From an uncultured Actinomycetota bacterium (GTDB lineage: Bacteria; Actinomycetota; Geothermincolia; Geothermincolales; RBG-13-55-18), in NCBI GenBank assembly GCA_964415205.1, contig CAYPZH010000003.1:1736-46183 (forward strand): a DNA stretch of 44,448 nucleotides, in the 5' to 3' direction. This document shows positions 1-44,448 of the stretch, in pieces (the first letter of the stretch is position 1; each line of letters opens with the position of its first letter). The notes under the pieces are model-generated. The model searched no databases and was not told where the DNA came from. It was given only the letters and a program-made list of their open reading frames with translations. Made by a program: the position numbers and the translations under genes.

Positions 1-2
1 TG

Positions 3-995
3 ATCGGCGGCGGTCCGGAGGGCGGACGGCTGTTCCCCGGCCTGGCCGCGGTGGAGGAAAAGCGCTTGAGCGGGCGGCGTGACGTCGTGGGGCTGGCCTG
101 GCATACCATATCCCGCCCGCACCTGGAGGCTTACCTGGGGAAGCTCGACCTCGTGCATGCGCCGTCCCTGGTGTTCCCTCCCTCGCGCGCCCCCCTAGCC
201 GCCACCGTGCACGACCTCTGTATCATAAAGTACCCGGGATCGTTCCCCAGCCGCTGGAGGGTTTTTCACCGCCGGGGCCTCAGCCTCATCCTGCGGCACG
301 CGCGCGTCATACTCGCGGACTCGCGCAGCACCCGTGATGACCTGCGCTCCCTCATGGGCGGAAGCGACCCCAGGGTCAGGGTGGTCCCACTGGGCGTGGA
401 TATCCCCGAGCACCCCGGGGACGAAGAGGTAACGCGGGTGCTGGCCAGGCACCGGCTCGAGCCGGGTTTCATACTTTGCGTGGGCACGGTGGAGCCGCGC
501 AAGAACCTCTCCCGCCTGGCGCAGGCTTACGCCGCCCTGGACCAGGAGGAGAAGCGGAAAAGCGGGGAGCTGGTGTTGGTGGGGGCTCCGGGATGGATGG
601 CACGGCGTGAGCTCTCGCGCCTGCTGTCCCAGGCCGGGGTACGCTGGCTCGGCTACCTGCCCCAGGAGGAACTGGAGGCGGTCTACCGCGCGGCGTCCCT
701 GTTCGTATACCCCTCCGTCTACGAGGGCTTCGGATTGCCGGTGCTGGAGGCCATGGCCCGCGGCATCGCGGTGGTCACCTCGGACAGCTCCTCCCTGCGC
801 GAGGTGGGAGAGGGGGTGGCGCTGCTGGTCGACCCGACCGACCCCATGGAGCTGAGAAAGGCCATGCAGAGGTTGATCCACGACGAGAGCATGCGCCGCG
901 AGCTGGCGCAGAAGGGCAGGGAAAGGGCTGCAGAGTATCCATGGGAGCGCACGGTCGAGCTTACCATGCAAGCATACCGCGATGTCATGGCCTGA
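3..995 (+). CDS. Glycosyltransferase family 4 (GT-B fold), 5'-truncated by the window edge
   Basis: The frame is open from nt 3, with no stop before the listed GTG at 51. It has VEPRKNL and the YPSVYEGFGLPVLEAMARGIAVVTS (E-x7-E) retaining-GT4 signature. Compared with the paralog at 5699..6859, about 60 N-terminal residues are missing. Confidence 0.85.
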   Translation: MGGGPEGGRLFPGLAAVEEKRLSGRRDVVGLAWHTISRPHLEAYLGKLDLVHAPSLVFPPSRAPLAATVHDLCIIKYPGSFPSRWRVFHRRGLSLILRHARVILADSRSTRDDLRSLMGGSDPRVRVVPLGVDIPEHPGDEEVTRVLARHRLEPGFILCVGTVEPRKNLSRLAQAYAALDQEEKRKSGELVLVGAPGWMARRELSRLLSQAGVRWLGYLPQEELEAVYRAASLFVYPSVYEGFGLPVLEAMARGIAVVTSDSSSLREVGEGVALLVDPTDPMELRKAMQRLIHDESMRRELAQKGRERAAEYPWERTVELTMQAYRDVMA

Positions 996-1002
996 GCCGC
1001 GG

Positions 1003-2214
1003 TTAACGCGCCTGTGATGTATCGGGCCGCGATACCAAAGGCCGCAAGCGGCCGCGCGGGTCATCGTCTCCGCCCCGGACCGGGGTGACCTCCACCAACA
1101 GGTCGCCCTGCCTGGAGAACTCCCAGTCAACGTGCGACCCTACGTCCAGCGCCATCTCGAACAGCCCCTGGGCCATGCCCACGGTGAGGAGGTGGGCGGC
1201 GGCGTTGTCTATGCGCATGCGCAGACCCCAGGTGCCCATGCGGAACATGCGCAGGTTACCGAGTCCGCGCAGCGCCAGCTGGGCGCGGAACTCATCCTGG
1301 CTCGCCACCTGTTCGATGGAGTAAAACCCTGTCTTGGTGAAACGCCGCTGGGCCTCGATGACCACCGCCGGGACGGTCTTTCCCAGCTCGTCCTCAAGCA
1401 CCTTGAAGGTATTGTCGAGAAACTCCACTCCCAGCACGGCCATACGCCTGCCCGTCTGGCGGTTCTCGATGATGCCCTCTTCCAGCAGCCAGCGGAAATC
1501 AGACAGCGCCCTGGGGCAGCCGCAGCTGGTGCAGCCCTCCAGCTCCAGGTCGCCCTCCCGGTGTTCGTATCCCTTCAAGGAGAGCTTTTCCGTGATAGAG
1601 GTGGGAAACTCGGTCCAGCTGCTGGTGAACTCGTATACCTGCGGAGACACCTCCTCGCAGGTCACGGAATGCTCCCCTCCCACCGCCGCCGCAAGCGCGC
1701 CAGCGAGATTGCCCGCGGCCATGGGGACGGAAAAAGGTTTCATCACACGTTGCCGGTAGTAATCTTCCTCGTCTCCCTCGTAGCGCAGCCCCAGGAACTC
1801 GTATTTGCCGTATCCCAGTACCTGGCTGTAATGTATGATCGCCTTGACCAGGAAGCCGACGTCTATCTCCCTGCTGCGTACGAGCTCCTTTAGCTCCTCC
1901 GGTATCAGCCGTCCAAGGTAGATGGCCGCCCCCCTGGAGGTGATGTTCTGGATCAACTCCTCCACGGGAAATCCGATGATCTCGCCCATGTTTGCGAAAA
2001 GGGGGTCGAGGTTCTCGCATTCAAGGAATACCATGCGGGCGCTGCTGTTGGCCTTCTGGGTGATATCGCCGTTGTTGAGCCAGGCTTGCCCCGCGCTGAA
2101 GGACGCGGGCACGTTGCATTCCGGGCAGGTACTGATATCCAGCATCTTTGTGACCTCTTTTTGTCTTCGTCCTTTTCTATTCTCGGAAGAATAAGGCATG
2201 CCCTTGATGTTCAA
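1003..2214 (-). CDS. Hypothetical protein with an internal duplication; each half is a Cys knuckle plus a V4R-like domain
   Basis: 403-aa ORF. Half 1 (CPECN...ARMVFLECENLDPLF...GYGKYEF...) aligns by eye with half 2 (CTSCGCP...RRMAVLGVEFLDNTF...GLGNLRMF...). A GAGG-preceded ATG at 2145 (MLDISTCPECN) is a plausible alternative start. Confidence 0.6.
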   Translation of the reverse strand: MNIKGMPYSSENRKGRRQKEVTKMLDISTCPECNVPASFSAGQAWLNNGDITQKANSSARMVFLECENLDPLFANMGEIIGFPVEELIQNITSRGAAIYLGRLIPEELKELVRSREIDVGFLVKAIIHYSQVLGYGKYEFLGLRYEGDEEDYYRQRVMKPFSVPMAAGNLAGALAAAVGGEHSVTCEEVSPQVYEFTSSWTEFPTSITEKLSLKGYEHREGDLELEGCTSCGCPRALSDFRWLLEEGIIENRQTGRRMAVLGVEFLDNTFKVLEDELGKTVPAVVIEAQRRFTKTGFYSIEQVASQDEFRAQLALRGLGNLRMFRMGTWGLRMRIDNAAAHLLTVGMAQGLFEMALDVGSHVDWEFSRQGDLLVEVTPVRGGDDDPRGRLRPLVSRPDTSQAR

Positions 2215-2345
2215 CCCGGTCTCAGGTGATAGAGGGAGGATAGGCGGGTACTAATCTCCGGAAACAGGATTTGAACTGATAATGCGGAACGTAGACCACT
2301 ACAGTGAGCGGGCAATGCATCTATCCGATGCGGGTATCACAGGTG

Positions 2346-2705
2346 GCTAAGAAGGAAAAGAACACGCCTGGGTGTCGCCTGTATAAGAAACCCTTTCCGA
2401 GAACCGGGGGTCGGTCCGAAGCGACCGCTTCTGTGCAGCCGCCAGCCCGGGGAACTACCAGGTCGGTCGCAGCGAGCACCCGTGCATATCGGTTGCTAAA
2501 AGGAAAGATACCGCCCGGGTGTCGCCTGTAACAAACAAACAGCCCGGGACAGCGAGGGGTTCGGGCGTCCTTTATCTGCGCTCTCACCAGCCCAGGAACT
2601 ACCAGGTCGGTCGCAGCGAGCGCGCAAGTCGTGGGTTGTTTCTGTGCTGGAAGCAGGATGCGCAGCCGAGCGAGACCGTTACCTGGAGGCCTGGGCCGCC
2701 TACGC
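2346..2705. repeat. Tandem intergenic repeat with about 145-bp periodicity: alternating conserved blocks Y (gcc[t/c]gggtgtcgcctgta) and X (ggaactaccaggtcggtcgcagcgagc)
   Basis: Y is at 2366..2383 and 2513..2530, with a degenerate third copy near 2685..2703. X is at 2451..2477 and 2595..2621. The gctaa(g)aaggaaa(a)ga lead-in before Y is also duplicated. The repeat lies between the ugd stop and the start of the 1003..2214 gene. Confidence 0.8.
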
Positions 2706-2734
2706 ACCCAAGCCCGAACCCCTTGCTTCCCGGG

Positions 2735-4018
2735 CTACCTACCTATGCCTTCGTAGTTGAAGCCAAGGCGGCGCAGGGCCAGGGGCTCGAGGCAGTTCCT
2801 GGCGTCCAGTATCTCGAGGCTGTTCATGACCTCACCGACCTTACGGAAATCCTGCATCTTGAACTCGTCCCAATCGGTGAGTATGAGCAGGAGGTCGGCG
2901 CCTCTGGCGGCGTCCAAAGCGTCGCTCGCGTACTCCAGGTCGGGCATGATCTGACGCGCGCCCTCCATTGCCTGGGGGTCGTAGGCGCGCACCCTCGCCC
3001 CGCCATCGACGAGCAGGCGCAGTATCTCGATGGCGGGGGAGTACCTGACGTCGTCGGTGTTGGGCTTGAAGGCGAGGCCCCAGGCGGCGATGCTCTTGCC
3101 CTCGAGCCTGCCCAGGCGGCGCTCCGCCTTTGCAGCGGTGAGCTTTATCTGCTCCCGGTTGACCTGCATCACGCCCTCCAGGAGATGGAAATCGTATCCG
3201 AAGCGCCGGGCGATCTCGATAAGGGCCTGGCAGTCCTTGGGGAAGCATGACCCCCCGAAGCCGGGACCGGAGCGCAGGAACTCGAACCCGATGCGGTGGT
3301 CGTAACCCATGCCCATCGCCACCTCCTTGACGTCCGCGTCGACGGCCTCGGAGTTGTTGGCGTTGGCGTTGATGAAGGACACCTTGGTGGCCAAAAAGGC
3401 GTTGGAGGCGTATTTTATCATCTCCGCGCTGGCGGGGTCGGTGATGAAGAGGGGGGCGTTGAGCGGCCGGTAGAGCTCGGCCATAATTCCTGCCGCCTTC
3501 TGGCTTTCCGTGCCGATGACGATACGGTCCGGGCTCATGAAATCCCGCACCGCGGTGCCCTCGCGCAGGAACTCCGGGTTGGAGATGACGTCGAACTCCT
3601 CTCCCCCGGCCCTGTCCTTTATCACCCTTTCCACCAGGCGCGTGGAGCCCACGGGCATGGTGCTCTTGTTCACGATGATCTTATAGCCGTTCACGGATGC
3701 GGCTATGTCGGATGCCGCCTCGATCACGTAGGACATGTCGGCCTCTCCCTCCTCGCCCTGGGGAGTGCCGACGGTGATGAAGATTATCTCGGAAACACGC
3801 ACCGCCTCGTCGGTATCGGTGGTGAAGGCCAGGTTGCGCCCCAGGTTGCGGGAGAGGAGCTCGGGCAGCCCGACCTCGTAGATGGTCGCTTCCCCCCGGT
3901 TCAGGCGCCGGATCTTCCCCTCCTCTTTGTCCACGCCGATAACGGAGTGTCCGAGGTCCGCGAAGCAAGCGCCCGTGACCAGCCCGACGTACCCGGTGCC
4001 TATGACCGCTATTCTCAT
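2735..4018 (-). CDS. ugd: UDP-glucose 6-dehydrogenase
   Basis: N-terminal Rossmann motif MRIAVIGTGYVGLVTGACFA, catalytic GGSCFPKD motif, and the 427-aa length typical of the UDP-glucose/GDP-mannose dehydrogenase family. Confidence 0.93.
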   Translation of the reverse strand: MRIAVIGTGYVGLVTGACFADLGHSVIGVDKEEGKIRRLNRGEATIYEVGLPELLSRNLGRNLAFTTDTDEAVRVSEIIFITVGTPQGEEGEADMSYVIEAASDIAASVNGYKIIVNKSTMPVGSTRLVERVIKDRAGGEEFDVISNPEFLREGTAVRDFMSPDRIVIGTESQKAAGIMAELYRPLNAPLFITDPASAEMIKYASNAFLATKVSFINANANNSEAVDADVKEVAMGMGYDHRIGFEFLRSGPGFGGSCFPKDCQALIEIARRFGYDFHLLEGVMQVNREQIKLTAAKAERRLGRLEGKSIAAWGLAFKPNTDDVRYSPAIEILRLLVDGGARVRAYDPQAMEGARQIMPDLEYASDALDAARGADLLLILTDWDEFKMQDFRKVGEVMNSLEILDARNCLEPLALRRLGFNYEGIGR

Positions 4019-4308
4019 ACGCCTTCACCTGTCCTTTCTCCCGGTTTTCTCCATGCAAGGATACAGCCAGGGAGTACAGGATTTCAAACCTGCGCGGATG
4101 GACATCCCCGGCGCGCGCCCGCCATGGATTATAATTGCCGCAGCGCCGCGGCGGCCGGGTACCCCGCCCGCTGCGGGCGGTAAGGGCGGGGAAGGGACCG
4201 CGAACCCGCTTCCTTGCCGGACCGTCAAAAGTCTGTACAAGCTGAGCCGTGTTACGAAAACCTGGCTAGCGGGATGAGAAAGGCCGACATGAGCGTAGGG
4301 GTAAGGGG

Positions 4309-5124
4309 TTGAAAAGGCCGGCAGCCGTCGCCGTCGCGGTATCACTACTTTTATGCGGCCTGCTGGCCGGCTGCGGCAGTTCCCAGGACCCGGCCGCCTG
4401 GCTCGAGGACTGCGAGCGCAAGACGCGGGAATACGCCGCTGGCACCGGCTACCTCCACTTCGTACAGGAGATAGAGAACTCCCTGGTCACGCCGCAGGTG
4501 GGATTCGTGCAGGTAGTGCGCATCGAGGGAGACATCATCTTCCCCGACCGCGAGGCCTACGAGCACAAGGAGAACGTCAGCAGCACCCTGCGGCCGGAGT
4601 TGTCATACGAGAACGACTTCTCCTACCTCACCACCGACAGGGGCGCAACGGCCTATGTCATGGGCGAGAAGCTATCCGAGCAACTGGGTGTGTTCGGCTG
4701 GATCCACTACACGCCAACCGCGGAACAGGACCAGTACTTCGACCCCCCCGCTCTCATCACCAGCCTCGTTGACATGGCCGCGGAACCGGAATGGGTCGGC
4801 CTCGAGGAAATGGACGGGGAGAGCTGCGCGCACGTGCGCTACAGCGCCAGCGGTCGGGAACTGCTGGACCTGCGCATCCAGCAGGACCCCGCCTTCGCCG
4901 CGCAATTCCAGGGATCTGACCTGGACCAGATCGCGGGAGAGGTGACGGTGGATATATGGATCGGGAAGGCGGACCGGCTGCCGCGGCGGATGAGCGTCGA
5001 GCAGGAGGCCACCCTGGAGCAAGGCGCAAGCAGCGTTACCCGCATGGACTTTTATCTCCGCGCTTACGGACAGGAGCCGCCGCTGTCCATCGAGGCCCCA
5101 GCCTCGGCGCACGAAGCGGCATGA
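4309..5124 (+). CDS. Lipoprotein, possibly LolA/LppX-like fold (putative glycolipid-binding)
   Basis: TTG start. The signal peptide has a lipobox (LLCGLLAGC|GSS). The C-terminal strand pattern VTVDIWIGKADRLPRRMSVE resembles LolA/LprG-type proteins, but the fold assignment is only an inference. Confidence 0.6.
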   Translation: MKRPAAVAVAVSLLLCGLLAGCGSSQDPAAWLEDCERKTREYAAGTGYLHFVQEIENSLVTPQVGFVQVVRIEGDIIFPDREAYEHKENVSSTLRPELSYENDFSYLTTDRGATAYVMGEKLSEQLGVFGWIHYTPTAEQDQYFDPPALITSLVDMAAEPEWVGLEEMDGESCAHVRYSASGRELLDLRIQQDPAFAAQFQGSDLDQIAGEVTVDIWIGKADRLPRRMSVEQEATLEQGASSVTRMDFYLRAYGQEPPLSIEAPASAHEAA

Positions 5125-5161
5125 GGCACGGCGGCCGCTGCGGGCGGGCATCGCAAGAGAT

Positions 5162-5170
5162 TGATATAAT
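5162..5170 (+). promoter_or_regulatory. Extended -10 promoter element (TGaTATAAT)
   Basis: An AT-rich TTGATATAAT in an otherwise GC-rich spacer, about 80 nt upstream of the 5251 start. Confidence 0.35.
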
Positions 5171-5250
5171 ACGCCTGAAATGCCCCCGTCCGCTACGGGG
5201 CCTGCGGCGGCCGTCGGGGCGGCAGGGGTGCCGAGGCACAAGGAGGAGAG

Positions 5251-5670
5251 ATGGAAGCAGCAGTCAAGCCGATGATGTACGTCCTTATCATAATCAGCGT
5301 CGGGCTGGCCATCGGCGGCCAGATCTGCCTGCGCAGGGGCATGAGCGAGATCAAGGACAGAACGGGTATGGGGGCGGGCGACCTCCTAAAGAAACCCGCG
5401 AATTTTTTCAAGGAGATCGCCACCTCCTGGGTCGTCATCCTGGGCCTGGTGCTCTTCGTGGCCTCGGCGCTGTTCTGGCTGGTCGTGCTCACGGACGTGC
5501 CCCTGGGCGTCGCCTACCCCTTCGTAAGCCTGACCTACATAGTGGTCATGTTCTATGACAAGCTGTTCGAGAACCGCGAGGTGATAGCGCTCAACTGGGT
5601 CGGGGTCGTTGCCATTGTGGCGGGGATCATCCTCATCAACTGGGGGCAGTGGAACACCTCGAGCCCATGA
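5251..5670 (+). CDS. Small EamA/SMR-like 4-TM membrane protein (ArnE/ArnF-type polyprenyl-phosphate-sugar flippase candidate)
   Basis: 139 aa with four hydrophobic segments. The C-terminal WVGVVAIVAGIILINW is typical of half-size DMT/EamA transporters. It is embedded among glycosyltransferases. Confidence 0.6.
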   Translation: MEAAVKPMMYVLIIISVGLAIGGQICLRRGMSEIKDRTGMGAGDLLKKPANFFKEIATSWVVILGLVLFVASALFWLVVLTDVPLGVAYPFVSLTYIVVMFYDKLFENREVIALNWVGVVAIVAGIILINWGQWNTSSP

Positions 5671-5698
5671 TGGCGGTGGGACATACGGCGGGTAGGTC

Positions 5699-6859
5699 AT
5701 GAAGGTCGTTTTCGACGGCACCCCTTTTCTGCTTGAAAAGACGGGGATAGGCCATTACACCGAGAACCTGGCCTCACACCTGCTGCGGTCGCGACCGGGG
5801 ATGGAGTTGGAGATCTTCTCCATATCGCTGCGGGCGGGGCACCGCCTGAAGGAGCTTTCCCCCTCCCTGGAAAACGTCAGGGTCAGGGGGTATAACCTCC
5901 CAGCCAATTTCCTTTACTACACCTGGTGGAGGAGAACAGGCTCGTTTCCCGCGGAGTCGCTGCTGGGCGAATTCGACATCTTCCATGCCACCAATTATCA
6001 GGCGCCGGCGCTGCGCACGGCGCGCCTGGTCTCCACCGTGCACGACATCAACTTCGTGCGCTTCCCGGAGATGCAGAGTAAGGGCATCAGGCGGTTTATC
6101 AGTTACCTTCCTTCACTGCTGGAGAGGTCGCATATGGTGCTGGCCGATTCCCGTTTCACCGCCGACGAACTGGCAGATGTCTACGGCCTTTCTCCGGAAA
6201 AAGTGAGGGTAGTCTATCCCGGGTTGAACCCGGTTTTTATGAGCGAACCGTCATGGGAGGAGATAGACACCGCCCTCCACGCCTACGGCCTCGAGCCCCC
6301 ATATATCGCCTACATCGGGAACCTGCATCCCCGCAAGAACCTTGCGACCCTGCTGGAGGCGTTCTCCCTGCTGCGCGAGGAAGGCCTGGAGCACCGTCTG
6401 GCGGTGATCGGAGGGGGCGGCTTGGGAAAGCTCAACAACACCGAATATCGCAAGCTCATGTTCAAGGTGGAGGACCTGGGCCTCGAGGACGAGGTGGTCT
6501 TCACCGGCTACGTCCCAGATCAGCGCCTCAAGTCCCTGCTGTCCCGGGCGGACATGCTGGTTTTCCCGACCATATACGAGGGCTTCGGCCTGCCCCCCCT
6601 GGAGGCAATGGCCTGCGGAGTGCCGGTGATTACCTCCAGCCGCGCTTCCCTCCCCGAGGTGGTCGGAGACGCGGCCGTGCTCCTGGAGGACCCCCTGGAA
6701 GCGGAGGAGATAGCAGCAAGGATGAAGGACGTGATCCGCGACGAGAAGCTGCGCGCGGACCTTGTGAGGAAGGGGCGGGAGAGGGCCCGCGCCTTTACCT
6801 GGGAACAGGCTGCCGCCCAGGTGCTGGAGGTCTATGACCAGGTCTTGGGGGAGGGATAG
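5699..6859 (+). CDS. Glycosyltransferase family 4
   Basis: HPRKNL motif and FPTIYEGFGLPPLEAMACGVPVITS E-x7-E signature; 386 aa. Confidence 0.9.
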   Translation: MKVVFDGTPFLLEKTGIGHYTENLASHLLRSRPGMELEIFSISLRAGHRLKELSPSLENVRVRGYNLPANFLYYTWWRRTGSFPAESLLGEFDIFHATNYQAPALRTARLVSTVHDINFVRFPEMQSKGIRRFISYLPSLLERSHMVLADSRFTADELADVYGLSPEKVRVVYPGLNPVFMSEPSWEEIDTALHAYGLEPPYIAYIGNLHPRKNLATLLEAFSLLREEGLEHRLAVIGGGGLGKLNNTEYRKLMFKVEDLGLEDEVVFTGYVPDQRLKSLLSRADMLVFPTIYEGFGLPPLEAMACGVPVITSSRASLPEVVGDAAVLLEDPLEAEEIAARMKDVIRDEKLRADLVRKGRERARAFTWEQAAAQVLEVYDQVLGEG

Positions 6860-6862
6860 GGT

Positions 6863-7879
6863 TTGTCCGGGAAGAGAGAGGCAGGCGGCGTCGGCTCGCT
6901 GCGCAGCGACGGCACGCCCGTGAAAGCCGGCAGCTGCGAGGTGACCCTGGTGGCGACGGTGCGCGACGAGGCGGATAACCTGGACGAGTGGTGGACGAGC
7001 ATAGTGGGGCAGTCAAGGCCGCCGGACGAGATGGTGGTGGTGGACGGGGGATCCCGGGACGGCACCCCGGAGCTGCTGCTCTCCCTGGCCTCCACCGCGC
7101 CCTTCGAGCTGCGCGTGGAGTCATGCGCGGGCTGCAACATCGCGCAGGGGAGAAACGTGGCCATAGAGATGGCCCGCGGCGACGTGATAGCGGTGACCGA
7201 CGCAGGCTGCGTGTTGGCACCCTACTGGTTGGAGAGACTGATAGCCCCCCTGGAGGAGGACGCGGGGGTGAGCCTGGTGGCCGGCTTCTACCGCCCGCTC
7301 ACCAGCGGGTTCTTCGAGGAATTGTCGGCCTGTGCCACCATACCCCTGCCGGGCGAAGTGAACCCGCGCCGCTTCATGCCCTCCTCGCGCTCCCTTGCCT
7401 TCCGCCGCGAGGTATGGGAGATGGCCGGGGGCTATCCGGAATGGCTGGATATCGGCGAGGACATGTACTTCAACCACGCCTGGAGGAAGCTGGGCATCCG
7501 CCACGTCATGGCCGGCGTCGCCCTGGTCTTTTGGAGGATGCGGCGGGACTTGAGGTCTCTGCTGCGCCAGTACTATTTTTACGCCCGTGGAGACGGCGAG
7601 TCGGGGATGTATCCCCACCGCCATCTGCTCCGCTTCGCTACCTACGGCTGGCTGGTCTTCTGCGCGGCGTCCGGGCAGAAGCGCCTGGCGGGTCCGACCG
7701 CGGCCGCAGGAGCCCTCTATGCGGGACGGCGCTGGCTGCGCATCCCCTCCTACGTGGGCGGACGCCCGGTATGGCTGAAGGCGGCGGCGGTGCCCTGCGT
7801 GTCTTTGCTCATGCTCCTTATCGACGTCGCCAAGATGGCCGGCTTTATCGCCGGGTTGGCGAGGAGGGTGCGCCGGTGA
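6863..7879 (+). CDS. Glycosyltransferase family 2 with a C-terminal membrane region
   Basis: VTLVATVRDEADNL...VVVDGGSRDGT...AVTDAGC (GT-A DxD-like) followed by hydrophobic C-terminal helices. It starts 4 nt after the previous stop. The exact start is uncertain. Confidence 0.75.
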   Translation: MSGKREAGGVGSLRSDGTPVKAGSCEVTLVATVRDEADNLDEWWTSIVGQSRPPDEMVVVDGGSRDGTPELLLSLASTAPFELRVESCAGCNIAQGRNVAIEMARGDVIAVTDAGCVLAPYWLERLIAPLEEDAGVSLVAGFYRPLTSGFFEELSACATIPLPGEVNPRRFMPSSRSLAFRREVWEMAGGYPEWLDIGEDMYFNHAWRKLGIRHVMAGVALVFWRMRRDLRSLLRQYYFYARGDGESGMYPHRHLLRFATYGWLVFCAASGQKRLAGPTAAAGALYAGRRWLRIPSYVGGRPVWLKAAAVPCVSLLMLLIDVAKMAGFIAGLARRVRR

Positions 7880-8766
7880 GGGCCGCGCTGGTCATCGTCA
7901 ACTACAATACCGCGGCGGACCTGCGCAGGTGCCTGGAATCCGCGCGCGAGAGGCTGGGCGGCATCGAGACCATCGTGGTGGACAACGGCTCCACGGACGG
8001 CAGCAGGGAGATGGTGCGCAAGGAGTTCCCCGGCGTGAGGCTGGTGGATAACCCGGGAAACCCCGGGTACGCCTCCGCCTGTAACCGCGGCATCGCGGCC
8101 GCCACGCAGCCTTACGTCTTCATCCTCAACAGCGATGTTGAGTTCACCCAGGGCGGCCTGGAGACGCTCATCGAGCGCATGGAAGCCGAACCCGGTATCG
8201 GGGCCCTCGGTCCCATGGTCCTCAACAGTGACGGCAGCGTGCAGATGTCATGCCGCCGCTTTCCCTCCCTGCTGGAGAGCGTGGCGCACGGCTTCCTGGG
8301 GGAGATATGGCCCGACAACCCCTTTACCAGGGACTACCAGATGAAAGGACTGCACAGGAACGAGCCCTGCGAGGTGGACTGGGTATCCGGTGCGGCCATG
8401 CTGCTGCGCCGGGAGGCGGCGCAGCGGGTGGGCGGCTTCGACGAGGCCTATTTCATGTACGTAGAGGACGTGGACATCTGCTGGCGCCTGCGGGAGGCGG
8501 GATACAGCGTGGCCTACGACCCCTCGCTGCGGCTGGTACACCATATCGGCAGGTCCAGCTCACAGCAGTCCACGCGCATGCTCTACGAACACCACCGCAG
8601 CATGTTCACCTTTTTCAGCAAGAGGTACCGCGGCTGGAAGCGCGTGGCGCTGCTCCCCCCGGTGTTCGCCGGGCTGGCGGGGAGGCTCGTTTTCTCGCTG
8701 CTCCTGCGCCGGCTGAGGGGCGGTGGGGGGCCGTTAGCGCCGGTGCGTAAACGCCTTGAGATATAA
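7876..8766 (+). CDS. Glycosyltransferase family 2 (WbbL/rhamnosyltransferase-like)
   Basis: The GTG at 7876 overlaps the upstream stop (GTGA). ALVIVNYNTAADLRRCLES...VVDNGSTDGS...NPGYASACNRG...ILNSDVEF and VEDVDICWR motifs are present. The longer ORF from 6988 is an out-of-frame overlap artefact. Confidence 0.88.
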   Translation: MRAALVIVNYNTAADLRRCLESARERLGGIETIVVDNGSTDGSREMVRKEFPGVRLVDNPGNPGYASACNRGIAAATQPYVFILNSDVEFTQGGLETLIERMEAEPGIGALGPMVLNSDGSVQMSCRRFPSLLESVAHGFLGEIWPDNPFTRDYQMKGLHRNEPCEVDWVSGAAMLLRREAAQRVGGFDEAYFMYVEDVDICWRLREAGYSVAYDPSLRLVHHIGRSSSQQSTRMLYEHHRSMFTFFSKRYRGWKRVALLPPVFAGLAGRLVFSLLLRRLRGGGGPLAPVRKRLEI

Positions 8767-8802
8767 TGGAAATAACGGCGCACGAGGAGAGGGGCGGTAG
8801 GC

Positions 8803-9969
8803 GTGGAAGTGGTCATTGCTCAGAACGTCAGCCTTGACGGCCATCTCGCGCTGTCGACCTATCTGAGGAACATCGCCAGGCACCTCTCCCGGCTGGACGG
8901 CGTGAACCTCCGGCTCGTCGTGCAGGAGTCCGCGGCGGTCCCGGAGGAGCTGTCGCGGGCCGATATGTGCATGATCGCTTCCGATACCTATTCCGTGCGG
9001 GAGAACCTGCGTTTCTCATGGCGGCTGTTCAGGGCGCTGAAAGAGATGAGCGCCGTGGCCCCGCCGGACCTCATCCACTGCCTCTACCCCAACTCCTCGC
9101 TGCTCGGAGCGGCCCTGTTCAAGAAGCTGGTGATGCCCGGGGTCAAGATCGTCTACGATATCCGCAGCCCCTGGATCGAGAACAGCATCGCCAGGCTCGG
9201 GCTGGGGCGCGGCGTCAAGGCCTACCGGGGGCTGGCATACCTCAGTGAGGCCGTCCTGGCGAGGATGGCGGACAGCTTCATCTTCATCACCGAGGGGCTG
9301 AAAAAGGAGTACGAGGAGATGTTGAGGATGGAGATGGAGCCCTCGATCCTCATCCCCTCGGGGGTGGACCGCTCCCTTTTCTCCAAGAAGGAAGGTATGT
9401 TCGCAAGGAGTAGGTATGGCATCGGCGAAAGCGACATCCTGGTCGGTTATGTCGGAGTGCTGTCGAAAGAGAGGGAACTGGACTTCTCCCTCGAGGCGTT
9501 CTGCGAGGTGGTCGAGGAGGACGAGCGTTACCGCCTGATGATGGTGGGCGAGGGGGAGGACAGGAAGAGGCTGGAGAAGTTGTCTTCTTCCATGGGTCTG
9601 GGTGACCACGTCATCTTCACCGGCGGGGTAGACCATTACGAGGTCCCCTGGTTCATCTCCGATTTCGACCTGGGGCTGTGCCACCTTCCCGACCGCTTCA
9701 ACTTCCGTTTCAGCTTCCCCATGAAGGTGCTGGAATACTCCTCATGCGGCACCAGGGTGGTGGCATCAAAGATCCCGGCGCACGAGGAGATCTCCAAGAC
9801 GATCCCCATGATTCTCTACAAGGCAGATGACACGCACGACCTGTCCAGGAAGATACTGCAGCACGAGTCCATCGCGTGTATGGAGGACGCCAAAGCGCTG
9901 AGCCACTTCTCCTGGGAGAACATCGCTTTGGAGATGGCGCGCAACTACCGCGAGGTGTTGCGGGCGTGA
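8803..9969 (+). CDS. Glycosyltransferase family 4
   Basis: 388 aa with GT-B architecture. The C-terminal half has GYVGVLSKEREL and MKVLEYSSCGTRVVASKIPAHEE (degenerate E-x7-E). Confidence 0.8.
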   Translation: MEVVIAQNVSLDGHLALSTYLRNIARHLSRLDGVNLRLVVQESAAVPEELSRADMCMIASDTYSVRENLRFSWRLFRALKEMSAVAPPDLIHCLYPNSSLLGAALFKKLVMPGVKIVYDIRSPWIENSIARLGLGRGVKAYRGLAYLSEAVLARMADSFIFITEGLKKEYEEMLRMEMEPSILIPSGVDRSLFSKKEGMFARSRYGIGESDILVGYVGVLSKERELDFSLEAFCEVVEEDERYRLMMVGEGEDRKRLEKLSSSMGLGDHVIFTGGVDHYEVPWFISDFDLGLCHLPDRFNFRFSFPMKVLEYSSCGTRVVASKIPAHEEISKTIPMILYKADDTHDLSRKILQHESIACMEDAKALSHFSWENIALEMARNYREVLRA

Positions 9970-10016
9970 ACAAAACCCTGCCGCGCCGGCACGGGCGGTC
10001 ATAAGGCGGATGCCGC

Positions 10017-11324
10017 TCACGTCAGGCTTGCGTAGGTATCGAGATACCTGCTCCCCATGATCTCGCTGGTGAACCCCTCGCGGTAGCGGCTCACGCAGCT
10101 CGCGGCCATCTTCTCGCGCCGCGCCGGTTCCCGGGCCAGCTCAGCCGCACGGTCGACGAGTTCCCGCGCCATTTCGTTGCGGTCCCGCACGTCGATGAGG
10201 TAGCCCGTGTCTCCGTCCTTGACCATCTCGGGTATCCCCCCGACCCGGGAGGCAATCGCCGGCAGGCCGCAGGCCATGGATTCCAGGGTGATGATGGGGA
10301 GCGGCTCGTGCCAGAGGGAGGGTATGGCTATGCAAAGAGCTTCGCGCATCAGCCCGGCGAGCTTTTCCCGCTCCAGCCAGGGTACGACCCTTATGCAGTC
10401 GCCCACTGCCTGCCGCAGGGAGCGGGCCTCCCGTAGCGCGCCTACCATCACGAACTCCAGCGCAAGCTTGCGGCGTTTGGCCAGGCGGGCGGCCTCGATG
10501 AAGACCTCCGCGCCCTTGTGGGTGGTCAGCCTGCCGCAGAAGAGGACGATGTTCCGCTCCACCGTGACCCCCGTGCCTGCTCCGAAGTCCTGCACGCCGT
10601 TGTGCACGGTCGCCAGCATCTCGGCCGGGTACCCGAAGTCGATCATGCGACGTCTGACGAAATCGCTCACCGCCACGATGAGGCCGGTCTTCTCGACCAG
10701 CTGTTCCCGGACCCTGCACATGTGAGAAGAGATGTCCGCCCCGGGCCGCGAGCAGAAGCGTCGGCAGTCCGACCAGGTGTCGCTGTCGCACAGGGAGCCG
10801 TCTCTGCGCACCAGGTTCCCCAGCGGACAGGCGGGCCAGTAACCGTGCAGGGTGATCACCGTGCGCAGCCCCATGCCGGCGGCGGCTCTGAGCGGCGACA
10901 GGCTGGGCATTATCTTGTGGAAATGGACCAGGTCGGGGCGGTAGTCCTCGTATGCCCGGCGGGAGGAACAGCGGGTCAGCGGGTCGTCGAGAGGTACGTA
11001 TCTCCTCAGGTCGATGCTGACGCGCTTGGCCAGGGTCCGGTTGGGGTCGCTGAAAGCCGGCGCCGCCTTCGCGCTGGAGAGCTGGCTCGCGGGCAACCTG
11101 CCGGACAGCCCTTCCAGGATCGCGCCGGGGCAGACGATACGGTAATGCCCGTCTTCCCCGCGGGGGTGACGCCCGTATGTAGCCACGGCGTTTAATACGC
11201 CCCGCTCGCGCAGGTAACCGCCGATGGTGGACATGACCACCTCGGCGCCGGCGCCCTCTAGGCTGTTGTTCACCTGCAGTACCCTCAACCCACCCTCAAC
11301 CAGGGTCTGGCCGGGCGCTCTCAT
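10017..11324 (-). CDS. Glycosyltransferase family 4
   Basis: N-terminal LRVLQVNNSLEGAGAEVV and C-terminal PSLWHEPLPIITLESMACGLPAIASRVGGIPEMV signatures. Its ATG overlaps the stop of the upstream gene (ATGA at 11321..11324). Confidence 0.88.
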   Translation of the reverse strand: MRAPGQTLVEGGLRVLQVNNSLEGAGAEVVMSTIGGYLRERGVLNAVATYGRHPRGEDGHYRIVCPGAILEGLSGRLPASQLSSAKAAPAFSDPNRTLAKRVSIDLRRYVPLDDPLTRCSSRRAYEDYRPDLVHFHKIMPSLSPLRAAAGMGLRTVITLHGYWPACPLGNLVRRDGSLCDSDTWSDCRRFCSRPGADISSHMCRVREQLVEKTGLIVAVSDFVRRRMIDFGYPAEMLATVHNGVQDFGAGTGVTVERNIVLFCGRLTTHKGAEVFIEAARLAKRRKLALEFVMVGALREARSLRQAVGDCIRVVPWLEREKLAGLMREALCIAIPSLWHEPLPIITLESMACGLPAIASRVGGIPEMVKDGDTGYLIDVRDRNEMARELVDRAAELAREPARREKMAASCVSRYREGFTSEIMGSRYLDTYASLT

Positions 11325-12973
11325 CTATCCTCCAGGGAACGCAGCTTCCTTGCTACCCTGGCGATATGCAGGCGTTCGTCTGCGTCCTTGGCGCCATGCC
11401 TTTCATACACGGTCTCTACAGGCCTTTCCCTCGGATCGCTGCCCCGCCTGAAGATCTCCAGGGGCACGCGGCCGTCGATATCCCCCGGCAGGGGGATGCC
11501 CTTTAGATGAAGGACCGTGGGGACTATATCGAGCAGGCTCAGGTCCGCCGAAAGCCTTCCCGGTTCGATCCACGGGTGCCTGGCGAGGAACATGCCGTCT
11601 ATGGCATGGGCGTGGATGGGGTGTTGCCCGAATATCCCGCCGTCCTCGGAAATGGAGGGGCTGGGGAGCAGGTCGCCGCCAAAATCTATATAGAATTCGG
11701 CCACGTCCCGCAGTCCGTCCCCTACGTAGAGCTCCCCGGGCAGGCGGATGTTCACGTCCACCGCCTTGCCCGTCGCGGGGTCGGGCTCCGACCTCAACAG
11801 GCCCGCTATCTCCTCGCGCAGGCTTTCCACCTGGTCCGGCGTTACTATCCCCCGCGGGCGGTCCACGGTGTTGAAGTATATGCCCGCCGAAGGCCCGTTC
11901 CCGATGGCCACCGCCCGGGTCCTGCTCCAGTCGATCCGGTCCTCATAGATGACGTCTATGATGTTGGTCCCGCTGTGGGAGGGGTTCCTCCCCGGCGGGA
12001 TGGTGCGGCGGAGAAAAGCGGGCGCCCAGCGCTGCACCTGTTTGTACAGCCTCAACCTGTACATCAACCTGCCGATGGTGTTCTGGGTGATGCCCAGGCG
12101 CGAGAGCTTCCCCTTGCCCTTCCAGCTCAGATACCCCTTCTCCTGCAGCCAGGTGTTGATGAAGAAAGCGCGGTCGGCATGGCTGAAACCATGGTCGCTG
12201 ATGATGAAAAGGAGGTCGTCGTCCCCCAGGCACTGCAGGATATCCCCTATGCGTGAGTCCAGGGCCTGGAAAAAAAGCACCAGGGGGTTTAAGGCCGGGT
12301 CGTCCGTCTCCCCCCAGCCCGGTCCGAAGAGGTTGTATGCCCGGTGCAGGATGCGGTCCGTCATGGTAAAAATACCCAGAAAGACGTCGACCGGCTTTTC
12401 CCGCAGCAGGTAGAGCATGGCGTCAGCCCGCTTGTTCATCACCGTAAGGCAGTTGTCGAGCAGCTCCTCCAAGTCCATCACGTGGGTACCACGCGCGTCC
12501 AGCTCGTATCCGCCCACAGCCCGGTCTAGTTCCTCGCGCAGCTCCTCGGGGTAGGTCTTGTAGGACAGTTCGTGGGCCATGAAACCGGGCACGCAATAGC
12601 CGAGGAGCTCCACCGGGCGGTCCATGAGCGGGTAGTTGAGTATGCCGCAGCTCAGCCCGTTGGCGTTGAGGACGTCCCAGAACTCCAACTGGCCCCGGGC
12701 GTGAAAATGGGTGTTGGGTTTGAGGTCGTAGGTGCCGTCAAGGAAGGAGACGAAGCCGTATATCCCGAACCTCCCGGGGTTCTTGCCCGTGGAGAAGGAG
12801 ACCCAGGCGGGCATGGTCAAAGGGGGGTAGGTGCTCATAAGGCGTCCCCACGCCGAGCCCTGCATCAGGGCGGCGAAATTGGGCAGGATGCCCGCCTTCG
12901 CCCACGGTTCGATGACGTCGAAGGTGCACCCGTCCAACCCTATGATGACGATCCTGTCGAGTCCGTGGGTCAA
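11321..12973 (-). CDS. Alkaline-phosphatase-superfamily protein, type I phosphodiesterase/nucleotide pyrophosphatase-like (paralog 1), cytoplasmic
   Basis: IVIIGLDGCTFD, YPPLTMPAWVSFSTGKNPG (Thr nucleophile context) and IISDHGFSH metal-ligand motifs. There is no signal peptide or TM segment. 550 aa. Confidence 0.8.
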   Translation of the reverse strand: MTHGLDRIVIIGLDGCTFDVIEPWAKAGILPNFAALMQGSAWGRLMSTYPPLTMPAWVSFSTGKNPGRFGIYGFVSFLDGTYDLKPNTHFHARGQLEFWDVLNANGLSCGILNYPLMDRPVELLGYCVPGFMAHELSYKTYPEELREELDRAVGGYELDARGTHVMDLEELLDNCLTVMNKRADAMLYLLREKPVDVFLGIFTMTDRILHRAYNLFGPGWGETDDPALNPLVLFFQALDSRIGDILQCLGDDDLLFIISDHGFSHADRAFFINTWLQEKGYLSWKGKGKLSRLGITQNTIGRLMYRLRLYKQVQRWAPAFLRRTIPPGRNPSHSGTNIIDVIYEDRIDWSRTRAVAIGNGPSAGIYFNTVDRPRGIVTPDQVESLREEIAGLLRSEPDPATGKAVDVNIRLPGELYVGDGLRDVAEFYIDFGGDLLPSPSISEDGGIFGQHPIHAHAIDGMFLARHPWIEPGRLSADLSLLDIVPTVLHLKGIPLPGDIDGRVPLEIFRRGSDPRERPVETVYERHGAKDADERLHIARVARKLRSLEDR

Positions 12974-13063
12974 AAGCCCTGTCCTCCTCGCTCGGTCTTT
13001 CCGCTGCGTAACATGAATAAGGGCCTTTCCGTGCGCATGGCAGCCTGTAGTATTATCAACGGT

Positions 13064-13196
13064 TTAACCCCCGCTTTCAAGCCGCCCGCGGGCGCGCCAG
13101 CATAAAGAGCGGCTTTTTACGAGCCGGGCCTCGAGGCCGGCGACCTTAACCCCCGCTTTCAAGCCGGACGCGGGACGCGTCAGCCGAAAGAGCGGC
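13064..13196. repeat. Direct duplication of a about 50-bp segment (ttaacccccgctttcaagccg...aagagcggc)
   Basis: Copy 1 is at 13064..13113 and copy 2 at 13146..13196. Copy 2 overlaps the last codons and stop of the flippase gene. A GC palindrome, gccgggcctcgaggccggc, lies between the copies. Confidence 0.75.
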
Positions 13197-14685
13197 GTTT
13201 ACCCGTCACCACCTCAAACCAGTAACGCATCTCCCCCGTATCCATCTCTCCCAGGAAGTTGATGAGCAGCAGGTAGAGCAGGGCCGCGCCCGCGTAGGCG
13301 GGAAAGAGGACCCAGAGGGAGTCGACGGGCATGAGCACGGCCGCGCAGGCCCCCGCCGCGGCAAGGATCCTGCACACGGACTGCAGGGACATGGGGGAGC
13401 CGAAACGCTGACGTATGAAGCCGAACTGCAGGACGCACGCTGAGGTGCACGCTATCACCAGGGAGAGCGCGGCTCCGGCCAGACCCATGCTGCGGGTGAG
13501 CGGGAAAGCCAGGCCTATCTCGATGACCATCGCCGAGAGGTTGATGGCGATGACTCTCCAGAAATGGCGGTCGGCCAACTGTATGTCGTTGAGCATGCTC
13601 AGGAAGGCGAGACCCAGGAAGCCGAAGGCCAGGATGGCCATGGAGTCGCCGCCGCCGGTATATCCCCCCCCGAATATGCGCAGGACGGTCTGGGAGGACG
13701 CGGCGAGGAAAAAGCTGGTGGGGGCGACGAGGATGAGAAGGAAACGATGGCTCTGCCTGATGAGGCGGTTGGACCTGGCGGTGTCGCCGCTGGCTATGGA
13801 GGATGAGATGGCCGGGAACATGGCGATGGTAAGGCTGTTGTAGAAGACGAGCAGAAGCCGGGACATGGTGAAGGCGGCGTTGTACATGCCCATGTCCACC
13901 TCGCTGGCCAGGGCCCCTACGACCCACATGTTGGAGAAGACGAGGACGTTGAAGATTATGGGGAGGACGATGAAGGGAACGGTCTCCCGCAGCAGGGCTC
14001 GGGGGCTCACGCCGCTCTTTGCGGTGAGCTCGTCGGCGTGGGCGAGGAAGAACCTGAGAGCGAACCCCCAACCGATGAGGGAACACAGGATGTTCGCCAG
14101 GATGGCCCCGGTCAGTGAGAGGCCTGCCGACACCAGCACGATGGACAGGACCATGCGCGAGAAGTAGTAGATGGTGATCGCGGTCGACTGGTAGCGGTAG
14201 AGCTGCAGGCCGTTGAGCAGTCCCTGGTAGAGATAGACCAGGCCCATAAGGGGGATGTCCAGGAAAGCAAGGACGAAATAGCCGGCGGTTCCGGGCCGGT
14301 TGAACATCGCGGGCAGGAAGAAGGAGAGCGCTACGCCCAGCACCAGGATGACCAGGCTGAGGGGGGCCTGCACCTTCAGGGCCACAAACTGGAACGAGCG
14401 GGCTTCCCCGGGAGCCCTGGCCACCTCCATGGAGGAGGTCTTGGTGGCGCCGGTCATGAAGAGCTCGAACCAGACCAGTATGGAGAAGATGAGGCCGTAA
14501 AGGCCGTAGAGCTCCACCCCCAGCATGCGGGCCAGCGCTACCTGCACGATCAGGCCGGTGACCAGCATGACCAGCTTGGCCCCGGAGACGAAAAACGCTC
14601 CCCGGGCCACCGCCTCGCGCTGCTGCCCCTGCGGTTCCGTCCCCGCATCACGTTCAGAGGTGGCAGACGGAGTGACCTTCATCAC
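13180..14685 (-). CDS. Wzx-like oligosaccharide flippase (MOP/PST polysaccharide biosynthesis protein)
   Basis: 501 aa with about 12-14 hydrophobic helices and an N-terminal pattern (FFVSGAKLVMLVTGLIVQVALARMLG) typical of the Polysacc_synt family. Confidence 0.8.
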   Translation of the reverse strand: MMKVTPSATSERDAGTEPQGQQREAVARGAFFVSGAKLVMLVTGLIVQVALARMLGVELYGLYGLIFSILVWFELFMTGATKTSSMEVARAPGEARSFQFVALKVQAPLSLVILVLGVALSFFLPAMFNRPGTAGYFVLAFLDIPLMGLVYLYQGLLNGLQLYRYQSTAITIYYFSRMVLSIVLVSAGLSLTGAILANILCSLIGWGFALRFFLAHADELTAKSGVSPRALLRETVPFIVLPIIFNVLVFSNMWVVGALASEVDMGMYNAAFTMSRLLLVFYNSLTIAMFPAISSSIASGDTARSNRLIRQSHRFLLILVAPTSFFLAASSQTVLRIFGGGYTGGGDSMAILAFGFLGLAFLSMLNDIQLADRHFWRVIAINLSAMVIEIGLAFPLTRSMGLAGAALSLVIACTSACVLQFGFIRQRFGSPMSLQSVCRILAAAGACAAVLMPVDSLWVLFPAYAGAALLYLLLINFLGEMDTGEMRYWFEVVTGKRRSFG

Positions 14686-14727
14686 CTCCCCGGCGATAGA
14701 GCAAGCGGCAAGTGTCTCATATAATGC

Positions 14728-16608
14728 TCATTCCTGGCCCAGCGTCCCGGCGGGGAACAGGACGTAGAACCCGGTCACGGGCATCACGGCCTCGAGTCCC
14801 ATCCCATCTCTCAACAGCCTGTTGGAGAGCCAGCCCCTGGTGGTGATCAGCCCGCTCACGCCGTATTCCTCCATTATCTCCAGCCTTCTCTCCCTGGTCG
14901 TCTCGGGATCGAAGAGCTCGGATATGTCGGAGAAGGACTCCACGCCGGAGAACTTTGAGGCCATGATGAGCCGGGCGTCGGTCAAGGCCTCGACCATGAG
15001 ATAATGAGCGCCCTGGTCGTCGGTGGCGAAACGTATTCCCTCCAGGTCGTTGTCCGCGACCCAGCGGGCGAGGTCGAGGGATTCCTGGGTCACGTATGTC
15101 CTCACGCGGCCCTCCGGGGCAAAGAAGCCCTGTCCGGTAAGGCTGTAGCCCCGTTTTGCGCTCACACATGCCGTGCCCAAGGCCGCGGTGACGAACAGGG
15201 CCGGTATGAGGGCCCATGAGATGAGGGCGCGTTGCCCGCCCCGCCCGCGGGCGAGGAACAGCCTGAGCCCGTACCCGCCGATGAGGGTCAGGGGTATGAG
15301 GATGTAAAAACTCACCCGGTTGGTGAACCAGAGGAGCTTGGACACGGAGATGAAGATGCCCCCCAGCAGGAGGGCGATGGGCACCCACTGCCGCCTGCGC
15401 AGCAGGTGGAGCGAGCCCAGTATGAGGAATGGCACGACGGCCAGGCAGTAATACAACACCCCCTGCAGCTCCGATATCCTGAAGCTGAAGAGGTTCCTGA
15501 GTATCTTGCCGGGGCTCTGGTTGGACACCTTGGCCTCCCCCGTCTCCCTGACCCCCAGGTAGGTCCTGGTCCCCTTGAGCAGGGCGGGACTGGTGGCGGC
15601 GAGGAAGAGCAGGGGGAGGACGAGGGAAGCCGCGATCAGTCCGGCCAACACCCAGGCGTTCCTGCGCTTGAAGCCGATCTTCTCTCCGCTTATGAGCGCT
15701 CCCGCCAGGACGGCGAGCGACAACACCATCAGCGCGCCGAAGGTCACCAGGTGGACGAGGAACACCGCGGACGACAGCAGGGTGAAGAGCAGGAAGACCT
15801 TGGCGCCGCACCTGCCCCGCACGAACTCCAGCTCCAGCATGACGGCGGCCGTCGACAGCAGTATCCCCAGGGTGCAGGGAAAGCTGGTGAAGATGAAGGT
15901 AAAACTGAGGACGAGGAAACAGAGAGAGGAAAACAGAGCGGTCTGCCAGTCATCGAAACACGCGAGCGAGAGGGCGAAGAGGGCCAGGGGCAGAAGCCCT
16001 ATGCACACGGCGATAAATGCGAGCAGGGGCGAGGAGAGCTCGATGGGGGACCTGGTGGAGAAGAAGGGCGCGGAGTAGAAGAGAGCGGCCGTATGCAGCC
16101 CGCGCGGGTAATAGGGACTGACCTCCGTCCCCAGCTCGTGCTCCGGCAGGTGTTGGTGGTGGTCCAGGTAGAGCATGCGCGGCAGGTGGTCCGAGCGGTC
16201 CCAGGCGCCTATGCCCGGCCCCTGGTTCTCCCAGGTGAAGAAGACCAGGATGGAGAGGGCGAAGATCAGGACCAGCACGGCGGCGATGAAAAGGTCTTTT
16301 CTGGTAAGCCCTCTCAAAGCCTCCACCGGGTCACTCCCGGAGCGGTGTCTCCATATCAGGTAAAAGGCCATGGTCAGGATGTCGAGAGCGAGGATGGCCG
16401 CCATGGCGGAGTTGTGGGAAAGCACAGAGAAACGGGAGAAGACGAAGCCCAGCAGGATGTACAGGGATATAGAGAACGCCGCGCCCGTCGCCAGTCTCTT
16501 CGGGAAGCTGAAGGTGGAGGAGAGAAAGACCTCAGCCAGGAGCACGCCCGGCGCGAAGTAGAGCAGGGTCCACAGGGAAAGGGTGACGGCGTATGCGAAA
16601 CTATCCAT
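14728..16608 (-). CDS. Large polytopic membrane protein with a C-terminal soluble domain (GT-C-like glycosyltransferase or polymerase candidate)
   Basis: 626 aa. More than 10 predicted TM helices are followed by a about 150-aa hydrophilic C-terminus. No family motif was recognised with certainty. Confidence 0.55.
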   Translation of the reverse strand: MDSFAYAVTLSLWTLLYFAPGVLLAEVFLSSTFSFPKRLATGAAFSISLYILLGFVFSRFSVLSHNSAMAAILALDILTMAFYLIWRHRSGSDPVEALRGLTRKDLFIAAVLVLIFALSILVFFTWENQGPGIGAWDRSDHLPRMLYLDHHQHLPEHELGTEVSPYYPRGLHTAALFYSAPFFSTRSPIELSSPLLAFIAVCIGLLPLALFALSLACFDDWQTALFSSLCFLVLSFTFIFTSFPCTLGILLSTAAVMLELEFVRGRCGAKVFLLFTLLSSAVFLVHLVTFGALMVLSLAVLAGALISGEKIGFKRRNAWVLAGLIAASLVLPLLFLAATSPALLKGTRTYLGVRETGEAKVSNQSPGKILRNLFSFRISELQGVLYYCLAVVPFLILGSLHLLRRRQWVPIALLLGGIFISVSKLLWFTNRVSFYILIPLTLIGGYGLRLFLARGRGGQRALISWALIPALFVTAALGTACVSAKRGYSLTGQGFFAPEGRVRTYVTQESLDLARWVADNDLEGIRFATDDQGAHYLMVEALTDARLIMASKFSGVESFSDISELFDPETTRERRLEIMEEYGVSGLITTRGWLSNRLLRDGMGLEAVMPVTGFYVLFPAGTLGQE

Positions 16609-17425
16609 CCTGCACGACCTCCGCTCCGTCCCCCGTCGCCTCTGCCGCGCCGCCGCTTTGCTCGCGGCGGACGTCGAGTGTCCAGGCTGCGGCGCTCCCC
16701 GCCACCTGGGCCAGGGACATCTCGACCAGGGGGTCCCATACGGATATGCGGGCGGGGAAAGCTATCCTCAGGACCAGTAAGACCAGCATGATATAGATGG
16801 AAAGAGAGCAGAAGGAACGGCTGAAATCGGCGCAGAGGCTCCACAGCCTGCCCGCGATGCCGCTGGCGGCACGGCTCGCGGGATCGCGCGGTAACGCCAG
16901 GTCTCCCGCCAGGCAGAGGAAGAAAACGGCCAGGGCGAAGACGAAGGCTGGCATCGGTGGAGAGAACAGGGCGGGGGCGCCGCCACCACGGCCCGGGGAT
17001 GACGCGAAAAGGAACAGCAATATGCTCAGGAGAGCGAACAGGGCAAGCACGATGAGCAAGAGAGGCGTCTTGCCCCAGGACCTGACGCGGCCCGGGGCGG
17101 CCGGCCCGGAGGCGGAAGGGAACGGGGTGCCGTCGAGGACGCGGGAGCCGCAGGACAATACGGTCACCAGCACGCCCCCCAGTATGGAAGTGAAGCAGGA
17201 GTAAGGCCCCATTCCCCTGGTGATGAACATGAGGATGGCGGCGCTGGCGGCTCCCGCCGCTACCGCGGCGGCGGCTCGTCTCGTCTCTATCTCCCGCGGC
17301 CCCTTGCGGCGAGCCTTATTTACGTGGTCTATCGTAAACCCCCGATACCTGTAAGCGCGCGGCACCGCTTTCGCTTCTCTGGAATATAAGAGCATATATG
17401 GATCTTCCAGAAATGGTCTACACAT
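16601..17425 (-). CDS. Hypothetical membrane protein
   Basis: 274 aa with Ala/Leu-rich TM segments. Its 3' end overlaps the downstream gene start by 8 nt, consistent with one operon. The start is uncertain (alternative ATG at 17395). Confidence 0.45.
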   Translation of the reverse strand: MCRPFLEDPYMLLYSREAKAVPRAYRYRGFTIDHVNKARRKGPREIETRRAAAAVAAGAASAAILMFITRGMGPYSCFTSILGGVLVTVLSCGSRVLDGTPFPSASGPAAPGRVRSWGKTPLLLIVLALFALLSILLFLFASSPGRGGGAPALFSPPMPAFVFALAVFFLCLAGDLALPRDPASRAASGIAGRLWSLCADFSRSFCSLSIYIMLVLLVLRIAFPARISVWDPLVEMSLAQVAGSAAAWTLDVRREQSGGAAEATGDGAEVVQDG

Positions 17426-17603
17426 ATTCTGCCCGCAGCGTCCCCCACATTCAAGCCCCGGAAATCACTGGCCGGAACGGCGGTGGCCTCCACCGCCTCG
17501 CCGTGAGAAGCGGCCGCCCCGCCCGATTTTGGCCCTTTGGCCCGCGGCTTTTCCCGGGGAGCGGGCGCGGCGCGGGACCGCTGGACAGCTTCCTCGGTCC
17601 AGG

Positions 17604-17612
17604 TGGTAGAAT
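17604..17612 (+). promoter_or_regulatory. Extended -10 promoter element (TGgTAGAAT)
   Basis: It matches TGnTAnAAT about 90 nt upstream of the ATG at 17701, in the divergent intergenic region. Confidence 0.35.
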
Positions 17613-17700
17613 CATGCATGCCGGTGCGCGGAAAAAGGCCGGGCCGGGCGGCACCGTATACCTGAAGGGCTTTGAAGAGCACAAGGCGGAGAGAGCGATC

Positions 17701-19299
17701 ATGGAGCCTAAGAGCAAGAGGTTATTCCTCGTCGGTCTCGATGGCTGCACGTGGAAAGTGCTGCGGCCGATGATGGAGAAGGGATCAATGCCCTTCCTCA
17801 AGTCGCTGTACGAGGGAGGGGTAAGCGCGGACCTTTTGAGCACCTTCCCGCCCGTGACCGCCCCCGCCTGGATATCCCTGGCCACCGGCTTGAACCCGGG
17901 AAGAACGGGCGTCTACGATTTTAACAACCGCACGGATTTCACCTATTCCGTGCACGCCGTCAACTCCAGTTACTTCCGGGGCAGTTCCATGTGGGATATC
18001 CTGTCCGCGAGCGGCCTCAAGGTGTGCGTCCTCTATTACCCCATGCTCTATCCCGCCTACGAGATAAACGGCTGCATGGTCAGCGGCCTCGGGGGCTTCA
18101 GCGACCGGGGGGCGTTCTATCCCGCGGGGTTGTTCGCGGAGCTCAAGGACAGTTTCACCGACCTCTCGCTGGTGGTCGACTATAACGAGGAGAGATACGA
18201 CGACCTTGGCGCCTTCTGGAGGGATATCCTGGAAGCCGAGGACAGGCTCTTCGAGATATTCGCTCATGTCCTGCGGGATGACTATGACGTCTGCTGCATG
18301 GTCATCTCACTAACGGACCTCGTCCAGCACCGGGCGTGGCCTCTTATCGAGGCTTTCATCGCGGCGGAGGACGGCGCCGGGGGGGAGGAGCTGTGCCGTT
18401 TCTGGAGCAAGCTGGACAGCGGACTAGAGGCGCTCCTGGAAGGACACGTGGGTGAGAGCGACATCATCTTCGTCTCCGACCACGGCTTCGGAGCGCAGGA
18501 CGTCACCTTTAATCTCTCCAGATGGCTGATCGAGGCCGGCTACTCGCGGGAGAGCAAGGGAAAAGGGGTGCTGTCCGGGTCCGTGGTGAGCCAGGTAAGG
18601 CGGAGGGCCCTGGAGAACCCCGTGCTGCACAAGCTGGCACGGAGGCTGAAATCGACCACCATGGCCCAGGGCCTGCAGGCGGAGTTCGAGACCGCTGATA
18701 CCGGCATAGACATCAAGGGCAGCTGCGCCTTCACCCTGGACCATACCATCCCCTTCGGGGCCGTGTACCTCAACCTCGCCGGCAGGGAGAAGAACGGCTT
18801 TCTGAGCCGGTCCGATTACGACCGGATCAGGGAAAGGCTGCGCCGCGAACTCGCGGACTACCTGGCCGCAAACGACCTTGGCCTGGACGCTTTCCTGCCC
18901 GAGGAGATATACCACGGCTCTAACATCGGCTTCGCCCCCGACCTGCTCTTCATGGTCGATGGGGGGAGGGGCGTGGTGGTGAGGAGGAGAGAGGGCAGGA
19001 TACTGGCGCAGGAGCCCTACTCAAACCGGCATCTGGGGTCGCACCGCAAGGAGGGCATCTTCCTCGCCCACGGGCCCAGCATCGACGGCAGTTGCGGCGG
19101 CCTGGGGGATATGGACATCCTCGACGTACTGCCCCTGTGCGCGGTCATCGCCGGCATCGACCTGCCCTACGGGGTCGACGGCACCCTGAGGGAGGACGTC
19201 CTCGCGAGCGGGGCTTGGGCATCCCGCAAGGGCGTGATCGAGACCTTGCGGGAAAAAGAGCGCATCAAGAACAAGATCCGAGGCCTGGACATCTCATGA
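17701..19299 (+). CDS. Alkaline-phosphatase-superfamily protein, type I phosphodiesterase/nucleotide pyrophosphatase-like (paralog 2), cytoplasmic
   Basis: The start is set at MEPKSKRLFLVGLDGCTW, which aligns with the N-termini of the two paralogs. FPPVTAPAWISLATGLNPG and FVSDHGFGA motifs are present. The upstream 101 codons of the listed ORF are Pro/Arg/Gly-rich non-coding read-through. Confidence 0.8.
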   Translation: MEPKSKRLFLVGLDGCTWKVLRPMMEKGSMPFLKSLYEGGVSADLLSTFPPVTAPAWISLATGLNPGRTGVYDFNNRTDFTYSVHAVNSSYFRGSSMWDILSASGLKVCVLYYPMLYPAYEINGCMVSGLGGFSDRGAFYPAGLFAELKDSFTDLSLVVDYNEERYDDLGAFWRDILEAEDRLFEIFAHVLRDDYDVCCMVISLTDLVQHRAWPLIEAFIAAEDGAGGEELCRFWSKLDSGLEALLEGHVGESDIIFVSDHGFGAQDVTFNLSRWLIEAGYSRESKGKGVLSGSVVSQVRRRALENPVLHKLARRLKSTTMAQGLQAEFETADTGIDIKGSCAFTLDHTIPFGAVYLNLAGREKNGFLSRSDYDRIRERLRRELADYLAANDLGLDAFLPEEIYHGSNIGFAPDLLFMVDGGRGVVVRRREGRILAQEPYSNRHLGSHRKEGIFLAHGPSIDGSCGGLGDMDILDVLPLCAVIAGIDLPYGVDGTLREDVLASGAWASRKGVIETLREKERIKNKIRGLDIS

Positions 19300-19384
19300 G
19301 ATGTCCGCCGTCCCCCCGCGCCTTGTCCAGCAATCTCTCCCCCGCCACGTCCCCCGCTTCCGCATCCCTTCCCCAGTCCCGCTT

Positions 19385-19414
19385 TTGACCGCGGTCGTTT
19401 TTTGTCTATAGAAT
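19385..19414 (+). promoter_or_regulatory. Sigma70-type promoter, TTGACC-18-TAGAAT
   Basis: Near-consensus hexamers in an AT-enriched patch about 50 nt upstream of the GTG at 19463. Confidence 0.45.
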
Positions 19415-19462
19415 GGTATGCGTATTTGCGCACCCGTTCGATTCCTAAACCTGGGGGGAGCC

Positions 19463-20323
19463 GTGAAGATAAGCCTGGTGATCCCGGCGTACAACGAAGA
19501 GGAAGCCATCGGGGAAGACCTGAGTACCGCCATAGAGACCCTGGAGAGGCACTACGACGACTGGGAGATAATCGTCGTGGACGACGGCTCCGCCGATTCC
19601 ACTGCGAGCATCGTCGAGTCCTTCCCCGGCGTGAAGCTCGTAAAGCACCCCTATAACATGGGCGGCGGAAGGGCCCGCAGCACCGGCATAAGAAAGGCAG
19701 AGGGGGAGATAGTCGTCATAACGGACGGGGACGGCACTTACCCCATGCGGGACATCCCGCGCCTGGTGGATGAACTCGACAACTGCGCCATGGTCGTGGG
19801 GGCGAGGACGAAAGAGGCGGGTACCCTGAAGTTCCTGCGCATCCCGGCGAAGTTCTTCATCCGCAAGCTGGCCGAGTTCGTGAGCGGAGCGAAGATACCC
19901 GACCTCAATTCCGGCATGCGGGCGCTGCGGCGCGAAGACGCCCTGCCCTATCTGAACATACTGCCGCCGGGACATTCATGGGTCAGCACCATCACCCTGG
20001 CTTTTCTCAACAACGGCCTGGGGGTGAGATACGTGCCCATCGATTACTTTCCCCGCAAGGGGAAGTCGACTTTCCATCCCGTCAAGGATACGGGTTATTA
20101 CCTCATGACCGTTATCCGCACCGTGACCTGGTTCAGCCCCCTGAAGATATTCCTGCCCCCCGCCCTGCTGCTGCTTCTCCTGGGGGTCGGCAAGGGCATC
20201 GCCGACATTATCCAGTACAACTGGCGTTTCACCAGCAGCACCATCATCCTCCTCCTCGCCGGCCTGCAGATACTCGTGCTCGGGCTCATCGCGGACATGA
20301 TCGCCAAGAGGAGCGGTTTATGA
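19463..20323 (+). CDS. Polyprenol-phosphate glycosyltransferase (GT2, DPM1/GtrB/ArnC-like) with a C-terminal TM hairpin
   Basis: GTG start preceded by GGGGGGAG. ISLVIPAYNEEEAI...VVDDGSADST...ITDGDGTYP motifs and two C-terminal TM helices are present. Confidence 0.85.
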   Translation: MKISLVIPAYNEEEAIGEDLSTAIETLERHYDDWEIIVVDDGSADSTASIVESFPGVKLVKHPYNMGGGRARSTGIRKAEGEIVVITDGDGTYPMRDIPRLVDELDNCAMVVGARTKEAGTLKFLRIPAKFFIRKLAEFVSGAKIPDLNSGMRALRREDALPYLNILPPGHSWVSTITLAFLNNGLGVRYVPIDYFPRKGKSTFHPVKDTGYYLMTVIRTVTWFSPLKIFLPPALLLLLLGVGKGIADIIQYNWRFTSSTIILLLAGLQILVLGLIADMIAKRSGL

Positions 20324-21276
20324 CCGCGAGGGTGCTCATCACCGGGGCGGACGGTTTCGTGGGCCGGCACCTGGCTTCCTTTCTGGCGCGCGAGGACGAC
20401 GTGAAGGTGCTGGGCCTGGACCTGCGCCCCGGGCGCGACGAGCCCCCCTGGGACCGCTGCGAGTACGGGGAATGCGACATCCTCGACCGCGGCAGCGTCT
20501 TTTCTCACGTGCAGAGGTTCCGGCCCGATCACGTCTTCCACCTTGCCGCCCAGAGCTCGGTGCGCCGTTCCTGGGAGGACCCGGGGCTGACCTACGATAT
20601 CGCCCTCACCGGCCAGTCGAACCTTTTCGATGCCCTGCGCGAGACGGGAACAAGCGCCAGGGTGCACGTGGCCTGTTCCGCCGAGGAATACGGCATGGTC
20701 AAAGAGGACGAACTGCCGATAAAGGAGGACCATCCCCTGCGCCCCGCCAGCCCGTATGCCTTGAGCAAGGTGATGCAGGATTACCACGCCGTTTTCTGCC
20801 ACGAGGCCTTCGGCATCGAGACCATCGTGACCCGCGCCTTCAACATGATCGGCCCGGGGCAGTCGCCCGATTTCGTGGTCTCCGATTTCGCCCGCCAGGT
20901 AGCTGAAGCTGAAGCGGGCATGAGGGAGGCGGTGATACGGGTGGGCAACCTGGAGGCGAGGCGGGACTTCTCTGACGTGCGCGACCTGGTGGGAGCATAC
21001 TGGCTGCTGCTGCGGAGGGGCGTGCCGGGAGAGGCGTACAACGTGTGCAGCGGCGGCGACCACTCCATCGCTGAGGTGCTGGAGATACTCCTCTCCATGA
21101 GCGACACGGCCATCCGGGTCGAGGTTGACCCGGCCAGGATGCGCAAGGCGGACATACCCGTGCTACGGGGAGACAACGCCAAGATGCGAGAAGTGACGGG
21201 ATGGGCCCCGGGGCATTCGCTGGAGGAAACCCTGCGCGACGTGCTCGAGCGGTGGCGGGAGGAGCTGAGCGGTTGA
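20320..21276 (+). CDS. rmd: GDP-4-dehydro-6-deoxy-D-mannose reductase (Rmd-like SDR)
   Basis: ATGA overlap with the upstream stop. GADGFVGRHL, PASPYALSK, RAFNMIGPGQSPDFVVSDFARQVA and VDPARMRKADIPVLRGDNAKMREVTGWAP closely parallel Pseudomonas Rmd as I recall it. Confidence 0.72.
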   Translation: MTARVLITGADGFVGRHLASFLAREDDVKVLGLDLRPGRDEPPWDRCEYGECDILDRGSVFSHVQRFRPDHVFHLAAQSSVRRSWEDPGLTYDIALTGQSNLFDALRETGTSARVHVACSAEEYGMVKEDELPIKEDHPLRPASPYALSKVMQDYHAVFCHEAFGIETIVTRAFNMIGPGQSPDFVVSDFARQVAEAEAGMREAVIRVGNLEARRDFSDVRDLVGAYWLLLRRGVPGEAYNVCSGGDHSIAEVLEILLSMSDTAIRVEVDPARMRKADIPVLRGDNAKMREVTGWAPGHSLEETLRDVLERWREELSG

Positions 21277-21321
21277 GCGGGGGAGAGCGCGGCTACAAGA
21301 CCGGACGGGCACGGACATGCG

Positions 21322-21350
21322 TTGATTATTTACCGTAGGGATTCTAATAT
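21322..21350 (+). promoter_or_regulatory. Sigma70-type promoter, TTGATT-17-TAATAT
   Basis: Near-consensus -35/-10 hexamers with a 17-nt spacer, about 50 nt upstream of the ATG at 21402. Confidence 0.5.
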
Positions 21351-21401
21351 AGCCTGGAATCCGGGAGCGGTCGCCCGGGGAGAAGGACGGGAGGTCGAGA
21401 C

Positions 21402-22514
21402 ATGCAGGCGGTGATATTAGTGGGAGGCCAGGGCACGCGGCTGCGGCCCCTTACCCTCAACGTCCCCAAGCCCATGCTGCCGCTCATGAACCTGCCCTTC
21501 CTGGAGTTCCAGATAAAGCTGTGCCTGAGGCACGGTATCAGGGACATCATCCTCTCCACCGCCTACAAGCCGGAGGTCTTCGCGGAGTATTTCGGGGACG
21601 GCAGCCGTCTCGGCGTCAAGCTGACCTGCGTGACCGAGGAAGAGCCGCTGGACACCTGCGGCGCGGTGAAGAACGTGGAACGCCACATATCAGGGACCTT
21701 CCTGGTCTTCAACGGCGACGTCCTCACCGACATCGACCTCACCAGCCTCGTCTCCTTCCACCGCGAGAAGGGCGGCAAGGCAACCCTCTACCTGACGCGA
21801 GTCGAGGACCCCACTGCGTACGGCCTGGTGCCCCTGGACCGCCAGGGCCGCATAACCGAGTTCCTGGAGAAACCGTCGTGGGACGAGGTGGTCACCGACC
21901 TCATCAACGCCGGCACCTACGTCCTGGAGCCCGAGCTTCTAGAGCGCGTTCCGGAAGGGGAGAGGTTTTCCTTCGAGCGCCAGCTATTCCCGGGTATGCT
22001 CGAGGACGGCATCGGCATGTACGGCTTTCCCAGCGACGCCTACTGGATGGACATCGGGACCCCCGCCAAATACCTGCAGGCGCACTACGATATCCTCAGC
22101 CGCATGATGCCCTTCGATTTCCGGGGCGAGACGGTCAAGCCGTCGGTGTGGGTTGAGGGTAGCGCCGATATCTCGCCCGGTGCCGCGGTGTTCGGGCCCA
22201 CGGTCATCGGCGACGGGTGCCGCATCGCGTCCCATGCCACCGTATCCAGCAACTGCGTGCTGGGTCCGGGGTGCGAGGTGGGTGAGGGCGCCCACCTGGA
22301 GGGGGCGGTTCTGCATGAGGGCTGCCGCGTCGGCGAGGAGAGCGTGCTGCGGCGCTGCATCCTGGCCGCCGGGGTGAGCATAGGCGAGAGGGTACACGTG
22401 TCGGACCAGGCGGTGTTGGGGGGAGGAGTAGTGGTCGGGGAAGACAACGACCTCAAGTGCGGTATAAAAGTCTGGCCGCAGGCGAAGATACCACCATCGA
22501 CCCTGCGCTTTTAG
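21402..22514 (+). CDS. manC: Mannose-1-phosphate guanylyltransferase (GDP-mannose pyrophosphorylase), NTP-transferase plus left-handed beta-helix
   Basis: MQAVILVGGQGTRLRPLTLNVPKPMLP, STAYKPEVFAEYFGDGS and a hexapeptide-repeat C-terminus. It is very similar to the actinobacterial GDP-mannose pyrophosphorylase (Mtb ManB type) as I recall it. Confidence 0.82.
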   Translation: MQAVILVGGQGTRLRPLTLNVPKPMLPLMNLPFLEFQIKLCLRHGIRDIILSTAYKPEVFAEYFGDGSRLGVKLTCVTEEEPLDTCGAVKNVERHISGTFLVFNGDVLTDIDLTSLVSFHREKGGKATLYLTRVEDPTAYGLVPLDRQGRITEFLEKPSWDEVVTDLINAGTYVLEPELLERVPEGERFSFERQLFPGMLEDGIGMYGFPSDAYWMDIGTPAKYLQAHYDILSRMMPFDFRGETVKPSVWVEGSADISPGAAVFGPTVIGDGCRIASHATVSSNCVLGPGCEVGEGAHLEGAVLHEGCRVGEESVLRRCILAAGVSIGERVHVSDQAVLGGGVVVGEDNDLKCGIKVWPQAKIPPSTLRF

Positions 22515-22611
22515 AGCTATGGAAAAGAAGCTCTCGCGAAGGCATAATGGACGGATGAAGAAAAGCCGCTCCTGAGTAAAAGGGCGCAGCGAGGGAACAA
22601 GGAGGAAGGTC

Positions 22612-23565
22612 TTGCGTATTCTGATAACCGGCATCACCGGCTTTGTAGGCAGCCACCTGGCCGAATATGCGTTGGACAAGGAGGGAGTCGAGGTCTACGG
22701 CGCGGTGCGCTGGAGGTCGCGCATGGAGAACATAGAGAACATCGAGGACCGCGTCCATCTCCTCGACTGCGACCTGCGCGACAACGTGGCGGTCAAGAAA
22801 ACCCTGGAGGAGGTCAAGCCCGATTACATCTTCCACCTGGCGGCGCAGAGTTTCGTCCCCACCTCATGGAAAGCTCCCGCCGAGACCCTTACCACCAACA
22901 TCCTCTCGGAGCTGAACCTCCTGGAGTCCATACGCGACCTGGGGCTGGACACCCGCATCCAGGTAGCCGGCTCCAGCGAGGAGTACGGCCTGGTCTACGA
23001 GCACGAGGCGCCCATCAAGGAGGACAACCCGCTGCGGCCGCTCTCGCCCTACGCGGTGAGCAAAGTGGCCCAGGACTACCTCGCATACCAGTACCACAAG
23101 AGCTACGGCATCTTCACCGTGCGCACGCGCGCCTTCAACCACACCGGACCGCGCCGCGGGCGGGTCTTCGTGACCAGCGATTTCTCCCGCCAGGTGGCAC
23201 TGATCGAGAAGGGAAAGAAGGAGCCGGTCATCGAGGTGGGCAACCTCGAAGCCAGGCGCGACTTCAGCGACGTCAGGGACATCGTGCGCGGCTACTGGCT
23301 GAGCCTGGAGAAAGGTGAACCAGGGGAGGTCTACAACCTGGGCTCCGGCAAGGCCATAACCATCCAGGCGCTGCTCGACCTCATCCTTTCCATGAGCGAT
23401 GTAGAGATCGAGGTGCGGCAGATGCCGGAGCGCATGCGCCCCTCAGACGTGGAGCTGCTGCTCTGCGACTACGGGAAATTCAACCGCGCCACCGGGTGGA
23501 AGCCGGAGATACCCCTCGAGAAGACCGTCGGGGATCTGCTCGATTACTGGCGCGAACGCGTTTGA
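22612..23565 (+). CDS. gmd: GDP-mannose 4,6-dehydratase (short SDR type)
   Basis: TTG start after [36 protein letters not shown] and [14 protein letters not shown] match the Gmd FNHESPRRG..FVT motif. Confidence 0.72.
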
Positions 23566-23617
23566 TCCCGCTGTAAGCCACCGGGACGAGGAAAGCCGGA
23601 CCGATAAGGAGCATGAA

Positions 23618-24874
23618 ATGGACTACGACGTAAAGGACCTATCCCTCGCGAACGAGGGGAGGCTGAGGATAGAGTGGGCGGAGCGGGACATGCCCGTGCT
23701 GCGCCAGATCAAGGAGCGCTTCGCGGCGGAGAAGCCGCTCGCCGGGGTGAGGGTAGGGGCGTGCCTGCACGTGACCACGGAGACCGCCAACCTCATGGCC
23801 ACCCTGAAGGCGGGGGGAGCGAAGGTGGCTCTGTGCGCCTCCAACCCCCTCTCCACCCAGGATGACGTGGCCGCCTCCCTGGTCAAGCACGACAAGATCC
23901 CCGTCTTCGCCATCCGCGGGGAGAACAACAAGACCTACTATTCACACATAGACTCCGTGCTCGATATCAAGCCGCACGTGACCATGGACGACGGGGCGGA
24001 CCTCATCTCCACCCTGCACTCCAAGCGCAAGGAGCAGGCGAAGAAGGTGTGGGCAGGGGCGGAAGAGACCACCACCGGGGTCATCCGCCTGCGGGCCATG
24101 GCCGAGGACGGCGTGCTCCTCTACCCGGTGATCGCGGTCAACAACGCCAAGACCAAGCACCTCTTCGACAACCGCTTCGGCACCGGACAGTCGACCCTGG
24201 ACGGCATCCTGCGCGCCACCAACGTCCTCCTGGCTGGCAGGCGCGTGGTCGTCTACGGTTACGGCATGTGCGGACGGGGCGTCGCCTCGCGGGCCCGGGG
24301 GCTCGGCGCCCACGTCATCGTGGTGGAGGTCGATCCCCTGCGGGCTCTGGAGGCCGTGATGGAGGGATTCGAGGTGTCGGGTTGCGTGTCCGCGGCGGAG
24401 AAAGGGGACCTGTTCATCACCGTGACCGGCGACATCCACGTGCTCAGGGGCGAGCACTTCAAGAGGATGAAGGACGGCGCCATCCTGGCCAACTCCGGCC
24501 ACTTCAACGTGGAGATAGACATCCCCGCCCTGGAGAAGCTGTCGAAGTCAAGGCGCAGGGTGCGGGAGAACGTCGAGGAGTTTTTGATGAAGGACGGGCG
24601 CCGCATCTACCTCCTGGCCGACGGCAGACTGGTCAACCTGGCCGCCGCCGAGGGCCATCCCGCCTCGGTGATGGACATGTCCTTCGCCAACCAGGCCCTG
24701 GTGGTGGAGTACGTGAAGGAATGCCACGCCGACCTGGAGAGGGTGGTCTACGACGTGCCGCTGGAGCTGGACGAGGAGATAGCCCGCCTCAAGCTCATCA
24801 GCATGGGCGTGGAGATCGACTGCCTCACCCGCGAGCAGGAGCGGTACCTTTGCAGTTGGGACATGGGGACTTGA
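23618..24874 (+). CDS. ahcY: Adenosylhomocysteinase (S-adenosyl-L-homocysteine hydrolase)
   Basis: The N-terminus [22 protein letters not shown], then [23 protein letters not shown] and the NAD-binding [12 protein letters not shown] motif; 418 aa. Confidence 0.93.
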
Positions 24875-24875
24875 C

Positions 24876-25085
24876 GGGTCAGGCTTCTTGCCCTTTTGCA
24901 TTCCACTAAAGACAGCTACCTTCACCTGGGCCGCGTGAATGCAAAATGCAAGACCTGACCCCCAGACAATCAGAGAACGTTGGCCCTGGGAGATCGGGTT
25001 TGCTGTGCCGGTCGGGGATCCATTGATCCAACCTCATTCTTACGTAATGGCGACTGGGGCCAGTATAAATGCTGGCCCCAGTCGC
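24876..25085 (+). repeat. Composite hairpin element, copy A (long imperfect hairpin, conserved linker block, then a perfect 14-bp hairpin)
   Basis: Hairpin 1 spans 24876..24961 (gggtcagg...cctgaccc arms). The conserved block aacgttggccctgggagat is at 24977..24994. Hairpin 2 is gcgactggggccag-tataaatg-ctggccccagtcgc at 25050..25085. The same order and spacing are seen at 42207..42422. Confidence 0.8.
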
Positions 25086-25251
25086 TTACGCGATATGGTC
25101 CACGAAGCTTTGGCCGCAGACCCGCGGGTTATCATGCGGGCATTGCATCTAATGGCGGACAGGGGCCGGTGGATATCCCCACTCCCAACCTATCTATTAG
25201 CATTGAGCACTGGTCGACCTCGCTGAGGAGCGCGGATACGCTGTCGATCTT

Positions 25252-26289
25252 TTAAAGGTTGTCCTCTTTCCAGCGCAGGTAGATGGATTCGATGTCCAGG
25301 GTGGAACGCTTCCCCAGGTATTCGTAACTCGCGTCGAGCCAGCCAGAGGCGGTGCGGTACCCGATGTCGTGCAGGTGTATAAGGAACGCCCATTCCGAGT
25401 TGAGCTTGCTGGAGACGCCCAGTTGCTTGAGTTCGTCTTCGGCGTGGATGCGGTGGAAGAGGACGTCCTTGAACTTCTGCCCTTCGAGGCCGGCGGATGA
25501 GATGAGCTCCTTCAGGACGGCGATGGCCTTTACCTCCTTGATCAGGCTGGAGTTGAAGGTGATCTCGTTGATGCGGTTGAGGATATCCGGTGCCGTACGG
25601 GGGACCTCCTCCCGATAAAGGGGATTGATCTGCACGATGACGATATCGCGGGAGCGGCAGTCGTCCACCAGTGGGAAGAGGGCGGGATTGCCCATGTAGC
25701 CGCCGTCCCAGTAAGCCTCGCCGTCTATCTCCACCGCCTGGAAGGCGAAGGGCAGGCAGGCGTAGGCCATGACCATGTCCGCTGTCATCTCCCGGCGGTG
25801 GAAGACCTTCTGCTTGCCGGTGCGGACGTTGGTGGCCACCACGAAGACCTTGATACCCTCGGCGTGGCGGACGTGCTCGAAGTCCACGAGGGAGGAGACC
25901 AGGTCGCGTAGCGGATTGAGGTTGAAAGGGTTCAACTGGTAGGGAGAGAACATGCGCGACAGGGCATCGAAGAAGATATAACCGGGCGAGAAGTCCAGGG
26001 TCCAGCGCCCGAACAGCATGTCCAGCCAGGTGCGCTTGAGGGGTGATAAAGTCCCTGCCCGGCTGACCCCGGACCAGAACCGCTGCAATGCCTGCCGGGC
26101 TCCTTCCCTGCCGCCGGTGTCGAAGCCGTCGGCCACTACCACCGCGTTCATGGCGCCCGCGCTGGTACCGCATATGCCCTCGATCTCGATGCGGTCGTCC
26201 TCCAGCAGGCGGTCCAGCTCGCCCCAGGTGAACGCCCCGTGCGCCCCGCCCCCCTGCAGGGCCAGGTCAATTCTCTTCGGTTTCGCCAT
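25252..26289 (-). CDS. Patatin-like phospholipase
   Basis: LALQGGGAHGAF oxyanion motif, GTSAG nucleophile elbow (GxSxG), and the catalytic Asp context in WDGGYMGNPA; 345 aa. Confidence 0.9.
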   Translation of the reverse strand: MAKPKRIDLALQGGGAHGAFTWGELDRLLEDDRIEIEGICGTSAGAMNAVVVADGFDTGGREGARQALQRFWSGVSRAGTLSPLKRTWLDMLFGRWTLDFSPGYIFFDALSRMFSPYQLNPFNLNPLRDLVSSLVDFEHVRHAEGIKVFVVATNVRTGKQKVFHRREMTADMVMAYACLPFAFQAVEIDGEAYWDGGYMGNPALFPLVDDCRSRDIVIVQINPLYREEVPRTAPDILNRINEITFNSSLIKEVKAIAVLKELISSAGLEGQKFKDVLFHRIHAEDELKQLGVSSKLNSEWAFLIHLHDIGYRTASGWLDASYEYLGKRSTLDIESIYLRWKEDNL

Positions 26290-26440
26290 GGTTCCACCTC
26301 ACCGTCTCTCTGAATGCATTACCGGTCGATGAAAATATTCTTCCCATGATGCGTTGGATATGATGGGGTAAGTGTATATGGGTGGGTTATTATATTGATT
26401 GATGGTTGCACGCACGCTCGCCGGAAGAAGAGGTCTACGC

Positions 26441-27463
26441 ATGGAGGGCACTGGTTTCAGGGCGGTTGACTGGCGGGACGGCAGGGTGATCCTGCTGGAC
26501 CAGACGCGCCTTCCGGGCGAGGAGGTCTACCTGGAGTTGGCGGACTGGCGGGAGGTGGCGGAGGCCATCTCCACCATGAAGGTGCGCGGGGCACCGGCCA
26601 TCGGCATTGCCGCCGCCTACGGCGTGGTGCTGGCGGCGCAGGCGGGTGGTGGAGCGGAAGAGTTCGCGCATGCCTGCGACGGACTGGCCCGCACGCGCCC
26701 CACCGCCGTCAACCTCTCTTGGGCCGTGGAGCGCATGCGCGCCCTGGCCGCGGAGGCCGACCCCGCCGCGCTCGCCGGCGAGCTGCTCGCGGAGGCCGGC
26801 CGCATCGCGGCGGAACAGGACGCCGCCGACCGCGCCATCGGAGAGCTGGGAGCCGGCCTGCTGCCCGAAGGGTGCCGCGTCCTCACCCACTGCAACGCCG
26901 GAGGGCTCGCCACCTGGTCCTACGGCACCGCCCTGGGGGTGATCAAGGCCGCCTATGCGCGGGGGAAGATCGCCCACGTGTGGGTGGATGAGACGCGGCC
27001 GCTGTTGCAGGGAGCCCGCCTCACTGCGTGGGAGCTGCAGCGCGAGGGTGTGCCCTTCTCGGTCATCTGCGATAACATGGCCGGGCACCTCATGTCCCTG
27101 GGCGAGGTGGACGCGGTGGTCACCGGCGCGGACCGCATCGCCGCTAACGGCGACAGCGCCAACAAGATCGGCACCTACTCCCTGGCGGTGCTGGCCGCCC
27201 ACCACCGCCTGCCCTTCTATGTCGCCGCGCCCATGTCCACGCTAGACACAGGCGCCGCGGACGGCTCCGTCATCCCCATCGAGGAGAGAGACGCCGCCGA
27301 GGTGACGTCGTGCGGGGGGACGGCAACGGCCCCTGTGGGGGCGGCGGCGCGCAATTTCGCCTTCGACGTCACGCCCGCTGAGCTGATATCGGCTATTATT
27401 ACGGAAAGAGGGGTGGCACGCCCGCCCTACGGTCCCGCGCTGCGAGGGATGAAGGAGGCTTGA
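26441..27463 (+). CDS. mtnA: S-methyl-5-thioribose-1-phosphate isomerase (eIF-2B alpha/beta/delta-like family)
   Basis: [31 protein letters not shown] and [18 protein letters not shown] motifs. The start is set at [11 protein letters not shown]. Confidence 0.88.
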
Positions 27464-27466
27464 GAG

Positions 27467-28597
27467 GTGAAGGCGATGATCCTGGCCGCCGGCCTGGGCA
27501 CGCGCCTGCGTCCCCTCACCGAGGAGATATCCAAGCCCATGGTCCCCATCGTCAACCGTCCGGTGATGGAGCATATCGTCGACCTCCTCGCCCGCCACGG
27601 TTTCGACCAGCTTTATGTCAACCTGCACTACCACCCCGATGTCATCACACGGCACTTCGGCAGCGGCGACCGCTGGGGGGTCTCTATCTTCTACTCTTAC
27701 GAGGAAGAGCTGCTGGGCACGGCGGGCGGGGTGAAGAAGCTGCAGGGGGAACTGGGCGATGACACCTTCCTGGTCATCAGCGGAGACGCCCTCACCGACC
27801 TCGACCTCACCGCCCTCTTCGCGTTCCACAAGGCGCACGGACAGCCGGCCACCCTGGTCGTCACCCCGGTCAACGACCCCTCCAAGTACGGCGTGGTCAT
27901 CACCGAGGAGGACGGCCGCATCACCGGCTTCCAGGAGAAGCCCAGCCGCGAGGAGGCGCTGAGCTTCGTCGCCAACAGCGGCATCTACGTCTTCGAGCCC
28001 GGGGTGCTGGAGATGATACCACCCGGTTTCTACGACTTCGGTTCCCAGCTCTTTCCCCGCTTCCTCGCGGAGGGCATCGCGTTCTACGGCTACCGCCACG
28101 GGGATTACTGGAACGACGTGGGCAGCATGGAGGAGTACAAGGCGGGCAATTTCGATGCCCTCACCGGCAAGGTGAAGGTCAGGATACCGGGCGTGCGCAT
28201 AGGCGACGATGTGTGGATAGGGGACGAGACGGTGATTGAGGAGGAAGTGATCATGGTGGGGCCCCTGTGCGTCGGCGCCAACTGCGAGGTGAGGAAGGGC
28301 GCCAGGCTCTTCGGGCCGCTGGTGGTGGGGGACCGCACCATCATCGACGAGGGGGCCATCCTCTACCGCGGCATCAAGTGGGGGGACGGGTACATCGGCA
28401 AGGACGCCCACCTCCTCGACTCCATCGTGGGCTGGGAGGCGGAGATAGGCAACGGCGCCGCCCTGCTCGCCGACACGGTGGTGGGGCACCGCGCGGTCAT
28501 CGGCGAGGGCAGCATCATCCACCCCAGCGTGAGCATCATGCCCGGCTCGGTGATCGAGAAGAACCACCACTTCAAGGGGGAACCCGGGGACGGGTAA
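27467..28597 (+). CDS. Sugar-1-phosphate nucleotidyltransferase with a C-terminal left-handed beta-helix (specificity unknown)
   Basis: ILAAGLGTRLRPLTEEISKPMVP, LGTAGG and a hexapeptide-repeat C-terminus. It starts 4 nt after the mtnA stop. It is a paralog of the manC-like gene at 21402. Confidence 0.85.
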   Translation: MKAMILAAGLGTRLRPLTEEISKPMVPIVNRPVMEHIVDLLARHGFDQLYVNLHYHPDVITRHFGSGDRWGVSIFYSYEEELLGTAGGVKKLQGELGDDTFLVISGDALTDLDLTALFAFHKAHGQPATLVVTPVNDPSKYGVVITEEDGRITGFQEKPSREEALSFVANSGIYVFEPGVLEMIPPGFYDFGSQLFPRFLAEGIAFYGYRHGDYWNDVGSMEEYKAGNFDALTGKVKVRIPGVRIGDDVWIGDETVIEEEVIMVGPLCVGANCEVRKGARLFGPLVVGDRTIIDEGAILYRGIKWGDGYIGKDAHLLDSIVGWEAEIGNGAALLADTVVGHRAVIGEGSIIHPSVSIMPGSVIEKNHHFKGEPGDG

Positions 28598-28750
28598 TAG
28601 CCCGCCGCAAAGACCGGACGCTCGCCGTTTCCTCCGGGCAGCGTGACCACGTCAGGAGACCTCGCCGCTGCATCGCCGTGGACGCATGCAGTCACCGGCG
28701 GCATCCCCCATCCGCCTGCGGTTACCCGCAAAGCCCGGCCGCCCTCCCCG

Positions 28751-28778
28751 TTGACAAGCGCCCCGCATGGTCTAATAT
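28751..28778 (+). promoter_or_regulatory. Sigma70-type promoter, TTGACA-16-TAATAT
   Basis: A consensus -35 hexamer and a near-consensus -10 hexamer sit inside a conspicuously AT-rich island about 45 nt upstream of the ATG at 28822. Confidence 0.55.
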
Positions 28779-28821
28779 ATATAATATGCATAACTTAATA
28801 AACTTGAACATAAACGTCCTC

Positions 28822-29529
28822 ATGGAGGTTATCTTCCCCACCCGCTGTTCGGGATGTGGGGCTTACGGCGGTTTTCCGCTATGCCCGCAGTGCAACGCCG
28901 CCCTTCCCCTGATAAGGGGCCCGGCCTGCCGCCGTTGCGGCGCCCCGACCCCGCGGGAGACGGACGGGTGCGGCGAGTGTACGCGGCGCGCGAAAGACCT
29001 CGATGCTGCGGTCGCTCTGGCCACCTACGAGGAGCCCCTGCGTTCGGTCATCCACAAACTCAAGTACGGCAACGGTTGGAGGCTGGCGCCCCTCCTGGGC
29101 GCCATGGCCGCCGTCCGTCTCGCCCCGGCGCTGTCATCACAGCGGACGCTCCTCACCTTCGTGCCCATGCACAAACGCCGCAGGCGGATGCGCGGTTATG
29201 ACCACGCCGAGAGGCTTGCCCGGGGAGTGGGCAGGGCCCTGGGGATGGAACCCGGACGCCTGCTGGAAAGGGTGCGGGCGACCCCCGCCCAGGCCTCCCT
29301 CAGCCACGAGGAAAGACAGAGCAACGTCAAGGGCGCTTTTCGGGCGGTGGGGGAGCGCCTGAACGGTGAGGAGGTCGTCCTGGTGGACGACGTCATGACC
29401 ACCGGGTGCACGCTCTCCGAATGCGCGGCCGCCCTGAAGGCCCACGGCGCCGGTCGGGTCACCGCCTGCGTGCTGGCGCGGGACCTGCTCGGGTGCACGA
29501 GGCCCCGGCCGCGGCAGCGGAAAGGATGA
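28822..29529 (+). CDS. comFC: ComF family protein (ComFC-type phosphoribosyltransferase-domain protein)
   Basis: N-terminal 4-Cys zinc finger (CSGCG...CPQC, CRRCG...CGEC), KYGNGWRL, and the PRT motif VVLVDDVMTTGCTL. The listed ORF from 28267 is an upstream read-through. Confidence 0.88.
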   Translation: MEVIFPTRCSGCGAYGGFPLCPQCNAALPLIRGPACRRCGAPTPRETDGCGECTRRAKDLDAAVALATYEEPLRSVIHKLKYGNGWRLAPLLGAMAAVRLAPALSSQRTLLTFVPMHKRRRRMRGYDHAERLARGVGRALGMEPGRLLERVRATPAQASLSHEERQSNVKGAFRAVGERLNGEEVVLVDDVMTTGCTLSECAAALKAHGAGRVTACVLARDLLGCTRPRPRQRKG

Positions 29530-29596
29530 CTTCCTGCGAAAGAACCCCCTGTGATATCATTCCTCGCGGGCTGCGGGCGCGAGACGGCGAGGGGAC

Positions 29597-31180
29597 ATGT
29601 CCGACCTTGAGCGGGATTTCGAGCAGGCACTGGGCAAGATAGCAGGGGGGATGTTCGTCGTCTTCCTCGGCTATATGGCCTCGTCAGTGTTCCATTTTCT
29701 GGAACGGCTCGTGCTCTTCCGCGGACTTTCCAAGAACGACTACGGGGTGATGATGCTGGGCGTGGCCATCGTAGAGTTCGCGTTCATCCTCGCGGAACTC
29801 GGGCTGCGCTCCGGCTCCCCCCGCTTCATATCCTATTACCGCGGGCAGAAAGACGATGCGCGCGTCAAGGGCACGGTATATGCGACCCTCAAGATAGGAG
29901 CCGTATCGAGCTGCGCCTTCGCCCTCGCGCTGTTCTTCTCCGCGGGTTTTTTGGCCAGCCTCTTTGATTCTCAGCAACTGGAGTCCGTACTGCGGGCCTA
30001 CTCCGTCAGCCTGCCCTTCTACGTCATGGTGATCATACTGTGCAGCGTCTTCAGGGGTTTCGACCGCGTCGGCGTCAAGGCGGTGTTCGAGGACGCCGTG
30101 ATGTGGGGACTCCTCGCTTTCTTCCTGCTGTTGGCCGTGGCCACGAAGTCCGGGCTGGTCTGGGCGGCCGGGGCCCTGGCGGCGGCCGCGGCGATCACCC
30201 TCTTCCTGCTGTTGGTCTATTCGATGCGGGCGTTGCCGCGCCTGTTCGAGACGGTGGCGCCGGTCAGGATGGGAAGGGGCCTGCTCCTGTTCTCGCTCCC
30301 CCTGGCCATGGAGGCGACGCTCAACGTCGTGTTGATCTGGGCCGACACCATCATGCTGGGGGCATACAAGACCACAGAGATGGTCGGCGCCTACAATACC
30401 GCCGTCCCCTTCGCGACCCTGCTCTCGGTGTTCATGTTCTCGCTCATGTACATATATCTGCCGGTGACCACCAGGCTCCTTTCCGAGGGGAAGAAAAAGC
30501 AGATAAGGGGCATCTTCCGCAGCTCGACCAAATGGGCTTTCACCCTCACCCTGCCCCTGCTGCTCATCTACATCCTCTTCCCCCGGCAGCTCATCGTGTT
30601 CATCGCCGGGAACGCGTACGAGGAGGCATGGCTCGCGCTGGTCATCATCTCGCTGGGGGTGTTCGTCAACGTCTTCGTGGGCCCGAACGGGGTGACCCTG
30701 GTGGCCCTGGGCAAGTCACGCCTGATCCTTTTCGACAGCATTGTGGGGGTGACCGTCAACCTGGCCCTCAACTTCCTGCTCATCCCGGGTTACGGCATAG
30801 AGGGAGCGGCATTCGCCACCTTCGCCGCTCTTTTGGTCATCAACGTGCTCAAATCGGTACAGATCTATTGCCTCGAGGGCATACACCCCTTCACCTCCCG
30901 CTATCTCAAGCCTGTGCTGCTGGCGGCGCTGGGGGCTCTCGCCACCTACCCCCTCTTCTCCTGGCTGCTATCCGGCAGTAGCTGGTTCCTGGTCCTGCTC
31001 TACCCGGTTTACCTGACCGTGGCCCTGCTCATGCTGCTGCTCTCTAGGAGCCTGGAGGCGGAGGACGTCGCGGTCGTCGTCCTCGTCCTCACACGGCTGA
31101 AGATCAGGCCCGACCGCGTGAAAAAATCCCTGTCCAGGTTCGTGGGGGGAGAAAGCGGGCGGGACGGCTCTCCCGCCTAG
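29597..31180 (+). CDS. Wzx-like oligosaccharide flippase (MOP/PST family), second copy
   Basis: 527 aa with about 14 TM helices and polysaccharide-biosynthesis-protein architecture. Confidence 0.8.
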   Translation: MSDLERDFEQALGKIAGGMFVVFLGYMASSVFHFLERLVLFRGLSKNDYGVMMLGVAIVEFAFILAELGLRSGSPRFISYYRGQKDDARVKGTVYATLKIGAVSSCAFALALFFSAGFLASLFDSQQLESVLRAYSVSLPFYVMVIILCSVFRGFDRVGVKAVFEDAVMWGLLAFFLLLAVATKSGLVWAAGALAAAAAITLFLLLVYSMRALPRLFETVAPVRMGRGLLLFSLPLAMEATLNVVLIWADTIMLGAYKTTEMVGAYNTAVPFATLLSVFMFSLMYIYLPVTTRLLSEGKKKQIRGIFRSSTKWAFTLTLPLLLIYILFPRQLIVFIAGNAYEEAWLALVIISLGVFVNVFVGPNGVTLVALGKSRLILFDSIVGVTVNLALNFLLIPGYGIEGAAFATFAALLVINVLKSVQIYCLEGIHPFTSRYLKPVLLAALGALATYPLFSWLLSGSSWFLVLLYPVYLTVALLMLLLSRSLEAEDVAVVVLVLTRLKIRPDRVKKSLSRFVGGESGRDGSPA

Positions 31181-32193
31181 GGAGCGGGCCCGCCGCCCTG
31201 CAGTGTCCGCCCCGGGACGTCGTTGTCTTTGACGGCGATGACGTACAGGGAGTCGCCCCTGAGACCCAGGTTGGCCGGCAGCAGAAGCAAGGTGAGCAGG
31301 GCATAGGCGGCGATGCCCGGGGCTTTGCGGCGGCAGCGTGCATACACGCTCTCAAACCCCGGGAATACTTTACCAAGACTTTCCAGCAGGCCGGCCGCAG
31401 GGGTCACGGTGTAGACCTGCCGGACCGCGAAGCCGTTTTGCGCCAGCAACGCATGCAGGCTGGCCGGCGAGAAGTGCAGGAGGTGCAGCGGGACCTGGAG
31501 GGGGAACCACCTGGACCCGAAAAGGCGGAGGAGGTGGCTTGCGGTATTGGGGACCCCGATGATGAGGACCCCATGCGGCCGCAAGATCCTCTCTATCTCC
31601 TTCAGCGTCGCATGGGGGTCCCTGGTGTGTTCTAAAACGTGGTTCGCGTAGACGATATCGAAGGACCCGCCCTCGAAGCCCGCGTCCCAGATCTCTCCCG
31701 AGAAGATCTTCAGGCCGCGCCTGGAGCCTCGCAGCGCCGCGACAGGCGAGATATCGACGCCCCGTGCGTCGAGCCCCACCTCCTGCCACAAGGCCATCTG
31801 GTCTCCGGCGCCACAACCCAGGTCCAGGATGTGGCGGCCGGGAAAGAAAAGCGGCACCATCTGGGGGACGTTTCTCATCAGCCCGAAGAGGAGCTTCTCC
31901 ACCAGGACGGTTTTCCCGGACCCGGTCCGGCGCAGAAAAAACAGGGACAGCACCAGCGCTCTTGCCACGTGTCTCCACCAGGGCAGGCTTTCCAGGCTGA
32001 GGGACGTGAAGGAATAATAGTCGCCCCCATAGAAGCCCAGGGTTTCGGCTTCGCTCGGCAAGGGGTGGGTGAAGACGACGCCGCAGCCGCCGCATTCGTA
32101 CAGCCGGTATCCTCCAAAATAGTTTTCTTCCGCCTTGAGCAGCGGGAACAGGCCAACTTCCGCCGATAGGCAGACAGGACATCGGCGCTCCAC
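31177..32193 (-). CDS. Class I SAM-dependent methyltransferase with an N-terminal zinc ribbon
   Basis: CPVC...CGGCG ribbon, SAM motif I ILDLGCGAGDQ, and VYANHVLEH in the post-I region. Its stop codon overlaps the stop of the convergent flippase gene within a CTAG palindrome. Confidence 0.82.
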   Translation of the reverse strand: MERRCPVCLSAEVGLFPLLKAEENYFGGYRLYECGGCGVVFTHPLPSEAETLGFYGGDYYSFTSLSLESLPWWRHVARALVLSLFFLRRTGSGKTVLVEKLLFGLMRNVPQMVPLFFPGRHILDLGCGAGDQMALWQEVGLDARGVDISPVAALRGSRRGLKIFSGEIWDAGFEGGSFDIVYANHVLEHTRDPHATLKEIERILRPHGVLIIGVPNTASHLLRLFGSRWFPLQVPLHLLHFSPASLHALLAQNGFAVRQVYTVTPAAGLLESLGKVFPGFESVYARCRRKAPGIAAYALLTLLLLPANLGLRGDSLYVIAVKDNDVPGRTLQGGGPAP

Positions 32194-32476
32194 TTCTCAC
32201 CGCCCTGACAGCCGGGAGCAGGCAGAAACCAGCCCCCCTCGAGAGACTGTGTGCCGCTGCCGGTATCGCCCTGTCATCGGTACTCCTGCGGTGGCCGCAT
32301 CGCCGTTTAACCCCACATTATGCTGGCATTATACCATCGCTGCGCAAGCCGGGCCGCGTCCTTCATGTCTTCTTTTTCTTACTGCGGTCGGTGTTGCTGT
32401 ATTATCATATGAGCATCGAGCTTGCGAGGCTCAACCGGCACGGGCTGGATAAGGGCGATTCAGCAGAGGGGGGCAT

Positions 32477-33493
32477 TTGGAGCCCGATATCAGCGTAGTG
32501 GCGCTCAACTACAATACCAGGGATCTGTTGCGGGCCTGCCTGTACTCCGTGCTGGAGTGCACGGGTGAGCTCGAGCTCGAGCTCATCGTGGTGGACAACG
32601 CCTCCCGGGATGGGTCGGCGCTCATGGTCGGAGAAGAGTTCCCTGACGTTAAGCTGATCGCTAACGACCGCAACCTGGGTTACGCGCGCGGGACGAACGC
32701 GGGTATCAGGGCGTCCTCCGCACCCTACGTGCTGTTGCTGAAACCGGAAACGGTGGTCTCTGGCCGCGCCCTCCGGCTCATGCGCGACTATCTCGAAGCG
32801 CACCCGGAGGTCGCGATGGTGGGGCCCAGGCTGGTGGACGGGGACGGAGTGCATCAACAGAGCTGCCATTATTTCACCGTGCTCGCCTGGAAACACGCCC
32901 TGCGTTACCTGCTCGTCCTCCTGGGCGGCCCCGGATCGAGCGTCTTCGGGCTCTCCACCGATCCGGGCGACAAAGGCAATGGCCCCGTGGAGGTGGACTG
33001 GGTCTACGGTGCCTGTGCGCTGGTGCGCAGGGAAGTGCTGGATGATGTGGGCATGCTGGACGAGAACATCTTCCTGTACGGGGAGGACATGGACCTGTGC
33101 TTCAGGATGGCCAGAGCGGGATGGAAGACCGTCTACCTGCCCCAGGCGGAGATCATCCATTACGGCAACCAATCCTGCAAACATGTATATGGAGAGACGC
33201 GCAGCCTCAGGAGGGCCAGAGCCCGTATAGAAGTGATAGATTATTTCCAGCGCAAGCATTTCGGCGCTGCTCATTCGTATATCATAAGGGCTCTCATGTG
33301 CGGGGGCTCCCTGGCGGCGGCGGCGTCTCTGGGCTCGTTGTACCTTTTCGGCGGCAGGGACCCCGACACCGGCGCCAGGAGCGTCTACGCGGCGAAGGTC
33401 GCCGTCGCCTGTCTCGAGAGCATGCTGTTCAAGCCGGGCGCACCTAGGGCTGCCGTGGAGGGAAGGTCATATATATGCGGGCGCTGGTCATGA
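32477..33493 (+). CDS. Glycosyltransferase family 2 (WbbL-like)
   Basis: TTG start. ISVVALNYNTRDLLRACL...VVDNASRDGS...NLGYARGTNAG...GEDMDLCFR motifs are present. Confidence 0.88.
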   Translation: MEPDISVVALNYNTRDLLRACLYSVLECTGELELELIVVDNASRDGSALMVGEEFPDVKLIANDRNLGYARGTNAGIRASSAPYVLLLKPETVVSGRALRLMRDYLEAHPEVAMVGPRLVDGDGVHQQSCHYFTVLAWKHALRYLLVLLGGPGSSVFGLSTDPGDKGNGPVEVDWVYGACALVRREVLDDVGMLDENIFLYGEDMDLCFRMARAGWKTVYLPQAEIIHYGNQSCKHVYGETRSLRRARARIEVIDYFQRKHFGAAHSYIIRALMCGGSLAAAASLGSLYLFGGRDPDTGARSVYAAKVAVACLESMLFKPGAPRAAVEGRSYICGRWS

Positions 33494-34176
33494 TCCTCGC
33501 CCACAACGAGGAGAACAGCATAGGCGATGTCATCGCCGAGGTGCGGTCCGGCGTGCAGGCCGACGTGCTGGTGGTGGACGACGGCAGCGACGACAATACG
33601 CGGGAAAAAGCGCTGGAGGCCGGAGCGCGATGCGTGTCCCTCGCCTTCAACGCGGGCATAGGGGTTGCGGAGCAGACCGGCTTCCAGGTGGCGGACAATG
33701 AAGGCTATGACCTCGTGGTCAGGATGGACGGAGACGGTCAGCACGATCCCGCGGGCGTCCCGCTCTTCATAGCCTCCCTGAACGAGGGCCGGGCAGACCT
33801 CGTCATCGGAAGCCGCTATCTCTACGGCCGCGGCGGCGAGGGCTTAAACATAAGGGTCATCGGCAACCGCTTCCTGTCCTGGCTGGTCAGCCAGCTCACT
33901 GACTACTGCATCACCGACGCCACCTGTGGGTTCCGGGGATACGCCCGCCCGGCCATCGAGGCCTTCGCCGACGATTACCCGGATGACTTCCCGGAAGTGG
34001 AGGCGCTGATGATGTGCCACCACAGGGGTTTCAGGGTCGAGGAGATATCCATCGATTCACTGCGGCGCCAGAGCGGGGAATCGGTCATCAATGCGGGCGT
34101 CGCCGTGTACTACATGTGCAAGGTCACCCTGGCCGTGGCCATAAGCGGCCTTAGGAAGAGACGACAGGCGGGATAG
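33475..34176 (+). CDS. Glycosyltransferase family 2, polyprenol-phosphate sugar synthase-like
   Basis: VMILAHNEENSIGDVI...VVDDGSDDNT...RMDGDGQHDP motifs. It overlaps the upstream gene by 19 nt. Confidence 0.85.
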   Translation: MRALVMILAHNEENSIGDVIAEVRSGVQADVLVVDDGSDDNTREKALEAGARCVSLAFNAGIGVAEQTGFQVADNEGYDLVVRMDGDGQHDPAGVPLFIASLNEGRADLVIGSRYLYGRGGEGLNIRVIGNRFLSWLVSQLTDYCITDATCGFRGYARPAIEAFADDYPDDFPEVEALMMCHHRGFRVEEISIDSLRRQSGESVINAGVAVYYMCKVTLAVAISGLRKRRQAG

Positions 34177-34200
34177 CGGGAAGATGGGAGGGAAACCGTC

Positions 34201-34605
34201 TTGAACTGGAACATCACCATTACCGGTATAGTCGTGGGGGTGTTGATGATCGCCCTCGTCCTCGAGCTGGTGAGAAGGAGGTCGCTGGGGGAGCGCTACG
34301 CTCTGCTCTGGCTGCTCCTGGCATTGGCCATCATAGTGCTCAGCGCCTGGCCCGCGCTCCTGCAGAGGCTGGCCGACCTGCTGAAGATATACTATCCGCC
34401 CTCGATCATCTTCGGGCTCGCCTTTGTCTTCATCTTCGCCATCATGATACATTTCTCATCGGTCTTGAGCAGGCACGGCAAGGGCTACAACAGGATGGTC
34501 CAGAGGCTCGCGGTCCTGGAGGAGAAAGTGCTGAGCCTGACGGAAGGCGGGTGCGCGGAGGAGAACGGGGATGATGAGGAAGATGTCGACGCCCAGGGCG
34601 GCTGA
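34201..34605 (+). CDS. DUF2304-family small membrane protein
   Basis: TTG start, 134 aa. The layout is TM1, RRR, TM2, an amphipathic segment, TM3 and a C-terminal coiled tail (RLAVLEEKV), matching DUF2304 proteins that typically follow GT2 genes. Confidence 0.65.
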   Translation: MNWNITITGIVVGVLMIALVLELVRRRSLGERYALLWLLLALAIIVLSAWPALLQRLADLLKIYYPPSIIFGLAFVFIFAIMIHFSSVLSRHGKGYNRMVQRLAVLEEKVLSLTEGGCAEENGDDEEDVDAQGG

Positions 34606-36700
34606 TAGCGGAGGCGGACCGCCGGTGAGAGAAAGCGCCTGGCGCAGAGGGGCCAGTGGACTCGACCCCTATACCGGGGCACTGCTGGCGCTCATCCTGG
34701 TGATGTGCATCCTGTACACGGCCTTTTTCTTCGGAGCGGACCTGCCCTTCCGCAAGGCCAGTGCCGACACCTTCCCCCACATGGGCCTGCTGCGCACGGT
34801 CGAGGACCGCATGGGGCTGGGCGAGGAACTCGACCCGGACTTGATCCCCGGTCTCTACAGCGGGAACGAGCGCAGCGGCATCAACTACGTGGCCATGGCG
34901 CTCATCGCCTCCCTGCCCGGAGCGTCCAGCTTCACCGCGCTGTATATCCTCGGCCTGTTCGGCATCGCCGTGTTCCTCTCGGGCATCTTCATCCTCGCCC
35001 GCACCCTCTCCGGTTCCTGCCGCGTTGCCTTCCTGGCGGCCGTTTTCTCCCTCGTCCTGTGCAGTACAGAAGCGGTGGTCAGGGGCAGCTCCTTCTCTTT
35101 CGTGGAGGTCCTGGCCTGCGCCCATTATGCTTCCGTTGTGTCCATCGGGCTGATGATGCTGGCCCTCTCCCTAAACATCCGCTACCTGGCGGAGGGGGAC
35201 TGGAGACATTACATCCTGCAACTCGTGCTGGCGGCGCTCGCCTTCAACATCCATCTGCTCACCGGCATTATGTACTTCCTCGTCCTGCTCATACTGGTGG
35301 CCGTCAACGCCGCCTGGGACAGGCGCCTCTCCCGCCGCCACCTCCTGCTTTTGTCGCTTATCCCCGCCACACTCCTTCTCGTCTCCCTGTGGCCCCTCTA
35401 CCACTGGTGGGTGATCCTCAAGGAGGGGGACGTGGTGCTTGAGGGGCCTTACAAGTACTACTCCACGTTCGACTTCGTCTTCCAGTCCTCGGTCATCTTC
35501 TTCATCGGGCTCCCCTTCCTGTTCAAGAAGGAGCGCGGGAGGGTTTTCCTGCTCGCCTGGACGCTCATCTTCGCGCTCATCTCCGTGTCCTTCCTTTTGC
35601 CGCTGAGCGTGGCCTTCCACTGGAGGTTCGCGTTCGTGGTGCGCGTACCCCTGGTGATCGGCCTGGCCATGGGGGTGGGCTTGGACATCTGGAGGCTTCG
35701 TCGCTGGAGGGCTTTCGCCATCCCCGTGATCCTGGGTATCGTCGGGGTGTTCGTCGTCGCCTCGATGGTCATAAACGTGCAGCGGTTCAAAAAGGTCATG
35801 CACGGCAACGACCTCGAGGCGGTGGAGGAGTTCGCCGATTCGGGGGAGGGGGGCATGAACCTGGTGGCCCAGCCGAAGCAGGGGTGCGTTCTGATGGGCA
35901 TATCCGACTACAGCGTATATTCGGTCCCGACGGCGCGCGACGAGAGGAACGAGCGCCTGCTGGAGCTGTACTATACGCCCGTTATGGGGGAATGGGAGGG
36001 GTTCCTGCGGGAATACGGGTTCCAGCGGGTGCTGGTTAACCGCTCGCCTTCCCTTGCCGGCACGGCGCTGCTGCTGAACGGCACGCTATTGGAGAGGAAC
36101 GAGGGTTTCGACCTCTACGGCGTGGACCCGGATGCCCTGGACACGGAGATCGTCCAGAGAATAAAGGACCGCAAGCTCGAGCGGAGCGAGACCGCCGGAG
36201 GCTTTTTCCGCTTCGACGACTGGGCTTACTTCCAGCAGGCCGGAAAGGGCATGATCGGCATCGAGCGGGCGGAGGGGGACGGCGAGACGGGCGAGCCATA
36301 TATGCTTTTCAGCTCGGACGCTCCGGGCGGGGAACTCGTCCTCGCCAACCGCGGCTATATCGAGGTGGACCCAAACGTGCGCTACAGGATCGATGTAGAT
36401 TATCGCATGCCGCCGGAGGCGGGGCGGTTATACCTGCTCCTCTACCAGTACAGCGAGGCCTCCCCCGAGGGAGAGGTCGCGTACGAAAGAAAGAAGGTCT
36501 TCGGGGAGCCCGGGGCATGGACGCAGAGGAGGTTCATCGTGGGTCCGGGGAGCGACCCCAGGGCGAGATTCGTTCTCAGCGAAGAGACCAGGTACGTGAA
36601 GATAGGCTTGCTGGTTTGTTTCGAATCCGCAGGTCAGATGGGCCTGCGCCTGCTGAATTTCTCGTCCGCAAGGGTGGCTCTAGACCGGGAAAACCCGTAA
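34571..36700 (+). CDS. Large polytopic membrane protein with a C-terminal beta-sandwich/CBM-like domain (GT-C-like candidate)
   Basis: 709 aa. More than 10 TM helices are followed by a about 270-aa soluble domain. It overlaps the DUF2304 gene by 35 nt. The start is uncertain. Confidence 0.55.
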   Translation: MMRKMSTPRAADSGGGPPVRESAWRRGASGLDPYTGALLALILVMCILYTAFFFGADLPFRKASADTFPHMGLLRTVEDRMGLGEELDPDLIPGLYSGNERSGINYVAMALIASLPGASSFTALYILGLFGIAVFLSGIFILARTLSGSCRVAFLAAVFSLVLCSTEAVVRGSSFSFVEVLACAHYASVVSIGLMMLALSLNIRYLAEGDWRHYILQLVLAALAFNIHLLTGIMYFLVLLILVAVNAAWDRRLSRRHLLLLSLIPATLLLVSLWPLYHWWVILKEGDVVLEGPYKYYSTFDFVFQSSVIFFIGLPFLFKKERGRVFLLAWTLIFALISVSFLLPLSVAFHWRFAFVVRVPLVIGLAMGVGLDIWRLRRWRAFAIPVILGIVGVFVVASMVINVQRFKKVMHGNDLEAVEEFADSGEGGMNLVAQPKQGCVLMGISDYSVYSVPTARDERNERLLELYYTPVMGEWEGFLREYGFQRVLVNRSPSLAGTALLLNGTLLERNEGFDLYGVDPDALDTEIVQRIKDRKLERSETAGGFFRFDDWAYFQQAGKGMIGIERAEGDGETGEPYMLFSSDAPGGELVLANRGYIEVDPNVRYRIDVDYRMPPEAGRLYLLLYQYSEASPEGEVAYERKKVFGEPGAWTQRRFIVGPGSDPRARFVLSEETRYVKIGLLVCFESAGQMGLRLLNFSSARVALDRENP

Positions 36701-36794
36701 GGCCATATGGCGGGACCCACCCGGCCTTGAGGCCGCGCGACCTCGCGCCGCCCGTGAGGCAGGCTGTATTTACCGCTCTCTCCGCGATGGCCGT

Positions 36795-37622
36795 TCAGAA
36801 GTAGAGTACCTCCCGTAAGGGCTGAAAATCGAAGGCATCCAGGAGCTTTCCCAGTTTGTCCAGGGCCTTCCCGACCCCGTAGAAGAGGGCGAACCGCGAC
36901 AGCGGGTCGATGCCCGCGGGGATATCGCTCAGGGGGCGGATATCGCGGGGGTGGATATAGATGACCGCCGGCCTTTCCTCCAGGACCTTGCGCAAGAGAA
37001 AGACTACCAGCCACATGGGCTCAAACCTCAGGTAAACCCCACCGCACAAGGGGATACTCACGAGCCGTCCGCGGTAGACGGTCAAGGGGAATTCCACCAG
37101 GCTTCCCCCGCCGGAGGTCCCTTCACCGTGCGGCGTATAAGGAGCGAGCGGAGCGCCGGGACAGCCGTACAGGGGCGTGCGCATGGGGAATACGCTGGAA
37201 CTGTAGCGGTAACCCAGGTCCTTTTCCAGCGTGTGGTGGAGCCAGGGCGTATCGTGCCCGGCCGAGCAATTGGCGGCGCGGAAACCAAGCGGCCTCTCGC
37301 CGCAGATAGAGGCGAGGATTTCGACGGTCTTGCTCTCGCTGCGGATGAACTCCCCGCGCGTGGTCTCACGCAGGTTCTTGTGCTCGTACCCGTGGGACCC
37401 TATCTCGTGGCCTGCGGCGCAGATCTTCTCCACCAGCCCGGGGTCCCGCTCGGCCAGCGAGCCGAGGACGAAAAAGGTCGCGCGCGCGTTCTTCTCTTCC
37501 AGGAGAGCGAGCAGGTCACCGACGGCGGGCGTCACAATATCCTCGTGGCCCTCGTAGTCTTTCCGGGGCAGGTCTCCGGCCCACCACGGCTCGACGTCTA
37601 CGCTGAGAGCTATCCCGTGCAT
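36795..37622 (-). CDS. Polysaccharide deacetylase (CE4/NodB) with a DUF3473-like C-terminus
   Basis: SVDVEPWW, ATFFVLGSLAE and GHEIGSHGYEH metal-binding motifs; 275 aa. Confidence 0.85.
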   Translation of the reverse strand: MHGIALSVDVEPWWAGDLPRKDYEGHEDIVTPAVGDLLALLEEKNARATFFVLGSLAERDPGLVEKICAAGHEIGSHGYEHKNLRETTRGEFIRSESKTVEILASICGERPLGFRAANCSAGHDTPWLHHTLEKDLGYRYSSSVFPMRTPLYGCPGAPLAPYTPHGEGTSGGGSLVEFPLTVYRGRLVSIPLCGGVYLRFEPMWLVVFLLRKVLEERPAVIYIHPRDIRPLSDIPAGIDPLSRFALFYGVGKALDKLGKLLDAFDFQPLREVLYF

Positions 37623-37740
37623 GCCTGCCTCCCGCTGCCGCGCTTATCGGCTCTCCCGGCGGGTCGCTCGTGATCACGCGCACGCGAGAATATTAGCACC
37701 TTGGCCGCGCGCGCGGAACCGGCCCGCCAGCCGGTAGCGG

Positions 37741-38697
37741 TCAGACGAAAACCTCCGCGAGCGCCCAGGCGATGACCACCGAGATCAAGGGCGCCACCGC
37801 CCATACCACGGCCGCCCTGCGCGCGGCGGGATTGCGCAGCATGAAGGCGTGGCCGTTCTTGACCACGCCGATGGCGAAGATGGCCCCCAGCTTGATCTGC
37901 ACCTCCGAGGCGGGCATACCGAGCCCGCTGGCCAGGAGCAGGAGGGAGGCGCCCACGAGACTCACCAGGGTGGCGCTGAGCACGCCCAGGGGGCTGATCT
38001 CCTTGCCCGCCGTCTCCAGGTTGCCGAAGCCCAGGGCGGCCGCGCCCATGCCGAAAAACGGGGCCAGGAAAAGGGTGGCGGTCAGGGCACCGGCGACGCT
38101 CGCCCCCGCCAGCGGGCCCGATGCGTTGGCCACGTTGTTCGACCCTATGGAGAAGGCGGCGTAACAGGAAGAGGCGATGACGAACGTCTGCAACAGGCGG
38201 TAACGGCGCATGACGTTCTGTGCCAGGACGTAATGGCGCAGGCGCGGATACAGCCACTTGCCCAGCACCAGGGTGATGACATAGGCGGCGAGGGGCAGGA
38301 TGAACCACAAGGGGACCATCAGCCTGAAGGAGGAACCGCTGAGCCTGCCCACGGATATGCCCACTCCCACCAGTGACCCCACCGTTACCTGGCTCGTGGA
38401 TTGGGGGATCTTGAGAAGGTTGGCGAGAAAAAGGGTGATGGTGGCCGAGGTGATGACGACCAGAGCGACCTTCACGTCGGTGTAGCTGGCGGGGATGATG
38501 TCGTGCGAGATGGTCTCCGCGACCCTGCCCCCGGCCACCACCGCCCCCAGGAGTACGAAGAGAGAGAAAAAGGCGACCGCCTGAAAGCGGTTGAGGAAGC
38601 CTGCCCCGTAGGAAGCGGCCATGGAGGGCGCGAAGCCGCTGGCGCCCATATTCATGGCGAAGAAGGAGACGAGGATGACGAGCAATGCCGTCTGCAC
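37741..38697 (-). CDS. cysP: PiT-family anion permease, CysP-like (probable sulfate permease)
   Basis: AMNMGASGFAPSMAASYGAG and SIGSNNVANASGPL are the duplicated PHO4/PiT signature in the divergent CysP-like form. It is divergently adjacent to sat, as in the B. subtilis cysP-sat-cysC arrangement. The substrate call is inferred. Confidence 0.6.
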   Translation of the reverse strand: MQTALLVILVSFFAMNMGASGFAPSMAASYGAGFLNRFQAVAFFSLFVLLGAVVAGGRVAETISHDIIPASYTDVKVALVVITSATITLFLANLLKIPQSTSQVTVGSLVGVGISVGRLSGSSFRLMVPLWFILPLAAYVITLVLGKWLYPRLRHYVLAQNVMRRYRLLQTFVIASSCYAAFSIGSNNVANASGPLAGASVAGALTATLFLAPFFGMGAAALGFGNLETAGKEISPLGVLSATLVSLVGASLLLLASGLGMPASEVQIKLGAIFAIGVVKNGHAFMLRNPAARRAAVVWAVAPLISVVIAWALAEVFV

Positions 38698-38832
38698 CCG
38701 GGTCCTACCTCCTCCCGCCGGGAAAAAGTCCTCAAAGGAGAGGACCTACCTCCTGGCCCTGTGGTTTATACTCGAAAAACCGAGCGGCAGTTCACTTTGC
38801 GGTGGTAAAAACTGCGCGCGCAACGAGCCGGT

Positions 38833-38861
38833 TTCAATGATTAGATATAATAATATATAAT
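38833..38861 (+). promoter_or_regulatory. Promoter-like AT island (TTCAAT-17-TATAAT) in the divergent cysP / RHH-sat intergenic region
   Basis: gattagatataataatatataatt is the most AT-rich stretch of the window and lies 40-70 nt upstream of the ATG at 38900. Confidence 0.4.
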
Positions 38862-38899
38862 TAGCCGGAATTGAACGAAAGGTCGGGTGTCAGAGAAAG

Positions 38900-39133
38900 A
38901 TGAAGAAGAAAGAGCAGGAGAGCAAGTTCACCTCGGTCTCCATCCCTACCCCACTCTTCGAGAAGGTAAGGAAGCGCATCGAGGGGACCGGTTTCACCTC
39001 CGTGTCCAGCTACGTAGTGTACGTGCTGCGCGAGGTACTCGCGGAGGACGCGGTGGATGAAAAAGAGGCCTTCTCCCGGGAAGACGAGGAGAGGGTAAAG
39101 GAACGTCTGCGCTCCCTGGGGTACCTGGACTGA
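38900..39133 (+). CDS. Ribbon-helix-helix (CopG/Arc/MetJ-type) DNA-binding protein
   Basis: 77 aa. FTSVSIPTPLFEKVRKRI (beta-strand plus helix A) and SVSSYVVYVLREVL (helix B). It ends 10 nt before sat. Confidence 0.65.
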   Translation: MKKKEQESKFTSVSIPTPLFEKVRKRIEGTGFTSVSSYVVYVLREVLAEDAVDEKEAFSREDEERVKERLRSLGYLD

Positions 39134-39143
39134 GGAGGAGACG

Positions 39144-40286
39144 ATGCCGTTGCCGCACGGCGGTCGCCTGGTCGACCGCATGATCCCTGACGCGGACAGG
39201 GAGGAAGCCGTGGCGGAAGCCCGCGGCCTGAAGAGCCTGCGCCTGGACACGGAGCAGGCCCGCGAGGTGGAGAACATCGCCCAGGGGATCTACAGCCCCA
39301 TCGGGGGATTCCTGCGACGGGAGGAATACGCGAGCGTGCTCGAGCACGCTCGCCTCCCGGGCGACGTGCCCTGGGCCTTACCGATCGTGCTGGACCTCCC
39401 GCCGGACAGCGGGGTAGAAGAGGGAGACCGGCTGGCTTTGTGGGAGACGGATGACGGGCCCCTGGCGGTGATGGAGGTGGAGGAGATGTATCCCCTCGAC
39501 CGCGCCCGCCACGACACGCTCGTCTACGGCACCGAAGATATCTCACACCCCGGGGTGGCCAAGACCGCGGCCATGGGGGACCTTCTGGCGGGCGGACCCA
39601 TCACCCTGCTGCGGCTGACGCCAAGCCCCTTCGAGAGGTACCGGCTTAGCCCGCGCGAGACCAGGGTGCTCTTCCGCGAACTGGGCTGGAGGCAGGTGGT
39701 GGGCTTCCAGACGCGCAACGTCCCCCACCTCGGCCACGAGTATGTGCAGAAGACCGCCCTCACCTTCGCCGACGGGCTGTTCATCAACCCGGTCATCGGC
39801 AAGAAGAAGAAGGGTGATTTCACCGACGAGGCCATCCTGGCCACCTACCAGACCCTCATCGACAACTACTACCTCAAGGAGAGGTCGGTCATGGCCATCC
39901 TGCAGTACGAGATGCGCTACGCGGGTCCGCGCGAGGCCATACACCATGCCATTATGCGCAAGAACTTCGGCTGCACCCACTTCATCGTGGGAAGGGACCA
40001 TGCCGGGGTGGGCGATTTCTACCACCCCTTCGCCGCTCAGGAGATATTCGGCGAGTTCCCTGACCTCGGCATCGTGCCGGTGTTCTTCAACACCTTCTCT
40101 TACTGCCTGCGCTGCGGCGGGGTGGTCAACGAGAAGATCTGCCCCCATGGCCCCGAGGACCAGGTGGGTTTCTCCGGCACCCGCATGCGGGAGCTCATCA
40201 TGGAGGGCAAGGTGCCCCCGCCGGAGATGCTACGGCCGGAGGTTGCCGAGGTGCTCCTGGCCATCAGCGACCCCTTCGTGGAGTGA
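39144..40286 (+). CDS. sat: Sulfate adenylyltransferase (ATP sulfurylase)
   Basis: QTRNVPHLGHEY and GRDHAGVG motifs; the 380-aa length is typical of homo-oligomeric Sat. Confidence 0.93.
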   Translation: MPLPHGGRLVDRMIPDADREEAVAEARGLKSLRLDTEQAREVENIAQGIYSPIGGFLRREEYASVLEHARLPGDVPWALPIVLDLPPDSGVEEGDRLALWETDDGPLAVMEVEEMYPLDRARHDTLVYGTEDISHPGVAKTAAMGDLLAGGPITLLRLTPSPFERYRLSPRETRVLFRELGWRQVVGFQTRNVPHLGHEYVQKTALTFADGLFINPVIGKKKKGDFTDEAILATYQTLIDNYYLKERSVMAILQYEMRYAGPREAIHHAIMRKNFGCTHFIVGRDHAGVGDFYHPFAAQEIFGEFPDLGIVPVFFNTFSYCLRCGGVVNEKICPHGPEDQVGFSGTRMRELIMEGKVPPPEMLRPEVAEVLLAISDPFVE

Positions 40287-40289
40287 GCC

Positions 40290-41648
40290 ATGGCCGGCGG
40301 CAAGAGGCTTGTCATCATCGGGCTGGACTGCGCATCGCCGCGCCTGCTCTTCCACGCCTATCCGGGCATGCTGCCCAACCTGGAAAGGCTGTGCGAGAAC
40401 GGCTGGTGGGGGGAGGTGGAATCGTGCATCCCCCCCATCACCGTGCCCGCATGGATGGTCATGTTCACCGGGAGGGAGCCGGGGGAGTTGGGCATGTACG
40501 GCTTCCGCAACCGCGTGCCGGGCACCTACAACGATACCAGGGTGGCGGACTCCACTTCGCGGCACGTCCCCGCCCTGTGGGACAAGGCCGGCGAGGCGGG
40601 GCTGCGCAGCTGCCTCATGGGAGTCCCCCCTTCCTACCCGCCCTTCGAGGTGAAGGGCGATCTCATCTCCTGTTTCCTCACCCCCGGCACCGACCGGCCG
40701 TACACCTTTCCGCGCGGCCTGGCGGTGGAGCTGGAGGAGCAGGAGTTGATCTACGTGCCGGACGTTCCCTTCCGCAAGGAGAATAAAGCCGATATCCTGG
40801 CGAGCCTGCGCGAGATGACCGCGGGGCACTTCGAGATAGCCTGTTACCTTGCGGAGGAGCATCCCTGGGACCTCTTCGTCATGGTCGAGATAGGCCTGGA
40901 CCGCGTCCAGCACGCCTTCTGGAGGTATCAGGACCCCACCCACCACCTCTACGAGGCCGGCACGCCTTACACCCACGCCCTGCGCGACTATTACCGCCTG
41001 CTGGACCAGGGCATCGGGGATCTGCTGCAGGCCTGCGGCCCCGATACGTCCGTGGCCGTGGTTTCCGACCACGGCGCCAAGGGCATGAAGGGCGCCTTCT
41101 GCGTGAATCAGTGGCTGGCGGAACATGGTTACCTCACCCTGAGGGATGAGGTGGAGCGGGGCACCAGGCTGGAGGACGCCCCGGTGGACTGGTCCAGGAC
41201 GAAGGCCTGGGGCTGGGGAGGTTATTACGCCCGCGTATTCCTTAACGTCGAGGGGAGGGAGCCGCAGGGGGTGATCCCTGCGCGGGACTTCGAGGCCGAG
41301 GTAAAGAAGCTGGCGGAGGAGATACGGGGCATCAGGGGACCGCAGGGCGAAGAGTGGGCGACGCGCGCGGTGACGCCCGGCGAGACCTACAGGCATGCCG
41401 AGGGGGACGTTCCCGACCTCATGGTGTTCTTCGACGACCTTTCCTGGAGGGCGGCGGGTACCATGGGCCACCCCTCCATGTACCTGGAGGAGAACGACAC
41501 CGGGCCGGACGACGCAGTGCACGACTGGAGAGGTGTGGGCATATTCTACCATCCCCACGAGGACATGCGCGAGAAGATCGACCGGGACTTCCTCCGCATA
41601 CAGGAGCTGTACGGGATCTACGGAGAGATGCTGGGTATCGAGGTGTGA
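40290..41648 (+). CDS. Alkaline-phosphatase-superfamily protein, type I phosphodiesterase/nucleotide pyrophosphatase-like (paralog 3), cytoplasmic
   Basis: LVIIGLDCASP, IPPITVPAWMVMFTGREPG and VVSDHGAKG motifs align with paralogs 1 and 2. There is no signal peptide. It starts 3 nt after the sat stop and ends 21 nt before cysC. Confidence 0.8.
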   Translation: MAGGKRLVIIGLDCASPRLLFHAYPGMLPNLERLCENGWWGEVESCIPPITVPAWMVMFTGREPGELGMYGFRNRVPGTYNDTRVADSTSRHVPALWDKAGEAGLRSCLMGVPPSYPPFEVKGDLISCFLTPGTDRPYTFPRGLAVELEEQELIYVPDVPFRKENKADILASLREMTAGHFEIACYLAEEHPWDLFVMVEIGLDRVQHAFWRYQDPTHHLYEAGTPYTHALRDYYRLLDQGIGDLLQACGPDTSVAVVSDHGAKGMKGAFCVNQWLAEHGYLTLRDEVERGTRLEDAPVDWSRTKAWGWGGYYARVFLNVEGREPQGVIPARDFEAEVKKLAEEIRGIRGPQGEEWATRAVTPGETYRHAEGDVPDLMVFFDDLSWRAAGTMGHPSMYLEENDTGPDDAVHDWRGVGIFYHPHEDMREKIDRDFLRIQELYGIYGEMLGIEV

Positions 41649-41669
41649 TCTATCAACGGAGGTAAGCAT

Positions 41670-42206
41670 ATGGAGAAGGGATTCGTGGTCTGGCTCACCG
41701 GCCTTCCGGCTTCGGGAAAGACCACCGTGGCCGTGGACCTGGAGAAGAGGCTGCGCGATAGGGGCCTGCGGGTGGAGGTCATGGACGGCGACGAGGTGAG
41801 AAAAGGTCTCAGCCGGGACCTCGGCTTCAGCAAGGAGGACCGGGAGATACACGCCATGCGCGTCGCTTACGTGAGCAAGCTGCTCTCACGCAACGGCGTG
41901 GCGGTGATCGTGGCCCTCATCTCCCCCTACCGCTCTTTCCGCGCGGCCATAAGAAAGGATATCGACGACTTCATCGAGGTCTTCGTGCGCTGCCCGGTGG
42001 AGGAATGCGCCAAGCGCGACCCCAAGGGCCTCTACGCCAAAGCCCTGGCAGGCGAGATCAAGGATTTCACCGGCGTGGATGACCCCTACGAGGACCCGGA
42101 GAACCCCGAACTGGTCCTGGACACCTACGCCGAGGAGACCTCCGAGAGCGTGAACAAGGTCCTGGACTGGCTTTCGGTGCACGGGTATCTCGACGGTTCA
42201 TCTTGA
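41670..42206 (+). CDS. cysC: Adenylylsulfate (APS) kinase
   Basis: P-loop WLTGLPASGKTTVA, DGDEVRKGL, and the ALISPYR motif; 178 aa. Confidence 0.93.
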   Translation: MEKGFVVWLTGLPASGKTTVAVDLEKRLRDRGLRVEVMDGDEVRKGLSRDLGFSKEDREIHAMRVAYVSKLLSRNGVAVIVALISPYRSFRAAIRKDIDDFIEVFVRCPVEECAKRDPKGLYAKALAGEIKDFTGVDDPYEDPENPELVLDTYAEETSESVNKVLDWLSVHGYLDGSS

Positions 42207-42422
42207 CAGTAAGGGGTCAGGTCTTGTTTTTTGGATACCACGGTATTTTGCCTGTTGGCACATGCGGTTTTGCAGCACGAAACAAAGACCTGACCCCTTA
42301 CTGTCTTATAAACGTCGGCCCTGGAAGATGTGCGTGTCTCAGGCGATAGGTATGGCCATGCATCGTGACGAAGGTCCGAGGTAATGGCGACTGGGGCCAG
42401 CATAAATGCTGGCCCCAATGGC
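42207..42422 (+). repeat. Composite hairpin element, copy B
   Basis: Hairpin 1 spans 42207..42303 (cagtaaggggtcaggtctt...aagacctgaccccttactg). The conserved block aacgtcggccctggaagat is at 42311..42329. The 37-nt block gtaatggcgactggggccagcataaatgctggcccca is at 42381..42417 and differs by one base from 25044..25080. Confidence 0.8.
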
Positions 42423-42479
42423 TCCAGCGCTACGCGTCGCTTGCCGCGAACGTTGGGGAGGCCGGTAGGGGTATAATGG

Positions 42480-42860
42480 AACCAGAAGGCTTCGGCCCGG
42501 GTCTGTGGTTGAAAGTCGATGCCAGCCGCAGGCGAAGCGACCCACGTAAGCCAACTCTTGGTTGGTGAGCATGGTGCGGCTTAGGGGTAAGACCTGCCCG
42601 GCTTTAAAGCCGGAGAAGCGCATTAGTGGCGTACGGGCGAAGTCCCCAGAGGATCCCGTGAGCTGCGAGACGCTCAGCAGGCGAGTGTGGGGTAAAAGAC
42701 CAGGTCAGCCGGGTTTCGAAGCCTTCTACTATAGGAGGCCAGCCCTGGCCCTTTTGTTGGCGGGGGGCTGAACGTATGCTAGGCTTATGCGAGTCGAGCG
42801 TGAAAGCGCCGGGTTAAGGCCCGGGGCCGGTAGTTACCGTCATAAAGGTCCTGAACAAGG
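42480..42860 (+). ncRNA. Candidate structured ncRNA upstream of hpf (raiA-motif-like); boundaries approximate
   Basis: There is no credible ORF here. A TATAAT lies at 42472..42477. Local helices are dense: ggc-UUCG-gcc at 42488..42497, ccaac/gttgg at 42551..42565, and ccggc-tttaaa-gccgg at 42598..42613. An intrinsic terminator follows. Its position directly upstream of hpf/raiA matches the known genomic context of the raiA motif RNA. The consensus could not be checked by eye. Confidence 0.4.
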
Positions 42861-42894
42861 CCCATACCGCACCTGAACCTGGTATGGGCTTTTT
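42861..42894 (+). terminator. Intrinsic terminator (cccatacc-N12-ggtatggg-cttttt)
   Basis: An 8-bp GC-rich stem followed by a T-run, 25 nt upstream of the hpf start and before its AAGGAGGGGA RBS. Confidence 0.6.
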
Positions 42895-42919
42895 AGCGGA
42901 AAGGAGGGGAGCGGGCGCG

Positions 42920-43462
42920 ATGCAGATCATCGTCAAGGGCAAGAACCTGGAGGTCACGGAGGCGCTGCGCAAATATGCTCTGGAAAAGGTCGGCAGGGTC
43001 GAGAAATACCTGGACAACATCCAGAAGACGGAGATAGAGATGAGCGTGGAAAGAAACCCGAAGATACAGGAGAACCAGGTTGTGGAGGTTACCATATTCT
43101 CGAGCGGGCCTATAATCAGGGCCAAGGAGTCGGCCGTTGACATGTACCAGGCCATCGACATGGTCATGAACAAACTGGAGCGGCAGGCGCGCAGGGTCAA
43201 GACGAAGATGATCCATCGCTCGCATCATGCCAGGAACCCCTTCAAGGGATCGGCCTTGAGCGAGGAGGAGAAGCCGGAAGAGCCGATGATCGTGAAGACC
43301 AAGAGCTTTCCCCTCAAGCCCATGACCCCCGAGGAGGCCTGCCTGCAGATGGACCTTCTGGGCCATGACTTCTTCGTTTTCATCAACGCCGAGACGGAGG
43401 ATACCAACGTGGTTTATAGAAGAAAAGATGGGGACTACGGCTTGATCGAGCCGGGAGGATGA
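42920..43462 (+). CDS. hpf: Ribosome hibernation promoting factor, long form (HPF/RaiA family)
   Basis: MQIIVKGKNLEVTEALRKYALEKV...YLD N-terminal S30AE domain plus a C-terminal dimerisation domain (PMTPEEACLQMDLLGHDFFVFINAET...VVYRRKDGDYGLIEP). The ATG is preceded by AAGGAGG. Confidence 0.92.
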   Translation: MQIIVKGKNLEVTEALRKYALEKVGRVEKYLDNIQKTEIEMSVERNPKIQENQVVEVTIFSSGPIIRAKESAVDMYQAIDMVMNKLERQARRVKTKMIHRSHHARNPFKGSALSEEEKPEEPMIVKTKSFPLKPMTPEEACLQMDLLGHDFFVFINAETEDTNVVYRRKDGDYGLIEPGG

Positions 43463-43562
43463 TATGCGCAAGTTCATGGACATGGTGCGCCAGCTGCTCG
43501 ACTACATCGTCAGGCGCGGGGCGTCCATGCGCCTGTGACTGGCGCAGCGAGGAAGGACGGCC

Positions 43563-44448
43563 ATGGATAAAAGGGTTATGGCACTGGCTTCCCTGGGGTT
43601 GGCGGGGGCGCTTGGGATAATACTCTACCTTACGCTGGCGGGAAACCAGCCGGTTTTCTGGTTCTCGGTGCTCCTCCTCGGGATCCTGGTGGTCATCTGC
43701 GAGACCCTGGGCGAGCACATGGCCTCTGGAGGGAGGTCCACCTACGGCATCATCGCCCTCTTCGCTGCCATAGCCGCTCTCAACACTCCCTCGGCGATGA
43801 TCGTGGCCCTGGCCGCTGCCTTCCACCTGGGCCTGGCCAAACGCAGGGACGACGTCTGGGAGATGACCGCAAGCGCGGCATTTTATGCCCTCTGCACTTT
43901 TATGGCGGCCGTGGTGTACCATGCCCTTGGCGGCGCGACGCGGGCCTTCACCACCTCGAACGCTCTTCGCTCCCTGCCGGCGCTGCTGGTGGCGGCGGCC
44001 GTTTTCTGGGTCGTGAACACCCTGCTGGTGGCGGCGGCGCTGCGCTGGTCCAGGGGTTCTGACCCCGTTGCTTTCCTCAAGGGCGATGCACTGAGACTTC
44101 TGCCCAATCAGATCATTTATGCGCTGGTGGGGATGGGCATGGGCATCATCTACGCCCAGAACGCCTTTCACGAGATGCTCGACGCCCAGGGCGCCATGGT
44201 TCTGGACAGCTTCGGAAACCCGGTTATCCTGGGCACGCTGGCCGAGTCCCTGCGCGGCATCTTCGCCGTATCCGCACTCATGGCGGTACTCGGCGTGGCA
44301 TGGTATTTCAGCGGCAAGAACATCGAACTCCTGGAGGCCTACGACCACAGCATTGAGACGCTGGCCACCCACCTGGAGAAGCGCGAGCCGTACCTAGACG
44401 GGCACGCGGTGCGGGTGGCGCAGAACGCGGCCCTCATCGCTGAACGCA
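43563..44448 (+). CDS. Membrane-anchored HD/HD-GYP-domain protein, 3'-truncated by the window edge
   Basis: The frame is open from the ATG at 43563 to the window end and is not in the supplied track. Multiple TM helices are followed by LEKREPYLDGHAVRVAQNAALIAE, the typical start of an HD(-GYP) phosphohydrolase domain. Confidence 0.7.
   Translation, partial: MDKRVMALASLGLAGALGIILYLTLAGNQPVFWFSVLLLGILVVICETLGEHMASGGRSTYGIIALFAAIAALNTPSAMIVALAAAFHLGLAKRRDDVWEMTASAAFYALCTFMAAVVYHALGGATRAFTTSNALRSLPALLVAAAVFWVVNTLLVAAALRWSRGSDPVAFLKGDALRLLPNQIIYALVGMGMGIIYAQNAFHEMLDAQGAMVLDSFGNPVILGTLAESLRGIFAVSALMAVLGVAWYFSGKNIELLEAYDHSIETLATHLEKREPYLDGHAVRVAQNAALIAER

Follow-up and report, generated by a model that had tools for sequence, protein, structure and literature searches.

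What occupies the long interval in front of the hibernation-factor gene hpf in this uncultured actinobacterium, and does it belong to hpf or stand on its own? In the window, by which we mean the whole stretch of DNA analysed here (44,448 nt), the gap between the stop of cysC (42206) and the ATG of hpf (42920) measures 713 nt. The APS-kinase gene cysC (41670..42206) was recognised by Pfam APS_kinase (6e-62), and hpf (42920..43462, +) encodes a long-form hibernation-promoting factor of 180 aa that matches both Ribosomal_S30AE (5.7e-24) and Ribosom_S30AE_C (7.9e-32). Proteins from relatives align with it from residue 1, and an AGGAGG ribosome-binding site (42902..42907, +), read directly, is located 12 nt 5' of the ATG. 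The initial annotation had described an ORF-free gap of about 0.45 kb at this place; the gap is indeed non-coding, and its true length is the 713 nt given above. It holds no credible gene: a Pfam search with two ORFs of the gap (42562..42771, +, 69 aa; 42339..42623, -, 94 aa) returned no match, and the ORFs of 30–97 aa found between cysC and hpf are of the kind that arises by chance in G+C-rich DNA.

The structured stretch upstream of hpf is a raiA (ModT) RNA, an ordinary member of a known family. Rfam family RF03072 (raiA) matches 42492..42717 (+) with a score of 168.1 bits and E = 1.4e-42, where the gathering score is 101.3, and the match spans the entire model (positions 1–209 of 209). This result bears out the initial annotation, which had called a raiA-like motif here and had named the raiA covariance model as one way to check it. 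RF03072 is the sole family above threshold in the whole window (Rfam 15 scan), present as one copy in 44 kb, in a family with a single copy per chromosome, and a scan of 42150..42960 with permissive filters gave the same result for raiA and nothing else significant. The region, where dense short helices had been remarked on at first sight, folds far better than chance: the minimum free energy of 42484..42760 is -124.5 kcal/mol (z = -3.37), a stability that none of 200 shuffles reached.

Relatives were MAGs retrieved with the hpf protein (69–88% identity) and labelled Candidatus Solincola, Geothermincola or Geothermincolales; they belong to Actinomycetota, class Ca. Geothermincolia. A full-length raiA lies upstream of hpf in 18/18 of the closest Geothermincolia-type loci (164.8–180.5 bits), and nine additional hpf loci with raiA came from a metagenome scan. 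No raiA was found within 3 kb of 20 other hpf loci, from Lachnospiraceae, Gaiellales, other Actinomycetota, Armatimonadota and others. Across 19 aligned genomes the raiA core is almost invariant, though the flanks are unalignable.

The genomic context had been judged to suit raiA, and it does. Published raiA RNAs are found upstream of raiA/hpf in 66% of cases and downstream of comFC in 74% (PMC10861870). Here hpf follows 202 nt downstream, and in most close relatives comFC adjoins on the other side: it is on the same strand and ends about 0.1–0.7 kb upstream of raiA, which is the canonical comFC-raiA-hpf order. In the window comFC (28822..29529; DZR_2 and Pribosyltran domains) lies 12.9 kb upstream of raiA, separated from it by a block of glycan and sulfation genes. 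The window has an insertion on the cysC side in common with L005 and L081, and a palindromic repeat at 42205..42305.

At first the element had seemed longer than the family consensus of roughly 200 nt, and possibly a variant or a carrier of insertions. No insertion in the RNA accounts for the extra length: the model match gives it 226 nt, which grows to about 244 nt once the extended closing helix is included. The original outline (42430..42894, 465 nt) looked too long because it takes in the raiA promoter region, the RNA and a second conserved module, the promoter and leader of hpf.

Architecture of the RNA and its closing helix

The predicted RNA covers about 244 nt (42484..42727, +), with the Rfam match inside it and its limits set by the helix ends at 42484 and 42727. 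It is of the raiA subtype that lacks P2 and has P6-P7-P8. P1 is formed by GCCCGG-GU-CUG-UGGUU (42495..42510) pairing with GACCA-GGU-CAG-CCGGGU (42698..42714), in columns that are invariant among 19 genomes, and the conserved bulges GU (P1a/P1b) and GGU (P1b/P1c) are both present.

Beyond these segments P1a is extended by an 11-nt perfect inverted repeat, whose 5' strand AGAAGGCUUCG (42484..42494, +) pairs with the 3' strand CGAAGCCUUCU (42717..42727, +); a pyrimidine/U-rich tail comes next in most relatives. Measured over 25 distinct sequences, the total P1a is 14–20 bp long, mostly 17–18, with a 1–2-nt bulge. The closing helix P1a is thus about 17 bp here and 9 bp in the Rfam model, for a helix whose length has been called "highly conserved" (PMC12968392). 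Within a genome, the two arms pair at -15.6 to -27.1 kcal/mol and are generally each other's best partners, whereas pairing is much weaker when the arms are taken from different clades (-8.5 kcal/mol, for instance, for the window with L013). We therefore conclude that the P1a extension has evolved by compensatory change.

This helix also accounts for the "UUCG tetraloop hairpin" of the initial annotation (GGCUUCGGCC, 42488..42497), a candidate that we rejected. The letters in question are really one strand of the 11-bp perfect long-range helix with 42717..42727, and relatives break the local hairpin (GGCUUCAGCC, GACUUCCGCC) while keeping the long-range helix through compensating changes.

Inside P1, the junction is of the GAA(A) type with no P2, and P1c leads to P3 without an insertion (UUGAAAGUCG). 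P3 and PK1 were assigned by reading the sequence against the cryo-EM description (PMC12968392). In this assignment P3a pairs GUCG (42515..42518) with CGAC (42538..42541), P3b pairs GCC with GGC, and the P3b apical loop AGCCGCA (42524..42530, +) serves as the 5' strand of PK1, with 7 Watson-Crick pairs to UGCGGCU (42575..42581). The sole change to PK1 in relatives is a C>U in L016 and L017, which yields a U-G wobble. P4-P5, P6 and P8 are present as well. The distal P7 is a long, variable hairpin (42628..42666, +) that places 30 nt at the position of a 12-nt insert in the model, and it shows compensatory changes (alignment columns 186–195 / 215–224). Covarying helices in relatives, which had been put forward as a further check on the raiA call, are hence found in the P1 extension and in distal P7. 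An RNAalifold consensus fold was informative for P1 and P7 only; it did not reproduce the published pseudoknotted core because that core is invariant in these genomes.

The exposed linker UUAGGGGUAAG (42581..42591, +) is invariant in the clade members that were aligned or read. Its segment UUAGGGGUAA (42581..42590) keeps 8/10 positions of UUAGA(C/A)GUAA, the consensus published for the exposed linker between PK1 and P6 (PMC12968392), and, with regard to pseudoknot PK2 and the long-range G-A contacts of the family, the linker GAGUGUGGGGUAAAA (42683..42697) agrees with the consensus of the Rfam model. The two-base deviation is the one point that would speak for a chance match or a degenerate, non-functional remnant of raiA. 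Set against the E value of the full-model match, the near-invariance across genomes with unalignable flanks and the expression of the RNA in metatranscriptomes described below, such a reading has next to no probability. KhpA/KhpB bind raiA RNAs in Clostridia (PMC12968392), and the exposed linker would be a likely binding site for KH-domain proteins.

Transcription of raiA and of hpf

A -10 box, TATAAT, was read directly at 42472..42477 (+), exactly where the initial annotation had placed it. It is kept in 19/19 aligned genomes and ends 6–8 nt ahead of the base with which pairing in the closing helix begins; two relatives have TATGAT or TATCAT in its place. This conserved distance therefore predicts a transcript that starts at about 42484 and spans about 244 nt. 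No conserved -35 box was found for the raiA promoter, and a strict sigma-70 scan of 42100..43000 found no two-hexamer promoter, either for raiA or for hpf; both promoters are argued from conservation.

Exact contigs of the RNA occur in three sludge metatranscriptomes: 42496..42723 (228 nt), 42538..42723 (186 nt) and 42508..42683 (176 nt), at depths of 19, 21 and 4, respectively. The three runs come from one study and the contigs are assembled, so that the RNA ends are good to about 5–12 nt. At ≥97% identity, those three runs yielded no further RNA contig from 20 kb of the window (24449..44448), and public RNA runs contain next to nothing of the hpf leader and gene. Since the contigs are limited to raiA, with nothing else from 20 kb, we conclude that the RNA is discrete and abundant. 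The initial annotation had opposed a discrete RNA to a mere long 5'UTR of hpf, and it is the former that the metatranscriptomes display. The raiA of a relative was recovered as a stand-alone contig of 227 nt from a wetland metatranscriptome. Elsewhere, raiA/ModT has been described as an independent and trans-acting transcript whose abundance equals that of stable RNAs (PMC10861870, PMC11706538), a picture with which these contigs agree.

A low-depth (2x) RNA contig from a relative spans the equivalent of 42715..42863 and bridges the raiA 3' end and the hpf leader, possibly as a result of minor read-through past the closing helix or of DNA carry-over. In most relatives no canonical terminator was found directly after the raiA RNA. 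The terminator scan reported a weak terminator-like hairpin in the window (42737..42750, +; 5 bp and a 4-nt loop, then CTTTTGTT), specific to this genome, with no equivalent in the relatives read (e.g., L001, L004 and L007).

We propose that transcription of raiA starts at about 42484, the first base of the ~17-bp closing helix, under a -10-type promoter of its own (TATAAT). The RNA would then fold into the published raiA architecture and accumulate as a discrete, very abundant species of about 230–245 nt that ends at the closing helix. Its 3' end may arise by termination at that helix and the U/pyrimidine-rich tail, or by trimming back to the helix.

A second promoter is predicted between raiA and hpf (42757..42785, +), with a -35 box TTGGCG (42757..42762), N17, TGC and a -10 box TAGGCT (42780..42785). 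Every relative has TTGGCA-like and TAGGCT-like hexamers downstream of raiA, with TGn just before the -10 box, and the arrangement TTGGCA-like/N17/TAnnnT recurs in 18/19 genomes, where the spacer is fixed at 17 nt and varies in sequence. Fixed spacing combined with a varying spacer sequence is a signature of sigma-70-family promoters, to which we therefore assign it. Insertions of about 80–350 nt lie between raiA and this promoter in L002, L005, L006, L008, L012, L137 and L169. The insertion in L005 and L081 includes the palindromic repeat that the window carries at 42205..42305, a mobile palindromic element. In L003 and L015 the insertion comes after the T-run that precedes hpf, and the hairpin before this T-run stays with the promoter module. 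Given the conserved hpf promoter and the insertions in between, we conclude that raiA and hpf are separate units.

These observations bear on the possibility that a long hpf leader begins with raiA, which would then control hpf in cis, in the manner of a riboswitch. Such an arrangement would suit the position of raiA 202 nt upstream of hpf and in the same orientation, the Rfam type label of the family ("Cis-reg; riboswitch"), the shortage of strong terminators right after the RNA in most relatives and the 2x contig that bridges the two. It is nonetheless very improbable in view of the conserved promoter with its fixed 17-nt spacer between raiA and hpf, the 80–350-nt insertions (one a mobile palindrome) that separate the two in relatives, and the contigs that stop at 42723 in two runs where hpf went undetected. 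Published statistics on distance and orientation, together with trans complementation, point the same way (PMC5737381, PMC10861870, PMC11706538). For raiA and hpf we did not find an aptamer coupled to an expression platform within one transcription unit, as a riboswitch would have.

Overall, we favour an own-promoter, discrete raiA/ModT RNA that acts in trans, followed by a separate hpf unit with its own promoter and leader; we put the probability of this reading at roughly 0.93. Rather than being a cis-regulator of hpf, raiA would act as a stable RNA or RNA-protein particle at the exit from growth, as the family suggests. Genetic work in C. acetobutylicum and C. difficile has demonstrated trans action, and deletion alters the stationary-phase transition in Clostridia (PMC10861870, PMC11706538); for the present lineage it is extrapolated from Clostridia. 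The hpf gene would be driven by its own sigma-70-family promoter and damped or regulated by a hairpin in its leader.

The hpf leader and its terminator-like hairpin

With a start inferred 7 nt after the -10 box, the predicted hpf leader is about 128 nt long (42792..42919, +). As a whole it folds no better than shuffles (z = -0.55), and it returned no Rfam match. Its first hairpin, GCGCCGGG-UUAA-GGCCCGGGGC (42806..42827, +), recurs in L006, L008, L011 and L137 with other sequences; apart from the two hairpins of the leader, no covariation was found in it.

The second hairpin is terminator-like (42857..42894, +) and consists of the stem GGCCCAUACC/GGUAUGGG, a 12-nt loop and U5. Its arms (42857–42868 and 42881–42892) are 92% complementary, with T5 at 42890..42894; the terminator scan, which allowed loops of ≤8 nt, missed it. 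The stem is invariant in 14/14 aligned Solincola-type relatives while loop and flanks vary, and the stem hairpin is unique in the window (0 expected by chance). L016 and L017 have a hairpin of different sequence with a T-run at the same place, and L013, L014 and L021 keep the promoter and raiA and have no hairpin. The loop and the 5' flank of the hairpin share a direct repeat, CCUGAA.

The initial annotation had reported an intrinsic terminator at 42861..42894, 25 nt ahead of the hpf ribosome-binding site, and had attributed it to raiA. The hairpin and its T-run are real, whereas the 25 nt run to the ATG of hpf, and the AGGAGG is only 7 nt from the T-run. The attribution to raiA had to be abandoned: the hairpin is about 130 nt past the 3' end of the RNA and downstream of the conserved hpf promoter. 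With the T-run only 25 nt from the ATG, hpf transcripts must read through the hairpin.

The hairpin might still serve raiA as a distal terminator, so that a second isoform of about 410 nt would exist next to the short RNA, like ModT(L)/ModT(S). In C. difficile, two isoforms with different 3' ends are published (PMC11706538), the hairpin with its U-run is the first strong terminator downstream of raiA, and the low-depth contig covers 42715..42863. The C. difficile extension is, however, about 45 nt and a single stem-loop, whereas the one required here would be about 170 nt and contain a conserved promoter. The abundant contigs end at 42723. The hairpin also stays with the promoter module in L003 and L015, is 80–350 nt further from raiA in the seven genomes with insertions before the promoter (L002, L005, L006, L008, L012, L137 and L169), and is missing from L013, L014 and L021, which have raiA. 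A long isoform ending at this hairpin is therefore unlikely.

As part of the hpf leader, the hairpin is most likely a partial or conditional terminator (an attenuator) or a protective 5' structure; it could alternatively mark where a small leader RNA ends. Taken further, the latter would make 42757..42894 a separate small-RNA gene (promoter, RNA of about 100 nt, terminator), with hpf expressed only by read-through. The module is self-contained, in that insertions fall upstream of its -35 box or, as in L003 and L015, downstream of its T-run; a stem sequence invariant in 14/14 relatives would be unusual for a mere terminator; and the 25 nt before the hpf ATG are too short for another promoter. 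We regard a small-RNA gene as a doubtful reading that still deserves some weight, since no RNA contig for the module was found in any run searched, shuffles of its sequence fold just as stably (z = -0.55) and nothing covaries besides the two hairpins. Moreover, L013, L014 and L021 have the promoter and not the terminator, as expected if the promoter serves hpf.

Several other elements of the leader were considered and rejected. A leader peptide encoded by a 27-codon ORF from the ATG at 42787 would begin 1 nt after the -10 box, and its frame is lost in L001; no conserved leader peptide was found in relatives. The antiterminator candidate GGGCC/GGCCC has 5 bp, is too weak and is unconserved, and a pairing of the loop with upstream sequence (AGGU/ACCU) is lost in L006, L008, L011 and L137. 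Complementarity of the leader to the exposed linker of raiA amounts to merely 4–5 nt. A metagenome scan with the leader hairpin pattern gave at least 120 matches, of which 9 were hpf-linked relatives and the others unrelated hairpins; it is uninformative on a regulon.

More speculatively, this may be an undescribed Geothermincolia hpf leader in which the GGCCCAUACC/GGUAUGGG stem and U-run are read by a sequence-specific factor, perhaps one tied to raiA or its protein partners. We hold this to be quite unlikely. If true, there would be a mechanistic link between raiA and ribosome hibernation, and the hairpin would be the first concrete molecular target of raiA.

Comparison with known systems

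The RNA shares with described raiA/ModT RNAs (RF03072; PMC5737381, PMC10861870, PMC11706538, PMC12968392) the full-length model match, the P1a/b/c bulges, the GAA(A) junction, P3 and PK1, P4-P5 and P6-P7-P8, as well as the position upstream of hpf (raiA), a comFC that adjoins in relatives, an own promoter and a discrete, abundant transcript. It differs in its linker, which is UUAGGGGUAA here (a GG variant) instead of UUAGA(C/A)GUAA, and in the distance of 12.9 kb to comFC. Its host is an uncultured actinobacterium of the Geothermincolia, a lineage that, to our knowledge, is not known to sporulate. The RNA resembles Ca-raiA of Clostridium acetobutylicum, which represents the subtype without P2 and with P8, in having no P1c-P3 insertion and in having P7 and P8. 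It departs from Ca-raiA in its long P7, which is closer to that of Nocardioides Ns-raiA (14 bp). P2 is present in Ns-raiA, the structure from an actinobacterium, and absent from the actinobacterial RNA of the window. Details specific to the clade are the GG linker variant, the lack of P2 in an actinobacterial RNA and the displacement of comFC. A literature search found no paper on raiA in Geothermincolia; the GTDB genome survey (PMC10861870) should have covered this lineage.

Among bacterial structured RNAs with an unsolved biochemical role, raiA/ModT is one of the most widespread and abundant, so well-delimited natural examples are useful. This locus leaves existing knowledge of the family unchanged, and adds to it a clean case in a deep-branching class of uncultured actinobacteria. 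It also contributes environmental transcript evidence for a discrete RNA that dominates over neighbouring mRNAs, evidence for a native closing helix of about 17 bp from transcription start to 3' end, and a clear separation of the raiA and hpf transcription units.

The hpf leader compares best with the attenuators that rely on an intrinsic terminator in a 5' leader, a general class under the control of riboswitches or proteins. In common with them it has a promoter, an RNA of about 100 nt, a G+C-rich hairpin with a U-run and then a ribosome-binding site. It differs from them in that no conserved antiterminator pairing, Rfam match or conserved leader peptide was found for it, and in that its stem is conserved in sequence, beyond structure. 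This hairpin with an invariant stem is the sole item at the locus that is out of the ordinary, and it suggests regulated read-through into the hibernation-factor gene.

Gene order around raiA and hpf

The predicted raiA (ModT) RNA (Rfam RF03072; 42484..42727, +) lies upstream of hpf (42920..43462, +). In most of the close relatives among the hpf loci L001-L017, comFC ends about 0.1-0.7 kb upstream of raiA. In the window, comFC (28822-29529) lies 12.9 kb from raiA, and the interval holds glycan and sulfation genes. Because comFC adjoins raiA in most close relatives, and the loci L005 and L081 share with the window an alkaline-phosphatase-like enzyme and cysC adjoining raiA, the comFC-raiA-hpf locus appears to have gained this block by an insertion specific to the lineage. 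Three loci from Actinomycetota outside Geothermincolia (L018, L019 and L020; Gaiellales and others) carry the same comFC/hpf gene pair minus the raiA RNA, with a gap of about 60 nt from the end of comFC to hpf. Downstream of hpf lies a membrane protein gene (43563-44447) whose product, a putative sensor, has a weak MASE9 match under the Pfam cut-off. The gene is kept beside hpf in nearly all relatives, which makes comFC-raiA-hpf-membrane sensor the syntenic core.

A multi-copy palindromic repeat

Directly 3' of the cysC stop (42206), a palindromic element, its arms 26 nt long (AAGGGGTCAGGTCTTGTTTT...), occupies 42205-42305, and a second hairpin lies at 42387-42422. In DNA run X1 the unique flanks have a word depth of 4.2, whereas the element reaches 168 and the second hairpin 112; the loose flanks of the element were many and differing. 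We conclude from this depth and diversity of flanks that the element is a multi-copy MITE/REP-like repeat. In L005 (approximately 2740-2830) and L081, an insertion of the same palindromic hairpin separates raiA from the predicted hpf promoter.

The hpf leader and start codon

The stem of the terminator-like hairpin in the predicted hpf leader, GGCCCAUACC/GGUAUGGG (42857-42894), is unchanged across the window and 13 aligned relatives, while its loop and the neighbouring leader sequence diverge. A direct repeat common to the loop and 5' flank reads CCUGAA in most aligned loci and CGAUGAA/CGAGCAA in L010 and L125. The upstream ATG at 42884, taken from the ORF table and lying within this hairpin, was rejected as the hpf start in favour of 42920, the probable true start, which alignment with relatives and an AGGAGG site support.

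The exposed raiA linker

The linker between PK1 and P6 reads UUAGGGGUAA in the window (42581-42590), as it does in those Geothermincolia-type sequences that were aligned or read. It differs from the published raiA linker, UUAGA(C/A)GUAA, the proposed binding site of KhpA/KhpB (PMC12968392).
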